Origin: a bacterium
GTDB lineage: Bacteria; Electryoneota; JAOADG01
DNA: 64,000 nt
Direction: 5' to 3'
Assembly: GCA_963681965.1 (NCBI GenBank)
Contig: OY820579.1
Span: 1,530,882 to 1,594,881 of the forward strand
This document shows positions 1 through 64,000 of this stretch, piece by piece (position 1 is the stretch's first letter; each line of letters begins with the position of its first letter). Position numbers and translations under genes: made by a program. The notes below the pieces were generated by a model. That model was not told the origin of the DNA. It searched no databases and saw only the letters and a program-made list of their open reading frames with translations.

Positions 1-975
1 TGCCGACCATTCAAAGCAAATACCGTGCTGTGATTAAAAGTTGCCGGTCGCCAAGCGTCCCTTCCGGGATGACAGGTTCCGCACTGAGAAGTCGGAAATA
101 TCGTCGGATTGGCGTGATGCGACGGATTGGATGTTGTGTCGTAAGCAGTAGTATGGCAGCGATAACAATCGGTCGGAGTATTCGAATAGGTTCCGTGATG
201 ACAGTCGTTGCAAGCTGCGGTAGCATGTCTTCCCGACAGTGGATAGACGGTTGTGTGGTTGAAATTCGCTTGCGTCCATTGTCCGCCGCTGGTATGACAC
301 GTTCCACACTGCGCGGTTGGAAAGATCGTCGGGTTGGCACTATGCGATGGATTCGACGTCGTATCGTATTCGGTAGTATGACAATGATAACAATTAGTCG
401 GAGTATTCATATAGGTCCCGTGATGACACTCATTGCAGGTAGCGGTAGCGTGTCTTCCCGATAGTGGATAGACGGTTGTATGGTTGAAATTCGCTTGCGT
501 CCATTGTCCACCACTGGTATGACAGGTTCCGCACTGCGCGGTCGGAAATATCGTCGGGTTGGCACTATGCGATGGATTCGACGTCGTGTCGTACTCGGTT
601 CGATGACAAGAGTAGCACACCTGCGAAGTAGTATTATAGTTTCCGTGATGACAATCGTTACAACTTGCCGTGGCGTGTCTGCCTGTTAACGGATACACCG
701 CAGTATGATTGAAATTCGCCTGCGACCATTGTCCACCACTGGTATGACACGTTCCGCACTGAGATGTCGGATAAACCGTCTGATTGGTACGATGTGTTGG
801 ATTAGAGGTTGTATCGTATTCGGTTGTATGACAAGTGTAGCAATCGGATGAAGTTCCTGAATACCGCGTGGTGTGGCAACTATTGCATGCCGTCGGTTGC
901 GGAGATGCATGACGACCGCTTAATGGAAATAAAGTGTGAGCGTAATTCGCTGCAAACCAAGTTTGATCGGCGTCG
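1..975. repeat. Tandem 225-nt (75-codon) repeats inside the cytochrome gene; at least 4 units, cut by the window edge
   Basis: CGTCH motifs start at 69/294/519/744, CY-x-CH at 153/378/603/828 and CN-x-CH at 198/423/648/873. All are spaced by exactly 225 nt, and the translated units are near-identical. Confidence 0.85.
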
Positions 976-3590
976 CTATGGCAGGTTGCACATTGAGTGT
1001 TGAAGCCAGCTAACTGATGGTTTGGATTTGCTGAGCTATTGTAGACAGTCTGATGGCACCCTACGCAATTCGTTTTACGCGAATCAGAAGCTGGCGTTCG
1101 AGTCGTATGGCAATCGATACACAATTTTTGAGCATGCTTCCCTTGAAGTTGGTAATGTGCAACAGTGTTGTGGTCAAATTGCACATTTTGAGTCCAACCG
1201 CCGGTGTTGTGACATGTTCCGCAATTGGTACCGTTCGCCAATCGCCAGAGGTCGGATTGCGTTCTGGTCCAATGACAGGTATAGCAGTCGGTGGGGGTTC
1301 CGGCATACTGATTGTTCAAATGGCACTGAGTGCAAGTAACCTGAGTTGCGTGCCGTCCGGTAAGTGGAAAGTTGGTGTGAGTGAATGTGGTTTGCTCCCA
1401 ACTGGACGCCGATTGTTGATGACAGGTTGTGCAATCGCGGGGATATGTTAGATGAGCAGGATGTTCCGCACCGGCGCGAGTGAAATCGGAGGAATGACAC
1501 CCGTTACATTCTCTTGTCGTTCCGCTATAATGTCCGTTGACATGGCATTGTGTACAAGAAGTATAGGCAAGACTATGTTTTCCGACCAACGCATATGAAG
1601 TGTGGGAAAAATTCTGTGCACGCCAGTCTGGACCGCCATTACGATGACATTGTACACACTCTGTTTTCGCGAATCCGGCAGCAGCATGATTCGGATCCGT
1701 CATCCGATCGTATTCTTTCTGGTGGCAACTGTAGCATTCGGTGGATGCATCGGCAAATCGCTGGGTCTTGTGGCACTCAGTGCAATTTGTGGTCTGATGC
1801 TTATTCTGCAGCGGAAAATTCGTTCGTGTATGAGAGAATTGCAGGTCATTCCATCGCGAGGGTCGATGGCAATCGGTACAGGTTTGCGATAAATACCCTT
1901 GATGCACATCGGTATGACAACGATTGCATTCCATCGGTATTCCGGCATATTTCCCGGAACTATGGCACTGTTTGCAATCTACTGACTGATGTGTCCCTTC
2001 CAGTGGAAAACGGGTCAAGCGATGATTGAAAACTATGCCACTCTTCCAACCCATCGGAGAGTGACATTGTTCGCAATTCTTCCCGAAAGTACCATTGTGG
2101 TGATCGTTTTTCGCGTGGCAATTGTTACAACTTAATTCACTGGCAGCGAATTTGAATTTGCCATCCTTGTGGCATTCGGTACAATTTGTCGTTGCATGTT
2201 TCCCGATCAAAGCAAATTGTGTGGTTGCGTGTTGTGTTACACCGAAATTGGATGGTTTCCAGCTTTGATTGGAATGACATTGAGTACACTGCGAACTTAG
2301 TTGTCCCTTGTGCTGGTCTTTATGGCATCCCAGGCATTCACGTTGCTGTGCGGTAAACGCAAACCGGTTGTCTTTATGGCAATCGTTACAGGCGAGGGTT
2401 GCATGTTTCCCGGCTAATCGAAAATGCGACGTGTCATGCTGCGTTTGGGTAAATGTCGAGGGTTTGAAGTGATCGACCGTATGACAAATCTGGCAATTCG
2501 TCGATAATTGACCTTTGTGTTGATCTTGATGACAACTGTTGCACTTCTTTTGATCGGATGTGAATTTGAATCGGTTTTCCTTATGACATTTATTGCACGC
2601 TTGATCCAGATGTTTTCCTGCCAGTTGAAAACCGGTCTGATTGTGTTTAACGGTAGTATAAAGCGATGGAATAAATTTTGTCTCGTTGTGACACGTCTTG
2701 CAGTCGTTGCCGAGCTGTCCTTGGTGACGGTCGGTATGACAAGCCACGCAGGAACGCTGATTGAGAACTGGTTTTAGTTTTGGATTATGACAGGCATCGC
2801 AACGTAGTAGCGCGTGTGCTTCATTTAACGTAAAACCGGTTTTTGTGTGATCGAAACCGGCTAACTTATTCCATCCACCGGGAGAGTGGCATTCAGTGCA
2901 ATTTTGGTTGAATTTTCCTTTATGTGGATCGTTGTGACAAGACCGGCAGTCCTTGGATAGCGAATTCCACTTGTTTTCCTTATGGCATTGCGCGCAGGCA
3001 ACTTCAACATGTTTTCCTGTTAATTTCCAGGAAGTCTTACTGTGATCAAATTGTGGCGCCGGAGTCTTCCAACCGAGATTGGAGTGACAATCGAGACATC
3101 CTCGTTTTAAATCAGAACCATGTTGATCCTTATGACAACTCAGACATTCGGATTTTAAACCGGAATAGCTGTCTTTTTTCTTATGACATTCGGTACAATT
3201 CAGGGTTTGATGTTTTCCGTCTAATTTCCATCCGGTTTCTTCATGTTTAAATGCTTTGGGGTCCCATCGAATTAACCGTCCACTTACACCGATGTGTTCT
3301 TTATGACATGTTGCGCAATTGCGCGATTGTTTGGCGTGGTATCCACGATTCTTGTCGATACTGGTTCGAATCCCATCATGGCAAGCAAGACAAAGATTCG
3401 TCGATATTCCTTGTTTCCCGGACCCTTCATGACATGCGACGCAATTATTGGAACCCTCCAGCGAGGAGTGAACTTTGGTCAACGGTCCCGGAGAAATAAC
3501 ACTGGCTACGCTGAGTTTTATTGCTACTGCAGATAGCAGCAGTATAGCATAAAACAAGTATACCTTGGATCGGTGGAACGGAGGTTTCAT
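1..3590 (-). CDS. Giant multiheme c-type cytochrome built from cytochrome-c7-like triheme modules. The 3' end runs off the left window edge, and the gene is not in the supplied ORF track.
   Basis: Complement ATG at 3590. The N-terminus MKPPFHRSKVYLFYAILLLSAVAIKLSVASV looks like a signal peptide. I hand-translated 3590->2881, 540->301 and 90->3 with no stop. The track lists no minus-strand ORF in this frame (codon starts = 2 mod 3), as expected for a frame with no stop inside the window. I counted 48 in-frame CXXCH motifs (plus-strand RTG-RCA-N6-RCA, all starting at positions = 0 mod 3), from CVACH at 3429-3443 to CGTCH at 69-83. Modules read F-x-H..G(K/R)H..CxxCH..CxxCH..CxxCH. Confidence 0.9.
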   Translation of the reverse strand, partial: MKPPFHRSKVYLFYAILLLSAVAIKLSVASVISPGPLTKVHSSLEGSNNCVACHEGSGKQGISTNLCLACHDGIRTSIDKNRGYHAKQSRNCATCHKEHIGVSGRLIRWDPKAFKHEETGWKLDGKHQTLNCTECHKKKDSYSGLKSECLSCHKDQHGSDLKRGCLDCHSNLGWKTPAPQFDHSKTSWKLTGKHVEVACAQCHKENKWNSLSKDCRSCHNDPHKGKFNQNCTECHSPGGWNKLAGFDHTKTGFTLNEAHALLRCDACHNPKLKPVLNQRSCVACHTDRHQGQLGNDCKTCHNETKFIPSLYTTVKHNQTGFQLAGKHLDQACNKCHKENRFKFTSDQKKCNSCHQDQHKGQLSTNCQICHTVDHFKPSTFTQTQHDTSHFRLAGKHATLACNDCHKDNRFAFTAQQRECLGCHKDQHKGQLSSQCTQCHSNQSWKPSNFGVTQHATTQFALIGKHATTNCTECHKDGKFKFAASELSCNNCHAKNDHHNGTFGKNCEQCHSPMGWKSGIVFNHRLTRFPLEGTHQSVDCKQCHSSGKYAGIPMECNRCHTDVHQGYLSQTCTDCHRPSRWNDLQFSHTRTNFPLQNKHQTTNCTECHKTQRFADASTECYSCHQKEYDRMTDPNHAAAGFAKTECVQCHRNGGPDWRAQNFSHTSYALVGKHSLAYTSCTQCHVNGHYSGTTRECNGCHSSDFTRAGAEHPAHLTYPRDCTTCHQQSASSWEQTTFTHTNFPLTGRHATQVTCTQCHLNNQYAGTPTDCYTCHWTRTQSDLWRLANGTNCGTCHNTGGWTQNVQFDHNTVAHYQLQGKHAQKLCIDCHTTRTPASDSRKTNCVGCHQTVYNSSANPNHQLAGFNTQCATCHSDADQTWFAANYAHTLFPLSGRHASPQPTACNSCHTTRYSGTSSDCYTCHTTEYDTTSNPTHRTNQTVYPTSQCGTCHTSGGQWSQANFNHTAVYPLTGRHATASCNDCHHGNYNTTSQVCYSCHRTEYDTTSNPSHSANPTIFPTAQCGTCHTSGGQWTQANFNHTTVYPLSGRHATATCNECHHGTYMNTPTNCYHCHTTEYDTTSNPSHSANPTIFPTAQCGTCHTSGGQWTQANFNHTTVYPLSGRHATAACNDCHHGTYSNTPTDCYRCHTTAYDTTSNPSHHANPTIFPTSQCGTCHPGRDAWRPATFNHSTVFALNGR

Positions 3591-3922
3591 ATAACACCAC
3601 GAGCTGATACTGGATTTAGGGATTTAAATGAATGATTATCGTACAAGTAACGAAAAGATCTTCCACTCTGCAACGATTTATGTGATGATTTTGAAATAGA
3701 ATTCATATCATTTAACCGTGAATTCTACAAAACACATGTTAACAAGGTCGTCACTCGTTTTCCGATAGTAAAGAAGATTGAAAACTGTTACTTTGAATTT
3801 GGATTCGTAAAATGCGTGTTATTAATTGTTGATGTTTGTCACTTCAGAATGATGAAGAAATATATTGTATATATGTAATTAATTATTCAAAGTATAAATG
3901 AATATTTGATAGGGAACTGATT

Positions 3923-4621
3923 ATGTCGAAATTCGGACTGCTTGGAACCGCTCACCATCGCGAACCGTGGGAACGCTTTCTTCATGAGTCACAAATTGAA
4001 ACCGTTGCTATCGATCGTGCACCACTCCAATCGTTACACGAATTAGAAGTTGTGATTGTCGTCGATACCGATTTTCGATCATCGGTGTTACAAAAAATTT
4101 GGTTATTCGAAGCGCATATGGATCCAACTGCACCAATCTTTGCGAATCTGGTTGCCAGCAATGCCGCACATCTTGCTGCACTCTGTACGAAGCATCCCGA
4201 ACGTGTTCTGGGGTTTGCCTGTTGTCCGCCATTGGGTAAGTATGCCATCGAAATTTCTCGAACCGAATTGACAAGCGAGACGACTTTTCAAGCGGGTTTG
4301 AACTATCTGGAACAAATGCATCTACCGATACATCTAGTTGCCGATCGTGCCGGAGGGATCTTTTCTCGAACCTTGGCAATGTTAATCAATGAAGCTTGTG
4401 TGATGTTACAGGAAGGAATTGCAGATTCTGATAGCATCGATTGTGCAATTCGCCATGAATCCGATTTGCCGCATGGTGCACTGGATTGGGGTGAAGCGAT
4501 CGGCTCCGCGTATCTTCTAGACGTACTGCAAGGTATTTTCGATGAGACTGGAGATAGTCGTTATCGACCGTCTGCCTACTTAAAGCGTTGTGTCGATCTG
4601 AATATATCGTTGAAGCATTGA
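3923..4621 (+). CDS. 3-hydroxyacyl-CoA dehydrogenase-like protein, probably non-catalytic
   Basis: The C-terminal half (LINEACVMLQEGIADSDSIDCAI...GDSRYRPSAYLKRCV) closely resembles the C-domain of 3-hydroxybutyryl-CoA dehydrogenases. The N-terminus is short and lacks the GxGxxG motif (GLLGTAHH). The HFFNP catalytic-His region reads GFACCPP. Confidence 0.6.
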   Translation: MSKFGLLGTAHHREPWERFLHESQIETVAIDRAPLQSLHELEVVIVVDTDFRSSVLQKIWLFEAHMDPTAPIFANLVASNAAHLAALCTKHPERVLGFACCPPLGKYAIEISRTELTSETTFQAGLNYLEQMHLPIHLVADRAGGIFSRTLAMLINEACVMLQEGIADSDSIDCAIRHESDLPHGALDWGEAIGSAYLLDVLQGIFDETGDSRYRPSAYLKRCVDLNISLKH

Positions 4622-4634
4622 GATTTTGGTAGGA

Positions 4635-5999
4635 TTAAATCGCAGATAAATCGTCAGAAGTCACTTCGGAACTAGGCTTATCCCACAAAATAGTTCCACA
4701 TTTAAGGGCGATGATACGGTTACAGACTGTCATGAGTAATTCATGATCATGACCGGCGATCGCATACCCTCCCGGATGCTGTGCGAGTACTTTCGCAATT
4801 GCGAGACTTCCTGCCGGGTCCAGTGCTGCAGTCGGTTCATCCCACAGCAAAAAAGTATCTTCCGAATGAAGCGTTGCTGCCAATGCCACCCGACGTGCCT
4901 CGCCACCCGAAAGGGAATAGGGATCGCGATGCAGAAACTGTTCCGGTTCCAATCCAAATTTCAGTAGTCGCTCGCTGGCAATCTTTTCGCTTACGACGGG
5001 ATCGGGTCCGCCGATCTCTTCCCGAACATTCATCGTCAGAAATGCTTGTTCCTGAAATTGGAAGGAGAGCGATGTGAGGGGAAATCCGGATGACTTGTCA
5101 ATCCTGCCACGATCCGGTTTCAAGATACTTCCCAACAATGCGAGCAGCGTCGTTTTACCTGCGCCGTTATCGCCAATGATGCCGATCCGCTCGCCAGCGT
5201 TGATCGATAAAGCTGAGATTGTTAGTCGCGGTCGCACTTCGCCTTTAACTTCGATATCAATCAACTCAATTCGTTCTGAGGATGATGAATTGGACTTCGC
5301 TATTGCTGTTATTTCGATGGACAGCGATGGCAATCCCCACTCTGCCCAAGTTGTCTCATCAGTTGGTAAGTCAATAGATGCGCCATTGAAAACAACTTTA
5401 CCATCACGCAATACAACTGTGCGGGGAAACTTGTTTGCTTCTGCGCGTTGCGGTGTAATCCATAGGACGCCACAATTACTCAAAAGAGCATCGGATAATA
5501 ATACTGCCCGGCGACTGGGGGATAGATACATGGCTGGTTCGTCGTAGATTAGTAATTTTGGCGACAGCAAGCGTAACGCTTCGCCAACCACGCTTTGTAA
5601 CTCACCACCGGAGAGTTTTGTTAACTCCCGCTCACCTGATAATGCCAATGATTGAATCGATTTATCGATTTTGTTTGCTACCAATTTGCGATCTGTCGAC
5701 TGTAAATCGAGACCGAATCGTAATTCTTCTTCAACGGTAGTACCTAGTGTCTGTAACGAGGGATTTTGCATCAACAGTTGCACTTCCGCTGGTTCAGGGA
5801 TTTTGTTCCAGCGAACGTATCCGGTCGTCGGTGATAGGACCCCGGCGAGCAGCAGCGCCACTGTCGTTTTTCCGCTACCATTTGCTCCTAATAGCGCTAC
5901 CTTTTCGCCTGGTGCGAGTGCAAGGGTGACATCGTCTAGCCCCGCTGTACCGTTGGGGAGTATGTATCGAACAGATTGCAGTTCGACGTAGGGTACCAT
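4635..5999 (-). CDS. ABC transporter ATP-binding protein with two fused ATPase domains (ECF/CbiO-like)
   Basis: Two Walker A motifs (GANGSGKTT, GDNGAGKTT), two ABC signatures (LSGGELQ, LSGGEARR) and two Walker B motifs (LLIYDEP, FLLWDEP). Confidence 0.8.
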   Translation of the reverse strand: MVPYVELQSVRYILPNGTAGLDDVTLALAPGEKVALLGANGSGKTTVALLLAGVLSPTTGYVRWNKIPEPAEVQLLMQNPSLQTLGTTVEEELRFGLDLQSTDRKLVANKIDKSIQSLALSGERELTKLSGGELQSVVGEALRLLSPKLLIYDEPAMYLSPSRRAVLLSDALLSNCGVLWITPQRAEANKFPRTVVLRDGKVVFNGASIDLPTDETTWAEWGLPSLSIEITAIAKSNSSSSERIELIDIEVKGEVRPRLTISALSINAGERIGIIGDNGAGKTTLLALLGSILKPDRGRIDKSSGFPLTSLSFQFQEQAFLTMNVREEIGGPDPVVSEKIASERLLKFGLEPEQFLHRDPYSLSGGEARRVALAATLHSEDTFLLWDEPTAALDPAGSLAIAKVLAQHPGGYAIAGHDHELLMTVCNRIIALKCGTILWDKPSSEVTSDDLSAI

Positions 6000-6042
6000 T
6001 ATCGGTTCGAGTAATTCGATGGGGAGGTGAGTGAGTAGATCA

Positions 6043-7323
6043 TCATTTCTTCAAAAGAGCTTCGATCCACTGCACAACTCGTTCAGTGGCACCAGCCTCT
6101 TCGGCAATAATTTTCAAGGATGCGTCGGCAGCTCGTTTGCGAGATTCGGGATCGATCAACCACTGCTTGAGCATCTCTTTCCATTCGGAAGCATCGCGAT
6201 CGACTACTATGCCGCCGCCACAATCGGCAAACAGGCGTGCTTCGCGCGACATCGTGATATTGGGTCCGTATAATAGTGGTACTCCGAAGACCGCCGGTTC
6301 GAGCACGCTGTGAACGCCAGCACCGAAACCACCGCCGACCCAAGCAATCGCCGCGCCGCGATAAATCGACGACAATACCCCTTGTACATCGACCAGGAGT
6401 GCATCGGCATCGTTCAATTGCGAAAGACCATTTGAATAGCGGACGACATTGAAACCTGAGTTCTGTAATCGCTGTTCGGCACCCAGGATATGTTCTTCAT
6501 CGCTTTCGTGTGGTACTGCGATCAGTCGGAAAGGAATCTTCGCTTCGCGATAAGTTTCAAGAGCTGAGCAAAGCAACGTTTCGTCCGGTGTCCAACCACT
6601 TCCGAGTACAATTGTCGGAGCTACTTCGCACCATTTTCGCAATGACGGGTCGCGCGCATCGGCTTTTGCTGCAGCCGCTCGAACACGGTCGTAACGGGTA
6701 TCGCCAGTAATACGGATTTCCGTGCGATGACCGATCAAAATGCGAAATCGTGCAGCATCTTCTTTGGCAATCGCGCCGATACCACTGAGCGAACCGAGTA
6801 ACGAACGTTGGAATGATCGCGCGATGGCAATATTGCGACGTGAATCGGTACGGAAATTTCCGCTCTGCAAGATGACCGGAATCTTCCGGTCGCGCGCTTG
6901 CCAAACAAATTCCGGCCAGATATCGTGTTTGGTGATCACAACGGCGAGTGGTTTTGCAGCATCGTAAAACCGTTTAACATCTTTGTGCAAATCGATCGGT
7001 GCCCAATACCACGGAAACCGCGTATTCCCGGTGTTGCTCCGGCGACGGTAAAGCGAGGGTGAACCGACCGTTAGAATTACCGGAAATCCTAATTCTTGCA
7101 TTCGCTCCATCACCGGACGCGCGGCTTCGAATTCACCGACCGAGGCGCAATGGAACACGATACCATTCTGGGGAATATCTTTCCATGTTTCGTTGCGACG
7201 ACCGCTGATTGCTTCTTCCAATTTTCGATCGAAATGCGAACCGAATTTGGCGGCGCCAAACAGAATAGGACCGAGGATGCGCCAAAGCGAGCGCCAAGCG
7301 GGATGTGGTGCGTGTCCGATCAT
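6043..7323 (-). CDS. waaA: 3-deoxy-D-manno-octulosonic acid (Kdo) transferase
   Basis: Typical length (426 aa) and KdtA-type N-terminal motif FHCASVGEFEAARPV. Overlaps the upstream GT9 gene by 4 nt. Confidence 0.8.
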   Translation of the reverse strand: MIGHAPHPAWRSLWRILGPILFGAAKFGSHFDRKLEEAISGRRNETWKDIPQNGIVFHCASVGEFEAARPVMERMQELGFPVILTVGSPSLYRRRSNTGNTRFPWYWAPIDLHKDVKRFYDAAKPLAVVITKHDIWPEFVWQARDRKIPVILQSGNFRTDSRRNIAIARSFQRSLLGSLSGIGAIAKEDAARFRILIGHRTEIRITGDTRYDRVRAAAAKADARDPSLRKWCEVAPTIVLGSGWTPDETLLCSALETYREAKIPFRLIAVPHESDEEHILGAEQRLQNSGFNVVRYSNGLSQLNDADALLVDVQGVLSSIYRGAAIAWVGGGFGAGVHSVLEPAVFGVPLLYGPNITMSREARLFADCGGGIVVDRDASEWKEMLKQWLIDPESRKRAADASLKIIAEEAGATERVVQWIEALLKK

Positions 7324-8324
7324 GGTTCCTGTAACATTGTTGATAACTGGTTATAAACCATCTCTACGCTAATTTCCTTCATGCAGCGATGATGCCCCAA
7401 TGGACAGAATTTACCGCCATGTGCAGAACAGGGACGACACCACAAATTGCGCTCCATCACGATTATCCGAGAACGAAACGGTGCAAATCCAAAAGCCGGA
7501 ATGGTCGGACCGAATAGCGCAATACCCGGTCGATTGGTGCCTGCCGCGATATGCATTGCCGCCGAATCGTTACTGACTATCGCGCGGCAGTGCGAGATCT
7601 CGCTGATCAACTCATCGATCGATAACAGTTTCTTTGGAATGAAATCGGCATCCGAACCAGCACGTTCCTGTTGAATCCGCTTTCTGGCTTCGGCTTCTTC
7701 CGGTCCGAGTATCCAGAAGATGCCATATCCTTTCATTGAAAGCAATCGTGCCAATTCTAACCAGCGATCCAACTGCCACTGTTTGGTATAATGCTTCGAT
7801 CCCGGTGCCAGTCCGATATATTCGCGATCAATTGGTAGGAGTCGTTCGGTTTTATTCTCGGAAAGTACCGGTATTTCCAAACCGCGACTATCGTCGACCA
7901 CACCCCACGATTCAGCAGCACGTAAATACCGCAATGGAACCGGTGGTTCATTATCCAGCCAATGCCCTTTGAAGAGAATCTGCAGTGTTCGCTGCCATCG
8001 TGGTGGTGCTGCTTCCGCTTTATTCGGTGCCGGAATGCCGCGCGCCAATTGCCGCGAGCGACGCGAGGCTTGAAGATCGAGAACGTACTCAACATGTCCG
8101 TAAGAATCAACCCGGTCGATCGGTAGATCTTCGTGTTTCTTCCATGCAATGATAACATCGAGCAGATTGCTCGAATGCCAGATTGGCGCATTTTCCGCTT
8201 TCGTCACCCACATGATGCGATGATTCGGAAACCGGTTGCGCAATCCGCGAAACACCGGACCCAGCAACAGGCAATCGCCTAGCGATGAGAATCGGATCAC
8301 GACGACGATTGGCAGCGGTGGCAT
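7320..8324 (-). CDS. Glycosyltransferase family 9 (LPS heptosyltransferase-like)
   Basis: N-terminal RFSSLGDCLL motif and C-terminal SNDSAAMHIAAG motif, both typical of GT9 ADP-heptose:LPS heptosyltransferases. Confidence 0.75.
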   Translation of the reverse strand: MPPLPIVVVIRFSSLGDCLLLGPVFRGLRNRFPNHRIMWVTKAENAPIWHSSNLLDVIIAWKKHEDLPIDRVDSYGHVEYVLDLQASRRSRQLARGIPAPNKAEAAPPRWQRTLQILFKGHWLDNEPPVPLRYLRAAESWGVVDDSRGLEIPVLSENKTERLLPIDREYIGLAPGSKHYTKQWQLDRWLELARLLSMKGYGIFWILGPEEAEARKRIQQERAGSDADFIPKKLLSIDELISEISHCRAIVSNDSAAMHIAAGTNRPGIALFGPTIPAFGFAPFRSRIIVMERNLWCRPCSAHGGKFCPLGHHRCMKEISVEMVYNQLSTMLQEP

Positions 8325-8329
8325 TGGAA

Positions 8330-9319
8330 TTAGTACTCGCGGGTTACGACAAATTGCACGAACTGGGACAGGCGGTCGCGAGCCGGTCCGGCAGGGGCAT
8401 TGGTTTCAAGGATGTGTTGTGCTTGGTTGGCGTAATCATCGGCGCGTTTTTGTGCCGCATCGATCCCGCCATGATCGGTGACGAAGGCGACAATATCCTT
8501 AATGTCGCGTCGTTTCAAACCGCCGCGAATCCGCCCGACGATGCCGCTAGCATTCGTCTCGCCGGCATTCTGCAAGGCATAGATCAACGGTAGTGTGATC
8601 TTCGAATCTTTGATGTCACCAGCAGTCGGTTTACCGAGTAGACCGCTGCGACCGGAATAGTCGAGAATATCGTCGCGGATCTGGAAGGCGATTCCCAGCG
8701 CTTCGCCGAATGCTTTCCACTGCTCCAGCGGTACATCGGGTCCCGATGTGGTCAATACACCGAGTCGGATGGCACCGGAGATCAGTGCGGCGGTCTTGTC
8801 GGAAATCATCTCGATGTATTCGGCTTCGGAACCGTTCAGGTCGCGTGCTATCGCTGCTTCGTGCAGTTGCCCTTTCGCCATTCGTTTCGCGATTTCAGAC
8901 AACACCGCCAATGCTTCCTGACGATGGAGTTCGATGGTGGCGGCAAGCGATCGTGCCAGTAGAAAATCGCCGAACAACACGCTGATCTTATTGCCCCAAA
9001 CCGCTTTCAGCGAAGCGAAGCCGCGCCGGGTATCGCTGTTGTCGACGACATCGTCGTGAATCAGGGTCGCGCTGTGCAGCAATTCCATTACCAGCGCCGA
9101 TTGAATCGTCGAGGCACTCGGTTCGCCATATACTTTTGCCGAAAGGAAGCAGATTAACGGTCGCAGCCCTTTACCGCGTTGATCGGTAAGATAGCCGATC
9201 ATTTTGTCGATCAGCGGAATTGAACTGGTGAGTGCGTCTTTCCAGCCGGCTTCGAATTCGATAAACTCGTTGGTACATTCGGCGCGAAACGCTTCCAATT
9301 GCTGTTTAGTATCGGACAT
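8330..9319 (-). CDS. Polyprenyl diphosphate synthase (trans-isoprenyl diphosphate synthase, IspB-like)
   Basis: Both aspartate-rich motifs are present: LIHDDVVDNSDTRRG and FQIRDDILDY. Confidence 0.85.
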   Translation of the reverse strand: MSDTKQQLEAFRAECTNEFIEFEAGWKDALTSSIPLIDKMIGYLTDQRGKGLRPLICFLSAKVYGEPSASTIQSALVMELLHSATLIHDDVVDNSDTRRGFASLKAVWGNKISVLFGDFLLARSLAATIELHRQEALAVLSEIAKRMAKGQLHEAAIARDLNGSEAEYIEMISDKTAALISGAIRLGVLTTSGPDVPLEQWKAFGEALGIAFQIRDDILDYSGRSGLLGKPTAGDIKDSKITLPLIYALQNAGETNASGIVGRIRGGLKRRDIKDIVAFVTDHGGIDAAQKRADDYANQAQHILETNAPAGPARDRLSQFVQFVVTREY

Positions 9320-9325
9320 CTTCGA

Positions 9326-9808
9326 CTAATCTTCCGGGTAATTGCCGTGACGTGCCGCTTTGACGGCTCGATCCAGCGTACGTACTTCTTCCCGTTCGGC
9401 GATTGCGGCGCGCTTATCGTGTTGCTTCTTGCCGGTGGCAATCCCGATTTCGACTTTTACCAGACCATTTTTCAGATAGACCGAGAGCGGTACGAGAGTC
9501 GCCCCTTTTTCGTCGACTTGGCGTTGGAGTTTGTTCAATTCGGAACGGTTCAGCAACAATTTCCGGGGGCGTACCGGTGGGTGATTGGAGTAACCACCGT
9601 TGTCGTACGGAGAAATATGGACGCCGACTAGCCACAGTTCATCTTTGATGAACCGGGCGAAGCTGTCGCGCAGTTGAACACGACCATTCCGGGCGCTTTT
9701 CGCTTCGGATCCGGTCAGAACGACACCGGCTTCCCACCGGGCACCGATGGAAAAGTCGTGAAATGCCTTCTTGTTTTGCGCTAAAATGCGATTTTCGGTA
9801 CTGTCCAT
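9326..9808 (-). CDS. smpB: SsrA-binding protein SmpB
   Basis: 160 aa with NKKAFHDFSI...GSEAKS...HISPY...RKLLL...GKKQHDKR, matching the SmpB family along its length. Confidence 0.9.
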   Translation of the reverse strand: MDSTENRILAQNKKAFHDFSIGARWEAGVVLTGSEAKSARNGRVQLRDSFARFIKDELWLVGVHISPYDNGGYSNHPPVRPRKLLLNRSELNKLQRQVDEKGATLVPLSVYLKNGLVKVEIGIATGKKQHDKRAAIAEREEVRTLDRAVKAARHGNYPED

Positions 9809-9989
9809 AACTCAGTAAAGTAAGATCTCTCTCGGTTTCCCGCAAATTGGGGGTATATGGTGGAGAATAATGCTTTGTTCTTGGTGCTTGGACAAGATAC
9901 AAGCTGGACGGTGGGGTGTAGACGAAAAATTCGGAAGTACTGTATTGCAGTTTGTAAATTTTGCCTTTTTTTCTGGTGGTGCTTTGAGT

Positions 9990-10520
9990 TTGCACATTGT
10001 GTTGGCACTTTGTGGTGGTACATTGTGGTGGCGCAGGCCTCCGATCCTGCGTTTTGTTATCTTTTTTGTCTTTCTGCCCAACTCCGATTGGGCATTTTCA
10101 ATCTTTCCGCAGTACTTCCCAACTCCGATTGGGAGAATCCCTTCTTTTCCGTAGGTCAGAACTTGTTCTGACCACCGTTTGTTTCTTGTATTCTGTAGTA
10201 GGGGCGCCTCCCCGCGGGCGCCCATCTTTTTTTTATCTTTTCCTAATCCCCATCTCTACCACCCAACACCTATTTTTGATTTGTCGTTGCGAGGAACGAC
10301 ACGAAGCGTCGGACGTGGCTATCTTGCTTTTGGTAGGGGCGGTTCGCGAACCGCCCGTGTCTGATCTAGATAAACGATCGTAATCGGATTCACACTTAAA
10401 ATAATACTGTTATATCCCGAACAAATAATTAAATTTGTGCTACCTTCAGGCGATACGGGCGGTTCGCGAACCGCCCCTACCAAAAAATATGCGGGCGGGC
10501 GTGGGAGCCCGCCCCTACTT
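9990..10520. repeat. Mosaic of short hairpin-forming intergenic repeats (several families)
   Basis: TGGTGGCGCAGGCCTCCGATCCTGCG at 10026-10051. CCCAACTCCGATTGGG at 10077-10092 and 10118-10133. GTAGG..CC hairpins at 10151-10175, 10198-10226, 10333-10357, 10456-10480 and 10491-10518. TTGTCGTTGCGAGGAACGA core at 10281-10299. Confidence 0.8.
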
Positions 10521-12696
10521 CACAATATGAATTACTTCAACAGGACGATCTTCTGTGTCTTCGCAAACGCACCCGCCTGCAATTGCACAAAATAGGTTCC
10601 ACTGGCTAATCGCGAACCATCGAGCCGCACGCGATACGATCCGGCACGCTGCTCACGCTGCACCAGCGTCGAGACTTCACGTCCGGTGAGGTCGTAGAGA
10701 CGAAGATCGACGCGAGACAAGGACGGGAGGGTGTAGGAAAGAGTGGTGGTGGCGTTGAAGGGGTTCGGATAATTCTTAACTAGAAGTGTGGAATTTGGGT
10801 GAAGTGAAGACTCCTGAACCGAAGTAGTATCGATAGTGAATTGGGTGATGAAGCAGTCATATTGACCATTACTCGATGTATCAAAACATGATGATGAAAT
10901 TGGGAAATTAGCACTTGATGTTAAGCCAATGGCGCATATTTTACTGATTGATATGCAACAAATATCCTCTCCGCCATCGTCGCTCGATCCTCCAAGGAAT
11001 GTACTATAAAAATGATTGGGATTATCTAATGAAATACGAACGACAAAACAGTCATTTGAACCTCCACTATAAGACTGTTGCAACGCGTTCATTGTTGTCG
11101 GAAAATTTGTGCTAGAAGTTGTTCCAGTAACAATAATTTCATAAGAATTACGAGCAACTGCCATACCAATATCGTTATCAGTGCCACCAAAAAATGAACT
11201 ATATAATAGATGAGACAAATTATTATTTATAACAGTAACAAAACAATCATAATTTCCATTTTGGGTTGTATCGAATGCATTTTCAGTATGGGGATAATCA
11301 CTACTTGCAGTAACACCGACAGCGATAATGATACTATCCTGCGACAATGCTATATCATGAATTCTATCCCCACCGGAACCACCGATATAAGTACTCTTCA
11401 TTAAAATGCTACCATCGTGACTCACTCGTGATATGAAGGCATCTACTCCTCCATGAAAAGATGAATCGAATGCATCGCTTGAGCACGGAAAATCAGAGCT
11501 GTTTGTGTAACCAGCGAAGACTATCGATTGATCTAACCGAAGTTGAATTATCGAATTACTTACTTCATCATATGAGCCACCGAAATATGTACTGAATAAC
11601 AAAGCAGAACGATTCATAGATAACTTTGTGATGATACAATCGTAACCACCATTCGTTATCGGATTATAGGTGCCGGTAGTAGTAGGATAATCAAGACTTA
11701 ATGTGCTTCCACATATGCTACAGCTACTATCCGCTTCATTCGCGATAATAGAATATCCTTCATCTACGTACGAACCTCCGATGAAACTACTGTAAACAAG
11801 CTGCGTTCCGGTAGGATTTATTTTTAGTACAAAGCAATCATCAGTTCGATATCCGGAATGCGAACGGCAATAAGCATTCGTTGTCGTAGGAAAGTTGTCA
11901 CTTTCAGTGGAACCGGTCACATAGATACAATTCTGTGAATCAATTGTCAATCCATTGCTGAAATCATTGAATACACCACCGAGATAAGTACTGAATTGCA
12001 GGAGTGACAAGGTTGAATCCAACTCGGAAATGATACAGTCCGATAATCCGGCATTCATCCGTTCGATCGTTCCCGGAGTAGTAGGATAGTCAAATCCACT
12101 GGATGAACCTGCAATGACGACCGATCCCGTACTGGTAACTCCAAGTGCTAATGCTTCGTCGTTACCCGTACCACCCACAAACGTCGAATAGATCTGTGGA
12201 TCGATCCGCAGCGTCTGCGATTTATCATACCCATTCGGTAAATCGATTGCGAAGACATTCTCAGCCACGATTGTGAATTGTGCTGTGACATCGTTTCCAT
12301 GAGTGCCATTCGTAGTTGTTTGATATGCTCCCGGAATCGACATCCGGAGTTCGCCGAGGGAGGTGGGAAGCGAGAGTTCATTCGATAATCGGAGGTCGGT
12401 GCTTCCAATCCTTCGCACACCATCTGGATTTGCTTCGGATCGGCACCGGGATGCGCGACGAAATCGAATTCGAGATGACCTTTGCTCTCATACCATTCGA
12501 CATCGATTCCATTCCACACCTCGTGATACACAATGCGTGTAAAGTTGCGGCAATCCGGTGCCCACTTCGAGGAATCATTCCCGAGGAAATAATTGTTGTG
12601 CCATGATAATTCACCTTGTGCATTGATCCATTTTGCGGAGGCGTATTTCCGTAGGTCGGAATTTATTCCGACATCCTCTTGTGTCGTGCATTTATC

Positions 12697-13222
12697 CGTA
12701 GGGGCGTATGGCATACGCCCTAATCTTGTATCTTGAATCCTGATTTTGTCTTTGCGAGGAATGAACGTAGGAACGTGCGAAGCACTTCCGAAGTGGAATG
12801 ACGAAGCAACCCCGAAGGGCTCACCGAAGGTAATCTCCTCCTGTGTCTTTGATTCATTTAAAGAGTAGATTGCTTCGTCACTTCGCTGCGGCTTTCCGCC
12901 TACGGCGGACGATCCTTCGCTGCGTTCCTCGCAACGACAAGTGAGAGCATCTTGATCGGATAGGGGCGAATGCGATTGCCTTCGGCGAGCACTTTGTGGT
13001 TCGCCCCTACGTTCGCAGGCTCGGAGGTCTGCGCCACCAACAGAAGCGACGAATTTGAATTTGATGGCGTGCGATTTTAAAGGGAATTTTCCGGACACAA
13101 GAGGATCGCAGGCTCGGAGGCCTGCGCCACCAACAGAATAGGAGTTGGGTGGTAGGGATTGGGTGTTGGGAAAAGATGAAAAAAGTGGATTGCGACAGGC
13201 GCCATTCGGCGTCCTCGCAATG
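12697..13222. repeat. Mosaic of hairpin repeats (same families as 9990-10520) inserted in the SBBP gene
   Basis: GTAGGGGCG..CGCCCCTA hairpins at 12698-12723 and 12961-13010. CGCAGGCTCGGAGG(T/C)CTGCGCCACCAACAG at 13014-13043 and 13107-13136. TTGCGAGGAA-type cores at 12748-12770 (+) and 12921-12943 (-). Confidence 0.75.
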
Positions 13223-14284
13223 GGCATAAACGCAAAAATGTGTGCTGGGATCGCTACTTAGGTGTCATTTGAAAGTACCATTTGAAGTAATTGAATCGTT
13301 TCTGTTCTTTGAGTCCGCGGTGGTTCCGATACTTCGCTTTCAATCGCGAAAAGTATCCTTCCAACGCATTGGTTGACGTTGGTATGGTTGGTTCGTCGAG
13401 ATAATGGAACATATCCGGGATCGCCTTTAACAGCATACTTCTGGCACATTTCAGGTCGCTTGCGATCCAACCGCCAGTCGGTGCCGCGACCGCTTTGCCA
13501 TAGCGCTTTTCCCATTGTTGTGTTTTTTTTATAAAGCTGTCGCGTTTGGCTTTAGTATCGATCTCAACGACCGTCGTAAACAGTTCCGCTAGTTTCCTGG
13601 CATCGGTTCTTTTAGGATTGCGACGACACCACCGTAATCCCTGACGTTGGATGTGTACAAGGCAACGCTGCACCTTGATCTGCGGCCATAATTCGCGCAG
13701 AATCCGTATTACATGCGGGTTTCCGTCGACAGTGCAACTGATCGGGTTCAGGCCGCGTGCGATAAGAGGTTGCAAGAAGCGTCGAACCTGGTCGGCAACG
13801 TTTTCTTTTACATTGTAAGAACCGTCGACGATCGTCGTCGACGCGCCATCCATCAAAGCGACGATCGATGCGCTCCGTGTCAGAAACGTCCCGTCGATCA
13901 ATAGATGACGGTGATGCGAAAGCGAACCGAAATCGTCCGGCGGTGGCTCCGACAGCCTTTGTTGGATCGTGTTCCATAACGAGCGTGGACTGCAGCCGCT
14001 TTGGCAGCAGAGTTGACGGATCGAATATCCTTCGGCGATCCAAAGCTGAAACCAGTCGGGAGATCGACGCTCATGGCGGAATGAATGCCGACAAGTACGA
14101 CAAAACCAGCGTTGACGACCGTTACTGTAATGACCGTTTTTTTAGATCCGTGCAGAGGCAAATTGGACAATGTCGAAGAGCCATGAAAGTGCACCTAAGT
14201 GATTTACGTTAGCAAATGGTTCTTATAATAGCAAAGAAAATCTTGAGTTACTAGCGATCTCAGCACACATTTTTGCGTTTATGC
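13223..14284 (-). mobile_element. Insertion sequence (~1,061 bp) with 33-bp terminal inverted repeats and an 8-bp target duplication; IS1595-family-like
   Basis: Left end GCATAAACGCAAAAATGTGTGCTGGGATCGCTA (13224-13256). The reverse complement of 14252-14284 reads GCATAAACGCAAAAATGTGTGCTGAGATCGCTA (32/33 identical). TCGCAATG flanks both ends (13215-13222 and 14285-14292). Confidence 0.8.
13254..14184 (-). CDS. DDE transposase with N-terminal zinc ribbon, interrupted by an apparent +1 frameshift in an A7 run
   Basis: ATG at 14184 gives MALRHCPICLCTDLKK. After the homopolymer (plus-strand T7 at 14137-14143) the next frame reads NGHYSNGRQRWFCRTCRHSF...LLIDGTFLT and joins ORF 13254..13901 (QRCLVH, TNALEGYFSRLK motifs). 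Confidence 0.7.
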
Positions 14285-14380
14285 TCGCAATGACAGAATT
14301 AAAGGACACGGGCGGGCATGGGAGCCCGCCCCTACTGGAAAAAGGATCGACGGGCGGGCATGGGAGCCCGCCCCTACTAG
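14285..14380. repeat. Two tandem 42-nt units, each carrying a CGGGCGGGCATGGGAGCCCGCCCCTAC hairpin
   Basis: Identical hairpin sequences at 14309-14335 and 14351-14377, each preceded by AAAGGA. Confidence 0.85.
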
Positions 14381-14872
14381 CGTCTATCGTTTTTGAGGAA
14401 TCAATTACGTTCGTGACGAGGGTGACACCATCGCGCTCAATAAACCAAGTGAAACCGTCGGGCCGCACCTCGCATTTATACACCACGGCGGAATCCCACT
14501 GCCCCTTGTTCTCGGTAAACTGAAACGGGTGCGGTTATCGCGTGGATTGCACACTCACCGCTTGTACGGTAAGAAAACGACCAAATAAGAGAATCATCGT
14601 TAAGCAAACGACGAGGAAATTTCGATTCATGTGCTGTGATCTAATCGTCATTGCCGCTCCGGCACAGTTCTAAAACATCGATTTGTGTGATCATACCGAA
14701 TAATCGTAAAGATAATGCTGATATTTGATTAATCAAACGAATATTGCCGGTATTGGTAAATTAATCGTTGAAAACATCGAATAATCTGCCCAAAAATCCC
14801 CGATCGACCCAATCCTACTATGAGGGTTTGTTGCGAGCGTACTATATTCAATGAAATTTGAATAGGTGAATT

Positions 14873-16045
14873 ATGGCTGAACGTTTCGAAGGCGTCGATT
14901 TTTACGATACCGATTCGCTGCTGACTGAAGAAGAAATCGCGATTCGCGATACCGTCCGCGATTGGGTCGAGGATCAATTTCTCCCGATCATTCGCAAACA
15001 TGTCGCGGCGAAAACGTTTCCGACCGAGATCATCCCGCAGCTAGCCGAGATGGGGTTGCTCGGCGCGAACCTTCCGGAAAAATACGGCTGTGCCAATGTC
15101 TCCGAGACCGCCTACGGCTTGATCAATCAGGAGCTGGAGCGCGGCGATAGCGGTTTGCGCAGCTTCTCATCGGTGCAATCGGCGCTGGTGATGTATCCGA
15201 TCTATGCTTTCGGCAGCGAGGAGCAGAAATCGTACTGGTTGCCGAAACTTGCGTGTGGCGAGAAGATCGGTTGTTTCGGATTGACGGAACCGGATCACGG
15301 CAGCGATCCTGCCGGCATGATCACCCGTGCCGAAGACAAGGGGCGGCATTACATCCTTCATGGTGCGAAAATGTGGATCACCAACAGTCCGCTCGCCGAC
15401 CTGTTTGTCGTTTGGGCACGGCTCGACGGCGTCATTCGCGGGTTCCTGCTGGAACGCGGTATGCCCGGGCTTTCCGCACCGGAACTGACCGGAAAGTTTT
15501 CACTCTGGGCATCGGCAACCGGTGAGATCGTAATGGATCAAGTCGAAGTTCCGAAAGAAAACATTTTGCCGAATGTATCAGGAATGAAAGGTCCGCTCTC
15601 GTGTCTCACGCAGGCACGCTACGGTATCGCGTTCGGTGCGACTGGTGCGGCGATGGCGTGTTTCGACGAAGCCCGAAAATATTCGCTGACCCGTCAGCAA
15701 TTCGGTAAACCGATCGGCTCGTTCCAAATCACGCAGGTGAAATTAGCCGAGATGTTGACTGAAATCACTTTGATGCAGTTGCTCCAAATCCAGTTGGGAC
15801 GGTTGAAAGAGCAAGGTAAATTGAAACCGCAGCAAGTCTCGCTGGCGAAGCGGAACAATGTCGCGAAAGCGCTGGAGATTGCCCGTTCCGCTCGTACGAT
15901 CCTCGGCGCGAATGGCATCCTCGATGAATATGTTTCAATGCGTCATGCCTGTAATCTGGAATCGGTCTTGACATACGAAGGAACACACGAGATTCACACG
16001 TTGATTCTCGGACAGGAAATTACCGGCATCGCGGCATATTCGTGA
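14873..16045 (+). CDS. gcdH: Glutaryl-CoA dehydrogenase (acyl-CoA dehydrogenase family)
   Basis: 390 aa. [39 protein letters not shown] and [15 protein letters not shown] blocks are typical of GcdH-type ACADs. Confidence 0.8.
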
Positions 16046-16107
16046 ACGAATAAGATACAATATTTACAACGACCCACTAGGGATATATCTCCCGGGAAAT
16101 AAATCGA

Positions 16108-16821
16108 ATGTCGCTGAAATCGATGATCAAAGCCATTTTGCCGAAACCCTTGCACTACGCGTACAACCGGCTCGTATCGCGTAAAAAAATCCGTCAACTC
16201 CACGGCGATTGGTTCGATCTTGAGTGGAAACATCGCGCGGCAAACTGCGACGACGAAACTTGGCGAAAAGTCTACAATGAGTCATGGGAGAATTGGTCGC
16301 AACAGGATCTCTCTCCGATCGATTTACAGAAAATCGATGCACTCATTCCGGAAAATGTGTCGGTGCTGGATGCCGGTTGTGGCGATGGTTATTTGCTGGA
16401 AGCGTTACGGGGAAAAGGGCGGACGTTATCTGGAATCGACCTGTCGGAAGTCGCGATCGTCAAAGCGCGTGAGCGTTTGGGAACAGATATTTTATTGCAA
16501 GCAAGCAAAATCGAGCAGTTGCCATTTCAAGACAAAGCGTTCGATGTGGTGGTTTCGGCACATACCCTTGAGCATGTCCGTGAATTTGAAGTCGCGATTG
16601 CGGAATTGCGGAGGGTTTGCACAAAACGCTTAATTATCCTTGTTCCGTCGCAGGAATATCTCCCGTATACTGAAGATTACCACCTGCACTTCTTTCCGCA
16701 TGATGAGGATTTGTTACGACGCGTGAATTATCCCGGAGCACATCTAGAGCGCTATACCGTTCCGACGGGGATCTGTGCTTATAGCGGAGATATCCTCCTG
16801 CTCTGGATTGATTTCGTTTAG
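16108..16821 (+). CDS. Class I SAM-dependent methyltransferase
   Basis: Motif I VLDAGCGDGYLLEAL, followed by FDVVVSAHTLEHV. Confidence 0.75.
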   Translation: MSLKSMIKAILPKPLHYAYNRLVSRKKIRQLHGDWFDLEWKHRAANCDDETWRKVYNESWENWSQQDLSPIDLQKIDALIPENVSVLDAGCGDGYLLEALRGKGRTLSGIDLSEVAIVKARERLGTDILLQASKIEQLPFQDKAFDVVVSAHTLEHVREFEVAIAELRRVCTKRLIILVPSQEYLPYTEDYHLHFFPHDEDLLRRVNYPGAHLERYTVPTGICAYSGDILLLWIDFV

Positions 16822-16846
16822 TGGATCTTCGATCGATAAATTTCGA

Positions 16847-17767
16847 TTACACTTCTTCCGGAAACCGTTCCCGAACCAAACCGTGCCGTAAACCCTGCAG
16901 ACATACTTTGACTTCTTCGACACTCCAATGATCGAGTAATAATCGGACAATACTCGTCCCGGCGAGAATCACATCGGCGCGAGCCGGATCCATTCCCGGA
17001 ATCTTTTTTCGTTGTGCGATTGTCTGAGATTGAAACATGCGCCACTGATATTCCAGCTCTTCGCGATCGACCACGAATCCATGAACACTTGCATCAAAAT
17101 GCTTCATCTTGATTGCGATCGCTGCGATACTGACTAGTGTTCCGCCAATTCCAACGACACCGGCACCATTCGACAATCGTTTCCCTTTTGATAGAACCCG
17201 GCTGATTTCCGTTTCCATTGCTTTCATCGTACCGGGTGTCGGAGGATCGGAATGCGCTAGATACGTTTCGGTCAACTGAACAGCACCTATGGGATAACTC
17301 TCTTGCGAGAGAATATCGGAATTGTTGCCGATGATTATCTCGGTACTGCCGCCACCGACATCGAAAACGCCGATTTGTCCATCGCTACCGACAAATCCGT
17401 GTCGAGCTGCGAAATAGGCTAATCGGCTCTCTTCGGTTCCCGAGAGAATTTCAATCTCAATCCCGAGCTGTTCGCGCGCTAGTTGTACAAAGTGTGACGC
17501 ATTTTTGGCGATACGAAACGCCATTGTACCGACGATACATATTCGGGTAATTTCGCGGTTGTGAAGGTCGGTCACGATCTCATTGAGTTGTTTGAGATTT
17601 CGTTCGATGGCAATCTCGGAAAAAATACCCGTTTGAGTAGTATGCTCACCGATCCGAGTGGGGTATGATGTGTCGGTATCGAAACACCAACCGGACGAAT
17701 CGTGATGCGCAATCAAGCACTTAATTGTATTGGTTCCAATATCAATTACTGCGACGGGAGGTGTCAT
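16847..17767 (-). CDS. Ppx/GppA family phosphatase (exopolyphosphatase-like)
   Basis: N-terminal AVIDIGTNTIKCLIA phosphate-binding loop, DVGGGSTE motif and a length of 306 aa. Confidence 0.8.
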   Translation of the reverse strand: MTPPVAVIDIGTNTIKCLIAHHDSSGWCFDTDTSYPTRIGEHTTQTGIFSEIAIERNLKQLNEIVTDLHNREITRICIVGTMAFRIAKNASHFVQLAREQLGIEIEILSGTEESRLAYFAARHGFVGSDGQIGVFDVGGGSTEIIIGNNSDILSQESYPIGAVQLTETYLAHSDPPTPGTMKAMETEISRVLSKGKRLSNGAGVVGIGGTLVSIAAIAIKMKHFDASVHGFVVDREELEYQWRMFQSQTIAQRKKIPGMDPARADVILAGTSIVRLLLDHWSVEEVKVCLQGLRHGLVRERFPEEV

Positions 17768-17842
17768 ATTCGTGACTCCGTGGTAAATGGTTCCGAAGGT
17801 GAGGATTTAGTTGTATTTTATTGCAACAACGGAAAGTATGCA

Positions 17843-19270
17843 ATGATGAACACGAAAAACGGTCGATTTTTTCTCCTATTATGGATCACCCTCATTAGTT
17901 TGACGGGACTTGCCTTCGGACAAGTCACCAATGTCTCGGGTCGAGTTCTCCGAGGAGGACATATCCCTGTTCCCTATGCCAATATCACCTACACGCATAC
18001 TGGATCGGGACAAGTATATGTAACACAAGCAGATGCTGACGGAAATTACCTAATCCGCAATCTTCTCTTGTCAGTTACCGAACAATCTGTTCCGACTTCC
18101 GGGTTGTCATCACCGAATGTTGTAACGAACAATGGTGGCGCATCGATCAATTTTCACATTCTACTCGGTCAGATAATCGATCACGCAGCAATTTTCAATA
18201 TCCTCGGTCAGCAGGTTGTATCGATTTCACTGTCTTCGCGCGACGTAACTGGAAACCAACGAATTGCTTCCGGTTTCTGGGACGGTAGGACAAGTTCCGG
18301 AGTACCTGCGAGCAACGGTTTGTATTTTATCGTTTTGAAACTGGATAATCGGCAACTCGTGTTAAAAGTTGTCCTCAATAGAACGGGTAATCGTGTTGGA
18401 CAACAACCGGTTACGGAATTGATTCAACGAAATCTAACGAACTCAATTCAATCGTTATCAAAATCCCGGGCGACGATTGCAACCGAGACATCCTATCTGG
18501 TTCTGCTCGAGCCGGACAGCATCGGGATGCGGTTTCAACCGATTCATTTTGCGCGACTGTTACACGACTCGAACAATGTCTTTATCGATACGGTAACCGG
18601 ACTTCCACCGCAGAGCATTCTCTTCATCGGCAATAGTTATACTTTTTTCAATGGTGGCATCGATCTTCATCTCGCGAATCTTTGTCGGAATGCCGATTCG
18701 TTGCAACCGGTGATTACCTCCAATTCAACCTTTGGCGGATATACGTTCGAATTGCACTGGCAAACCCCTTCGACCCGGGATTCTATTCGATCGCGCCGAT
18801 GGGATGTAGTGATTTTACAAGAACAGTCTACCCGTCCGGTCGACGATTCACTGTTGATGTTTCAATATGCCGATTCGCTAACGCGGATCATTCGATACAA
18901 TGGCTCCGAAGCCGGCTTCTTCATGACTTGGGCACGTCAGAATGATCCACCGATGATCGAGGGACTTGCTTCATCTTACAACCACTGTGGTCGAGCGAAC
19001 GGGGCAATGGTTGTGCCGGTGGGTCGCGCGTGGCAGCTTTCCTTGACCCGCAATCCAACACTGACACTGCACATCTCCGATGCCAGTCATCCTACTGTGT
19101 ATGGTACTTATCTGACAATCTGTGTCTTTTACGCCGCACTGTTCGAGCGTAGTCCGGTTGGCTTGACCTATGTCAACGATCCGTCGATTTCCGCCACTGA
19201 TCGGGATTTTTTACAGCGGATCGCGTGGGAAACGGTTCAAATATATCCCCCCGTTTGCACCGACCCGTAA
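17843..19270 (+). CDS. Secreted multidomain protein: CarboxypepD_reg-like domain, internal T9SS-CTD/FlgD-Ig-like domain, and SGNH/DUF4886-like domain
   Basis: I moved the start to ATG 17843 (MMNTKNGRFFLLLWITLISLTGLAFG signal peptide). Other blocks: VSGRVL..ADADGNYLIRNL, IFNILGQQVV..WDGRTSSGVPASNGLYFIVLKL..LKVVLNR, and ILFIGNSYTFFNGG..WDVVILQEQS. Confidence 0.55.
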   Translation: MMNTKNGRFFLLLWITLISLTGLAFGQVTNVSGRVLRGGHIPVPYANITYTHTGSGQVYVTQADADGNYLIRNLLLSVTEQSVPTSGLSSPNVVTNNGGASINFHILLGQIIDHAAIFNILGQQVVSISLSSRDVTGNQRIASGFWDGRTSSGVPASNGLYFIVLKLDNRQLVLKVVLNRTGNRVGQQPVTELIQRNLTNSIQSLSKSRATIATETSYLVLLEPDSIGMRFQPIHFARLLHDSNNVFIDTVTGLPPQSILFIGNSYTFFNGGIDLHLANLCRNADSLQPVITSNSTFGGYTFELHWQTPSTRDSIRSRRWDVVILQEQSTRPVDDSLLMFQYADSLTRIIRYNGSEAGFFMTWARQNDPPMIEGLASSYNHCGRANGAMVVPVGRAWQLSLTRNPTLTLHISDASHPTVYGTYLTICVFYAALFERSPVGLTYVNDPSISATDRDFLQRIAWETVQIYPPVCTDP

Positions 19271-19356
19271 ATCCAGCTATAATTAATTCGGAATTTGGAT
19301 CATCAGTCGGGCGCGGATCGAATTCGCGCCCCTCATTTTGTTATCTGGAGTAGAAA

Positions 19357-20643
19357 ATGTCGAAGCGAACTGCATTCGAAGAATTACAGGCACGGGGTTT
19401 GGTCAGCCAACTCACCCACGAAGAAGAGCTACCGAAACTGTTGACGACGCCGGTGACCTTTTACGTTGGATTCGACCCGACTGCAAAGAGTCTTCACGTC
19501 GGAAGTATGCTGCCGATGTTTGTGATTGCTCATCTGCAACGCTTTGGGCACCGTCCGATAATCTTGGTCGGTGGTGCTACCGGCATGATTGGCGATCCCA
19601 GCGGACGTTCCGAAGAACGCTTGCTGTTGATGCAGGATAAAATTTCCGAGAATCTTGCCGGGATCCGCAAGCAGCTCGAAGCGTTCGTCAGTTTCGAAGG
19701 CGATAATGCCGCAATCATGGTCGACAATTACGACTGGACCAGCAAATTCAGTTTCATCGATTGGCTCCGCGATGTCGGCAAGCACTTCACCGTGAATTAT
19801 ATGATGCAAAAAAAATCGGTGCAGTTGCGGCTGGAAAATCGCGAACAGGGCATCTCTTATACCGAATTCAGCTATATGCTGCTTCAGGCGCACGACTTCC
19901 TTCACTTGTATCAGACCTATCGCTGCAAATTGCAGTGCGGTGGCGACGATCAGTGGGGCAACATCACAGCCGGAATGGATTTAATCCGGAAGAAGTGCGG
20001 TCAGGAAGCCGAAGCGTTTGGTCTGACTTGGCCGTTATTGACGACTGCCAGCGGCGAGAAATTCGGTAAATCTGCCGGGAATGCGGTCTGGCTCGATCCC
20101 GAACTCACTTCGCCCTACCATTTCTACCAATACTGGATTCAAACTACCGATCAGGATGTGGAGAAATTGCTGAAATATTTCTCCTTCCTCTCATTGGAAG
20201 AGATTGCTGCGATCTGTGAGGAACATCTGAAATCGCCGGAAAACCGCTTGGCGCAAATTCGTCTAGCCACAGAAGTGACGCGCTTGATTCATGGCGATGC
20301 CGGTCTACAGAAGGCGCAATTGGCTACCGACATCTTCTTTGGAAAACCGATACAAGGGTTATCCGATGCCGACTTGCTTGCGGTCTTTGCCAACGTACCC
20401 TCGTACACTTTCCCACGGCAGCAGATTGCCGAAGGGATCGCGTTGGTCGATGCCAGTGTCGCAGCAGGAGCCTACAGTTCGAAAGGGGAAGCGCGCCGCA
20501 TGATAACGGGTGGCGGTCTGTATGTCAATAACAATCGGGTAACCGATGAGAAGATGATCCTGACCAGCGAGCACTTTGTCGGTGAATCCTCAATCGTGCT
20601 TCGCAAAGGGAAAAAGGATTATTTCTTGCTCCGGTTTGAATAG
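19357..20643 (+). CDS. tyrS: Tyrosine--tRNA ligase
   Basis: HIGH-type motif (HVGS), KMSKS-type motif (KFGKS) and a C-terminal S4-like domain; 428 aa. Confidence 0.95.
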   Translation: MSKRTAFEELQARGLVSQLTHEEELPKLLTTPVTFYVGFDPTAKSLHVGSMLPMFVIAHLQRFGHRPIILVGGATGMIGDPSGRSEERLLLMQDKISENLAGIRKQLEAFVSFEGDNAAIMVDNYDWTSKFSFIDWLRDVGKHFTVNYMMQKKSVQLRLENREQGISYTEFSYMLLQAHDFLHLYQTYRCKLQCGGDDQWGNITAGMDLIRKKCGQEAEAFGLTWPLLTTASGEKFGKSAGNAVWLDPELTSPYHFYQYWIQTTDQDVEKLLKYFSFLSLEEIAAICEEHLKSPENRLAQIRLATEVTRLIHGDAGLQKAQLATDIFFGKPIQGLSDADLLAVFANVPSYTFPRQQIAEGIALVDASVAAGAYSSKGEARRMITGGGLYVNNNRVTDEKMILTSEHFVGESSIVLRKGKKDYFLLRFE

Positions 20644-20670
20644 TTTGGAAGAGTTTGTTACGACACGAAT

Positions 20671-20700
20671 CGAGCCGCTGTAACGCGGCTCGTTTTATTT
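20671..20700 (+). terminator. Rho-independent terminator of tyrS
   Basis: GAGCCGC stem, 6-nt loop (TGTAAC), GCGGCTC stem, then TTTTATTTT, starting 28 nt after the tyrS stop. Confidence 0.75.
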
Positions 20701-20724
20701 TACATAATAAATCGTTTGATATAA

Positions 20725-20949
20725 ATGCAATATTTTGTAGATTACCGCCATCTGAAAGTCGATCACGGCAAACAATTTGTGAAAGGTCGTGTTCACATCA
20801 ATGGTCTCGAAGGGTTCTGGAGCTGGGCAAAGGAACAGTTGATGAAACACCACGGCGTGTCGAAAAAGACTTTTCCGCTGTATCTCAAAGAGCTTGAGTT
20901 CAGGTAAAATAATCGCGATCAGGATATCTTCAAAATGATCGTAATATAA
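20725..20949 (+). pseudogene. IS1595-family transposase remnant (C-terminal piece only, with an internal nonsense codon)
   Basis: HINGLEGFWSWAKEQLMKHHGVSKKTFPLYLKELEFR-TAA-NNRDQDIFKMIVI matches the conserved C-terminus of IS1595/ISXO2-like transposases. No upstream catalytic region is present. Confidence 0.65.
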
Positions 20950-21068
20950 CTGTCAACTATTGTGCCAAACCACCACTAATTACCTTTTTTTATCGTTTAC
21001 AATGCAATTCACTCGCTTTAACTCAAAGATGCGTGTTGTTAAAGTAAGTCTTAACGAGGAATTGAATA

Positions 21069-21998
21069 ATGGCAAAATATTCGAATATTTTTATGGTTAT
21101 GTTCCTGTATTTACTTCTTCATACAAATGCGTTTGCGATGACAGAAGTACACGTTAACAGAACATCTGAAGGTTATGGTCCACGGATTTGGGTGGGTAAT
21201 GGGTATGCACATTGCTTTGCCCCGTATAATTCGCCAATTGAATTCAATGTTCAAAACTCAACTCGATTTTCCGACACCCTTTCGCTTCACATTTATTTAT
21301 CGTCGGGTATTCAAAAATTATCTGGTGACTTAAATTGGCAGGGATATGTATCAAAATTTAAACTATATGGTGAAACATTATCCCTTCAGATAAATTCCGA
21401 TGGGCTACACACGGTAGTCACAACGATCCAATTTCCACTCGATACGATTGTTTACCCGTATATCGACACTACTTACTTCTACGCTAAGGATGGTTTTGTT
21501 CGTTACGTCCGAGGTTCATTTCAAGAGCGAGACCGCGCATGGATCGATAGTGTTGTACAAATTGAAAAGGTTAGAGGTAACCTTTCCGATATGATGAAAG
21601 TGAATGATATTAACATAATAGCTTACCAAACTGCAGCTCTTCAATGTGTGATTGGAGGATGGATAAGTAATTACTACGGTTCGGGATACCCGGATTCAAT
21701 TTCCAAAATAATCTGCGAAAACCAACTACTCGCATCACCACCGCGACTTGAATTAGTGGATGCATACTTAAATCGGGATTCCGAACCGTATTATTCAAAC
21801 AGCAAACATACCGAATTGATCGCATTGGTTAAGCAACAATTGAGTGATTTATATGCGCTCGATCAGCAAATTATTGGAACTACGAGTGATACAGTACGGC
21901 GTCAATTGCTGCTACAGCGAAATGGTTTACAACAAATTCAGTTAAAAGCTCGGCAGAACTTACTTAATGAAACCTCTGATTTAATCCCACGTTTTTGA
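21069..21998 (+). CDS. Orphan secreted protein; its last 9 codons and stop are supplied by the IS5-family element
   Basis: Signal peptide MAKYSNIFMVMFLYLLLHTNAFA, visibly AT-rich coding region, no family recognised. The IS left end lies at 21968/21969, inside the ORF. Confidence 0.6.
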   Translation: MAKYSNIFMVMFLYLLLHTNAFAMTEVHVNRTSEGYGPRIWVGNGYAHCFAPYNSPIEFNVQNSTRFSDTLSLHIYLSSGIQKLSGDLNWQGYVSKFKLYGETLSLQINSDGLHTVVTTIQFPLDTIVYPYIDTTYFYAKDGFVRYVRGSFQERDRAWIDSVVQIEKVRGNLSDMMKVNDINIIAYQTAALQCVIGGWISNYYGSGYPDSISKIICENQLLASPPRLELVDAYLNRDSEPYYSNSKHTELIALVKQQLSDLYALDQQIIGTTSDTVRRQLLLQRNGLQQIQLKARQNLLNETSDLIPRF

Positions 21999-23186
21999 TG
22001 ATTATCTCGTATTGCCGTTAGAGCCTATAACGGAGTTTACAATGTCCCTCGTTCCCTCTACCCGCGAATGGATTACCTTCGGTGAACTAGACGATCAGTG
22101 TCGCCGTCACAAGAAGAGCATGCTTGATGAGATCGATCGGTTGATCGATTTTCGTCCGATCGAGTCGCTGCTAATGCGGATGTACCGCGGCACCCGCGGT
22201 CGCCCCCCGATCCCGCCGTTGATGTTGTTCAAAGCGTTGCTGTTGGAACAATGGTACGGTCTGTCGGATGTACAAGTGGTGCAGGAGATCCACGACCGAC
22301 GCAGCTTCGAACGGTTTATCGGTTTTACCGTTCGCGATTATCTGTTGGACGATTCGACCCTGGTTCGGTTCCGTCAACGGTTGCGCGACTTTCGTTACGA
22401 GAAGGAATTGTTCAATGAATTGAACCGTCAGTTGGCTTCGTTCGGTCTATTCGTTCGCAGTTGTACACTGGTCGACGCGACATTGGTCAAGGGTGCCACG
22501 ACTGCGGGCTCCACCCGTGCCGACGGTACTCCGGTCGACCCCGATGTAACCATCACGGTCCGCAAAGATAAACCGGTCGACGGGATGAAAGTGCATGTTT
22601 CGATGGATCATGAAAGCGAGCTGATCGAAGCAGTCGACTTGACATCGAATATTGTTCACGACTCGCAGGTGTTCGAGGCATTGCTTCCCGACGACACCGG
22701 TGGCGTGTTTGCCGACAAGGCGTACGATTCGACGGCACACCGCAACTTGATTCACGCCCGCCACTGGTACGACGGCATTCTTCACAAGGCAAGACGCAAT
22801 CGTCGCTTGACGGAACATGAGCGATGCCGCAATCGATCCAACTCACGGATCCGAAGCCGGATCGAAGCCAAGATGAACGACTTGAAGCGGTGGGGACACC
22901 TCGCGCGTTTGCGCTATTACGGTATCGAACGGAATCTGACACAAGTCTACTTTACCGCCATGGCAGTGAACTTGAAACGGGCCTGCAAACTGGTGCTGGT
23001 AACCTGAAAAACGATAAATCGGAGAGTGAACTCTGCCCAAGCAGCAGAAATCACCGAAAATCATCAAAAAATCCAACCAAAATCGACCCCAATTACACTA
23101 AAATTTGCAATTCATTTCGAAAATCGTCGAAATCAGACTGATGAGGCAAAAGAGAGTGATACAAAAGTGATTTTTTCAGAGGTTTC
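21968..23186 (+). mobile_element. IS5-family insertion sequence (~1.2 kb) with TTAA target duplication
   Basis: Inverted ends GAAACCTCTGA (21969-21979) and TCAGAGGTTTC (23176-23186). TTAA sits at 21964-21967 and 23187-23190. Encodes one DDE transposase. Confidence 0.8.
22042..23007 (+). CDS. IS5-family DDE transposase (InsH-like N-terminal domain plus DDE_Tnp_1)
   Basis: RGRPPIPPLMLFKALLLEQWYGLSDVQV, VDATLV, ADKAYDS and NRSNSRIRSRIE blocks. Start moved to ATG 22042 (MSLVPSTREW). Confidence 0.85.
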   Translation: MSLVPSTREWITFGELDDQCRRHKKSMLDEIDRLIDFRPIESLLMRMYRGTRGRPPIPPLMLFKALLLEQWYGLSDVQVVQEIHDRRSFERFIGFTVRDYLLDDSTLVRFRQRLRDFRYEKELFNELNRQLASFGLFVRSCTLVDATLVKGATTAGSTRADGTPVDPDVTITVRKDKPVDGMKVHVSMDHESELIEAVDLTSNIVHDSQVFEALLPDDTGGVFADKAYDSTAHRNLIHARHWYDGILHKARRNRRLTEHERCRNRSNSRIRSRIEAKMNDLKRWGHLARLRYYGIERNLTQVYFTAMAVNLKRACKLVLVT

Positions 23187-23212
23187 TTAATTAGTATCGT
23201 TTTGTTATTCCA

Positions 23213-23545
23213 TTGTATCGATCATCTCTGAAACAATTTCAACATCCAGTTACTTGCTCATCCAGCACTCAAGCTTTCTTTTCGCTTCTGACTGATTCAT
23301 CTCAATCAGAAAATCGAAAGGAAGTTCGCGGAAGATTGCTTTTCAAAACTTATCCGAATGGGGGTTCTCTAACAGAAACAGATGCTGGATTGATCGCGTT
23401 AGTCAAGCAACAATTGATGGAGCTATATCAACTCGATCAGCAGATTATTAATGCGACTAATCCGACGACTCGTCAACAACTTCTCTGGCGACGTTCCTCG
23501 CTCATCGACCAACAAAACCAAGCCCGTCGAGATTTTCTTAAATGA
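23213..23545 (+). pseudogene. Fragment paralogous to the C-terminus of the 21069..21998 product
   Basis: GLIALVKQQLMELYQLDQQIINATNPTTRQQLL..QNQARRDFLK aligns with ELIALVKQQLSDLYALDQQIIGTTSDTVRRQLL..QLKARQNLL. There is no ATG or signal peptide upstream; the track start is a TTG. Confidence 0.4.
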
Positions 23546-23824
23546 GGATCCAGTGCAAAAATAATTTGTCGGTACCGATGATAGAAGAGACGCATCATTC
23601 CCTTTCTCATTGATCTGTAAAGTGAGTGAAATTAGAAAGATTCATTTAGTAAAAATTACCAACTCTACTAGATCAGCTCCTTTATATTGGTTACTCACTC
23701 TTAAACACGCATCTACATACTTCGACAGCCAATGCTCCATAACTGTACAATAATGTAACATTAATAGACACTCGCAAGTACTTAAAAACGCAACCGACTA
23801 TTGATTATTAATGATATAGAGTTG

Positions 23825-23840
23825 TGGAACAGACTTTGCT
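23825..23840 (+). promoter_or_regulatory. Sigma-54 (-24/-12) promoter of the HlyD/ABC/FtsX operon
   Basis: TGGAACAGACTTTGCT compared with the consensus TGGCAC-N5-TTGCW. The GG-to-GC spacing is exact. It lies 27 nt upstream of ATG 23867, with GGAGA at 23856-23860. Confidence 0.6.
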
Positions 23841-23866
23841 CTCCAAAATGCATCTGGAGACAATAC

Positions 23867-25120
23867 ATGGATCGCATCCTCGAAAAAAAGAAGTGGCACC
23901 AGAAGCGGTCATTTCGCATCGGTTTACTACTGACATCAACCATTCTGATTCTTTATCTGGTCGTATTTGTTTACTTCCGAATGGGGCAACGCGTATCGGT
24001 GGATCGCTTGACCATTTCCACCGTCACCGAAAGCGAATTTCAGGAACTGATCGCTGCAACTGGTATCGTGCAGCCGATACGAACGATTTATCTGGACGTG
24101 GTCGAAGGGGGACGGGTCGAGGAAATCTTCGCCGAAGATGGTCAGGAATTGAAAGCGGGACAACCAATCCTGCGAATGGCAAATTCCAATTTGGTGCTCG
24201 ATATCATGTACCGCGAAGCGCAACTCTACGAACAGGAAAACAATCTTCGCAACACCCGGATCTCGATGGATCAGCGCCGTCTCGATCTCCAAATCCAACT
24301 GAACGACCTCAATTACGAAGCCTCGAAACAAGCACGCGACAAACTTACTGCCGATGCGCTCCACAACAAAAATTTGATTTCGACACAAGAGTATCGCGAT
24401 ATCGACGATAAGGCGAGTTATTTGGCAAAGCGCCGTGATCTACTGACGGAGAGCGCATTGAAAGATTCCTCCTTCCGCGCAGAACAGGTTCGACAATTGG
24501 AAGAATCGATGAAGCGGATGGAAAATAATCTCGAATTGGTGAAAAAGAATCAAGAGAATTTAATCGTCCGGTCACCGATCGACGGACAATTGTCGGCGCT
24601 GAGTGCCGAAATCGGTCAAACGAAACCTCAGGGGCAGCGCTTGGGTCAAATCGACGATATGACCGCCTTCAAGATTCGTGCGACGATCGATGAACACTAT
24701 GTCGCGCGCGTGACGTTGGGAAAGCGAGCATCTTTTTCCTTCAATGGCAAAGAGTGGCAATTGGAAGTAAAGAAAATTTATCCCGAAGTAAAAAACGGTC
24801 AATTCGAAGTCGATCTGGCGTTTGTGAAAGAAGTACCTGACGGTATTCGTCGCGGGCAATCGGTGCAGTTGTCACTCGCGCTAAGCGATCCTGCGAAAGC
24901 ATTAATCCTTCAGCGCGGTGGATATTTCAACTCGACCGGCGGACAGTGGGTATTCGTCCTTGATAAAAGCGGAACCCGCGCTCACCGACGGACGGTTAAA
25001 TTTGGACGGCAGAACTTAACGGAATATGAAATTCTAGACGGATTACTAGCAGGCGAAAGTGTCATCACATCGCAATACGATGGATTTCTATCCAGCAATC
25101 AATTGATTTTGACTAAGTGA
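23867..25120 (+). CDS. HlyD-family periplasmic adaptor (MacA-like membrane fusion protein)
   Basis: N-terminal TM segment (IGLLLTSTILILYLVVFVYF), a long coiled-coil middle and beta-barrel C-terminal blocks. Start moved to ATG 23867, downstream of the promoter. Confidence 0.8.
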   Translation: MDRILEKKKWHQKRSFRIGLLLTSTILILYLVVFVYFRMGQRVSVDRLTISTVTESEFQELIAATGIVQPIRTIYLDVVEGGRVEEIFAEDGQELKAGQPILRMANSNLVLDIMYREAQLYEQENNLRNTRISMDQRRLDLQIQLNDLNYEASKQARDKLTADALHNKNLISTQEYRDIDDKASYLAKRRDLLTESALKDSSFRAEQVRQLEESMKRMENNLELVKKNQENLIVRSPIDGQLSALSAEIGQTKPQGQRLGQIDDMTAFKIRATIDEHYVARVTLGKRASFSFNGKEWQLEVKKIYPEVKNGQFEVDLAFVKEVPDGIRRGQSVQLSLALSDPAKALILQRGGYFNSTGGQWVFVLDKSGTRAHRRTVKFGRQNLTEYEILDGLLAGESVITSQYDGFLSSNQLILTK

Positions 25121-25130
25121 GGATGTAACC

Positions 25131-25826
25131 ATGTCAATGCTTCAAATTAAAAAATTAACCAAAATCTATTCCACTGAGGAAATCGAAACGGCAGCGTTGA
25201 ACGAAGTCGATTTCGAAGTCCGGCAAGGGGAATTCGTCGCAGTGATGGGACCGTCCGGATGCGGTAAATCGACCCTGCTGAACGTATTGGGACTCCTCGA
25301 TAGCCCATCGACTGGTGAATATCTCTTCATGGGTGAGGATGTTGCGAAGTACAATGAGAAGCAACGCGCAGTCGTCCGCAAAAAACATATCGGATTTGTA
25401 TTCCAGAGCTTCAATCTGATCGATGAATTGTCGGTTTTCGAAAATGTCGAACTACCATTGCTCTATTTGAACGTTCCTGCCGATGAGCGCAAGAAACGAG
25501 TGAATGAAGTACTGGAACAGATGCAAATCATGAGCCGGAAAAATCACTACCCGCAACAACTGTCCGGTGGTCAGCAGCAGCGAGTCGCCGTCGGTCGTGC
25601 GGTAGTCGCGAAACCGAAATTGATCCTTGCCGACGAACCGACGGGAAACCTCGACTCATCCCACGGCGATGAAGTGATGTCGCTATTGTCGGAGTTGAAC
25701 AATGCCGGAACTACGATCGTGATGGTCACGCACTCGCCGTCGTATGCCGAGCGCAGTCATCGCGTTGTTCACCTGTTCGATGGTTCGATCGTTACCGAAA
25801 ATACTTTGTCGAGACCTTTGATATAG
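25131..25826 (+). CDS. ABC transporter ATP-binding protein (MacB/LolD-type)
   Basis: GPSGCGKST Walker A, LSGGQQQRVAVGRA signature and LILADEPTGNLD Walker B. Confidence 0.9.
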   Translation: MSMLQIKKLTKIYSTEEIETAALNEVDFEVRQGEFVAVMGPSGCGKSTLLNVLGLLDSPSTGEYLFMGEDVAKYNEKQRAVVRKKHIGFVFQSFNLIDELSVFENVELPLLYLNVPADERKKRVNEVLEQMQIMSRKNHYPQQLSGGQQQRVAVGRAVVAKPKLILADEPTGNLDSSHGDEVMSLLSELNNAGTTIVMVTHSPSYAERSHRVVHLFDGSIVTENTLSRPLI

Positions 25827-25845
25827 CAGATATACGGAGGAAATA

Positions 25846-26121
25846 ATGCCGGATATCACCATTCCGCTACCGAAATGCGGTAACGGTAAAACAGCGGAAA
25901 TTACTATCGAAGTAAGTTGTAAATCGACGCGAGAAACTTTCAAAGTAATGATGGTTTCACGCGAAGAGGAATCCGAAGAAGGTCGAATTCAACGGGTGCA
26001 ACAAATCGTCGATACCGAAACGAAAGAGTGGCAATTGATCACAATCGGCGATCCAGGCATTACCTGTATTCCGATCTTGTTTCGGCATCGCGATACGACC
26101 GATAATCCAACGAATGCATGA
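25846..26121 (+). CDS. Small hypothetical protein (91 aa) inside the export operon
   Basis: Strong SD (GGAGGAAATAATG). Fills the ATPase-permease gap with 19-nt and 33-nt spacers. No signal peptide, no recognised family. Confidence 0.55.
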   Translation: MPDITIPLPKCGNGKTAEITIEVSCKSTRETFKVMMVSREEESEEGRIQRVQQIVDTETKEWQLITIGDPGITCIPILFRHRDTTDNPTNA

Positions 26122-26154
26122 TCCTGGGATAACGACGATGGGAGCAACGATTTT

Positions 26155-28563
26155 ATGAATGCACACTTTATCCGGGTAGCAATCCGAAATATTCGGAGAA
26201 ATCTAACGTTCTCGCTGATCAACATCGCGGGATTGGCGATCGGTATGGCAGTTTGCTTGACGATTATGCTCTACCTCCAATTTGAATTGTCGTTCGATCG
26301 TTTTCATCCCGATCTAAATCGAACATACCGCATTATTACTCGTGACAATACCCCCGGTTCGTCGTTGAGTTACATCGGCTTGGCACATGTTCCGCTCGGT
26401 GAAACCGCACAGCATACTTATCCCGAAGTCGAAAGTATGTGTCGTGTGTCAAAACCGGTTGAATTGGTCTTAACTCTTGAATCGAATCGGCAAATTCACA
26501 TCGATCAATACCGCTCAGTCGATTCTAATTTCTTTCAATTCTTCAATTTCAAATTATGGAAGGGTTCCCCCGACAAAGTATTTCTGAGTCCTTCGGCGTT
26601 GGTTATCTCCCGAAGCATGGCGAAGAAAATGTTCGGCGAGGAAGAGGCATTTGGAAAGACGGTAAAATCCGGCGACGGCAGAAGCTGGAAGATCGACGGA
26701 ATCGCCGATGATCCACCAGCGAATAGTCACATCCAGTTTGAAGCAATGACCAGCTTTGTCTCCTACGATACCGAAGTTCGCAAACAGCCGAAAGAAATCA
26801 TCGATAAAATCGAGAAAGCCAATTGGAAAGTACTTGGGTATCCCACCTATCTAAAAATGAAACCGGGTGCTTCGATTGCTGGTTTCGATAAAAAGATGTA
26901 CAAAATTCTCAACGACAATGGAGTTGAAAAAAAATTCGTACCCTTCTTACAACCGATGAAAGAAACGCATCTATTTTCCACCAATATCGTTTACGACTAC
27001 AACGACAAGAAAAACGATGCCTCACTCATTTACACGTTAGCAGGTATTGCAATATTGATACTGACTATTGCTGCCGTCAATTATATCAATCTTAGTACTT
27101 CGCGTGCCTCGCTTCGGGCAAAAGAGGTGGGTCTGCGCAAAGTAGTCGGTTCCGATCGCAAGCAGCTCATTCAGCAATTTCTGGGTGAATCGGTATTCAT
27201 ATCGCTGATTGCTTTGCTGATTGCGATTTCGATTGCGGAGTTATTACTCCCGTGGATCAATGAGATCACCGGCTATCAGTTACACTTAAGCATCTTTAAA
27301 AATGGCTGGTTGGTGCTTTGCATGGTGGGTATGGTTGCGTTTACCGGTTTGTTGGCAGGGTTGTATCCGGCATTCGTCATGTCGTCTTTCAAACCGGTGA
27401 TCGTGCTGAAAGGAGCGTTTCACTCCGGTTCGAAAGGTCGAATTCTTCGAAGGCTGCTGGTTGTCTTTCAATTTGCTCTGTCGATTGGAATTATCTGTAG
27501 CACGATCATTGTCAATCGTCAGATCCGCTACATCCAAACCAAAGATCTGGGGTACAATCGCGAGCAAGTATTAAAACTGAATATGACGCATCCACGGTTC
27601 GGGCAATCGATGAAAGCGTTTAAAAACGAATTGAAAGCATCACCATACGTTGTCGATTGTTCCAATTCGCAAGTTGTGCCGCCAATGAATTACTTTCATC
27701 TGCAAATTCGCAATGAGCATGATAGCAAGTATGAAGCGATTTTGTGGAATCAATACCCGGTCGATTATCGGTTTATCTCGACTTTGAAAATGAAAGTCGT
27801 ATTGGGACGCGAGTTTGACCCGAACCTTCCATCCGATACAACCGATGCAGTAATGATCAATGAAGAAGGGGTGCGCAACCTCGGTTTGAAAGACCCGATC
27901 GGGAAACGAATCTATGCCGATGCCGATACGATCCCGCTTCGAATTATCGGTGTGCTGCAGGACTTTCACACGGCTTCAATGCGTCAGAAAATTGAACCGA
28001 TGGTCATGTTCCTCTGGAGCCAACCGATGCAATTCGTGAGTATCCGACTCAAGGGTGGTTCGGTAAAGACTGCAGTTGAGAATGTTGAATCGATCTGGAA
28101 GAAAGTATATCCCGGTTTTCCGTTCGAATACAAATTCCTCGATGAAGAATTCGATCGGTTGTACCGGCAAGATATCAATTTTGCTAAGATCACCAATGCC
28201 TTTTCGATTCTGGCAATCTTTATCGCATGTCTTGGGTTATATGGTTTAGTATCGCATACGACCGAACAACGTCGAAATGAAATCGGTATGCGTAAAGTAT
28301 TGGGCGCTTCTTCGGGACAGATTGTTTCGATACTGGTATTCGATTATTTGAAATGGATTGCCTTGGCAAATGTCATCGCATGGCCGATTGCGTATTGGGT
28401 AAGCGAACGGTGGCTCTCCGGATTTGAATACCACATCGTTCAGCCGCTCGCAATCTATCCGTTAATCGGTATCGGGGCATTGGCAATATCGGTTCTCGCA
28501 GTCTATTCGCATGTATTGCGTGCTGCTTCCGCCAATCCCATCAATTCATTGCGCTACGAATAG
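26155..28563 (+). CDS. ABC transporter permease, FtsX/MacB family (two FtsX domains)
   Basis: 802 aa with an N-terminal TM segment, a MacB-type periplasmic domain and two four-helix FtsX blocks (..RKVVGSDRKQL.., ..RKVLGASSGQI..). Confidence 0.85.
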   Translation: MNAHFIRVAIRNIRRNLTFSLINIAGLAIGMAVCLTIMLYLQFELSFDRFHPDLNRTYRIITRDNTPGSSLSYIGLAHVPLGETAQHTYPEVESMCRVSKPVELVLTLESNRQIHIDQYRSVDSNFFQFFNFKLWKGSPDKVFLSPSALVISRSMAKKMFGEEEAFGKTVKSGDGRSWKIDGIADDPPANSHIQFEAMTSFVSYDTEVRKQPKEIIDKIEKANWKVLGYPTYLKMKPGASIAGFDKKMYKILNDNGVEKKFVPFLQPMKETHLFSTNIVYDYNDKKNDASLIYTLAGIAILILTIAAVNYINLSTSRASLRAKEVGLRKVVGSDRKQLIQQFLGESVFISLIALLIAISIAELLLPWINEITGYQLHLSIFKNGWLVLCMVGMVAFTGLLAGLYPAFVMSSFKPVIVLKGAFHSGSKGRILRRLLVVFQFALSIGIICSTIIVNRQIRYIQTKDLGYNREQVLKLNMTHPRFGQSMKAFKNELKASPYVVDCSNSQVVPPMNYFHLQIRNEHDSKYEAILWNQYPVDYRFISTLKMKVVLGREFDPNLPSDTTDAVMINEEGVRNLGLKDPIGKRIYADADTIPLRIIGVLQDFHTASMRQKIEPMVMFLWSQPMQFVSIRLKGGSVKTAVENVESIWKKVYPGFPFEYKFLDEEFDRLYRQDINFAKITNAFSILAIFIACLGLYGLVSHTTEQRRNEIGMRKVLGASSGQIVSILVFDYLKWIALANVIAWPIAYWVSERWLSGFEYHIVQPLAIYPLIGIGALAISVLAVYSHVLRAASANPINSLRYE

Positions 28564-28619
28564 CAATACGTTTCAGGATCACTGTCGATGAAAATTGATT
28601 AAAAAGTGAGGATCCAAAA

Positions 28620-31034
28620 TTGATTAAGCACTATTTCACGATTGCCACTAGAAATCTGATGAAAAATAAACTGTTTTCACTGATCAATCTCTCGGGATTG
28701 GCAATGGGAATGGCGGCTTGTATTCTCATTTTACTTTACTTGCAATTCGAACTCTCATTTGATCGGAATATCCCGAATTCGGATCGAGTATATCGTATTC
28801 TGACAATCGATAAAGGGCAGGGTGTATCTAGTCAGTATGTGGCGATCGCTTTGCCTCCATTAGGACCAACGCTCGTACAATCATTCCCCGAAGTCGAATC
28901 TTATTGCCGTCTCACCGGTGGTGGACCACAAGTATTGGAGGTCACACCGACTCGTCAAATCGAAGTCAATATTCAACGTAGTGCCGATTCAACGTTATTC
29001 GATGTTTTTGGATTCAAATTATTGAAAGGGAATCCCAAAACTGCTTTGACAAAACCGTATACCGGAGTGATCACTGAATCGCTTGCAAAAATTGTTTTCG
29101 GATCCGCCGATCCGATGGGAAAAACCATTAAATTGAGTTCGGGTTTGCAAGCGACAGTCACCGGAGTTGCCGAAGATCTTCCGGAAAACAGTCATATCAC
29201 ATTCGATATCGTGCTTTCGATGAAAACGCTTGAAGCCTTGCAAAAGGCGGGTTTACCACCGGGAAACACCGGACCGACTTTTCTTGAAAGTTGGACCAAT
29301 TTAGGTCTTCCGACATATGTCCGGTTGAAACAAGGCAGCTCAGCGGCAACGTTCGAAAAGAAAGTTAACAAGTTGTATCGCGAAAAAGGGGTACCGGAAC
29401 CATGGATCCCTTCAGTTCAACCAGTTCAAGATGTCCACTTGAAATCGACCGGAATCATCTTCGATACGAATGCGTTAAAAGGAGATGCATCGTCAATCTA
29501 CACGCTGTCGGCGGTGGCAATCCTTATCCTGTTGATTGCATCGGTTAATTACATGAATCTCAGTACCGCAAGAGTCACATCCCGAGCGAAAGAAGTCGGT
29601 TTAAGGAAAGTTGTCGGATCGGAACGGGCGCAATTGATTTGGCAATTTATCGGCGAATCGATCCTGTTGGCGACTCTCTCAATGATTGTGGCGATTGCAT
29701 TCGCAGAACTCATGTTGCCCTGGTTGAATGGATTGACTGGTTATCACCTCAAGATGAATTACTTCCATAACCCGGTATTAATTCTCTGCGAAATTGGATT
29801 GATTTTGATCGTGGGCGTATTGGCAGGATTTTACCCGGCTTTGGTACTTTCAGGTTTCAAACCGATCGATGTATTAAAAGGTGCTTTCCACTCGTCTCAT
29901 AAGGGTCAATCGTTACGACGGATACTAGTGGTTTTTCAGTTTACACTCTCGATTGGGCTGATCTGTGGAACGATTGTAGTGAATAAGCAATTGCACTTCA
30001 TCTGGACGAAAGACCAAGGGTATAATCGCGAACAGGTATTGATCTTGAATCTCGGCAGTGCAAAAGTAGCGCCGCGAGCGTCAGCAATTCGGGCAGATCT
30101 AAATGCATCGTCATTTGTGGTTTCCACCGGAACAACGGTTTCCACACCGGGTAGTCAATTCAGTCGAAATAATGCCAGACTAGAAAACGATCCAAGTACA
30201 ATGACGCGCATCTGGAGTCAAACTGTCGTCGATTACGATTTCATGAAAACACTGGACATGAAAATCATCAAAGGGCGAGGCTTCTCCCGCGATTATCCGG
30301 GAGATTCGCTTCAATCCGTTGTGATTAACGAAGCAGCTGCCAGAGAGATGGGTACGAGCGATCCGGTAGGAAAGAAAATTTATCAAGGTAGCGCAGATTC
30401 GGTTGGCGCGACTGTAATCGGGGTAGTAAAAGATTTCCATTTCGCTTCGATCCGCGAAAAAGTCGAACCGATGATCATCTTTCTCTTTCCTCGCGAATTA
30501 AACCTACTCTGTGTAAGACTAAAATCCGGATCGGTAAAGGCTGCGATGGTAAATGTCGAATCGATTTGGAAAAAACAGTGTCCGGGTTATCCATTCTCTT
30601 ACCGATTTATGGATCAAGATTTCGAACGGATGTACCGTCAGGAAATCAACTTCTCCAGTATCGTCAATGCGTTTTCCGGTCTGGCAATCTTTATTGCCTG
30701 TTTGGGTTTGTACGGTCTTGCATCGCACAGCACCGAGCAACGTCGCAAGGAAATCGGTATTCGAAAAGTCATGGGGGCATCGGTTATTACGATCACACGA
30801 TTATTGATTATTGATTTTATCAAGTGGGTTCTACTTGCCAATGTGATTGCGTGGCCGGTAGCATATTGGGTGTCGGACCGATGGTTGGCAAATTACCAAT
30901 ATCGAATCGATCAATCTTTACTCATCTTTCCGTTAGCAGGAACGATAGCTTTGTTGATTGCGATAATCTCGATTTATCTCCATGTCTGGCGCGCTGCGCG
31001 GGAGAATCCAATCAAATCGATACGCTACGAATAA
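28620..31034 (+). CDS. ABC transporter permease, FtsX/MacB family (paralog of the preceding gene)
   Basis: 804 aa, collinear with the 26155..28563 product (same N-terminus IKHYFTIATRNLMKNKLFSLINLSGLAMGMA, same C-terminus NPI.S(I/L)RYE). TTG start as in the track. Confidence 0.85.
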   Translation: MIKHYFTIATRNLMKNKLFSLINLSGLAMGMAACILILLYLQFELSFDRNIPNSDRVYRILTIDKGQGVSSQYVAIALPPLGPTLVQSFPEVESYCRLTGGGPQVLEVTPTRQIEVNIQRSADSTLFDVFGFKLLKGNPKTALTKPYTGVITESLAKIVFGSADPMGKTIKLSSGLQATVTGVAEDLPENSHITFDIVLSMKTLEALQKAGLPPGNTGPTFLESWTNLGLPTYVRLKQGSSAATFEKKVNKLYREKGVPEPWIPSVQPVQDVHLKSTGIIFDTNALKGDASSIYTLSAVAILILLIASVNYMNLSTARVTSRAKEVGLRKVVGSERAQLIWQFIGESILLATLSMIVAIAFAELMLPWLNGLTGYHLKMNYFHNPVLILCEIGLILIVGVLAGFYPALVLSGFKPIDVLKGAFHSSHKGQSLRRILVVFQFTLSIGLICGTIVVNKQLHFIWTKDQGYNREQVLILNLGSAKVAPRASAIRADLNASSFVVSTGTTVSTPGSQFSRNNARLENDPSTMTRIWSQTVVDYDFMKTLDMKIIKGRGFSRDYPGDSLQSVVINEAAAREMGTSDPVGKKIYQGSADSVGATVIGVVKDFHFASIREKVEPMIIFLFPRELNLLCVRLKSGSVKAAMVNVESIWKKQCPGYPFSYRFMDQDFERMYRQEINFSSIVNAFSGLAIFIACLGLYGLASHSTEQRRKEIGIRKVMGASVITITRLLIIDFIKWVLLANVIAWPVAYWVSDRWLANYQYRIDQSLLIFPLAGTIALLIAIISIYLHVWRAARENPIKSIRYE

Positions 31035-31212
31035 GTGTGTAACTATTTGATCCATTAATCATCTTATTTGTATTAAATCAGTTAATATTTAAAGAGTTGT
31101 TGTTTATCCAAGATTTAACACGTTACTCCGGAAGTGCGGAATATGTGAGAAAGGTGCAACGTTTACTATGTTCGATACATCTAACGTGATAGATAGAAAA
31201 GAGCGAGTCAAT

Positions 31213-32604
31213 ATGTCCCACCGTCTTCCCGAAAATGGTAAGATCCTTATCGTCGATGACGACAAAGACATTCTAACAGCAGCTCAGCTCCTGCTAAAGC
31301 GTCATGTCGCTACCGTCCATGTCGAAGCACGTCCCGAAAACATTCCCGCTCGTTTGAATGCCGGTTCTTACGACGTCATCCTCTTGGATATGAATTTCGA
31401 GCGTGGCGAGATGTCCGGTGCCGACGGTCTCTATTGGTTGCGCGAGATTCTGGATTTGGATCCGACAGCTGTCGTAGTATTGATCACAGCTTATGGTGAT
31501 ATGGATTTGGCAGTGCGCGCGATTAAACAGGGTGCAACCGATTTTATCGTCAAGCCGTGGCAAAACGAGAAATTGGTCGCGACCCTAAATGCTGCACTGG
31601 AATTGCGGGCATCCCGGTCGGAAGTGGAAGCGCTTCGCTTCCGTCAGCAAGCGCTGAAGGAAGATCTCGATCGCAACTATCACCCACTGATCGGTCAATC
31701 TCCCGCTTGGCGAAAAGTGATGGATATGATCGGAAAGGTTGCCGCTTCCGATGCCAATGTTCTGTTACTGGGCGAAAACGGTACTGGGAAAGAGTTAGTT
31801 GCCAACGAATTGCACCGCCGGTCGAATCGTGCCGATGAAGTATTTATCTCTGTCGATATGGGTTCTTTGACCGAATCGCTGTTCGAAAGTGAACTATTCG
31901 GTCACGTCAAAGGTGCATTTACCGATGCCAAGCAGGATAAAGCCGGTCGCTTTGAAATCGCACACCGGGGATCTTTGTTCCTCGATGAAATTGCGAATTT
32001 ATCGATGTCGCAGCAATCGAAGTTGCTTTCGGTGCTTGAACAGCGTAAAGTGATTCGTGTGGGGAGCAATATTGCACGTGCCGTCGATATCCGGTTAATT
32101 TGTGCTACCAATCGACCATTGCTCCAATTGGTCGCTCAGGGTAGTTTCCGGACCGATCTGTTGTATCGGATTAATACCGTTGAAATTCAAATTCCGCCTC
32201 TGCGTGAACGGAAAGAAGATATCGGTAGTTTGGTCGAGTATTATCTCGACATTTTTGCCAATCGCTATCATAAACCCGGTATGCGGCTTGCACCCAATAC
32301 ATTGCCGGCGTTGACCGAATATCCTTGGCCCGGTAATGTTCGCGAATTGAAGCATACCATGGAACGTGCGGTGATTTTAGCCGACAACAACTTATTGCGT
32401 CCGCAGGACTTGTTCTTGACAACGACCGAAAAAATGGAAAATGCCGATTCAATTCCACTCGACTCGTTCAATCTCGATATCATCGAACGGCATGTTATCG
32501 AGCGTGTGCTACGACGATTCAGCGGAAATATCAAACGATCGGCTGAGGAACTCGGAGTAACCCGTACGACACTTTATCGAAGATTGGAGAAGTATGGTTT
32601 ATAA
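31213..32604 (+). CDS. Sigma-54-dependent response regulator (NtrC family: REC + AAA+ + HTH)
   Basis: ILIVDDDKDIL..LLDMNF receiver domain, GENGTGKE Walker A, GAFTDA (variant of the GAFTGA sigma-54 contact loop) and a C-terminal Fis-type HTH (AEELGVTRTTLYRRLEKYG). Confidence 0.9.
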   Translation: MSHRLPENGKILIVDDDKDILTAAQLLLKRHVATVHVEARPENIPARLNAGSYDVILLDMNFERGEMSGADGLYWLREILDLDPTAVVVLITAYGDMDLAVRAIKQGATDFIVKPWQNEKLVATLNAALELRASRSEVEALRFRQQALKEDLDRNYHPLIGQSPAWRKVMDMIGKVAASDANVLLLGENGTGKELVANELHRRSNRADEVFISVDMGSLTESLFESELFGHVKGAFTDAKQDKAGRFEIAHRGSLFLDEIANLSMSQQSKLLSVLEQRKVIRVGSNIARAVDIRLICATNRPLLQLVAQGSFRTDLLYRINTVEIQIPPLRERKEDIGSLVEYYLDIFANRYHKPGMRLAPNTLPALTEYPWPGNVRELKHTMERAVILADNNLLRPQDLFLTTTEKMENADSIPLDSFNLDIIERHVIERVLRRFSGNIKRSAEELGVTRTTLYRRLEKYGL

Positions 32605-33997
32605 CCGCTATCGCGCCCAGATCGTAGTTCGCAGTATACTGATCTTCGCAACAATAGCGGTGGCAATATGGTTGTTTTTATCCGGAGGTTTCGTAGTAAC
32701 CGCGATCCTTCTGGGAGTAATTACAATCGTTCAAATTGGGCTTTATGTTCGATATTCCGAGCGAACCGAGCGAGACTTGGTTCGCTTTTTCAATGCTATC
32801 GCCTACGACGATTTCGAGGAAAATTTTCGCTCGAATCGAACCGTCGAATCGCGTAATTTAAATGCCGCTTTCGCTAATATTATTGGTCAATTTCGACGGG
32901 TACGCGGACAACGCGAAGCGCATTATCGGTATTTAAAGGCGATTATCGACCACGCCGGTACCGGTTTGATTGCGTTCGATCGCGATGGTAGAGTCGATCT
33001 AGCGAACCACTCCGCTTTACGTCTATTTGATTTGGATCATCTCACCAATATCAAGCAATTGGATCCGAAAGCCCCGGGAATTGTGGAAATATTATCGTCG
33101 ATTAATGCCAATGAACGTAGAATTCAACGACTGACAAATTCCTACGGTATGACTGAAGTGGTTATCGATGCGATCAAATTTCGACGCGAAAATAACCTGT
33201 TGACATTGATCTCACTCCAGAATATTTCCACCGAATTGGAAGCACGTGAAGTAGAAACCTGGCAATTGATCTTGCGATCGATCACGCACGAAATCCGCAA
33301 TTCCATGACGCCGATCGCATCGTTGGCAACAACCGCAATATCGTATCTAGATACACCAAAACAACTGGCGAATGATCCTGAGATTGTTTCCGATGTAAAA
33401 TTAGCACTATCCACAATCGAACAACGCAGTCAGGGTCTGTTGCGGTTTTGCGATGCATACCGAACCTTAGCTCAGGTTCCAGCACCCCGACTGAAAGAAG
33501 AATCGATGTTGGCGATCTTTGAGCACATTCGCTCTTGTTTTCAAGCGCAATTCCGGCAACATTCGATTTTTCATTTCTTCAGTGTCGATCCACCCGATAT
33601 GTCTTTGATGGTCGATATCGATTTGATTGAACAAGTCATGATCAATCTGATTGCGAATGCGATGGAGGCGATGGAGAACCGAAGTGATAAACGAATCGAA
33701 GTAAAAGCTCGATCCGATGATTTCGGTAACATTATAGTGGAAGTAAGTGACAATGGTCCCGGCTTGAAAACTGATGTTGAGGCAAAGATCTTCGTACCCT
33801 TCTTTTCGACTAAGAAAGAGGGATCTGGCATTGGATTAAGTCTATCGCGATTGATTCTGAGACAACATAATGCATCAATCACTGTGGAATCGATTCCGAA
33901 TCAACGCACCACTTTTACAATTGTTTTTCCCGCTTCGTTAAATCTGCACTCTCAAAAACAATCTACCGAAAATTCTAATTTTATATCCACACAATAA
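32594..33997 (+). CDS. Sensor histidine kinase (2 TM, PAS-like, HisKA, HATPase_c)
   Basis: H-box ITHEIRNSMTPI, N-box NLIANAMEA and G-boxes DNGPGL / GSGIGLSL. Overlaps the regulator gene by 11 nt. Confidence 0.85.
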   Translation: MVYNRYRAQIVVRSILIFATIAVAIWLFLSGGFVVTAILLGVITIVQIGLYVRYSERTERDLVRFFNAIAYDDFEENFRSNRTVESRNLNAAFANIIGQFRRVRGQREAHYRYLKAIIDHAGTGLIAFDRDGRVDLANHSALRLFDLDHLTNIKQLDPKAPGIVEILSSINANERRIQRLTNSYGMTEVVIDAIKFRRENNLLTLISLQNISTELEAREVETWQLILRSITHEIRNSMTPIASLATTAISYLDTPKQLANDPEIVSDVKLALSTIEQRSQGLLRFCDAYRTLAQVPAPRLKEESMLAIFEHIRSCFQAQFRQHSIFHFFSVDPPDMSLMVDIDLIEQVMINLIANAMEAMENRSDKRIEVKARSDDFGNIIVEVSDNGPGLKTDVEAKIFVPFFSTKKEGSGIGLSLSRLILRQHNASITVESIPNQRTTFTIVFPASLNLHSQKQSTENSNFISTQ

Positions 33998-34020
33998 CGA
34001 ATACATATTATTGAATAATT

Positions 34021-34434
34021 CTATTTACGTTTGTTTAAAATGATTGGGACCTGCAGATTGATCGGTTCGGCAGCCGCATACTTTTGAATTTCTTCTTTTG
34101 GAATTTGCAGTGTAACCCGCTGCGGAACGATCTCGATTTGAGAGGGTTGTACCGCAAGGGATGTTCCGAAGCCCAGCGAAAATCCAATCACTAGAATGGC
34201 TGCGATCTTCAACGCTAAAAATCGATTATGATGGACTATTTTGATGGCAGGATAAAGTGGTGGCTGCACCGGTATCGATACACAGGCTATCAAATCCAAT
34301 TCATTACGGATTTTACCCACTGCTTCCGAGCATTCCTCACAGCCAGCCAAATGGAATTCGATCGCAAGCAGCTCATCCGTCTCCAGTGTTTCTAATGCGA
34401 ATTGCAGCAACGTGTCTTGATCGGGATGCTTCAT
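34021..34434 (-). CDS. Membrane-anchored anti-sigma factor (zf-HC2 type)
   Basis: N-terminal H..x..LAGCEECSEAV zinc-finger motif and a single TM segment (IAAILVIGFSLGFG). 4-nt overlap with the ECF sigma gene. Confidence 0.7.
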   Translation of the reverse strand: MKHPDQDTLLQFALETLETDELLAIEFHLAGCEECSEAVGKIRNELDLIACVSIPVQPPLYPAIKIVHHNRFLALKIAAILVIGFSLGFGTSLAVQPSQIEIVPQRVTLQIPKEEIQKYAAAEPINLQVPIILNKRK

Positions 34435-34994
34435 GGTAGAATTCCTTTCTTGAATAGGCTGTCACGACATTTCTTGATTGCATAGAATAATCTCGATTTT
34501 ACTGTTCCCAGCGGAATTTCGAGTAGTTGTCCAATTTGATCCAAACTCATGCCGGAATAAAACCGGAGCACCAATATATCGCGTGAGTTGGAATCTAGCT
34601 CTTTAATAGATATTGCCACTTCCATCATTCGTTCATTACCAATTAATGTGTCTAGTTGATTGATTGACGGTTCGGCTATTTCGAATTTGGATACGTCGTA
34701 ATATTTTCGGTTGCGGAACTTCTCCTTTAGGGATAACCGGTAAGCGATCGTTGCAACGTATCCGCCAAGACTACCATTGGTATGTTGATTGTGTGATTCA
34801 ATTAGTGATAGGAAAGTCTGTTGTGCAATGTCTTGAGCTGCGGCAATCGATCCGGTAATCAGAAATGCGGCATTGACTGTCGATTGATAATACTGGTCGA
34901 CTAGCCACTGCCACGATTCTTGATCGCCGGATCGCGCATTATTCAGATAGTTCCATTCCAGAGAGATCAATGGATACCCTGTTTCGTACACCAT
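34431..34994 (-). CDS. ECF-type RNA polymerase sigma-70 factor
   Basis: Region 2 (AQDIAQQTFLSL) and region 4 (ILVLRFYSGMSLDQIGQLLEIPLGTVKSRL). Start set at ATG 34994, because the longer track ORF overlaps the upstream gene by 127 nt. Confidence 0.8.
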   Translation of the reverse strand: MVYETGYPLISLEWNYLNNARSGDQESWQWLVDQYYQSTVNAAFLITGSIAAAQDIAQQTFLSLIESHNQHTNGSLGGYVATIAYRLSLKEKFRNRKYYDVSKFEIAEPSINQLDTLIGNERMMEVAISIKELDSNSRDILVLRFYSGMSLDQIGQLLEIPLGTVKSRLFYAIKKCRDSLFKKGILP

Positions 34995-36244
34995 TCGCGA
35001 ATTTCCGGAATCTCCGAATAGCGATTCCAGATCTCTAAGGCAGCTCGTTTGTTCTCTTGCGAAAGAACCGGCTGTAAATGTGTCCGATACCAACGGAACA
35101 TTGCAATACGATCGGTTGAATTTAATGTTTTTCCGCTATCCAATAAACCATTCATTCCACCGAGATATAAACTCGTCATCATGAGTCCGGCATCGCTAGG
35201 TTTCGCATTGCGAAGTCGCCAGCTATCTAGACCACCGGTACGGAATTCATTGAGCCAAATGCCGAAATTGTGTTTCACTACCGACTCATTTTTATCTTGT
35301 GATGCTGTCAATCTGATTGCCAATCCAACGTGAAAACCATTGTCAATAAACGGTTTCAATTTCGGTGTTTCTTCCAGCGTTAGTGCTGCATAAACCGGGC
35401 GATTTGCCAATTTTGCCGATTCGATCAAACGCACTATTAGAGTATCGCTTGAGAGTGCGACTGGGTTCCCTTTCCGATCGGATTTAATGAAATTTTGAAT
35501 ACATTCGGCTTGGATCTTGTCGACTTCGGATTTTGTGATGTAGTCGTGAACCCCTTCTTTGATGATTTCCAGAGGGTACCACGGAGCGTTCATCAACGAT
35601 CGATTTACGATGATTACATCCGGTCGATACTTGACGATTCGCGTGAGAATCCAAGCCGGATAAGTATCGTTGTCGCCATTCGTCAGCAAAATCGCATTGG
35701 AATCGAGACACGCTAGCACATTATAGTTTAAGTCCATGATGTCTTCGGGAATGGCGGCACGTTCAAGTAACTGACGAAGCATCGCATTGGTTCGTTCGCG
35801 GTCGTTATCAGCCATGTAATCGACAACCAATGCGAAAACCGGATCCATATATGTCGGGTCGAGTTGAATCGCGCGTTCCAGCGCAGCTTTGGCTTCGATG
35901 TTGTCTGCTCCGCCGTGTGTCAGCATCGAGTTTAAGTACAACAGCGTTGGATTGGCGGGATATTTTTTAATACCGGTTGCCAACAATTTTGGGTAATCTT
36001 TGAGATCTGCATACCGTGCAGCCATCATCCAATTTCCATACGCATCCTCTGATGGGTAGGATTGATAATACTTGGACCAAAGCGCTGCGAGCTTTTCGTA
36101 GGTTTCTGTATCGTAGATTACGATTTTCTTACTCACGACTGGTTGCGGACGATCGATTGATGCAGTGGATCGATTGCATCCTGCAAGAAGCAATATGCAG
36201 GAAATTGAAACGAAAATTGTGATGACAATAATTTGACGGATCAT
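34967..36244 (-). CDS. Lipoprotein with TPR-like region and a DUF2723-like segment
   Basis: Lipobox LLLAGC. The block ILLTNGDNDTYPAWILTRIVKYRPDVIIVNRSLMNAPWY resembles the conserved DUF2723 motif. Confidence 0.5.
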   Translation of the reverse strand: MIRQIIVITIFVSISCILLLAGCNRSTASIDRPQPVVSKKIVIYDTETYEKLAALWSKYYQSYPSEDAYGNWMMAARYADLKDYPKLLATGIKKYPANPTLLYLNSMLTHGGADNIEAKAALERAIQLDPTYMDPVFALVVDYMADNDRERTNAMLRQLLERAAIPEDIMDLNYNVLACLDSNAILLTNGDNDTYPAWILTRIVKYRPDVIIVNRSLMNAPWYPLEIIKEGVHDYITKSEVDKIQAECIQNFIKSDRKGNPVALSSDTLIVRLIESAKLANRPVYAALTLEETPKLKPFIDNGFHVGLAIRLTASQDKNESVVKHNFGIWLNEFRTGGLDSWRLRNAKPSDAGLMMTSLYLGGMNGLLDSGKTLNSTDRIAMFRWYRTHLQPVLSQENKRAALEIWNRYSEIPEIREWCTKQGIH

Positions 36245-36551
36245 GATGAACTCCCGGAAGGAAACTTGGATTCAGCTTGAATTCATCGACGAGAAAGATG
36301 CGGGTCGTATTAATATAATCCGTAAGCAGACAAAAGGTTCATTTATGATTGTTCGTGAGTCTATGTTATTGACAATGGATGAAATATTTATTGTAAGTAT
36401 AAAAATACTATTCTATTAGGGTATTTCTCTTACTTGTTATCGATGATAAGACTGGTAATTCCCTAATTACTATCAGTATCGAGAATTGACGCGAACTAAT
36501 TTACTACGTATCATATATCGACGAAAAAACTGAAATGGTCGAAGAATCGAG

Positions 36552-37229
36552 ATGAGAAACAAATTACCGGAACTAACTAGACAACGTGAACGCAAGATCC
36601 TTGATGCCGCACAACTGCGGTTTGCCGCCTATGGCGAACAGCATGCGACGATGGATGAGATTGCCGCCGATGTCGGAATGGGCAAAGCAACGTTGTATTA
36701 CTATTTTCCGTGTAAAGAGCAACTATTTCGAGCGGTAATTGCCCGTGAACAAGAGCAATTCTTGTTGCAACTCCGAAAAATTGCCGCAAAGACAGATGAA
36801 CCGTCAGATAAACTGCGCGAATATGTACAGCATCGAGTTCGGTACTTTCATCGCCTGGTTAATTTAAATGCGTTAAGTATCCAATCGATCCTTGAGATGA
36901 AACCGATCTATCGAGAACTATTTCAACGATTTGCTGTTGAAGAACGAAAACTGATCGCAAAAATTATTACTGACGGCAATCAATCCGGGCATTTTGAGGT
37001 TGACAATCCCGATGAAGTCGCTACTGTATTGCTTCACGCTTTGCACGGACTTCGATGGCGAGCACTGCGGATCGCTTCACACAATCCCGTTCCTGCGGTC
37101 GATCCCCGGGAACTCTTATGTGAAATGAGATTGCTGGTAGATTACCTGATTAAAGGATTTGCTAATGTCGAGCGAACACGAATCGAAACCGAACCATCGC
37201 GAAAACCAAACCGGAAAACCCATGGATAA
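36552..37229 (+). CDS. TetR/AcrR family transcriptional regulator
   Basis: N-terminal HTH (ATMDEIAADVGMGKATLYYYFPCKEQLF) and typical size (225 aa). Confidence 0.85.
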   Translation: MRNKLPELTRQRERKILDAAQLRFAAYGEQHATMDEIAADVGMGKATLYYYFPCKEQLFRAVIAREQEQFLLQLRKIAAKTDEPSDKLREYVQHRVRYFHRLVNLNALSIQSILEMKPIYRELFQRFAVEERKLIAKIITDGNQSGHFEVDNPDEVATVLLHALHGLRWRALRIASHNPVPAVDPRELLCEMRLLVDYLIKGFANVERTRIETEPSRKPNRKTHG

Positions 37230-38178
37230 TCCTGTCAATACTCCAAATCAAGGTAATAGCGATTTGGTCGAAACCACGCTCCCACGTAAGAAATTAGGAT
37301 GGATCATCGCACTGATCGTTCTCATCGTTGCCGGTATTGTCGGTTGGATGATCTATCGCAATTCGCTCGGTTTTATCTCAACCGATAATGCATTTATCGA
37401 TGCCAATCGCATGACCGTGAGTGCGAAAATTCTCGGTCGGATTGCAGAATTATCGATGAAAGAAGGGGATCCGGTTTCCTATGGACAAATTCTTGTCAAA
37501 TTGGATGACAGCGATCTGAAAGCGCAACTGGAGCAAGCGAAGACTGCGATTGTTTTGGCATCGGAGAATATCAAGCTAGCCAAGGTTAGCGAGGCGCGTG
37601 CCGAAGAGGATTTATTGCGCTCGGAAAAATTGAGCAAGGACAACGCGATCACTCGCGAGCAACTCGATCATGCGAATAAAGAGTTGGAAGCAGCGCATGC
37701 CCGCAATGCAATCGCCATCGCGCAGGAGAATTCTGCCAAATCGCAATTGAACGTTGTGGAAACACAATTGAAAAATACTACTGTCGTATCGCAAATGTCG
37801 GGTATTGTCGCGAAACGATGGTTGCTGCCCGGCGATGTAGTGCAACCCGGTCAAGCGATTTATTCACTCTACGATCTGGAAAATGTCTGGGTTACGGCGA
37901 ATTTCGAAGAAACGAAATTGCATTCGATCAAGTTGGACGTAACTGCTGAGATGATGTTAGACGCCTTTCCCGGGATTGTCTGGCACGGAAAAGTATATCA
38001 ATTGGGATCGAATACTGCATCGCAGTTTTCCCTCATTCCGCCAAACAACGCTTCCGGTAATTTTACTAAAGTGACACAACGAGTGCCGGTAAAGATATCG
38101 ATCGAGCATGAAAACAATAGTACTGATCGCAGATTATTACCCGGAATGTCGGTCGAAGTGAAATTGAAGGTCGGATAA
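37222..38178 (+). CDS. HlyD-family secretion protein (EmrA-like adaptor)
   Basis: TM anchor, coiled coil and a C-terminal NFTKVTQRVPVKI motif typical of EmrA. Start set at ATG 37222, giving an 8-nt ATGGATAA overlap with the tetR stop. Confidence 0.8.
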   Translation: MDNPVNTPNQGNSDLVETTLPRKKLGWIIALIVLIVAGIVGWMIYRNSLGFISTDNAFIDANRMTVSAKILGRIAELSMKEGDPVSYGQILVKLDDSDLKAQLEQAKTAIVLASENIKLAKVSEARAEEDLLRSEKLSKDNAITREQLDHANKELEAAHARNAIAIAQENSAKSQLNVVETQLKNTTVVSQMSGIVAKRWLLPGDVVQPGQAIYSLYDLENVWVTANFEETKLHSIKLDVTAEMMLDAFPGIVWHGKVYQLGSNTASQFSLIPPNNASGNFTKVTQRVPVKISIEHENNSTDRRLLPGMSVEVKLKVG

Positions 38179-38181
38179 GCA

Positions 38182-39801
38182 ATGCCGATTTCACCGCATC
38201 ACGCCCTGAAACGGCATATGCACGGTCGATTTGAATCGTTGCATCACGAGCACTCCAACTATAAATGGTGGGTGCTTTTCAATGTGATGATCGGGACCTT
38301 TATGGCGGTGCTCGATGCTACGATTGTCAATGTGGCATTGCCAAAAATCATGGCGACATTCGGCGTTTCCGTCGATAAAGTTGAATGGGTAGTAACTGCC
38401 TATATGCTGGTGTTCGCTGTGATGCTTCCGACTTCGGGTTGGATTGCCGATCATTACGGATACAAGCGAACCTATTTTGGTGCGCTATTTTTATTCACTT
38501 TCGGATCGTTTCTGTGCGGTATGGCATGGAACGAAGATGCACTAATTGTTTTTCGAATCGTCCAGGGTGCCGGTGCCGGTCTTCTTATGCCGGTCGGAAT
38601 GGCAATTGTTACCCGTATCTTTCCAGTCGAGGAACGGGGGATGGCACTCGGTTTCTGGTCAATATCGGCGGCTGCATCAGTCTCATTGGGACCACTCGTG
38701 GGTGGATATCTGGTCGATAACTTCAATTGGAGTTCGATCTTCGATGTCAATATCCCTGTCGGGATGTTCGGAATGTTGGCAACACTGATTATTCAACGAG
38801 AATTCAAAACATCGATCACGAGACGCTTCGACTTTGTTGGATTTACGTCGATGGCTGTGTTTCTTAGTTTCCTGTTGATTGCGCTTTCGGACGGCAATGC
38901 TGCCTGGAATACCGGTGGCTGGACTTCACCCTTTATTCTAACCTGTTTCAGTATTTCATTTGTCAGTTTTGTCATATTTATTACAACTGAACTGACCATC
39001 TTACATCCGTTAATCGAGTTGAATCTACTGAAGAACTTTAATTACTCTGTTACGAATGGCATTTTATTCGTCTTCGGGCTGGGCATGTTCGGCAGCACTT
39101 TTTTGATGCCGCTCTATTTGCAGAATTCGCTCGGTTACACTGCACTACAAGCAGGAGCAGTGTTTCTTCCTGTCGGTATTGCGCAAACACTTGTCTCGCC
39201 GATTGCAGGAATCGTTTCCGACCGTTATTCCCCGAAAATACCTTCGGCGATCGGAATCGTGCTGCTCGCGTATAGTCTCTGGCTCAGTAGTCAGTTGTCT
39301 TTATACACGGAATCGGGTTTCATTCTGTATATGATGGTGTTGCGCGGTTTTGCGATGGGATTGCTCTTTACGCCGCTTAGTGCGTTAGCATTGACAGGAA
39401 TTCCACGACAGAAAATGGCACAGGCGTCTGGATTGTTCAATGTAATAAGGCAGCTCGGTGGAAGCTTCGGAGTTGCGATTATGGGAGCGATGCTGACACA
39501 GAGGATGAATTTTCACCTCACTACCTATGGACAAGCAGTCGATCAACAATCGCCGGTATTCATTCAAATCTCCTCACGATTGCAATTATTTGCTAAAACA
39601 GCTTTGGGAAGTAATACGACCGATGCCGTTTCTCGGGCAAAAGCAATGATGATGAGTCATTTGTCGGCGCAATCGTTTGTCGATGCTATCAATGACGATT
39701 TCCTCATCGCTGCTGCAATAACTATTGTTGGCTTATTTCCAATATTCATTCTCCGGAGTGTCGCGAAAAATCGGAGCATTAAACCGAAGAAAGTTAACTA
39801 G
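38182..39801 (+). CDS. MFS transporter, DHA2 (EmrB/QacA) family, 14 TM
   Basis: FMAVLDATIVNVALPKI and GWIADHYGYKRTY motifs; 539 aa. Confidence 0.85.
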   Translation: MPISPHHALKRHMHGRFESLHHEHSNYKWWVLFNVMIGTFMAVLDATIVNVALPKIMATFGVSVDKVEWVVTAYMLVFAVMLPTSGWIADHYGYKRTYFGALFLFTFGSFLCGMAWNEDALIVFRIVQGAGAGLLMPVGMAIVTRIFPVEERGMALGFWSISAAASVSLGPLVGGYLVDNFNWSSIFDVNIPVGMFGMLATLIIQREFKTSITRRFDFVGFTSMAVFLSFLLIALSDGNAAWNTGGWTSPFILTCFSISFVSFVIFITTELTILHPLIELNLLKNFNYSVTNGILFVFGLGMFGSTFLMPLYLQNSLGYTALQAGAVFLPVGIAQTLVSPIAGIVSDRYSPKIPSAIGIVLLAYSLWLSSQLSLYTESGFILYMMVLRGFAMGLLFTPLSALALTGIPRQKMAQASGLFNVIRQLGGSFGVAIMGAMLTQRMNFHLTTYGQAVDQQSPVFIQISSRLQLFAKTALGSNTTDAVSRAKAMMMSHLSAQSFVDAINDDFLIAAAITIVGLFPIFILRSVAKNRSIKPKKVN

Positions 39802-39838
39802 TTTCTTATAATCGATCGATTAAGTATCGGGTGCAAGT

Positions 39839-41158
39839 ATGAAGATCATTAGGGTTTGGTTATTCTTTACAATATTGATGTGTTCTAGCGTATTAGCCGA
39901 ACCTCGCCAGACGGATTCGTTGACTTTATCCGAAGCTTTGCGTATTGCGGTAGCCAACTATCCGACTGTCGAACAATCGTTCGAGAATTGGCAGTCCGCG
40001 CGTTCCCGCGCCGACCAAAGTAGCACTAGTCTGCAACCGGTTATCGATCTGGAGGCTGGTTATACTTGGTTGAATCCGATCTCAGCAATCGAGATTCCAC
40101 ATTCTCCGCCAATGAAGGTCTATCCGGAGGACAACTATGACATTCATTTGGTCGGTCGATATTTAATCACCGATTTTGGTAAAACGACTTCAGCCATCGA
40201 ATGGAATCGCAAGCGCGCAGCCACTTCCAAATTCAATATCGATATTGCCAAAGCCAACATCGCCTTTTGGACCGCGCAATCGTATTTATCGATAATTTTC
40301 TACCGGAACTCTATTGCGACTCAGACACAATTAATCGAAAACCTTGAGCAACATTTATCACTCACTGAAAAACTGATTGCGGGAGGTGTGGCAATCGATC
40401 TCGATCGCCTTTCGACATCGGTACGAATCGATCTAGCAAAGAACCAGCGATCCGATCTGGAGAATAACATGCGAAAGCAGGAAATCCAGTTGAATCGCTT
40501 ATTGATGAATGTTCAGGATTCGTATGTCAATCTTGTCAATTCGTTTCAAGCAGTCGATACGCTACCGGACGAAGCGCAAGCTGTCGCGATGGCATTGCGA
40601 TTACGACCGGAACTGATTGCTGCCCGTGAAGAAGAAGCGAATACTTTGCTTCAAATTCGATCGATTTCCTTGGGAAATAATCCGAGTGTTGGTGCGTATG
40701 CTCAATGGGGCATGAAGAATGGTATGGAACCGAATATCTATGCGATCCGCGGAAATTCAATTGTAGGATTGAAATTTCAACTTCCAGTGTTCAATGCTGG
40801 AATTGTGAATCACAAAATAGCCGAAGCGAAAGCGATACAAAGAAGCGCATCGGCAAGAACGCGAGAGCTAGAGCGTCAGATTGCTGCGGAAGTGCGTCAA
40901 TCGATCTCCGATCTCAAAGCAGCAATTGTGAAACTTCAAACAGTAGATCGTCAAATCAGATTGTCGCAATCCGAAGTTGAAACTGCTACAGCACGATATC
41001 GCGCTGGAACAATTCGAAATCTCGATCTGCTGGATGCTGAAACGACTTTTGCCCAAGTCAAATTGTTAAAAACTCAAGCTGAGTTTGCTTATACCATGAC
41101 CCAGTACGCGCTAGCCAAAGCAGTTGGTACCGAGTATTGGAACAATCAATCCAAATAG
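39839..41158 (+). CDS. TolC-family outer membrane efflux protein
   Basis: Signal peptide, two-fold internal repeat architecture, 439 aa, and position between two efflux pumps. Confidence 0.75.
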   Translation: MKIIRVWLFFTILMCSSVLAEPRQTDSLTLSEALRIAVANYPTVEQSFENWQSARSRADQSSTSLQPVIDLEAGYTWLNPISAIEIPHSPPMKVYPEDNYDIHLVGRYLITDFGKTTSAIEWNRKRAATSKFNIDIAKANIAFWTAQSYLSIIFYRNSIATQTQLIENLEQHLSLTEKLIAGGVAIDLDRLSTSVRIDLAKNQRSDLENNMRKQEIQLNRLLMNVQDSYVNLVNSFQAVDTLPDEAQAVAMALRLRPELIAAREEEANTLLQIRSISLGNNPSVGAYAQWGMKNGMEPNIYAIRGNSIVGLKFQLPVFNAGIVNHKIAEAKAIQRSASARTRELERQIAAEVRQSISDLKAAIVKLQTVDRQIRLSQSEVETATARYRAGTIRNLDLLDAETTFAQVKLLKTQAEFAYTMTQYALAKAVGTEYWNNQSK

Positions 41159-41191
41159 CGTTTGCGATCATTTTCGGTCGATCGAGGACTC

Positions 41192-42244
41192 ATGAAAAGC
41201 AAAATGAAATACGTCTGGTTGTTAATAGTGCTGATCATATTAGGTTCGGTGATTTTTTGGCGAATTAAATCGCGAACCGATCCAGTCGATGCGAAGCGAC
41301 AAAACTCAGTACAAGTAAAAGCAGATTTGCCAAAGTCTGACACCATTGTCTATACGCTGAATTATACCGGCGATGTTGCATCGATGCAACAGGCGAACAT
41401 TTATGCGAAAGTCACCGGTAACATCGAAAAGATATTTGTAAATATCGGTGAATCGGTCAAAGAGGGACAACTGTTGGCGCTGATCGATACGACCGAACTA
41501 TCGCAATCTTATATGCAATCGCTGGCAACTTTCGAAAATGCGCGGTTGACTTACAACCGGGTTAGCGGTCTCTTCGATCAGAAATTAGCTTCGAAACAGG
41601 ATTTCGATAACAGTAAAACTGCATTCGATATCGCGAAAGCAAATTTTGAATCGACGAAGTTACGGCTCAGTTATGCTTGGATTTGTGCGCCGTTTTCGGG
41701 AGTGATCACAAAACGGTATTTCGATCAAGGTGCGATGGTGACTTCGACAAACACGATCCTATTCAATTTGATGGATGCAAATTCGATGAAGTTGACAATC
41801 GAATTGTTGGAGAAAGATATCGCGCTGGTAAAAAGTGGAATGCCCGTCACAATATCGGTCGACGCATTTCCGGGTAAAAAGTATTCCGGTATTGTGAGCC
41901 GGTTCAGCGAGGCGATTGATCCTGCAACCCGAACGATGGATACCGAAATTAGAGTTCCCAATGTTGGAAGAGAGTTGAAACCGGGCATGTTCGCTCGTGC
42001 CGCGATTGTCGTCGATCGTCATGAGAATGCCTTAACTATCCCGACACAGGCGATTGCGAAAAATGAATCGGGAGCGACAATCTTTACAGTATCGAATGGC
42101 ATCGCGAAACGAGTTAAGATTGAAGTCGGAAAAGAGCAAGGCACAATTTCCGAAGTGACCAAAGGAATCGATGCTGAGGATAGTGTCATTACCGTTGGGA
42201 TGCAATCCGTCCGGGATGGTGGTAAGGTTAACGTTCAGAAATAG
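41192..42244 (+). CDS. Efflux RND periplasmic adaptor subunit
   Basis: MKSKMKYVWLLIVLIILGS anchor, and the ICAPFSGVITKR..GAMV lipoyl/beta-barrel motif. Start set at ATG 41192, after GAGGA. Confidence 0.8.
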   Translation: MKSKMKYVWLLIVLIILGSVIFWRIKSRTDPVDAKRQNSVQVKADLPKSDTIVYTLNYTGDVASMQQANIYAKVTGNIEKIFVNIGESVKEGQLLALIDTTELSQSYMQSLATFENARLTYNRVSGLFDQKLASKQDFDNSKTAFDIAKANFESTKLRLSYAWICAPFSGVITKRYFDQGAMVTSTNTILFNLMDANSMKLTIELLEKDIALVKSGMPVTISVDAFPGKKYSGIVSRFSEAIDPATRTMDTEIRVPNVGRELKPGMFARAAIVVDRHENALTIPTQAIAKNESGATIFTVSNGIAKRVKIEVGKEQGTISEVTKGIDAEDSVITVGMQSVRDGGKVNVQK

Positions 42245-42258
42245 AAAGCAGTCGCATT

Positions 42259-45200
42259 ATGTGGCTTACTAGATTAGCGCTTCGTTATCCGATTTCAACC
42301 TTTTTGTTCGCTGTGACGCTTGTCGTACTGGGACTCGTCTCGTTCGGACAGTTACAAGTCGATTTGTTACCGGATATCTCGATTCCAGTTGTTAGTACGG
42401 TGACTTATTATTCCGGTGCCGGTCCATTGGATATGGAGCAATCGGTAACGGTGATTACCGAACGAGCCGTGAGTTCGGTGAATGACGTCGATTATATCCA
42501 ATCTACCACCCGGGAAGGGGTTTCGCGGGTTCGCATCAATTTCAACTGGGATGCCAATGTCGATGTCGGGGTTGTCGACATTGTGCAACGCGTAAACCGA
42601 ATTATCAATCAACTTCCAACCGGTGTATCGCAACCCACCGTTCAACGCTTCGATATCACTTCGCAACCGGTCTGTACGATTGCACTATCCGGCGAAATGG
42701 ATGAGCGAGATTTGTATGATCTTGCCTACAATATCATCGAACCGCAAATCGAACATTTATCAGGTGTGGCATCAGCCAACGTTTCCGGTGGTCGAATTCG
42801 CGAAATTCATATTGTACTGGATCGAAATCGACTTCAAGCGTTACAAATACCCGTTCAATCGGTGTTAAATGCAATCGCAAATTCGAATTTAATTATCCCA
42901 TCTGGCGACTTGAAGGTTGGAAAATACGACTATTCATTGAAAACCGAGAGTCGTTTCAATATGGTCAAACCGATTGAATCGATCGTCGTTAAGAATATGA
43001 ATAGTGTTCCAATTCGGTTAAGCGATGTCGCTAAAGTCGAAGACAGTTATATTGAGCAGACGCAATTGATTCGGGTCGATGGAAAACCCGGGATCATGTT
43101 CGAAGTACAAAAACTTTCCAAAGCGAATACGATCGATGTCGTCGACCGTGTCATGCGTGCAATTCCCAAATTGAATGGCATCCCGCCGACAGTTCGGATG
43201 TCGATCACCTTCGATCAATCGGTATACATTCGCCAGACGATGACCGGTCTTCAGCACGAAGCCTTGATCGGTGCGCTACTGGCAATGGCAATCATCTTCT
43301 TTTTCTTGCGCAATATCAAGGGAACTACAATTATTCTGGTAGCAATTCCGCTATCGATCTTGTTTACCTTCATCTTTTTCCGGTTTGCCGGCATTACATT
43401 GAATATCATGACTTTTGGCGGATTGGCACTCGCGATCGGGCGGTTGGTTGACGATTCGATTGTCGAGCTGGAAGCAATATCGCGCCACTACAATACCCGG
43501 CAAAAGGGGCAATCGAAGCTTCAAGCCACACTCGATGCTGCGAAAGAAGTGGCAGCGCCGATTTTTATCTCGACACTTAGTACGATTATTGTTTTCCTAC
43601 CGATTATTTTCTTAACCGGTATCGCCAAATTGTTGTTTATCCCATTAACGATAACCATCGCTATCGCCTTGATGGGATCATTCCTAGTCTCGCGAACCGT
43701 TACACCGTTACTCTGTTTGAAATTTCTCCCACCCGAGAAACATCTCAACCGTGAATCGAAGCAGTTCTGGGATCGCATGCAAGTATGGTCATTCGAATTG
43801 ATCGAAACACTCGATCGCATCTATGAAAACCGTTTGCGATGGGCTTTGGCGAATCGAAAATTGATGGTGTTTTCAATTGTACTACTAGGGATTATATCTG
43901 CTTGCCTATTTAATTTCATCGGGTCGGAATTCTTCCCCGATCAGGATGAAAGTCAATTTACCGTCAATGTGAAATTGCCAGTTGGTACGCGCGTGGACGA
44001 AACGGACAAGTTCATGCGCATCGTCGAAAAAATTGTTCGCGATAATGTACCGGAATTGAATACGATTATTACAAATATCGGAGTGGCATCGTCGCGTGGC
44101 GGTGGGGGAGGTGGTCGTGGTAATTCGGGGTCGCATGCCGGAAATGTCCAAGTATCTTTGAAACCAGTGAAGGATCGCGATCGATCGGTATTTGAAATCG
44201 TGAAAGCGCTCCGACCGAAACTGAATCGCGTTGCCGGTGCATCGATCATGGTCAATACCGGTGGTATGATGAAATTCCTGATGAATTTTGGATCATCGGC
44301 ACCGATCGACGTGGAAATTCGCGGTTACGATCTCGAAACTGGAACTAAACTAGCTAAAAAAATCCTGGGGATTGTCAATGAAACTCGCGGTGCAACCGAC
44401 GCCCAAATAACTCGCGAAGATAATTTACCGGAATTGCGGGTAAAAATCGATCGCGAAAAGGCAGGTGTACTCGGGGTAAACGTTGCCCAAATTGCAAATA
44501 CGATCAATACTTGCATCAACGGTTCGGTTGCTTCGTTATACACCGATCCGGTATCGGGAAATCAGTATAATATTCTGGTACGGTTGAGTGAAGATTATCG
44601 CAATGAACTTGACGATCTTGGCAACATCGTGCTAGCTAATAGCGACGGTCAATCGATATTATTGCGCAATATCGCAACGATTGAACGAACGAATTCGCCG
44701 GTTCAGATCGATCGAAAATATCAGCAACGATTGGTCGAAGTCACAGCCAATGTTTCCGGACGTGATTTAGGAAGTGTCGCGAAGGATATCAAAGCGCGGT
44801 TGGATAGTCTGGTCGTACCACCCGGATTTGAACTCAAGTTGAGTGGCAATGTCGAGAAGCAGAAGCAAACCTTTTCGGATCTACTGTTAGCATTTGGTCT
44901 AGCTATTTTATTGGTGTATGTGGTGATGTCTTCGCAATTCCAATCGTTGCTAGACCCCTTCATCATTATGTTTACCGTACCATTAGGTTTAATTGGGGTA
45001 CTGTGGACGCTTTTCCTCACGAATACGACACTTTCAGTTACATCCTTTCAGGGGATTATCGTGATGGTAGGTATTGTCGTCAGTAATGGAATTTTGTTAG
45101 TCGATTTTACTAATCATATCCGACGTACCGGCGTACCGCTTGTCGATGCAGTGGTCAAAGCAGGTGTAACCCGGCTCAAGCCGATTATCATGACTTCGCT

Positions 45201-45396
45201 TGTTACCGTTCTCGGACTATTACCCATGGCACTGAGTATCGGCGGTGAATCAACTCAGGCACCGCTTGCACTAGCTGTGATTGGTGGATTATCTGTTTCG
45301 ACCTTACTTACCCTATTCTTCGTACCAGTGATGTATACGATCTTTGAAGAACGGGTAAAGAGTAAAAAAGTAGTTGAAGAACAGGATGAAGACTGA
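42259..45396 (+). CDS. RND efflux transporter permease (AcrB/HAE1 family)
   Basis: 1045 aa with 12-TM topology and two large periplasmic loops. Includes the GLALAIGRLVDDSIV motif. Confidence 0.9.
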   Translation: MWLTRLALRYPISTFLFAVTLVVLGLVSFGQLQVDLLPDISIPVVSTVTYYSGAGPLDMEQSVTVITERAVSSVNDVDYIQSTTREGVSRVRINFNWDANVDVGVVDIVQRVNRIINQLPTGVSQPTVQRFDITSQPVCTIALSGEMDERDLYDLAYNIIEPQIEHLSGVASANVSGGRIREIHIVLDRNRLQALQIPVQSVLNAIANSNLIIPSGDLKVGKYDYSLKTESRFNMVKPIESIVVKNMNSVPIRLSDVAKVEDSYIEQTQLIRVDGKPGIMFEVQKLSKANTIDVVDRVMRAIPKLNGIPPTVRMSITFDQSVYIRQTMTGLQHEALIGALLAMAIIFFFLRNIKGTTIILVAIPLSILFTFIFFRFAGITLNIMTFGGLALAIGRLVDDSIVELEAISRHYNTRQKGQSKLQATLDAAKEVAAPIFISTLSTIIVFLPIIFLTGIAKLLFIPLTITIAIALMGSFLVSRTVTPLLCLKFLPPEKHLNRESKQFWDRMQVWSFELIETLDRIYENRLRWALANRKLMVFSIVLLGIISACLFNFIGSEFFPDQDESQFTVNVKLPVGTRVDETDKFMRIVEKIVRDNVPELNTIITNIGVASSRGGGGGGRGNSGSHAGNVQVSLKPVKDRDRSVFEIVKALRPKLNRVAGASIMVNTGGMMKFLMNFGSSAPIDVEIRGYDLETGTKLAKKILGIVNETRGATDAQITREDNLPELRVKIDREKAGVLGVNVAQIANTINTCINGSVASLYTDPVSGNQYNILVRLSEDYRNELDDLGNIVLANSDGQSILLRNIATIERTNSPVQIDRKYQQRLVEVTANVSGRDLGSVAKDIKARLDSLVVPPGFELKLSGNVEKQKQTFSDLLLAFGLAILLVYVVMSSQFQSLLDPFIIMFTVPLGLIGVLWTLFLTNTTLSVTSFQGIIVMVGIVVSNGILLVDFTNHIRRTGVPLVDAVVKAGVTRLKPIIMTSLVTVLGLLPMALSIGGESTQAPLALAVIGGLSVSTLLTLFFVPVMYTIFEERVKSKKVVEEQDED

Positions 45397-45435
45397 GAAG
45401 TATTTATTCAAGTTAATTGATAGTAGGCGATTACT

Positions 45436-46215
45436 ATGACTCGATATCCGTTACTTTTCCTTGCCCACGGTTCACCGATGAATGCCATCGAGTTGAATGA
45501 GTGGAGTCGCGGTTATCGCAGTATTGCCGAAGCGCTCCCGCGACCGAAAGCTATTTTGGTGGTGTCGGCACATTGGTTTGTTCCGGGATGTTATGTTACC
45601 GATAATGATCATCCCCGCACTATCCATGATTTTAGCGGTTTTCCGCGAGAGTTGTTTGACGTTCAGTATCCAGCACCGGGCGATCCAAGATTGGCGAAAC
45701 GAATAGTCGAATTAATCGGTTCGGAAAATGCGAGTCTTCGATCCGATTGGGGTCTCGATCATGGTAGTTGGAGTATCTTAAAACACCTTTTTCCTGCCGC
45801 CGATATTCCCGTAGTTCAACTCAGTATCGATCGACGATTGCTGCCTCATGCACATCTGGAATTGGGACGTAAATTGAAACCGCTGCGCGAAGAAGATGTT
45901 CTCATTATTGGAAGCGGAAATATTACTCACAATCTCCCCGTCGTTTTTAACGATCTGCAGCAGGGCAATCATACTACTCCCGATTGGGCAAAAGAATTCG
46001 ATGACCAAGTCGCAACGGCGCTCGGTAAATTCGATACCGATTTCTTGTTGAAATGTATTTCAGGCTCATTAGGAAAGATGTCGCATCCGACGGTTGACCA
46101 CTATTTACCGCTATTATATGTCGTGGGTGCAGCCGAAAGAGACGAGCGAATTCAATTCCCAATCGTTGGTTTCGATCTTGGATCGTTATCGATGCGCTCG
46201 GTACGGATTGGCTAG
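45436..46215 (+). CDS. ygiD: 4,5-DOPA dioxygenase extradiol-like (class III extradiol dioxygenase, YgiD family)
   Basis: LFLAHGSPMNAIE N-terminus, SAHW motif and IIGSGNITHNL motif. Confidence 0.8.
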   Translation: MTRYPLLFLAHGSPMNAIELNEWSRGYRSIAEALPRPKAILVVSAHWFVPGCYVTDNDHPRTIHDFSGFPRELFDVQYPAPGDPRLAKRIVELIGSENASLRSDWGLDHGSWSILKHLFPAADIPVVQLSIDRRLLPHAHLELGRKLKPLREEDVLIIGSGNITHNLPVVFNDLQQGNHTTPDWAKEFDDQVATALGKFDTDFLLKCISGSLGKMSHPTVDHYLPLLYVVGAAERDERIQFPIVGFDLGSLSMRSVRIG

Positions 46216-46225
46216 ATAAAAAAAA

Positions 46226-49200
46226 TCAGCTTTCCCGAGTTCTCGATAATTCGTGTTTGACTGCCATACCGATTCGATCCAGCAAATACGGTTTCCGAAC
46301 ATATGCACCGGCACCAAGTTGTTGGGCTCTTTTCACACGCTCGGTTTCGGAAAAACCACTGACTAAAATCGCTTTTTGATCTGGGTTGTGTTTCAGAATT
46401 TGGATATAGGTTTCGAGCCCGTCGATCCCGGGATCCATAATCATATCCATCACCAATAAATCGAATTTCTTCGCTTTCACCAATTCAATCGCCTTCTCGC
46501 CGGATTCTGCCGTTACTACTTCATAACCTAGATTTGTTAACAATTGTGCCGCCAAATTACGTTGACCTTCGACATCGTCGATCACCAATATCGCTTCACC
46601 CTTGCCCTGCATCTCTTCGATCGAATGTGGAAGATCGGTTTCAGTAACTTGTTCACGGCTCATCGGGAAGTACAAAGAGAACGTACTGCCGATCCCCGGT
46701 TCGCTGGTTACATCGATATATCCATCGTGATCTTTGACTGTTCCCCAAACGACGGCAAGACCGAGACCGGTACCACTGCGACCCATTACCTTTTTAGTAT
46801 AGAACGGCTCGAAAATCCGATTTAAGTCGTTTTGAGAAATTCCGGTGCCATTGTCTGTTACAGTGAGTAGAACGTATTCGCCTTCTTTCGTGTGGTCGTA
46901 TCCGCGGATCGGACGATCCACGTAAATGTTCTCGGTTTTAATTGTAACCAGACCTTTGTCGGGGATTGCTTCCATCGCATTATTCAATAAATTCATCACC
47001 GATTTACTAAGATGAACCGGAGATCCTTTCGTATTGCACAAGTGCTTGTCCAAATCCGTTTTTACCTGTACATCGGGATGTAATGACTGAATTGATTCAA
47101 ATTCCGGTGATTCGATGAATTCCGAGATTATCGAATTTAAATTTATAATTTGCGAGACCGCAACGCCTCGTCTGGCAAGCGTCAAAAGGTCCTGAATAAT
47201 AGCCGCGGCACGTTGTCCACCGCGCAATATTTGATGTGCATGGTCGCGCATCGGGTTGTTTTCGGGAAGTCCCATAATCAGTAGCTCGGAATATCCCACG
47301 AGAATTCCTAAAACGTTGTTCAAGTCATGTGCAACGCCACCGGCGAGTGTCCCCAACGCCTCCATCTTCTGTGATCTTTGCAATCGCTCTTCAAGGTTTT
47401 TGCGTTCTTCCTCGGTATGTTTTCGAGCAGTGATGTCGAGATGCGTCCCAGTCATGCGGGTTGGAATTCCGTGTTGATCCCATTCGGTTATTTTACCACG
47501 GTCAAGAACCCAAATCCACTTTCCACTCTTGTGAAGAAGCCGTATTTCACATTCGTAATTTGGCGTTTCACCCGCAAAGTGTTTCTTTAATGCCGATTCC
47601 GAAAGTAACAGATCGTCGGGATGGCAGAGTTGATGCCAAATCTTGGATCGTAAATTAGATATTTCTGACAACTGGTATCCAACAATCTCTGCCCAACGTT
47701 CATTGTAAATCGTTTCGTCGGTGGCAATATTCCAATCCCATAAACCGACCCCCGAACCCTCAATGGCTAGTGTTAAACGCTCTTCTGAGACCTGACGTTT
47801 GTGATCAGCTACAACCCGTTCAGTTATGTCGCGAGCGACGGCATAAATTAGTTCACCTTGCGGATAGGAACGCCATTCAATCCAGCGATATTCGCCGTTC
47901 TTGGCACGGTATCGATTTGTAAAGCTTAGAACCACTTGTTGATTGGATAGCTGGCTGATCGCATGTACTGTCGACTCAAGATCGTCGGGATGAATGAAAT
48001 CGAGAAACAACTGACCTTCGAGTTCCGATAACGAGTAACCCAGTGTCTTTTCCCATTCGGGATTTAATCGACGAAAATGACCTCCAGTATCGGCGATACA
48101 GAGCAGATCGAGACTGGAAGAGAAATACCGATCCAGCTCTACGGTTTTGGCGCGAAGTGCGTCTTCGGCTTCTTTGCGTTGCGAAATATCTTTCGCAATA
48201 CAAAGAACACTAAGTACTTCACCGGAATCATTCTTGATCGGTGTGATCGTCGTGAGATAGAACGAAGAACCGTTCGTCGTGGGTACTTTACCTTCAATGA
48301 ATGACGTTACGCCACTTTCAAATACTTGTCTAACTGCTTCAAATCTTCGATTTGCCTCTTCAAACGAAAATATATCCCAAATTTTCTTGCCGGTTATCTG
48401 TTCTGGTTTGGCGCCGAAGGCTGATGCAAAGGCATTGTTCACGTAACGGTAGGATCCGTCGCGGTTGAAGCTGAAGATAGGATCGGTTGATTCCTCTAGT
48501 AGAATCCGATATTTTTCTTCGCTTTCGCGAAGTGCATTTTCGATGTGTTTTCGCTGAGTGATATCGCGACCGATAATTACAATCCCTTTGCGAGATCCAT
48601 CCGGGAAAAACATCGGGACTTTGATGATGTCGAAGATCAAATCCCAACCATTGGGAAAAGGAATGATCGCATCGAACCGGATTGGCGATCCTGAAATGAA
48701 ACATTGTTCGTCGGTAATGGTTGCACGAAGGAACGTCGAGCGGTGAGTTGGAATAAGGTCGGCAAATTCGGTGTCGGTATGATATCGATAGCTCGATGGA
48801 TCGATTCCGTATAGCGATAGAACGAAGTTATTCGCTTCGATCCATCGACATTCAGCGTCTTTAAAAATTACAATATCAGGTAACGAATTGATCAAAGTAC
48901 GTAATTGTTCTTCGCTCTCACGCAATGCTTCCGATTGTTGGTTGCTTTGAACTAAAATTCGTTTCAATTCAGCCGTGCGCTGTTCGACCGTTCGACGGAG
49001 CGTTCGATTCCAGATAATCAGAATCACAACCAATAGACCGACAATCGAAACAATAAATGCAAAGTATTTCAAGTATTCTTTGTATTTTGTTTCGGTGCCA
49101 TACCATTTTCGTTCGATTGCACGATATTCCGCGGGATCGATTAACGAAAACCCATTTTCGATTTTCTGCAGAAGAGCGCTATTGCCTTTTTTAACAGCGC

Positions 49201-49849
49201 GATGAAACTCGCCAATATATAACGGATTGGTGTATCGAAATTGACTCTGAAGACCCATCTTATAGAGATAATACAACGCCGGGGGCTTATCGATACAGAA
49301 AACGACAACTTTTTGTGCTTTCACTGCCTCGATAATCGCTTCGTAACTATTGTACTCAACCAATTGCTCGACACCGTGGCTTCGTAAATAGCTGATAGCA
49401 GCATCTCCGGATTTGACGGCAACAACAAACCCTTTCAATGACTCAACTCCGGTTATACCGGAAATGTTCTGATTAAAGAAAATTGGTACTTCGATTTGGG
49501 CATATGGTTTCGAAAAATCGTAGATCAGGTTTCGTTCGTCGTTTTGAAAAATGGTTTCGATGATGTCGTATTCACCCGCACTCATCAACCGGAGGGCTTC
49601 ACTCCAATCCATCCCTTCGATGATAATAGGCGTTCCAGTGCGATTTTCCCAAAGATGCCAATAGTCGATCGATATCCCTTGTAGTTTACCGTTGGGATCG
49701 CGAAAAGTAAATGGTGGGTAGTTGTCGTCAATGACAATTCGTAGTGGTTTTGTGGTCAGTGAATCGGCATGAGAAACCGAGCAGAGAAAGCAAAGTATCC
49801 AGCATAACCAGAATAAGCTTTCAGAAATACGAGGACGGAATATTCTCAT
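46226..49849 (-). CDS. Hybrid sensor histidine kinase/response regulator with periplasmic solute-binding domain and multiple PAS domains
   Basis: Start moved to ATG 49849 (MRIFRPRISESLFWLCWILCFLCSVSHA). SBP_bac_3-like N-domain, one TM segment, at least 4 PAS blocks, GGVAHDLNNVL H-box, HATPase motifs and a C-terminal REC domain (ILVIDD..DLLVMDMIMDPGIDG). Confidence 0.85.
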   Translation of the reverse strand: MRIFRPRISESLFWLCWILCFLCSVSHADSLTTKPLRIVIDDNYPPFTFRDPNGKLQGISIDYWHLWENRTGTPIIIEGMDWSEALRLMSAGEYDIIETIFQNDERNLIYDFSKPYAQIEVPIFFNQNISGITGVESLKGFVVAVKSGDAAISYLRSHGVEQLVEYNSYEAIIEAVKAQKVVVFCIDKPPALYYLYKMGLQSQFRYTNPLYIGEFHRAVKKGNSALLQKIENGFSLIDPAEYRAIERKWYGTETKYKEYLKYFAFIVSIVGLLVVILIIWNRTLRRTVEQRTAELKRILVQSNQQSEALRESEEQLRTLINSLPDIVIFKDAECRWIEANNFVLSLYGIDPSSYRYHTDTEFADLIPTHRSTFLRATITDEQCFISGSPIRFDAIIPFPNGWDLIFDIIKVPMFFPDGSRKGIVIIGRDITQRKHIENALRESEEKYRILLEESTDPIFSFNRDGSYRYVNNAFASAFGAKPEQITGKKIWDIFSFEEANRRFEAVRQVFESGVTSFIEGKVPTTNGSSFYLTTITPIKNDSGEVLSVLCIAKDISQRKEAEDALRAKTVELDRYFSSSLDLLCIADTGGHFRRLNPEWEKTLGYSLSELEGQLFLDFIHPDDLESTVHAISQLSNQQVVLSFTNRYRAKNGEYRWIEWRSYPQGELIYAVARDITERVVADHKRQVSEERLTLAIEGSGVGLWDWNIATDETIYNERWAEIVGYQLSEISNLRSKIWHQLCHPDDLLLSESALKKHFAGETPNYECEIRLLHKSGKWIWVLDRGKITEWDQHGIPTRMTGTHLDITARKHTEEERKNLEERLQRSQKMEALGTLAGGVAHDLNNVLGILVGYSELLIMGLPENNPMRDHAHQILRGGQRAAAIIQDLLTLARRGVAVSQIINLNSIISEFIESPEFESIQSLHPDVQVKTDLDKHLCNTKGSPVHLSKSVMNLLNNAMEAIPDKGLVTIKTENIYVDRPIRGYDHTKEGEYVLLTVTDNGTGISQNDLNRIFEPFYTKKVMGRSGTGLGLAVVWGTVKDHDGYIDVTSEPGIGSTFSLYFPMSREQVTETDLPHSIEEMQGKGEAILVIDDVEGQRNLAAQLLTNLGYEVVTAESGEKAIELVKAKKFDLLVMDMIMDPGIDGLETYIQILKHNPDQKAILVSGFSETERVKRAQQLGAGAYVRKPYLLDRIGMAVKHELSRTRES

Positions 49850-50110
49850 GGAATAACTCCGGGTAGAGAGAGTACAACTAAAACACTGATTCGATATGTC
49901 ACCTAATATGGTTATATCGAAAAAAATCGGTTCCAAGTTGAATGAATCTGCAATAATTAATCATTTTAACCGATGAGTTCGCGGAATACAAGGAGTAGTG
50001 ATGAAATATATGGTTTGCTATATAATGTATATTAATATTAAATATAACAATTTTACACCAATCAAGACCAGTATAGGCGTGGAAACAGAAATTGATCTTC
50101 TTAAATATCA

Positions 50111-50908
50111 CTATGTTAAAATTAAATGCTTGAGGAGTAATTGGTAAAAATGTTCCGCTGCCTGTTTTTCACGCCAAGGTGTATGACCGCACTTGCCTAG
50201 TAGGATAAATTCAAAGTTATTTAAGATCCGTCGTAACGGCTGCTCAACTCCTTCGAAAGGTGTTGGGTCGTAGTCTCCATGGATTGCTACGACTGGACAT
50301 TGAAGAAGTTGAACTGCAGTTAACAGTCGTCCATCGCTTCGCATTGCTGCTGCTTCATTCCATACCGATTGAAACAGTGCTCCATTAATTTCAAGGTCTT
50401 CAGCTTCAGATTTCACATCTAGTAAATCGTATGAATCGGTCTTTTCACTCAGTTCACCTAGCCGAGATAATTTCTCATCAGTATTTGGATTTGGAGCTGT
50501 TGAATGTAACACAGTCAGGAGTTCTTCAAATTCCCGACGTTCTGCGGATGTCAGCCGGTTCATGCGATTAGAATGTAATGCTGCGACATATTTTGTCTCG
50601 AATGCTCCGGAAGAAACCAGAATCAGCTTTGATACGAGCTCTGGATACTGCGCTGCGACAAAAATCGATAACCAGGCACCCCAAGAGTAGCCAATTAATT
50701 GGATTGGAATGGATCCTGCAGATCGTAACGTATTGCTAAGTTCTTCGATTTGTCCGGTGACAGTGATAGCTGTTTGGAGTGGTTCAAGTACACCGAACTG
50801 GCTGGAAAGCCGATGTGCGACCGGTGACATTTCACCGGCGGCACCCGGACCACCATGAATTACTGCAATTGTATATGGCGGTTCACCGTAGCGCCGAAGA
50901 TTGACCAT
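50111..50908 (-). CDS. Alpha/beta hydrolase
   Basis: HGGPG oxyanion region, nucleophile elbow GYSWG and a C-terminal H in GKCGHTPW. Confidence 0.75.
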   Translation of the reverse strand: MVNLRRYGEPPYTIAVIHGGPGAAGEMSPVAHRLSSQFGVLEPLQTAITVTGQIEELSNTLRSAGSIPIQLIGYSWGAWLSIFVAAQYPELVSKLILVSSGAFETKYVAALHSNRMNRLTSAERREFEELLTVLHSTAPNPNTDEKLSRLGELSEKTDSYDLLDVKSEAEDLEINGALFQSVWNEAAAMRSDGRLLTAVQLLQCPVVAIHGDYDPTPFEGVEQPLRRILNNFEFILLGKCGHTPWREKQAAEHFYQLLLKHLILT

Positions 50909-50925
50909 GAATTCAAGATCCTTTA

Positions 50926-51909
50926 TTAGAAGTCCAGGACCATTCCACCCCAGGTCAGACCAGCGCCGAAACTGGCAAGAATTATCGAATCACCACGGTG
51001 CAATTTTCCGTCGCCGATAGCGTCGACCATTGCGATTGGAATCGTGGCGGAAGATGTATTCGCGCGACGGTCGATATTCAAATAAAATTTTTCGAATGGA
51101 ATTTTGGCTTTGTCGCAGGCATATTCGACGATCCGACGATTCGCTTGGTGAGGAATAATCAGGTCGATATCGTCGATCGATTGATTAGTACTTTCAAGCG
51201 ATTTCCGAATAATATCGATCAGAATGTCCGACCCGAATCGAAAAATCGCTTTGCCGTTCATCGTGATGTAATCCAGTCCAGCGGTACCGACCGTTAACAG
51301 TGGTCGTACCGAACCACTTCCGACCAGCATTAACCACTCCTTGGGTGGTTGCCCGTTGGCGCCGAGATGAAAGTGATGAATCGATTTTGTCTCGGAGCGC
51401 GATAAAATCGCTGCTCCGGCACCGTCACCGAACAAAACGCAGCAAGTGCGATCCGACCAGTCGAGGAAGCGAGACATTGTTTCAGTACCAATGACCAGAA
51501 TGTGTTTCATCGATCCGCTATGGATGAACTGATCGGCGATCGATAATCCATACAAAAATCCCGAACAGGCAGCTCCGAGATCGACAGCGGCGGCATTCGA
51601 AGCCCCAATCTTTCCTTGTACTTGACACGCGGTAGAAGGCATCATCATATCGGGAGTTAATGTCGCCAATAGAATCATATCCAATTCATCGGCATTTAAA
51701 TGCGCATCTGCCAGTGCTTGAATTGCTGCATTGGCAGCTAAATCGGAGGTCGATTCTTCCGGAGCAATGATATGGCGTTGTTTAATCCCGGTTCGACTGA
51801 CAATCCATTCGTCCGAAGTATCGATTTTTTTCGCTAGATCGTCATTCGTGACGATCTGCTGAGGTAAGTATGCTCCTAATCCGGAGATACGGGAATAGTA
51901 CTCTGACAT
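50926..51909 (-). CDS. fabH: Beta-ketoacyl-ACP synthase III
   Basis: Start moved to ATG 51909 (MSEYYSRISGLGAYLPQQIVTNDDL..TSDEWIVSRTGIKQRH). Active-site region AACSGF; HQAN and GAGLTWG motifs. Confidence 0.9.
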   Translation of the reverse strand: MSEYYSRISGLGAYLPQQIVTNDDLAKKIDTSDEWIVSRTGIKQRHIIAPEESTSDLAANAAIQALADAHLNADELDMILLATLTPDMMMPSTACQVQGKIGASNAAAVDLGAACSGFLYGLSIADQFIHSGSMKHILVIGTETMSRFLDWSDRTCCVLFGDGAGAAILSRSETKSIHHFHLGANGQPPKEWLMLVGSGSVRPLLTVGTAGLDYITMNGKAIFRFGSDILIDIIRKSLESTNQSIDDIDLIIPHQANRRIVEYACDKAKIPFEKFYLNIDRRANTSSATIPIAMVDAIGDGKLHRGDSIILASFGAGLTWGGMVLDF

Positions 51910-51940
51910 TCGAAAAACCAATGATTTATAGTAAGAAAGA

Positions 51941-52231
51941 TTAGTACGTATTGAGATGGGAGTCGGTAACAGCCAGAGACAGGAAAATGTGCATAATTTT
52001 TTCATCGGAAAAAAATCCGTTTGCAACATCACATGCTTTGATCGCACGCCTGACCGGTTCGATTTGTTCGACGATCCAGAATTGTTCTACAATCTTTCGT
52101 AATGAAGCTGAACCAATGCAATTCGTACCGGTATCGGTGACAATTGTGAATTGACTTCGGTCAGCAATTAATAGTAATTCGAACGGCGGATTGCCGGTTC
52201 GTAAAGCAGAATTTATTATCTTGAGCAGAAC
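51941..52231 (-). pseudogene. Possible STAS-domain (anti-sigma-factor-antagonist-like) gene remnant without a start codon
   Basis: 96-codon stop-to-stop frame: VLLKIINSALRTGNPPFELLLIADRSQFTIVTDTGTNCIGSASLRKIVEQFWIVEQIEPVRRAIKACDVANGFFSDEKIMH.. By eye this aligns to the SpoIIAA-like core (..DLSFMDSSGLGVL..V.R.....GL...F). It has no ATG/GTG/TTG start before the distal ATG of ..EKIMH.., which would leave only ~18 codons. Confidence 0.3.
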
Positions 52232-52341
52232 TCAATATAAATGATTTATTCGTATGCTGCTAATCGATCTGAATGAGGTTCATACAACACATGCGAGACA
52301 AAAAAAATCACCATGAATTCTAGTCAGTTAGAGATCGACAT

Positions 52342-53484
52342 TTAACCTTCGATTAAATGCGGTACAAACCGACTTGTGTTGGTCGTGATAAGCGTGTTTG
52401 ATTCGCGAATCCCAATCCCAGCCGCTTCACCACCGATGACCCATGACCCGATAACGGGATAGTTTTGATTGAAATTGGGTAATTCGCAAAGCTGCTGCAC
52501 AATAAATCCTTCTTCACCGTATTCACCACCCGATCCCGCGAGTAATTTATTTTGCTTAATCAAATCGATATTGGCACCTTCGCGAGAAAAAATCGGTTTG
52601 CGGGCATAATCGGATAGACTATGTGATTCGCTATCGAAATATGCAGGAAGTAGATATGGACAGCTTTTATGCATCCGATAGAGAATCGGTAAAAATCCTT
52701 TATTACTAACGATCATTTTCCAAGCTGGTTCGATCCAATATGCCTTATTGATATCCTTCAAGAGGTTTTGACCGAATTCCTCATGGATCAACCATTCCCA
52801 CGGATACAATTTGAAAATATTCTTGATCGAATCTTCGTTCAGGTCGGTAAATTCGTTGCTCGATCCATTCCAACCGATATCTTCGACCGCGATATATTCA
52901 GTCAACAAACCCGCTTGGATCGCAGTATCCCGCATGTATTCAGTGGTGATAATATCTTCGGTGTTGTCTGATACCGAAGCGAAATAGACTCTTCGAACGC
53001 CAAAGTACGGTTTCAGTTCAGTCCAGTATGCGATCAATTTCTCGTGAATCGAGTTAAATTGGTCGGCATGTTGATTGAAATCTTGCAACCAGTGCCATTG
53101 AACAACCGACGATTCCAGTAGTGATGTCGGAGTATCGGCATTGTACTCCAACATTTTGGGTACGCCATTGCCATCAAAACGAAAATCGAACCGACCGTAG
53201 ATCGAGGGTTCGTCTTCATTCCATGATCGCAAAATAATAGGTATAAATTCGTCCGGGATGCATAATTGGCTATACAAATTGTGATCGATAATCTGTTGAA
53301 CAGTATCCAAACACAACTCATGCAGCTCGTTAGTCGCCTTTTCCAAGGTGAGAATTTCATTCATCGTAAAGCTGTAATAAGCCGACTCGTCCCAATACAC
53401 ATCGCCAAGAGTGTGAAATGAAAACCCGAGTGCTTCGACCTTGGACTGCCAATCTTTTCGCGGAGTAATTTCAACACGTTTCAT
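52342..53484 (-). CDS. Glutathionylspermidine synthase family protein (YjfC-like ATP-grasp)
   Basis: 380 aa. N-terminus PRKDWQSKVEALGFSFHT..YWDESAYY, and the blocks YGRFDFRFDG and EYNADTP are typical of the GspS pre-ATP-grasp/synthetase family. Confidence 0.8.
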   Translation of the reverse strand: MKRVEITPRKDWQSKVEALGFSFHTLGDVYWDESAYYSFTMNEILTLEKATNELHELCLDTVQQIIDHNLYSQLCIPDEFIPIILRSWNEDEPSIYGRFDFRFDGNGVPKMLEYNADTPTSLLESSVVQWHWLQDFNQHADQFNSIHEKLIAYWTELKPYFGVRRVYFASVSDNTEDIITTEYMRDTAIQAGLLTEYIAVEDIGWNGSSNEFTDLNEDSIKNIFKLYPWEWLIHEEFGQNLLKDINKAYWIEPAWKMIVSNKGFLPILYRMHKSCPYLLPAYFDSESHSLSDYARKPIFSREGANIDLIKQNKLLAGSGGEYGEEGFIVQQLCELPNFNQNYPVIGSWVIGGEAAGIGIRESNTLITTNTSRFVPHLIEG

Positions 53485-53837
53485 GAACCAATTCCTCGAC
53501 TTGACCCGCCAAAACCGCCACGGCTACTGATCGCTGATGTTCGACTCGATGTGTGTCCTCCCGAAAATGCGTGCGAAGAACTCCGGAAACGGGATACTTC
53601 GGGTCCGTAATAACCACCACTCCGGTAGGGGGAAGCAAACGAATTGTGAAAAATGAAAAATGGCAGATAACCCATTCCATAATGATAGTAAGGGCGATAA
53701 ACCGTCGAAATCGTATCCTGAGAATTTGTCCACCCGTGAACGGTCAAATCGCGAGTTGTCTCGTCCTGCTTTTTCGAACAGGCTGCAAGCGAGACAGTGG
53801 TGATCAAAACCAGTGCGACTTGTCGAGACTTTTTCAT
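53481..53837 (-). CDS. DUF1190 (YjfM)-like lipoprotein
   Basis: Lipobox SLAAC. The Gly/Ser-rich C-terminus SSRGGFGGSSRGIGS resembles the YjfM tail. 4-nt overlap with the YjfC-like gene. Confidence 0.5.
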   Translation of the reverse strand: MKKSRQVALVLITTVSLAACSKKQDETTRDLTVHGWTNSQDTISTVYRPYYHYGMGYLPFFIFHNSFASPYRSGGYYGPEVSRFRSSSHAFSGGHTSSRTSAISSRGGFGGSSRGIGS

Positions 53838-54211
53838 CGATGAATCCCCTTCATTTGGAAGTAGATATCGAATTCTTTGTTGACAATCGTATCGCGTTCA
53901 CCGTCCGGTGTTTGCGTTTTTTCTGTCCCTAAATTGGGAAGCGTATCGCTAAAGACGAACTCTTTGAGTGTCAAATGCTGGGAGTAGATTCTTTGTGTCG
54001 TCGTTAATAACGTTCGACCGTCGGGAAGTCGATAGGAATCAGTGTAATATTCGACACTATTTTCATGTGAAATCGAAGGTGGAATCGCTGTCTCTTCAGT
54101 ATTGGTCGAAACGAAAATTGCAACAATGATAATAATCACTGCGATTGATATAAACCCGATTATCAGCAATTTGCGGTTAGTAAATTGCCTGTTTTCACCC
54201 ATTCTTCCCAT
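53834..54211 (-). CDS. Single-pass membrane protein, unknown function
   Basis: One TM helix (LLIIGFISIAVIIIIVAIFV). Translationally coupled to the downstream gene by a 4-nt overlap. Confidence 0.5.
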   Translation of the reverse strand: MGRMGENRQFTNRKLLIIGFISIAVIIIIVAIFVSTNTEETAIPPSISHENSVEYYTDSYRLPDGRTLLTTTQRIYSQHLTLKEFVFSDTLPNLGTEKTQTPDGERDTIVNKEFDIYFQMKGIHR

Positions 54212-54229
54212 GGTTCCCTCGTCGTTTCG

Positions 54230-54574
54230 TTATTTCTTGATGGATACCCAGCGCTGTTCGGACATATATTGGGTAAATGCGGTTTGACCTTGTTCTTTAA
54301 TCCGATCGATACACGCTTTTCGACTGGTATGCGAGAGCCATTCGCCCAATCGGATGATCATCGGATTAAACGGTGTACAGTCGGCAACATTGGGAAACTT
54401 CGTGCACTCGAAACAGCCGTTGTACCCGTGTTCGCTGTTGCAAGGTTTGACTTTGCACCAGTTCGATCCGGTAGTAGTATGACAGCCGGGGCATTTTCCC
54501 TTCAGATGCCTAGGACATGCTCCGCAATATAAGCCACAATAAGCAATTAACTTTTCGCTGCATTCGATTGTCAT
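54230..54574 (-). CDS. DUF3795 domain-containing Cys-rich protein
   Basis: CGLYCGACPRHLKGKCPGCH...WCKVKPC...CFEC pattern. Confidence 0.7.
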   Translation of the reverse strand: MTIECSEKLIAYCGLYCGACPRHLKGKCPGCHTTTGSNWCKVKPCNSEHGYNGCFECTKFPNVADCTPFNPMIIRLGEWLSHTSRKACIDRIKEQGQTAFTQYMSEQRWVSIKK

Positions 54575-54734
54575 CGATTCATCCTGTCTCTAGTTAGATA
54601 CACACGGAACAGAAGCGGTTGCATTCTAAAACACTGAGTAAAAAGTATTGCAATGAATCGATTGGATCAATACCTGAACCATAAAAAAGGGTTATACCAT
54701 TGGTATAACCCTTTTTATGAAATCGATTTCAAGC

Positions 54735-55463
54735 CTATTCAAACACCTTCTCTAGCCCCAGATAGGCTGTGTGCATTGTTTCAACAGCCTCTTTGATCTT
54801 CTTTTCGTCTTTACTGGGTATTGTCTTCGCCAGCTCCTCTACCGATGTTGAAAGCGTCGCGCGGGCAGCGATAAAACTGTCGTTTCGTTTCTTCATTCGC
54901 TCGGGCAACACTACTTTATTCAATAAATCCATCTGTTTCTGGAGTTCAGCTACATCGGATTGGACTTTCAATTGATCGAATTTTACAATGTGATAGTGGT
55001 ATAGCGGGTATAGCGCTTCGTGAAATGACTCCATCTCTTTCAAGACGGGAGTGACAATTCGAACCAGCATTTCGTAATTGCGATGTAATTTTTCGGCAGC
55101 GTCGAGGATGGCTTGATCGGTTTTGGAATTCAAGGCTTTCTTGTATTCGATAACCGTCTCTTGCATAGCCTGAACACCTTTTTCCCATTTGACTTTTTTG
55201 TCCCGGAGAATTCCGGGAAGTTCGGATTTTGCTACGGCATCGGCGTTTTTTTCGATATCCGGGAGCAATTTCCCGAACATCTCCATATCCTTATTTGCCC
55301 ATGCGACATGCCACATTGGATAAATCACTTCATGCATTTTTTCCAGTGCCGGTACTTCAGCTTTGACTTCTGTCGCTAATTCGTGTGCTTTCTCTTCCGC
55401 GTATGAAAATCCGCAAGCCAATAATACGAGCATTCCGATGAATACTTTTTCAATCGATTTCAT
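54735..55463 (-). CDS. Secreted all-helical protein with an internal duplication and conserved His motifs
   Basis: Start moved to ATG 55463 (MKSIEKVFIGMLVLLACGFSYA). Repeated motifs: MHEVIYPMWH / FHEALYPLYH and LHRNYE / MHTAYL. Confidence 0.55.
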   Translation of the reverse strand: MKSIEKVFIGMLVLLACGFSYAEEKAHELATEVKAEVPALEKMHEVIYPMWHVAWANKDMEMFGKLLPDIEKNADAVAKSELPGILRDKKVKWEKGVQAMQETVIEYKKALNSKTDQAILDAAEKLHRNYEMLVRIVTPVLKEMESFHEALYPLYHYHIVKFDQLKVQSDVAELQKQMDLLNKVVLPERMKKRNDSFIAARATLSTSVEELAKTIPSKDEKKIKEAVETMHTAYLGLEKVFE

Positions 55464-55664
55464 ATTTGAAAATCCTCGGTTGATGATTAAAGAGCTGCCA
55501 TCGACAAACAGTCGTATCTGCAAGAAATGGCAGGGTATACAATTACAATACCGCTTTTTCGCAAATAAAAAAAGGAAGCGGTCAGTTGATTGAACTAATT
55601 TCCAAAGTAAGACACTTCAATTACCGACTTGTTTAATCGCTTCGTAATACGGAAAATAGCGCCA

Positions 55665-56615
55665 TTAAGAGTGCAGTAGCTCTTGTTTCTGGCAGCCACA
55701 TACTTCCGGCATGAGCGTACAATGATCGATTTTCCAATGATGATTCAAGTGTTCTTGCATCGTATTCAACGTGCATTCCGCTTGTGTTAGCGATTGATCG
55801 TCCATTTTTACGTGTGCTGTCAAGAGTCTTCCACCGGATCCGATCTCCCAAATATGGATATGATGAATACTTTGGATCGGAAACTCCCGCTCGATTTCGG
55901 ATTGTATCTGTTCAAGATCGATGTCGTGAGGTGTTCCCTCCATCAGGATATGGAGAGCATCGCGAACGATGTGCCAACCGCTGAATAGCACCATTATCGC
56001 CACTACCAGCGAGGCGATTGGATCAAAGTATTGCCCATAGGGTAAACTGACAAGGAGTGCCGAACCAATAACCACTAGCGAGGAGATCGTATCCTGTAAT
56101 AAATGTAGAAATGCGCCCTTCATGTTCAAGTCATCGTGAGCATGAGTTCGGAGCAAAAACATCGCTGCCGCATTGGCGAGTAGACCAATTGATGCGACGA
56201 TTAGTACGATTCCAGAGGCGATCGGTTGTGGATGGAGAATCCGTTCAATCGCCTCACGAACAATAAGGGTTACTACAATCAGTAGGGTTGCGCCGTTGAG
56301 CAGTGCCGCCAGCACTTCTGCGCGTTTCATGCCATAGGTATACTTCACTGTCGCCGGTCGCTGCGATAGCCGAATCGCAAATAGTGCGATCCCAAGTGCC
56401 GCTACATCGCTCAAATTGTGCATCGAGTCGGATAACAACGCTAAACTACCAGAATAGATTCCACCCAGGATTTGTGCAATGACAATTACAGCGTTTAACC
56501 AGATACTGAGTGATAGCCGTTTTTGCAGCGACATTCCTCCATGAGGATTATTTTCAACATGATTGTGATGATCATGGTGATGATGACCTTCGTGCTCGTG
56601 ATGGGTATGCGACAT
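55665..56615 (-). CDS. Cation diffusion facilitator family transporter (CzcD/ZitB-like)
   Basis: Start moved to ATG 56615. His-rich N-terminus MSHTHHEHEGHHHHDHHNH, plus SLALLSDSMHNLSD and HLLQD motifs. Confidence 0.85.
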   Translation of the reverse strand: MSHTHHEHEGHHHHDHHNHVENNPHGGMSLQKRLSLSIWLNAVIVIAQILGGIYSGSLALLSDSMHNLSDVAALGIALFAIRLSQRPATVKYTYGMKRAEVLAALLNGATLLIVVTLIVREAIERILHPQPIASGIVLIVASIGLLANAAAMFLLRTHAHDDLNMKGAFLHLLQDTISSLVVIGSALLVSLPYGQYFDPIASLVVAIMVLFSGWHIVRDALHILMEGTPHDIDLEQIQSEIEREFPIQSIHHIHIWEIGSGGRLLTAHVKMDDQSLTQAECTLNTMQEHLNHHWKIDHCTLMPEVCGCQKQELLHS

Positions 56616-56776
56616 AGAGTTTTCCGATTGGAGTTTATACAAAACCTTCGGTGTAATATACAAACATCGTGATATTGGTTGAAACACCGAAAAATTCGAA
56701 CGGAAGACACACAAAAACGAGTAACGCCCACTAATTGCAAGTGGGCGTATTCGAACAATATCGGTTGTGAAGATTC

Positions 56777-57910
56777 TTATCGATGTCTACGATCGTCGTC
56801 TCGACGTCTGCGATCGTTATCGTGCGAGCCTGCGCGTCCGCGATCATTGTCGTGTCGCTCAGGTCGATCCCGGTGTGAATTAAATACGAACGGTGCAGGA
56901 TGATGTGGGTGGCGGTCCCCAAGAACGATTCGAAACAATGGGAAGGAAATCGATGCCGGACGCCATGGGTGACGAAAATGGTGAAAAGGTGGATAACACG
57001 GACGATCGATAATCCGTACGACTCGCTCCTCGACAATCGGTCGTTCGGTGTGAACAATCACCGTTTTGTTACTTGCAACAGTTGAGCGATTTTGGTCATA
57101 CGTATCCAAGTAGATCGATCCGGATCTTGTTTCGACCAGGATTGTTCCATCGCCATTTCCTAACCGACCAGATGCATAAGTCTGACGGGGATTGATGGAA
57201 AGCGACGAACCGAAATATCCACTGGAAACGGTACCGTAATCGGTACGAGCCGAAACCATCGACGAGACATTGTCGGGGAGTTGTAGATGAATGGACCCAT
57301 TTTCAGTCTTTGCTTTGATACGCCCGTTATCATCTAGCGCTAGATACAAATTCAATTCGCCATTGGTTGTTCGAATGGTTGCATCGCTGGTAGCACCGTC
57401 AATGGTGATATTGCCGTTCATCGTTGTCGTCGTTAATTTGCCGAAACAATTCGCCAGTTCGATATCGCCATTGGTCGTCTGAAATTGAATGTCGGCTTTC
57501 CGATCGCGACATACAATATTACCCGAAACCGATGTGACTTTTAGTTGTACTTCGTCGGGTACAGTGATCGAGTATTCGATCGAACCATCGTAATCGGACC
57601 GATTGAATTGCGATGATTTGATATCGATTCCGCTTGCGGAATTGACAACGTGGATTTGCAGTTCATTCAAATAATTATCGCAAAGATCGCTTACCGGACC
57701 GATGATTTTTTTAGTAGCATGAATTGTGATCCGGTTGTCGGAGCTAGGGAGAATCTCCACATCTCCATTCGAATTCGTCAAGGTAAAGTATCGGATATTG
57801 CCGACAGATAACTCCTTGTCGAATGTCGTCTGAGCTTCGGCGGCGAACGCTAGTGAAGACAGACTGATCGTCAGAGCGACGATTGACAGAGTTAAAGTTG
57901 TCTTAAACAT
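56777..57910 (-). CDS. DUF4097-family beta-strand repeat protein with an Arg/Asp/His-rich tail
   Basis: Signal peptide and repeated NG.I.I / NGSIHL strands. The C-terminal ~90 residues are low-complexity (..HRDRPERHDNDRGRAGSHDNDRRRRDDDRRHR). Confidence 0.65.
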   Translation of the reverse strand: MFKTTLTLSIVALTISLSSLAFAAEAQTTFDKELSVGNIRYFTLTNSNGDVEILPSSDNRITIHATKKIIGPVSDLCDNYLNELQIHVVNSASGIDIKSSQFNRSDYDGSIEYSITVPDEVQLKVTSVSGNIVCRDRKADIQFQTTNGDIELANCFGKLTTTTMNGNITIDGATSDATIRTTNGELNLYLALDDNGRIKAKTENGSIHLQLPDNVSSMVSARTDYGTVSSGYFGSSLSINPRQTYASGRLGNGDGTILVETRSGSIYLDTYDQNRSTVASNKTVIVHTERPIVEERVVRIIDRPCYPPFHHFRHPWRPASISFPLFRIVLGDRHPHHPAPFVFNSHRDRPERHDNDRGRAGSHDNDRRRRDDDRRHR

Positions 57911-58260
57911 GATTCCCTCTTCGTGAGTTACTCATTATACGCATAGGTTCCAAAAAAAGTCGACACTGTTTCCATGAGGTACAAAGTATCGAGTATTCAA
58001 AGGTGCTGGAAGCGGAGTGGTAAAGTCGACGGTAATTTGCGAATAGGGAGAGCGCAACCATCGACGAATAGTTAGTGTGAGTGGATCGAAAGAAAGTTGC
58101 TCTTACTAGTGAGATGAGAGGAATTTCCAATTCGTTTAATCTCGCTAAACGAAAATTGACGCGATCTCCCAAAAAAACAAATTGCACATTCGGTACTGGA
58201 AAATCGCGTCAAAAATTTATTGAAAGAACAGTCTAGTATGATTCGAACGAGAAATAGAAA

Positions 58261-58593
58261 TTAAAAAACCGGTAGTAACTCTCGTTTAATTGCACGGGAC
58301 CGACCGATGGTTTTGGAGATTGCTCTGGCGGCACGATCGATTGCCAGATCGACTGATTTCAACAGTTCGCTGCTGATGTTTTCAACAAAAACATTGCTGT
58401 TGGATTTTAATCGTACTTCCATCCGACAACTTTTGTCTTCACCCCCCCGGGTACCGTTGAAATTGATCAGTTGGATTGTAACTCGGAGTATGTGTCCGGC
58501 ATATTTCTTTAGTTTGTTCTGGATCATCGTTTCGATCCGAATTCGGGTCGAATCATCCATATTGATGTGCAAGTTACGAATGTAGATCTGCAT
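58261..58593 (-). CDS. hpf: Ribosome hibernation promoting factor / RaiA family protein
   Basis: 110 aa. MQIYIRNLHINMDDSTRIRIETMIQNKLKKYAGHILRVTIQL fits the HPF/YfiA N-terminal pattern, followed by a DLAIDRAARAI helix. Confidence 0.65.
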   Translation of the reverse strand: MQIYIRNLHINMDDSTRIRIETMIQNKLKKYAGHILRVTIQLINFNGTRGGEDKSCRMEVRLKSNSNVFVENISSELLKSVDLAIDRAARAISKTIGRSRAIKRELLPVF

Positions 58594-59320
58594 ATCTTTC
58601 TCCTCTGAAAATCGCGCTAGTTTTGTTTGAACGCAGATAACAACACTAGGTTCCCAAGAAAATTTTGAACTCTACGGAAACAGAAAACCGCTTTCAATGA
58701 TTAGATGTTATCGTCGATAAAATCGTTGCGTTTGTTGAATAACTCTTTCTAAAGGTGTGAACTGCAACACATGATTTCATCGGTTGTATCTTGTCAATTC
58801 ATTAGTTCGATTTTGATCCTGATGAATATTTGTACCTATCCATATACCAGTTCTTCGCCGCGTAAAGCGAAAACATCAGGTTACATTCGATGGTCTTGAA
58901 TACTGAAAATTCTCTAAAAAAATTCAATTAGTGCTGATCGGCTTGATTCGAAAGCTTTCGCTCGATGTGAATGATCGAGCTGTAAGTTTTTTCAATGAAC
59001 TCGCTTAAATGGAATTAAAACCGATAGATAGAGTGAATCAGTCACTCGTCACTAAAAGTACGGAAACCAGCATGCACTTTTGCTAGGATTATTGAAAATT
59101 TGTATTTTTTTTCTCATTCTAATTAAGTGTATGATTGGTATGAATTAAGATTGAATTTCGAAATTATGTATAGAATAAGGCAATGTGTTGCTATTCACAT
59201 AATTTGCTCATAGATCGAAAAACGATTTTTATTTTTGCTTGTTTACAAATTGAGACACTTGTCAAAAATCGTTACATTATGCCGTCTAGTATTAGTTTGT
59301 TCAATCCTACGGAGATCATT

Positions 59321-61507
59321 ATGAAGCAAAATGTTATCGTTGGCTTGGTGATGCTTCTTACAGTAGTATTGGCCGGATTAGGTTTTGCCTATCCGCGCAC
59401 AGTACTAATGGAAGACTACACCAACTACTCTTGACCTTACTGCGCGACGGGTCATAATTGGCTCGTTCCATACCTTGCGGGGCAAGGTAGTGTCCAATAC
59501 ATCCAATATCACGAAAATTATCCGGGTCCCAATGATCCGTGGTATCTCGCCAATACTCCTCAAGCCGATTCATTGCGTTCCACTTATGGCGTAACCGGTT
59601 ACCCGACTTATGCGATTGATGGTACGACGATTGTCGGATTCGGTCTCTCATCGACTCCCAACACGATCACAACCCGAGTTAATACCCGGTTGGCGATTGC
59701 GTCACCAGTGTGGTTGAAGGTATCGATGGATCCGACCACGAACGATACGATTATCGTGACAGTAAAGGCTGTGGCGAGTTCAGCGATTACGAACAGCTCG
59801 CTGAAGATTTACTTGACCGAAACCCTGGAAACATGGGCAACCCCGGCACCGAATGGTGTGAACCGTTGGGAATTCCCGTTCGTATCGGCTTCACCCTCGG
59901 TAGCCGGAATTGCATTTACCCATACCGGTACTACGACCGATACACTGACCTTTACCGCCCGGTTTGCACCACGAAGAACTGGTACGGAACCTTATAACAA
60001 GGATAGTTGCAGCGTGATTGCATTCGTGCAGAATAATACTTCACACGAAGTATACCAGTCTGCCCGATGCCACACCATCGTGTCACCGACCAATAACCGA
60101 ACCTATTTGATCGGTACTGCACTCCCGATTATCTGGAATCCATACTATACTACCGACATCATGAACATTCTGATCAATCGGAGTTATCCGTCTGGCACTT
60201 GGGACACCATCGCTGCCAATATTCCGAACTCAGGATATTTCGATTGGACTGCTACCGGACCGATCACCTACAACGCGCGTCTACTGGTGAAATCGACAAC
60301 GCATCCGCTCAATGTCGATACTTCGATCATCACGATAACCAGTAATACTACTTTGCAAGTGTCACCGAATCCTATTTCGATGACTGTCGCTGCTGGCGAT
60401 ACAGTGCGTACTAACGTACTGATCTCGAACAATGGGAGCGCGCCGTTTACCGGTACGCTTGCCGCGACTACTGGATCACTAGGTTATACTTCACTCTCTT
60501 CATCACAAGCGTATGGTCCTGAAGTAGGCTGGTACGACACGGAAGCCGGGGATCCGGGAGCGCACGGCGACGATTCATTATCGGGACCTTATGTGCTGCC
60601 ATTCAGATTCCCGTTCTACGGTACGAATTATACCAACGTCTATATGTGCACCAACGGATATCTCTGCTTCTCAACGGCAGTTGGAGCGTTGTATACAAAT
60701 GCATCGCTTCCATCCGGTTATCCGATGATTTGCCCGTACTGGGACGACTTTGTCGTTAGCGGTACGGCTGTTACCCAAGTCTATGTAGATGCCGATAGTG
60801 GTTATGCCATTTTCTCTTGGCAGAATGTGCCGCGATACGTGACAAGTGGTTCAGGTGGTAACTTCAATTTTGAAGCGATCCTTCGTTCCGACGGTACAGT
60901 TGAATTCCAGTATGATGTGTTAACTGGAACCCTCAACTCGGCTACAATCGGTATTTCGAATGGTACCATTGCCACGCAGGTGATTTACAATCAGACTGCC
61001 ACGCAGTACTTCGCATACAAATTCACTCCCGGTGTGATTTGGTCGTCACCAAGTACTACGGTGTTGAGCATTCCGGTCGGTCAGAGCCAAACGATCAGCA
61101 CACTGTTTGACGCGCGGCGGTTGACTGCCGGTCAGACATTGAATGGTACATGGGTGATCACAGGTAACATGGCAGCTTCGATTACCGTGCCAGTTTCTAT
61201 TATCACTACCGCGACTGGCGTTGCTGAAAACGGAGCAATGGTTCATCGTTACAATCTTGAAAATGCATATCCCAATCCGTTTAACCCGACAACATCGATT
61301 CGCTACGAGATTCCGCGTGCCGATCGAGTTGTGCTGAAACTATACGACAGTAACGGTCGATTGGTCGAAACACTGTTTGATGGAACCAGCATTGCGGGGA
61401 AACATACTCAAATGATCGATGCAACCAAGCTTGCATCGGGTATGTATTTTGTCAAGATGAATTCTGGCAATTTTAACGCTACTAAGAAAATTATGTTAGT
61501 GAAGTAA
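59321..61507 (+). CDS. T9SS-sorted thioredoxin-fold (Omp28-like) surface protein with one in-frame TGA (59432-59434) at the first Cys of its CxxC motif; candidate selenoprotein, alternatively a nonsense pseudogene
   Basis: GGAGA RBS and ATG 59321, giving signal peptide MKQNVIVGLVMLLTVVLAGLGFA. ORFs 59183..59434 and 59573..61507 are in the same frame, with no other stop. Read-through gives EDYTNYS-U-PYCATG...YGVTGYPTYAIDG. The C-terminus YPNPFNPTTSIRYEI..KIMLVK is a T9SS sorting domain. Confidence 0.7.
59471..59489 (+). other. Stable hairpin downstream of the in-frame TGA (candidate SECIS-like element)
   Basis: UACCUUGC-GGG-GCAAGGUA: 8-bp perfect stem and an all-G triloop. The stem base is 36 nt and the loop 44 nt after the TGA. 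Confidence 0.3.
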
Positions 61508-61524
61508 GCTTAGTAGTATCACAT

Positions 61525-61560
61525 AAAAAAACGGAACCTCAGTGAGGTTCCGTTTTTTTT
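61525..61560. terminator. Bidirectional rho-independent terminator
   Basis: A7, then ACGGAACCTC-AGT-GAGGTTCCGT (10-bp perfect stem), then T8. Starts 18 nt after the stop at 61507. Confidence 0.85.
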
Positions 61561-61620
61561 CTATCAATTTCTTTGGTCGGGGCGTTCTTAGCGTCTGCTC
61601 GTTCAGTGGTCGAAACGTAT

Positions 61621-61757
61621 TCCGCTTCCCTCTTGTATCTTGATTTGTCGTTGCGAGGAACGAAGTGTAGTAACATGCGAAGCATTTACGAAACGTAGAG
61701 ACGATGCAATCTCCGCTTGTATCTAGTATCCTGATATGTTATTGCGAGTGACGACAG
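61621..61757. repeat. Two copies of the TTGTATCT..TTGCGAGGAACGA intergenic repeat family
   Basis: CTTGTATCTTGATTTGTCGTTGCGAGGAACGAAG (61632-61665) and CTTGTATCTAGTATCCTGATATGTTATTGCGAGTGACGACAG (61716-61757). Related copies are at 10275-10308 and 12724-12790 (+) and at 12921-12943 (-). Confidence 0.75.
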
Positions 61758-61784
61758 CTTATAGTTGACAGGAACAGATTCCAG

Positions 61785-62447
61785 TCAGCACCCTTCCTTT
61801 TTCTTCTTGCCGCCACTTGCTGCTGGTGCGGATGAACCACCACCACTTGGCATCGGCTTCGGAGGTTCCATTTTCGGAGTTGTGGCTGGATTGCTTCCGG
61901 TTTGTGGAGTTCCACCGAAGAACTTACTCACTTCGCTCATTTTAGTGAATTCTGATTGTTGTTGTGTCGTTGCATTCACCGCAATCTTTGGAAATAAGAT
62001 ACGGTCATTCCACTCTTCCAGACCTCCGAAAAGAATATAGACCGCTTTATATCCTTTCGACCGCAGTAGGAACCATGCTTGTGCCGAATGGATCCCCCCT
62101 TCGGAATAAAGTACGAGCTTCTCAGTATGCGAGAAATTAGCGTCGGTAATTTTCGCCGTCGGAATATTCTCGGAAGTCGGAATGTGATAGTCACGGTATT
62201 CTTGTTCCGATCGCAGATCGATCAATCGGTAGTCTGCACTCCTCTTCATTATCCAATCGGTGAGTTCGGTTACATCGATATGATCGACTTTGTTGTCTAC
62301 TATCATTGCCAGTTCTTTTGCATCGATTGTTACCGAAGTACCGTGATAAGGATTTCCCGCAAATACCGCCAATAATCCCAAAGTAAAAGCTAATAGCGCG
62401 AGTTTACGGTTGCGTGAAAGCGATTTCCAGAAAGTCATTTTGACCAT
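61785..62447 (-). CDS. Membrane-anchored rhodanese-like domain protein (active-site Cys replaced by Ser)
   Basis: Rhodanese pattern: IDLRSEQEYRDYHIP..LVLYSEGGIHSAQAWFLLRSKGY..LFGGLEEW. The loop position normally holding Cys is TCC (Ser). Pro/Gly/Ser-rich C-terminal tail. Confidence 0.65.
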   Translation of the reverse strand: MVKMTFWKSLSRNRKLALLAFTLGLLAVFAGNPYHGTSVTIDAKELAMIVDNKVDHIDVTELTDWIMKRSADYRLIDLRSEQEYRDYHIPTSENIPTAKITDANFSHTEKLVLYSEGGIHSAQAWFLLRSKGYKAVYILFGGLEEWNDRILFPKIAVNATTQQQSEFTKMSEVSKFFGGTPQTGSNPATTPKMEPPKPMPSGGGSSAPAASGGKKKKEGC

Positions 62448-62465
62448 CCTTGTAGCTATCGAAGA

Positions 62466-63056
62466 TTATTTCGCAAATTTATTTTCGACCCATTCCGCAC
62501 CGGCAAAACCACCAATCGCCATGAGGACTACAGCGAATACTAGTACTCCGTAAGGGATATTGAGTAGCTGCGATAAGGTGATTTGTCCCATCGAAGTCGA
62601 ATTGTAGAACGATTCCAACATCGGGAACATTTCACCGAAAACGAATATTCCGAAGAATATTCCCAGCAGATAAATCATCCCATCGATTTTTCCCGTTGCT
62701 GCTGCAACGCATGATGTACCTGGACAATATCCACCAATCACGAATCCAATACCGAGTATCAATCCACCGATCGTCTGAGGAAGGATGTATGTAGGTGTCA
62801 AATACACTTGCGATAAATCCATGAAGCCGATCCACGAGAGCCAGAAAATGCCCAGCATCGCAGTAATGATTGCGGTAAACATTACTTTGAATACGGTCAA
62901 GTCGGTAAAGTAGAATTGAGCAGCTAACTTACGACCACTGCCGAATCCGGCGCGTTCCAGAAAGAAACCGAAACCAATTCCGATAGCAAATGCGAGAATT
63001 AAACTAACTTCATCGTTGAACATTCCGAATTTGTAAAAGGGTGCGTTCATTTCCAC
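62466..63056 (-). CDS. YeeE/YedE family (sulfur-transport domain) membrane protein
   Basis: Multi-TM protein of 196 aa with the GGYCPGTS motif. Confidence 0.75.
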   Translation of the reverse strand: MEMNAPFYKFGMFNDEVSLILAFAIGIGFGFFLERAGFGSGRKLAAQFYFTDLTVFKVMFTAIITAMLGIFWLSWIGFMDLSQVYLTPTYILPQTIGGLILGIGFVIGGYCPGTSCVAAATGKIDGMIYLLGIFFGIFVFGEMFPMLESFYNSTSMGQITLSQLLNIPYGVLVFAVVLMAIGGFAGAEWVENKFAK

Positions 63057-63613
63057 TGTCTCCTCATGAAGTATGCCATCGCATAAGCACCGGTAAATAC
63101 CATCATCATAAACGACCAGCTCCCGACATTCAGTACCGATCCGCCGGTGAGTGCTTGTCCGCTAGTACATCCCCGTGCCAACTTGGCTCCGAATCCCATC
63201 AGCGAACCGCCGATGAACGCAAAAATCAATCGTCCGGCAATCGAGATATGCGGTCCTTTCTCGACTCCTTTCCGTACCCGATTGGCTAATACACCCGAGA
63301 AAAATCCTCCGACAAACACGCCCAACACCTCGAATACCAACCAATCTTTGAATGGGCTTTTCGATCCGTCACCGAGGTACTCGGAATAGAATCCATTACC
63401 GGAAGCATGAGCAGGCGCTAGTTTACTGATCGTTACCGAGGTGGCGGTCGAGAATGCACCGGAGGCTCCCAAGCCGCGACCCATGATGACATAGGAAAGC
63501 AATAGCACTAACCCCAAACCGATTCCGGCGAGATAAGGATTCCAATACGGTTGAGCGACTCGTTCGACAGTCGTCTTAATAGTACTGGTAGTAGTTGTCG
63601 TTGATGAAGCCAT
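63047..63613 (-). CDS. YeeE/YedE family (sulfur-transport domain) membrane protein
   Basis: Multi-TM protein of 188 aa with the ARGCTSGQ motif. 10-nt overlap with the downstream paralog. Confidence 0.75.
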   Translation of the reverse strand: MASSTTTTTSTIKTTVERVAQPYWNPYLAGIGLGLVLLLSYVIMGRGLGASGAFSTATSVTISKLAPAHASGNGFYSEYLGDGSKSPFKDWLVFEVLGVFVGGFFSGVLANRVRKGVEKGPHISIAGRLIFAFIGGSLMGFGAKLARGCTSGQALTGGSVLNVGSWSFMMMVFTGAYAMAYFMRRQWK

Positions 63614-63655
63614 ATCATTGCTCCCGCGATGTATCGCGATAGATGATTCCTGATA

Positions 63656-64000
63656 TTAATGAAATAAATTTACATGATTGTGTATTGTGTTGATCCAGCT
63701 ACTCTGCTGCCCGGCAGATACAATAATGAATCGTAAAAATAGACCGCCTAATATTACCGTGACCGGTGCAATTGCTGTATGATTCACTTTGTGATTGACT
63801 GCAAGCAACTGAATAATGAGTGGAATGACAATACCTATTCCCACCACGAGCACCCAAAATGGTGCAGCAAACGAACCATTCAACAATAAATGTGCTGCGG
63901 CTTGATGAGCCTGTGTCGAACTGAGCAATCCTATCAGATAAAGACCCAATACAATCAATTCGAAAATTAAAAAACCATTGTCGGCTTTCGCCAGTAACTC
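63656..64000 (-). CDS. NrfD/PsrC-like integral membrane subunit, C-terminal part (the 5' end lies beyond the right window edge)
   Basis: The frame stays open from 63656 to 64000 (ELLAKADNGFLIFELIVLGLYLIG..FAAPFWVLVVGIGIVIPLIIQLL..). The TTG start in the track is only the first start-like codon inside the window. Confidence 0.45.
   Translation of the reverse strand, partial: ELLAKADNGFLIFELIVLGLYLIGLLSSTQAHQAAAHLLLNGSFAAPFWVLVVGIGIVIPLIIQLLAVNHKVNHTAIAPVTVILGGLFLRFIIVSAGQQSSWINTIHNHVNLFH

Follow-up and report, generated by a model that had tools for sequence, protein, structure and literature searches.

The closest described counterparts of the locus reported here are the PCC3 porin-cytochrome gene clusters, a class defined bioinformatically and exemplified by Slit_0867-0870 of Sideroxydans lithotrophicus ES-1 (He, Barco, Emerson & Roden 2017). 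The inner-membrane proteins of PCC3 and PCC4 share a signature of ~300 aa, five transmembrane helices (TM), SGXXG on TM4 and WX3HX13H on TM3 and TM5, and the more conserved cytochrome of PCC3, with ~21 hemes, is predicted to be periplasmic (He et al. 2017). The PCC3 of ES-1, the only one for which we found expression data, was down-regulated on Fe(II), and a function for it is still unproven. Related principles are seen in Shewanella MtrCAB, in which the decaheme MtrA sits in the MtrB barrel and contacts the surface cytochrome MtrC, and in GSU1996 of Geobacter sulfurreducens (PDB 3ov0), whose four c7-type domains hold 12 hemes over about 12 nm, one heme per domain being His-Met ligated. Much larger cytochromes are common in environmental bacteria, and we know of none that has been examined in the laboratory. 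Wasmund et al. (2024) report proteins with up to >100 heme motifs from Saprospiraceae and other Bacteroidota, and Arbour et al. (2020) found proteins of 30-53 hemes in bioanode communities.

We analysed a 64,000-nt stretch of bacterial DNA (hereafter the window), at the left end of which lies the ORF of a giant multiheme cytochrome.

3..3590, minus strand: multiheme cytochrome c gene, first 1,196 of 1,432 codons; open frame with 48 of 57 heme motifs and 16 of 19 c7-type modules
3504..3590, minus strand: signal peptide, residues 1-29, Sec type I, read from the sequence
69..835, minus strand: tandem DNA repeat, 225 bp, 3.4 copies, 81% matches (Tandem Repeats Finder)
3591..3922, no strand: intergenic region, 332 bp, between the cytochrome start and a divergent gene

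Translation of the minus strand gave 1,196 codons without a stop from the ATG at 3590 to nt 3, against 28-100 stops in each of the remaining five frames over this region; the gene is absent from the ORF list because ORFs crossing the window edge go unlisted. By regex count the window part contains 48 CXXCH motifs, which fall by their spacing into 16 regular triplets and account for all 96 of its 96 Cys, and no CX3CH or CX4CH. Among 2,000 shuffles of the protein the mean was 0.68 CXXCH and the maximum 5. The plus-strand pattern RTG-RCA-N6-RCA occurs 48 times in 1-3590, in a single frame, and just twice in the other 60 kb. The sequence-only reading, which had reported this open frame, its 48 motifs all in one frame and 16 consecutive three-motif modules, is confirmed in its central observation of a giant multiheme cytochrome: the module peptide that it quoted, FDHSKTSWKLTGKH..., is present at residues 181-236, and the in-frame stops between 3590 and 3 that it named as grounds for refutation were looked for and none was found.

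That reading gave at least 16 modules with the stop outside the window. On the public source contig (4.34 Mb), extended leftward as it had advised, the gene continues for ~709 nt past the window edge to its stop codon, and the window part is 100% identical to the encoded protein, P0001, of 1,432 aa. The full protein has 56 CXXCH and one CX4CH, that is 57 motifs at ~25 residues per heme, arranged in 19 c7-type triheme modules of 65-84 aa. In the aligned modules 2-17 (n=16) the His of FxH, the His of GKH and the three CXXCH are invariant, and most of the 16 have a third extra non-motif His; with 125 His vs 5 Met in the full protein, this His-rich, Met-poor composition and the invariant extra His fit bis-His hemes. 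The repeat at 69..835 covers modules 13-16 (residues ~920-1174), whose 75-aa triheme units are almost identical in sequence and, judged by that likeness, are recent duplications. The N-terminus, MKPPFHRSKVYLFYAILLLSAVAIKLSVA followed after the predicted cleavage site by SVISPGPLTK, has a basic n-region, a hydrophobic core and an A-x-A-like site, so that the signal-peptide-like start seen earlier reads as a Sec-type signal; ISPGPLTKxH after the cleavage site is kept in the homologues P0002 and P0003 and in the 20-heme cytochromes described below. The cytochrome has no lipobox, its first Cys not occurring before residue 50. The divergent gene upstream (3923-4621) is 3-hydroxyacyl-CoA-dehydrogenase-like, and the cytochrome promoter presumably lies in 3591..3922, where no promoter signal was identified; in a sigma-70 and terminator scan of the operon, sites were no more frequent than chance.

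The triheme cytochrome c7 layout proposed from the sequence was borne out by profile searches. Pfam Cytochrome_C7 (PF14522) matched the window part with E=7e-66, in place of the absence of any multiheme family match that had been named as a second refuter, and the full protein with E=1.2e-69 in 19 stretches (230.5 bits vs a cutoff of 24.8); NCBIfam TIGR04257, the c7-type 'nanowire' triheme domain (nanowire_3heme), scored 56 bits vs a cutoff of 40. A module profile matched the solved structures 1z1n (1e-8), 1duw (2e-8), 3ov0 (5e-6) and 1rwj (0.011), among them the Geobacter dodecaheme GSU1996 (3ov0), HmcA and nine-heme cytochromes; single-sequence phmmer against solved structures returned no match. 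The claim that a chain of at least 16 modules is unusual, and the mention of T9SS cargo as bearing on it, did not hold. We found 1,848 homologues at E<=1e-3, including Lewinellaceae and Saprospiraceae proteins, many of them of 1,300-2,090 aa and many longer than the present protein, and 85-112-heme proteins are known from published surveys. T9SS cargo was rejected as an identity of the cytochrome: the Pfam scan (cytochrome families only) shows no Por_Secre_tail or other T9SS sorting domain in the full-length protein, whose C-terminus is a Gly- and Pro-rich tail, and the genuine T9SS cargo among neighbouring genes, which does show PF18962, is irrelevant to it.

Comparison with homologues divides the polypeptide into two parts.

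2112..3503, minus strand: 'head', residues 30-493, exactly 20 CXXCH; homologue of a separate conserved 20-heme cytochrome
3..2111, minus strand: 'tail', residues 494-1196 in the window (to 1432 in full); homologue of a variable large cytochrome

Related clusters, present in hundreds of species, normally encode a conserved 20-heme cytochrome and a variable cytochrome of 10-83 hemes, and where the two are separate genes the median overlap of the 20-heme gene with the cytochrome ORF that follows it is 22 nt. All of the 20-heme ORFs (64 of 64) could be aligned with the head from end to end, at ~36% identity, and the N-terminal 130 aa scored a median of 85 bits against 20-heme cytochromes and 40 bits against large cytochromes. 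The tail, which has 37 motifs, 28 of them in the window, is Thr/Ser/Asn/Tyr-rich from module 9 on, with the pattern CYxCH...EYD...NPxH. Alignments of mid-size large cytochromes with P0001 begin at residue ~20 of the former and ~427-533 of the latter and continue to both C-termini, and the C-terminal 189 aa of P0001 match the C-termini of the large cytochromes. On these alignments, the 20-heme and variable cytochromes are fused head to tail in the window lineage, as 20 + 37 hemes. The single-ORF form was also found in independent assemblies, as proteins of 1,430 and 1,524 aa with 63% and 51% identity.

The cytochrome gene is the first of a conserved four-gene cassette, its partners lying just outside the window.

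Beyond the left window edge: probable outer-membrane beta-barrel protein, 428 aa, second cassette gene
Outside the window: inner-membrane protein, 308 aa, five transmembrane helices, cassette gene
Outside the window: flavoprotein, membrane-anchored oxidoreductase, cassette gene; 2x[4Fe-4S]/FAD/NAD(P)H by domain search

The start of the second gene overlaps the cytochrome stop by 4 nt, an arrangement that marks the two as translationally coupled. Its product, which is without the ~80-aa N-terminal domain found in the usual ~540-aa form, has a signal peptide and alternating hydrophobicity in 22.7% of windows (9.5±2.5% in shuffles), most ~540-aa homologues end in an aromatic C-terminal beta-signal, ...G[YI]RF with Phe last, and the protein is probably an outer-membrane beta-barrel. 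The family has no Pfam match and no PDB sequence match, and an AlphaFold2 model built on an alignment of only 3 sequences failed (pLDDT 33.6). The presence of KDO transferase and heptosyltransferase genes at window positions 6043-8324 indicates that the host is diderm.

The inner-membrane protein carries W106-x3-H110-x13-H124, S147-G-x-x-G151 and W277-x3-H281-x13-H295. In 17 sequences H110, H124, S147, G148, G151, W277, H281 and H295 are invariant and the W106 position varies; AlphaFold2 gave five long transmembrane helices (pLDDT 81.8). Two invariant transmembrane HX13H pairs are the arrangement expected for two stacked b hemes, and these four His are the basis on which we call the protein a putative b-heme binder. 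A PF01794, b561 or HyaC-type family was rejected for it, no sequence or fold likeness having been found: the protein of the window lineage has no Pfam match at E<=1, Foldseek against the PDB gave a best E of 0.44, and HHalign probabilities against E. coli MsrQ, HyaC and YodB were <=1.6% (MsrQ 0.3%). Other family members show faint sub-threshold matches to PF01794 and DUF4405. The flavoprotein combines an N-terminal anchor, a Zn ribbon, 2x[4Fe-4S] and a thioredoxin-reductase-fold FAD/NAD(P)H part. Essentially all homologues inspected have an N-terminal hydrophobic helix and then a basic stretch, an order that puts the catalytic part on the cytoplasmic side.

A genome scan showed that the inner-membrane protein marks at least 587 loci in as many species-level genomes, the best 80 loci coming mostly from Ignavibacteriota, Bacteroidota, Calditrichota and neighbouring phyla; heterotroph-type Bacteroidota and Ignavibacteriota make up most of the sampled carriers. 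All 30 loci with full flanks have both a cytochrome of at least 10 hemes and the flavoprotein, whose gene often adjoins or overlaps that of the inner-membrane protein and is found at 70 of the 80 loci overall; a homologue of the barrel protein is present at 19 of the 30. The relatives at 63% and 51% identity have the same cassette in different flanks, and it is complete but rearranged in one Ignavibacteriaceae and one Lewinellaceae locus. An acidobacterial protein is fused in the same way, and no such cassette lies within 8 kb of its gene. The gammaproteobacterial locus L029 (Ectothiorhodospiraceae) combines the same inner-membrane family with a flavoprotein, a 20-heme cytochrome and a barrel protein.

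Set against PCC3, to which we liken the locus by published signature and gene layout, the 308-aa protein shows the full inner-membrane signature, and the candidate barrel and heme-dense repetitive cytochromes (25 aa per heme, 22-39 in PCC3) are likewise shared, as is, in related clusters, the pairing of a ~20-heme with a variable large cytochrome. PCC3 is defined by two separate cytochromes, however, whereas the window lineage has one fused 57-heme gene and a barrel protein without the N-terminal domain; the conserved cytochrome has 20 hemes here, rather than 21, 24 or 27, the carriers are Ignavibacteriota, Bacteroidota, Calditrichota and neighbouring phyla, rather than mainly Proteobacteria, and the membrane-anchored Fe-S/FAD/NAD(P)H oxidoreductase, constant here, lies outside the published PCC3 definition. 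GSU1996 shares the tandem ~65-80-aa triheme modules, but has 4 of them against 19; the near absence of Met makes His-Met ligation unlikely here, and the present cytochrome has barrel, membrane and flavoprotein genes as its operon neighbours. With MtrCAB the locus shares the logic of a barrel-sheathed heme chain and a weak profile likeness to MtrA (6r2q_A, E=5e-5) and PF22113. It differs in having c7 triplets instead of the pentaheme units of MtrA/MtrC, no lipoprotein surface cytochrome, a barrel without an MtrB/PioB-family match and an electron input other than CymA and quinol. An MtrCAB or MtrB-PioB complex was rejected as its identity, the barrel having no Pfam match and the cytochrome scoring 27.7 bits against TIGR03508 (decahem_SO; cutoff 192). 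The resemblance to NOX/FRE enzymes is one of logic, not membership: the proposed principle, NAD(P)H to flavin to two stacked b hemes to an outside acceptor, would be divided here between two proteins, with an added 2x[4Fe-4S] domain, and PF01794 is faint in two members of the inner-membrane family (19 bits vs a cutoff of 28). The giant cytochromes of the Wasmund and Arbour surveys are the same kind of protein in overlapping taxa, but those surveys counted motifs and describe neither the cassette, the 20-heme and variable pair, nor the fusion.

We consider it fairly probable that the ORF encodes a Sec-exported chain of 19 modules and 57 hemes serving as the heme wire of an envelope-spanning, PCC3-like conduit. 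Electrons from cytoplasmic NAD(P)H would pass through the FAD and Fe-S clusters of the flavoprotein to the two putative b hemes of the inner-membrane protein, cross the inner membrane and enter the 20-heme head, which would carry them through the periplasm; the tail would lead them into the barrel, or through it, to an acceptor outside the cell, for which Fe(III) or Mn(IV) minerals, humics and partner cells are candidates. Such a conduit could work independently of quinones as an outlet for respiration or redox balancing. The sequence-only reading had proposed an electron conduit and advised a search for EET-type neighbours; the barrel, inner-membrane and flavoprotein genes found in the operon strengthen that proposal, while we infer the localisation, the donor and the direction of flow. 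That one polypeptide should be both periplasmic and extracellular raises a problem of export, which counts against this wire.

It appears highly improbable that the long ORF is an artefact, whether two neighbouring cytochrome genes joined by an assembly error or a frameshift, or a pseudogene in decay: one indel could join two genes that overlap by ~22 nt in related clusters, but independent assemblies have the single ORF in the two diverged relatives, there are no stops in 1,432 codons and each Cys of the window part lies in a heme motif. It is unlikely, in our view, that the 57-heme protein is wholly periplasmic, whether as a long wire or as an electron store (capacitor), with at most its tip docking in the barrel as MtrA does in MtrB and nothing extracellular. 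The single Sec signal, the lack of a lipobox and of a T9SS C-terminal domain, the difficulty of exporting part of a fused polypeptide and the shorter, 428-aa barrel partner without its ~80-aa N-terminal domain all fit that arrangement, and capacitor roles have already been proposed for such proteins in the literature. If extended like GSU1996, however, 57 hemes would span ~55-60 nm, far more than the width of a periplasm; in two-gene PCC3-type clusters the homologue of the tail was predicted to lie outside the cell, and the barrel gene is translationally coupled to that of the cytochrome.

Multiheme wires are reversible in principle and the architecture carries no directional information, so that the same conduit could run inward, for uptake from Fe(II), reduced minerals, cathodes or partner cells; PCC3 itself was defined in genomes of Fe(II) oxidisers and modelled as an uptake route (He et al. 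2017). We regard inward flow as improbable. The partner conserved on the cytoplasmic side is an NAD(P)H/FAD/Fe-S enzyme, and inward flow is disfavoured because reducing NAD(P)+ (~-320 mV) with electrons at the level of Fe(II), against the membrane potential, is unfavourable; the mostly heterotroph-type carriers and the down-regulation of the ES-1 cluster on Fe(II) also speak against it. Rather doubtful, too, is a conduit that draws on the quinone pool, with the inner-membrane protein as a quinol/quinone oxidoreductase and the flavoprotein as an auxiliary, for example in redox maintenance or assembly. Quinone exchange, not exchange with a flavoprotein, was proposed in print for the inner-membrane proteins of PCC3 and PCC4, and the proteobacterial PCC3 described are four-gene sets in which no flavoprotein is listed, but an Fe-S protein gene also stands beside the inner-membrane gene in PCC4 subgroup II (He et al. 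2017). The near-constant flavoprotein at the loci surveyed here, its gene often adjoining or overlapping that of the inner-membrane protein, and its own membrane anchor likewise argue against a quinone-fed conduit of this kind.

Taken to its full extent, the NAD(P)H-driven conduit may be an undescribed, quinone-independent extracellular route shared by at least 587 species-level genomes, in which an NAD(P)H flavoprotein, a di-heme-b protein resembling a split NOX and a c7-polymer wire act in series and the fused 57-heme chain threads the barrel, a tentative proposal in which we place low confidence. Were it true, the fused wire would run continuously from the inner membrane past the cell surface, the inner-membrane protein would represent a new family of di-heme-b membrane protein, and the route would span many Bacteroidota, Ignavibacteriota, Calditrichota and neighbouring phyla.

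The complement frame that the sequence-only reading had described as open from an ATG at 3590 to nt 3 proved, on translation, to hold 1,196 codons and zero stops; the remaining five frames of the same stretch contain 28–100 stops. The heme motifs ascribed to it were likewise recovered by a motif count, with 48 CXXCH in the window part, spaced as 16 regular triplets, and 96 of 96 cysteines inside motifs. The plus strand carries 48 RTG-RCA-N6-RCA patterns in a single frame and only two in the other 60 kb of the window, and shuffled cytochrome sequence gave a mean of 0.68 CXXCH motifs. The ORF is absent from the ORF list because edge-crossing ORFs go unlisted. The frame had been expected to run on past the window edge, and leftward extension led to an identical 1,432-aa protein (P0001) in the protein database, encoded on a 4.34-Mb contig. 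To the left of the window the gene continues for about 709 nt (window position equals 13591 minus the position in L001, the source locus including DNA left of the window). Complete P0001 contains 56 CXXCH motifs and one CX4CH (CITTACH), at which orthologues carry CXXCH, for a total of 57 motifs, arranged as 19 triplets with one heme per 25 residues. Its N-terminus follows a basic-hydrophobic-AxA pattern, with the first cysteine not before residue 50. An Rfam scan of the window gave no matches, and a scan of the operon for sigma-70 sites and terminators returned no more sites than expected by chance.

The identification as a c7-type cytochrome stands, with 19 matches to Pfam Cytochrome_C7 on P0001 (E=1.2e-69) and a score above cutoff for the NCBIfam c7-type "nanowire" triheme domain. 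When modules 2–17 were aligned (16 modules), the histidines of FxH and GKH and three CXXCH motifs were invariant, with a third extra histidine in most; the whole protein has 125 His and 5 Met, a composition which fits bis-His hemes. Single-sequence phmmer against PDB sequences found no match, and the module profile alone gave matches, to HmcA (1z1n, 1e-8), the nine-heme cytochrome (1duw, 2e-8), the Geobacter dodecaheme GSU1996 (3ov0, 5e-6) and MtrA (6r2q chain A, 5e-5). Modules 2–8 are Lys-rich with the pattern ...CH-xD-x-H-xG; from module 9 onward the sequence is rich in Thr/Ser/Asn/Tyr and an NPxH loop is inserted. A repeat lies in the later part of the protein:

Window 69–835, inside the minus-strand cytochrome gene: 225-bp tandem repeat, 3.4 copies, 81% identity, in modules 13–16.

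Judging by this repeat, modules 13–16 are a recent duplication, with entire triheme modules being copied, which would explain heme counts of 57, 57 and 60 in orthologues and of 10–83 in related clusters.

Two other suggestions of the sequence-only reading did not hold. Such a protein was thought unusual, but we found 1,848 homologues at E≤1e-3, many of 1,300–2,090 aa, in Ignavibacteria, Saprospiraceae/Lewinellaceae, Calditrichaeota, Gemmatimonadetes, Acidobacteria, Chloroflexi and others, most of them annotated as hypothetical; proteins with 40–53, 51, 85 and 112 heme motifs are already in published surveys. The proposed connection to T9SS cargo was not borne out either. The remark stems from a T9SS cargo protein with SBBP repeats and Por_Secre_tail (window 10532–12418, minus strand), which is unrelated to the cytochrome and whose gene adjoins a Transposase_mut (IS256-type) gene (window 13254–13901, minus strand). 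P0001 as T9SS cargo was ruled out, since its Pfam matches are to cytochrome families only and it is without a C-terminal sorting domain.

Downstream of the cytochrome, L001 contains three genes on the same strand, encoding proteins of 428, 308 and 483 aa; the start of the first overlaps the cytochrome stop by 4 nt. Neither the 428-aa nor the 308-aa protein belongs to a Pfam or NCBIfam family. In the 483-aa protein a hydrophobic helix at the N-terminus is combined with a Zn ribbon, a 2x[4Fe-4S] domain and an FAD/NAD(P)H domain of the YpdA/thioredoxin-reductase-like type; in its homologues the helix is followed by a basic stretch, which places the flavoprotein on the cytoplasmic face. The four-gene set is kept, with different flanks, in relatives at 63% and 51% identity, and loci of Ignavibacteriaceae and Lewinellaceae carry the components reordered, each with a pair of cytochromes (20 + 80 and 23 + 79 hemes). 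The gene for the cytochrome, a heme-dense c7 polymer with a signal peptide, can be transcribed together with those for the four-histidine membrane protein, the barrel-like protein and the flavoprotein on the cytoplasmic side, and this association is conserved across phyla. In the Lewinellaceae MAG locus L006 a fused ResB/CcsA (System II cytochrome c synthase, 1,056 aa; L006:16843-20013) lies between the barrel and inner-membrane genes, and looks like a dedicated maturation enzyme for a cluster of about 100 hemes.

The 308-aa protein connects the cassette to a known arrangement. In the definition of He et al. 2017, a PCC3 cluster combines a porin with two cytochromes, one extracellular (median 34 hemes, up to 85) and one periplasmic (median 21 hemes), and with an inner-membrane protein of ~300 aa. 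This last protein has five TM helices, an SGXXG motif on TM4 and a WX3HX13H motif on each of TM3 and TM5, and two b hemes were proposed for it. The 308-aa protein shows exactly this signature, and its four histidines, SGxxG and W277 are invariant in 17 diverse sequences. Its AlphaFold2 membrane model is confident, with five helices and a long helical insert in the cytoplasm; the positive-inside rule would put H110 and H281 towards the cytoplasmic side of the membrane and H124 and H295 towards the periplasmic side. At the level of sequence and predicted model, a relation of this family to known b-cytochrome families was not detectable: the 308-aa protein had no Pfam match, Foldseek of the confident model against the PDB gave noise only, and HHalign against E. 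coli MsrQ, HyaC and YodB gave probabilities of 1.6% or less. Two other members have faint, sub-threshold Ferric_reduct matches. The family is large, with 4,825 clusters (50% identity) at E≤1e-3 and 1,095 at E≤1e-30. In one metagenomic protein (P0241, 418 aa, JGI metagenomes) the C-terminal half of the Pyr_redox flavoprotein follows the N-terminal two-thirds of the inner-membrane protein; it may be a natural fusion linking both partners, or it may result from a deletion or a wrong gene call.

For the 428-aa barrel candidate, the AlphaFold2 model was unusable (pLDDT 33.6, from an alignment of three homologues only), and the family profile had no match in the PDB. The family alignment has a signal peptide, a C-terminal ...G[YI]RF with a final Phe in most members, and alternating hydrophobicity in 22.7% of windows vs 9.5±2.5% in shuffles, hallmarks of a putative outer-membrane beta-barrel. 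Genes for lipopolysaccharide core biosynthesis are present in the window:

Window 6043–8324, minus strand: genes for KDO transferase (Glycos_transf_N) and heptosyltransferase (Glyco_transf_9), next to smpB and a gene for a polyprenyl synthase.

The host therefore makes LPS and has a true outer membrane. Elsewhere in the window are an ordinary efflux/export locus (23801–33997, plus strand) with an HlyD-type adaptor, a tandem pair of MacB/FtsX-type permeases (~800 aa each) and a sigma-54 response regulator, an AcrB-type RND pump (42259–45396) and a hybrid histidine kinase of 1,236 aa that has SBP_bac_3 and PAS domains (46226–49936).

We scanned species-representative genomes with the inner-membrane protein alignment and confirmed at least 587 loci. 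A Melioribacteraceae locus was seen among them. The best 80 loci, which do not include the source genome of the window and reach a top identity to the 308-aa protein of 37%, come from Ignavibacteriota, Bacteroidota (Chitinophagales, Saprospiraceae, Cyclobacteriaceae, Bacteroidales, Lentimicrobiaceae, Draconibacterium), Calditrichota (including a Caldithrix abyssi MAG), Zixibacteria, KSB1, Marinimicrobia, Thermoanaerobaculia and one Ectothiorhodospiraceae. Among the 30 loci with full 10-kb flanks, all have the flavoprotein and a cytochrome with at least 10 hemes (30/30 each), and 19 a recognisable homologue of the 428-aa protein. A typical cluster comprises the inner-membrane protein, the flavoprotein, a conserved 20-heme cytochrome (~530–580 aa), a variable 10–83-heme cytochrome and an outer-membrane protein of ~540 aa. 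The latter (L005–L087) has a conserved N-terminal domain of ~80 aa (V-Y-x-S-x-x-N-V-Y...VGDTL...) ahead of the barrel region, with faint FlgT_C-like matches in two members. In the Ectothiorhodospiraceae MAG, the sole proteobacterial locus of the best 80, two long ORFs (607 and 997 aa), neither with as many as four CXXCH, occupy the variable-cytochrome position (L029:12432-16840), between the 20-heme cytochrome and a 611-aa barrel homologue.

P0001 corresponds to both cytochromes of such clusters in one polypeptide. Residues 8–493, with exactly 20 CXXCH, align end to end with 64 of 64 20-heme cytochromes at about 36% identity. The first 130 residues score a median of 85 bits against 20-heme N-termini and 40 bits against internal positions in large cytochromes, and the last 189 residues match the C-termini of large cytochromes. 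Exactly 20 motifs are found in 58 of the 74 ORFs with a P0001-type N-terminus, and the long forms among these 74 (56–60 motifs) are confined to the window's lineage and an acidobacterial protein, which has no cassette within 8 kb. The fusion is no artefact, because relatives at 63% and 51% identity, assembled independently, show it too. Where a cluster has two cytochrome genes, the 20-heme one and the cytochrome ORF that follows share a median overlap of 22 nt, and a small indel could thus make one gene of the two. The ~80-aa domain is missing from the 428-aa protein of the same lineage in which the cytochromes are fused.

We propose that electrons would enter from NAD(P)H through FAD to the Fe-S clusters, cross the inner membrane by way of the two predicted b hemes of the 308-aa protein, traverse the periplasm along the 20-heme head of P0001 and leave by its 37-heme tail, which would lead into or through the barrel, for an acceptor on the outside. 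GSU1996 has 12 hemes over about 12 nm; scaled from this, 57 hemes would reach about 55–60 nm. According to Hoover et al., 21–27 hemes could span a periplasm. We regard a wire or capacitor lying wholly within the periplasm as unlikely. Electron uptake, in which the same carriers would work inwards, also seems improbable to us. A conduit coupled to quinones, as in the PCC3 model, appears doubtful beside a flavoprotein found at every fully flanked locus. PCC3 was down-regulated on Fe(II) in Sideroxydans lithotrophicus ES-1 (Zhou et al.), so the founding example too is without a proven role.

The cytochrome itself belongs to a known, uncharacterised kind, and we found no description of the cassette in these phyla in the searchable literature. 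Its constant flavoprotein, the 20-heme unit that the clusters conserve, and the joining of both cytochromes in one polypeptide alongside a shortened barrel protein are apparently undescribed there.

Giant multiheme cytochromes occur in their thousands in bacteria of soils, sediments and wastewater for which respiration of minerals or humic matter is not known, and none has been characterised. If the proposed outward route from NAD(P)H is true, it would provide a concrete extracellular electron transfer pathway in abundant heterotrophs such as Saprospiraceae, Ignavibacteria and Calditrichia, with consequences for bioelectrochemical systems and for the cycles of iron and carbon. The constant presence of the flavoprotein offers a specific biochemical way in, a heme wire reduced by NAD(P)H, which is a hypothesis distinct from the quinone-linked PCC3 model, and the fused form is a natural experiment on how a heme wire passes through the outer membrane.

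Follow-up and report, generated by a model that had tools for sequence, protein, structure and literature searches.

We propose that positions 59321-61507 of the window, by which we mean the whole stretch of 64,000 nucleotides analysed here, very probably constitute one gene for a 728-residue selenoprotein, in which the TGA codon at 59432-59434 is read as selenocysteine (Sec). The sequence on both sides of this codon is coding and under purifying selection, the codon recurs in relatives at a column where Cys is the main alternative, and a SECIS-type stem-loop with a small G-containing apical loop is present 3' of the UGA. The features of the gene are collected in Table 1.

Table 1. Features of the predicted selenoprotein gene and its product, in window coordinates.
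Feature	Positions	Strand	Remarks
Shine-Dalgarno-like GGAG	59311..59314	+	6-nt spacer to ATG 59321; identical GGAGATCATTATGAAGCAA in the paralog L004
Predicted selenoprotein gene, complete	59321..61507	+	728 codons including Sec38; TAA stop 61505-61507
Sec-type signal peptide MKQNVIVGLVMLLTVVLAGLGFA	59321..59389	+	no lipobox Cys; cleavage site inferred from sequence
Thioredoxin-like subdomain	59390..59692	+	AF2 pLDDT 86.9; PDB profile matches to the thioredoxins 1fo5 and 1nho; best Foldseek match 5y1a (HBP35)
UGA, predicted selenocysteine U38	59432..59434	+	position 1 of the U-P-Y-C redox motif; aligned to the first Cys of CxxC
Proximal SECIS-region hairpin	59446..59467	+	starts 11 nt after the UGA; 88.9% of cells paired in 9 Sec-form sequences
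Distal SECIS hairpin (putative) UACCUUGC-GGG-GCAAGGUA	59471..59489	+	putative SelB-binding apical loop, G-rich
Omp28-type beta-sandwich subdomain	59708..60073	+	Pfam Omp28 35.8 bits on the fragment; Foldseek 2r2c
NIDO (nidogen-like) domain match	60635..60796	+	Pfam NIDO 28.4 bits (cutoff 25)
T9SS type A C-terminal sorting domain	61268..61495	+	PF18962 48.5 bits (cutoff 27); TIGR04183 48.4 bits (cutoff 23)
Intrinsic terminator hairpin CGGAACCTC-AGT-GAGGTTCCG	61532..61560	.	T-run and upstream A-run (bidirectional); read from sequence

A reading frame interrupted by one TGA

Translation of 59183-61507 yields a single frame from the ATG to the TAA with one internal stop, the TGA in the context YTNYS-TGA-PYC, and the open reading frames listed at 59183..59434 and 59573..61507 share that frame. 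This bears out the earlier note, which had joined the two across the TGA and had held that TGA serves as an ordinary stop elsewhere in the window; it does so at 16043-16045 and 25118-25120, and among the window's 41 ORFs that reach 200 codons or more, 13 end in it. In public gene calls the gene appears as two pieces, an ORF of 83 aa and the 593-aa protein P0001, whose sole name is "T9SS type A sorting domain-containing protein". The 37 codons 5' of the TGA have the codon usage of coding sequence, as judged by codon-usage scoring, and comprise the signal peptide, for which inspection gives an n-region MKQN, a hydrophobic h-region and GFA before YP, followed by the strand YPRTVLMEDYT, which is kept in homologs. 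[quoted passage not shown] The terminator hairpin that follows the gene was not listed by the consensus scan.

The predicted product also has the two ends that the same note had anticipated. Its N-terminal thioredoxin-fold/Omp28-like module is supported by the AF2 model, by Foldseek matches to HBP35 and 2r2c and by the Pfam Omp28 score of the domain fragment, and both sorting-domain models score above their cutoffs at the C-terminus. The thioredoxin-like subdomain runs in the order beta1, UxxC-alpha1, beta2, alpha2, the cis-Pro loop GYPT, beta3-beta4 and alpha3, and the NIDO match is embedded in an Ig-like array at about 60100-61200 that is all beta in the full-length AF2 model. Compared with the PDB, the full-length model matched generic Ig-domain arrays only, and it was the domain-only model that proved informative. 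At least five other sorting-domain genes are present in the parts of the genome that were read, which speaks indirectly for T9SS machinery (PorK/L/M/N, SprA/Sov, PorU/V) in this genome.

No tRNA or Sec-machinery gene (selA, selB, selC or selD) was found within the window, and a codon-usage scan of the window, L002 and L004, together about 100 kb of the genome, found TGA-interrupted genes only in the target and its paralog, and so yielded no further selenoprotein gene as an independent sign of Sec decoding. The neighbourhood was considered as a functional clue and set aside: the nearby Psr-like, YeeE and rhodanese genes are convergent with a terminator between, we claim no operon link, and the paralogs sit in unrelated gene contexts.

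The TGA column in relatives

Homologs were obtained by exhaustive HMMER search; a word-indexed search with the Cys-substituted N-terminus as query had given no match. The metagenome scan yielded 8 loci, and the GTDB-representative scan covered genomes other than the source genome. Alignment of the full-length homologs P0003, P0004 and P0009 shows a conserved CxxC whose first Cys falls in the TGA column, precisely where the earlier note had placed it, and Cys likewise occupies this column in L011-L015, L017, L018, L020 and L021, the codon being TGC or TGT in at least ten Cys-form loci. The TGA itself is kept in ten other distinct loci (L004, L005, L006/L007/L009b, L008, L010, L019, L023, L024, L025 and L026), making 11 Sec-form loci with the window gene; L009 holds a further copy of the L006 gene. 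One of these, L004, is a paralog from the same genome that is 69% identical and has the motif U-S-F-C. The comparison of this column across relatives, proposed beforehand as a check, thus returned Cys or TGA throughout, apart from Ser in a single paralog, also of the same genome, and Sec, Cys and Ser paralogs occur together in a single genome. Sec-form and Cys-form homologs all have signal peptides with equivalent n-, h- and c-regions. Of the 150 best representatives of the family, about 40 are truncated at the N-terminus as P0001 is, and all eight of the truncated ones inspected at the DNA level carry a TGA.

Between the window gene and L004, at a dS of 0.75-1.28, dN/dS is 0.25 for the 37-codon stretch 5' of the TGA, 0.13 between the TGA and the called start and 0.16 over the rest of the domain. 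These values bear directly on the view that the UGA is a true stop, which would separate a 37-residue peptide from a protein with an internal start or would serve regulatory termination. The public annotation indeed shows two ORFs, and a promoter-like TTGACC-16-CATAAT overlaps the TGA, but this site is not kept in L004 and the called starts vary among homologs. Moreover, conservation in the gene is highest over the 97 codons from the TGA to the called start (82% amino-acid identity to L004), which encode essential thioredoxin-fold elements, and the downstream product, though still carrying the T9SS tail, would have neither signal peptide nor first beta strand; we therefore hold a true stop to be very unlikely. 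Read-through without Sec, whether by near-cognate Trp/Cys suppression or by lineage-wide codon reassignment, strikes us as equally implausible: conserved genes are among the long ORFs that end in TGA, the column is Cys in homologs as in a classical Sec/Cys pair, the related family is an accepted predicted selenoprotein, and the covarying conserved hairpin with a G-rich loop described below has no role in simple suppression.

A pseudogene, in which a nonsense mutation has struck a Cys-form Omp28-like gene whose frame is so far undecayed, is a still poorer account. It would agree with the splitting of the gene by gene callers, and a second T9SS gene in the window seems to carry a frameshift, but the TGA is common to the paralog at the above dS and to nine further distinct loci from unrelated samples, and none of the other TGA-carrying loci has a second stop or a frameshift; the decay that had been named in advance as grounds for rejecting the Sec reading was thus not seen. 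A sequencing or assembly error in what is probably a long-read assembly, with TGC or TGT as the true codon, is scarcely credible even though one nearby gene may carry an indel, as long-read errors are mainly indels rather than G/A substitutions and the TGA is found also at the second locus of the genome and in independently made JGI, Logan and NCBI assemblies. Pseudogene and base-call error are both effectively ruled out by the recurrence of the TGA and the low dN/dS on either side of it.

Hairpins downstream of the UGA

The earlier note had also called for a search for a SECIS element directly 3' of the UGA, and two conserved and covarying hairpins were found there, which match no Rfam family and for which a covariance model is no clean classifier. 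With both hairpins in fixed register 85.9% of cells are paired, as against 28-52% when the partners are slid, and the covariation score of 0.324 compares with 0.149 in shuffles, none of 500 shuffles reaching it. RNAalifold on the in-register alignment recovered both hairpins unguided. On a naive MAFFT alignment with L008 and L023, which we discarded, it gave just a 4-bp helix, because a one-codon insertion had shifted the register.

The two hairpins differ in what they contribute. In the distal one, five of the eight pairs show compensatory double changes, and its loops of 3-5 nt read GGG, CGGGU, GGC, CGGGC or CGUCG. The proximal hairpin has one pair with a double change (A-U to U-A), its loop has no conserved G, and its conservation is owed partly to the conserved peptide A.xH.WL.P that it encodes. 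Fitted to the hairpin template, Cys-form genes form a mean of 3.3 of 7 and 3.3 of 8 pairs, no better than chance, and the Ser-form paralog of the same genome forms 3 of 7 and 5 of 8; neither kind of relative has the hairpins. The distal hairpin is not shared by the distant Sec forms L019 and L023.

The distance from the UGA to the distal loop is about 44 nt; the bSECISearch consensus has a range of 16-37 nt. Scanned at gathering thresholds, the window contains no Rfam family match, and 59380-59580 contains none even with E allowed up to 10, so that Rfam supplies no evidence of a SECIS or a tRNA-Sec. Folded as a single sequence, 59426-59520 gives z = -1.1, in itself not significant, and the energies of the best hairpins fail to distinguish Sec forms (-12.2 kcal/mol) from Cys forms (-9.8 kcal/mol). 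Similarly, the covariance model R1 scored a held-out Sec form (L008) at 22.9 bits, not above the 23.2 bits of the close Cys form P0003, and we rejected it as a classifier of the two.

Affinities and predicted function

The closest known selenoprotein family is NF045500, "Omp28-related selenoprotein", which is the "hypothetical protein GOS_C" of Zhang and Gladyshev 2008 (PMC2398784; PMC13188914 Table 1), a UxxC protein with a Trx-like fold assigned to cd02973 TRX_GRX_like (PMC9312934 table). It resembles the window protein in its U-x-x-C motif with Sec for the first Cys, a Trx-like fold related to Omp28, many Cys homologs, a SECIS-like hairpin whose apical loop contains G and a presumed thiol redox role. 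The NF045500 model picks up relatives of the window protein in 8 of 9 and 43 of 61 cases, the best of the 61 at an E of only 4.6e-20. As the window protein itself scores 18.0 and 20.7 bits against a cutoff of 200, it falls by these scores outside the NF045500 equivalog, in a separate clade, distantly related and beyond the range of the current NCBIfam model. For GOS_C, the 2008 paper and the reviews are silent on any signal peptide, on T9SS and on a location in the outer membrane.

On the side of T9SS, HBP35 of Porphyromonas gingivalis is a cargo protein with measured thioredoxin activity (PMC2907840). Its structure (5y1a) is the best match of the N-terminal module (Foldseek E 2.8e-7, 212 aligned columns, TM 0.57), and its C-terminal sorting domain, thioredoxin CxxC and cell-surface location (PMC2907840, PMC3120885) parallel the predicted design of the window protein. 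The sequence similarity between the two is not significant (profile E 0.83, 17% identity), and HBP35 has Cys where the window protein has predicted Sec, and is without the NIDO and Ig-like extension; HBP35 is known to bind hemin. Omp28 (PDB 2r2c) matches the beta-sandwich half with a TM of 0.71-0.81 on the target, a structural agreement that supports homology. Against Pfam Omp28 (PF11551, gathering threshold 34.9), which matches 47 of 61 relatives, the domain fragment reaches 35.8 bits and the full-length read-through product 31.1 bits. Omp28 proper is a lipoprotein, whereas the window protein has a T9SS tail instead of a lipobox Cys; with 32-36 bits against a cutoff of 150 and a Cys-free signal peptide, it falls outside NF033782 (Omp28 family outer membrane lipoprotein).

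DsbA-like, DsbG-like, thiol:disulfide interchange, FCYXU-type TonB-dependent receptor and GSU2204-family CXXCH proteins are listed by name as predicted bacterial selenoproteins, the last as an MtrB/PioB outer-membrane beta-barrel (PMC13188914 Table 1). The names point to Sec-containing proteins that act outside the cytoplasm, several with UxxC in a Trx fold; none is described as T9SS cargo. Full-text literature searches combining selenoprotein or selenocysteine with T9SS returned nothing relevant. The suggestion that the gene represents an undescribed class of surface selenoprotein accordingly stands in part: the Sec reading of the TGA and the T9SS tail are supported, but a related selenoprotein family had already been predicted in 2008, which rules out a new class. 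The protein is a well-supported new member of a class that is not itself new.

In light of these affinities we posit that UGA 59432 would be recoded to Sec by SelB and tRNA-Sec under the direction of an mRNA element directly 3' of it, consisting of the proximal hairpin followed by the distal hairpin with its G-rich loop. [quoted passage not shown] There, the Ig-like and NIDO domains would hold an HBP35/Omp28-type thioredoxin fold off the cell, with the U-P-Y-C centre acting as a selenenylsulfide/selenolthiol redox couple. In function the protein would most likely be a thiol-disulfide (or sulfur, selenium or metal-thiolate) oxidoreductase working outside the cell; Sec insertion, attachment to the surface, the substrate and the binding of the distal loop by SelB are all points that we infer.

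It is conceivable, if rather doubtful, that the clade is the first recognised T9SS-cargo selenoprotein, a cell-surface selenoenzyme of uncultured bacteria with an atypical two-hairpin SECIS. If so, the proximal hairpin would act as a spacer with its start 11 nt from the UGA, and SelB would bind the G-rich loop about 44 nt downstream. Quite apart from this proposal, the predicted protein joins Sec, usually discussed for cytoplasmic or periplasmic redox enzymes, to type IX secretion and surface display, pointing to extracellular selenol chemistry in bacteria of fen soil, sediment and bioreactors. As gene callers and the NCBI annotation cut such genes at the TGA, a sizeable group of surface selenoproteins is probably hidden in databases.

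Genomes keep Sec, Cys and Ser versions of the gene, in one case as adjacent genes. Methanogens switch Sec/Cys isoenzyme pairs by selenium supply, and, if the above proposal holds, this set of versions could allow a comparable switching; alternatively, the paralogs could have separate roles in the extracellular redox chemistry of sulfur, selenium or metals. The coexisting paralogs form a natural series on the contribution of selenium at the active site.

Reading frame and homologs at the TGA column

The window belongs to a 4,339,467-bp contig, ENA ERZ21878129 contig_1. Translation of 59183-61507 stays in one frame throughout, interrupted by a lone internal stop at TGA 59432-59434 (context YTNYS-TGA-PYC), and the ORF list of the window contains the same-frame ORFs 59183..59434 and 59573..61507, bearing out the claim of the earlier note that one reading frame is split by this codon only. 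TGA works as an ordinary stop codon in the window: of the 41 ORFs that are 200 codons or longer, 13 end in it, among them both genes for which that note had reported it. The best sigma-70-like match of the region (TTGACC-16 nt-CATAAT, 10/12, 59431-59458, + strand) overlaps the TGA codon; it is probably a chance match, since its hexamers are not conserved in the paralog L004.

A word-indexed homolog search returned no match for the window protein; querying HMMER exhaustively with the stretch that immediately follows the TGA recovered 616 relatives. The C-x-x-C of full-length relatives, such as the Cys-form proteins P0003 (YPRAVLMEEFMSSTCGPCATASLW) and P0004 (YPRTVLFEEFTNTSCGPCASSHVW), falls exactly on the TGA-x-x-C of the window gene, and the gene calls of many other relatives are N-terminally truncated, starting just after this column. 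Examination of the DNA of truncated relatives and of loci from genome and metagenome scans showed that 10 further distinct loci also have TGA in frame at this column, upstream of which each encodes a signal peptide and a YPRxVLxE strand: U-G-P-C in L006 (identical in L007), L010, L024, L025 and L026, U-S-F-C in L004, U-A-P-C in L005, U-P-G-C in L008, U-S-Y-C in L019 and U-P-T-C in L023. At least 10 loci have TGC or TGT there, and the proposal that the TGA occupies the expected first Cys of a CxxC pair thus holds across the alignment. In public annotation the Sec forms are truncated and named only "T9SS type A sorting domain-containing protein". Among the best 150 family representatives in the HMMER match list, about 40 gene calls start just after the CxxC position, and TGA was found there in 8 of the 8 such shortened calls checked at the DNA level, which suggests a superfamily with many hidden selenoprotein genes.

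Coordinates of the predicted selenoprotein gene, its RNA elements and other features of the window
Feature	Position	Strand	Detail
Probable start codon	59321	+	ATG; GGAG 6 nt before
Proximal helix	59446-59467		Begins 11 nt after UGA
Distal helix	59471-59489		Apical loop 3-5 nt: GGG, CGGGU, GGC, CGGGC or CGUCG
Gene end	61505-61507	+	TAA
Strong hairpin with T-run	61532-61560		After gene end, from sequence
Psr/Phs-like set	61785-64000, continuing in L002:6225-11829	-	Molybdopterin oxidoreductase (735 aa), 4Fe-4S protein, NrfD, two YeeE/YedE half-genes, rhodanese
ORF pair	10532-13227	-	Different frames, 271-nt overlap
ORF of pair	12148-13227	-	Partial DUF7948 match
ORF of pair	10532-12418	-	T9SS tail
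Insertion-sequence remnants	13254-13901; 22012-23007	-; +	Transposase_mut fragment; DUF772/DDE_Tnp_1 transposase beside unannotated 309-aa ORF
Efflux cluster	23801-31034	+	HlyD adaptor, ABC ATPase, two tandem MacB-type permeases of ~800 aa
Efflux cluster	36552-45396	+	TetR, HlyD, EmrB-type MFS protein, outer-membrane factor, HlyD, RND permease
Glutathionylspermidine synthase homolog	52342-53484	-	PF03738, 490 bits

Paralogs and their Sec, Cys and Ser forms

The paralog L004 lies on the same contig at ~0.85 Mb and is 69% identical to the window gene, with a dS of 0.75-1.28 between them. Ahead of the TGA, dN/dS is 0.25 over 37 codons; it is 0.13 over the 97 codons that separate the TGA from the annotated start and 0.16 across what remains of the domain. 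Hence, the duplication is old, translation has been constrained on both sides of the TGA and the codon has been retained, which excludes both a pseudogene, as the earlier note had considered, and a base-call error at the TGA.

A third paralog from the same genome, P0013 (L027:5001-7247, ~2.89 Mb), carries AGC at this position, giving Ser in the motif S-P-E-C; accordingly, a single genome contains one Ser form beside two Sec forms, and the expectation of Cys or TGA at this position stands for the other relatives but not for this paralog. Elsewhere, the Cys-form P0003 lies directly upstream of the Sec-form P0007 on the same strand (L006:340-5055; L009:3001-5637). The Sec forms P0006 and P0008 map to the NCBI MAG GCA_030247525.1, from which the Cys-form P0004 probably also derives, as its accession number is adjacent. 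One host MAG, MAG12, is listed as "Bacteria (k)", i.e. unclassified even at the phylum level (PMC10390337). In a rough neighbour-joining tree the Cys forms are nested among the Sec forms, which implies that Sec/Cys switches happened repeatedly in the family.

Paired RNA structure downstream of the UGA

Over the 69 nt from the UGA, an alignment of nine Sec-form sequences has no gaps, and on a two-hairpin model specified on this same alignment 85.9% of cells are paired, versus 28-52% with partners shifted by 1-3 nt. Covariation scores 0.324 versus 0.149 in shuffles, and 0 of 500 shuffles reached the observed score. Compensatory double changes occur in 5 of the 8 distal pairs, and L025, which has LTSWG in place of the LAGQG of the others, still forms a UCCUCA/UGGGGA pairing. 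RNAalifold recovered both hairpins without any supplied structure. At the same coordinates Cys-form genes form on average 3.3 of 7 proximal and 3.3 of 8 distal pairs, about what chance would give, and the Ser-form paralog P0013 (3/7 and 5/8) does not fit the template. L019 and L023, both distant Sec forms, rely on other hairpins.

A SECIS element, raised by the earlier note, is thus supported by two covarying hairpins but not by Rfam, which had no family match in the region downstream of the UGA, nor by a covariance model, in which the held-out Sec-form L008 (22.9 bits) did not outscore the close Cys-form P0003 (23.2 bits), whose score may be a relic of Sec ancestry. Best-hairpin energies alone did not separate Sec from Cys forms, and the single-sequence fold of the window region gave z = -1.1. 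The UGA-to-distal-loop distance of ~44 nt exceeds the bSECISearch consensus, reportedly 16-37 nt. Bacterial SECIS elements are variable, with some outside the consensus (PMC12013277, PMC9312934). We posit that the distal G-rich loop is a putative SelB contact and that the proximal hairpin might shorten the effective UGA-to-loop spacing.

Protein architecture, family placement and genomic neighborhood

With Sec replaced by Cys, domain searches recovered a T9SS type A sorting domain in the full protein (PF18962, 48.5 bits; TIGR04183, 48.4 bits), at the C-terminal end as the earlier note had stated, a NIDO match (28.4 bits) and a weak Omp28 match, which on the domain fragment alone reached 35.8 bits, above the Pfam cutoff of 34.9. 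Among 61 relatives, 47 match Omp28 and 43 have the T9SS tail. In the AlphaFold model of residues 39-270 (pLDDT 86.9, pTM 0.85), a thioredoxin topology precedes a beta-sandwich; HBP35 of Porphyromonas gingivalis (5y1a, E 2.8e-7, TM 0.57) is the top PDB match of the model and the beta-sandwich matches the Omp28 domain 2r2c, in agreement with the thioredoxin-fold/Omp28-like head first proposed; the remainder is modelled as an all-beta array of Ig-like domains. Sequence profiles matched the thioredoxins 1fo5 and 1nho, which we take to be archetypes of cd02973 TRX_GRX_like. With no lipobox Cys in its signal peptide, the protein does not belong to the Omp28-type lipoproteins. The T9SS tail requires a signal peptide and the product downstream of the TGA has none of its own, an added argument for read-through.

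NCBIfam NF045500, "Omp28-related selenoprotein", matches 43 of the 61 relatives (best E 4.6e-20); its match to the window protein is weak, at 18-21 bits where the cutoff is 200 bits. A 2026 review equates NF045500 with "Hypothetical protein GOS_C", motif UxxC (PMC13188914), originally described from 74 Sec and 312 Cys sequences with a Trx-like fold, SECIS-like elements and unknown function (PMC2398784) and placed in cd02973 (PMC9312934). The kind is thus already known; the window clade lies outside the curated model, and we found no paper tying selenoproteins to T9SS. The gene adds a new and distant member to a predicted selenoprotein family that is already known, and what is modestly novel about it is its T9SS architecture, its two-hairpin SECIS geometry and the Sec/Cys/Ser paralog coexistence. 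HBP35, a T9SS cargo with thioredoxin activity, is its characterised Cys analogue (PMC2907840).

Neither selA, selB, selC nor selD lies within the window, and no further selenoprotein genes were seen in the ~100 kb read of this genome. Taken together, we are highly confident that this is a genuine, well-supported predicted selenoprotein gene. We infer that SelB and tRNA-Sec, bound at the hairpin element, would read UGA 59432 as Sec, that the pre-protein would cross the inner membrane via the Sec translocon, and that T9SS would recognise its C-terminal domain and place it on the cell surface, where the U-P-Y-C thioredoxin head might alternate between selenolthiol and selenenylsulfide, with thiols, disulfides or chalcogen compounds outside the cell as its substrates.

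The Psr/Phs-like set, convergent with the selenoprotein gene across a bidirectional terminator, forms a sulfur or selenium handling neighborhood that the paralogs do not share, and the glutathionylspermidine synthase homolog marks thiol metabolism in the region. Two efflux clusters and insertion-sequence remnants also occur in the window. The window's DUF7948/T9SS ORF pair looks frameshifted, given the intact 937-aa DUF7948-SBBP-T9SS gene at L027:7694-10507 in the same genome, and represents either a real pseudogene or a long-read indel.
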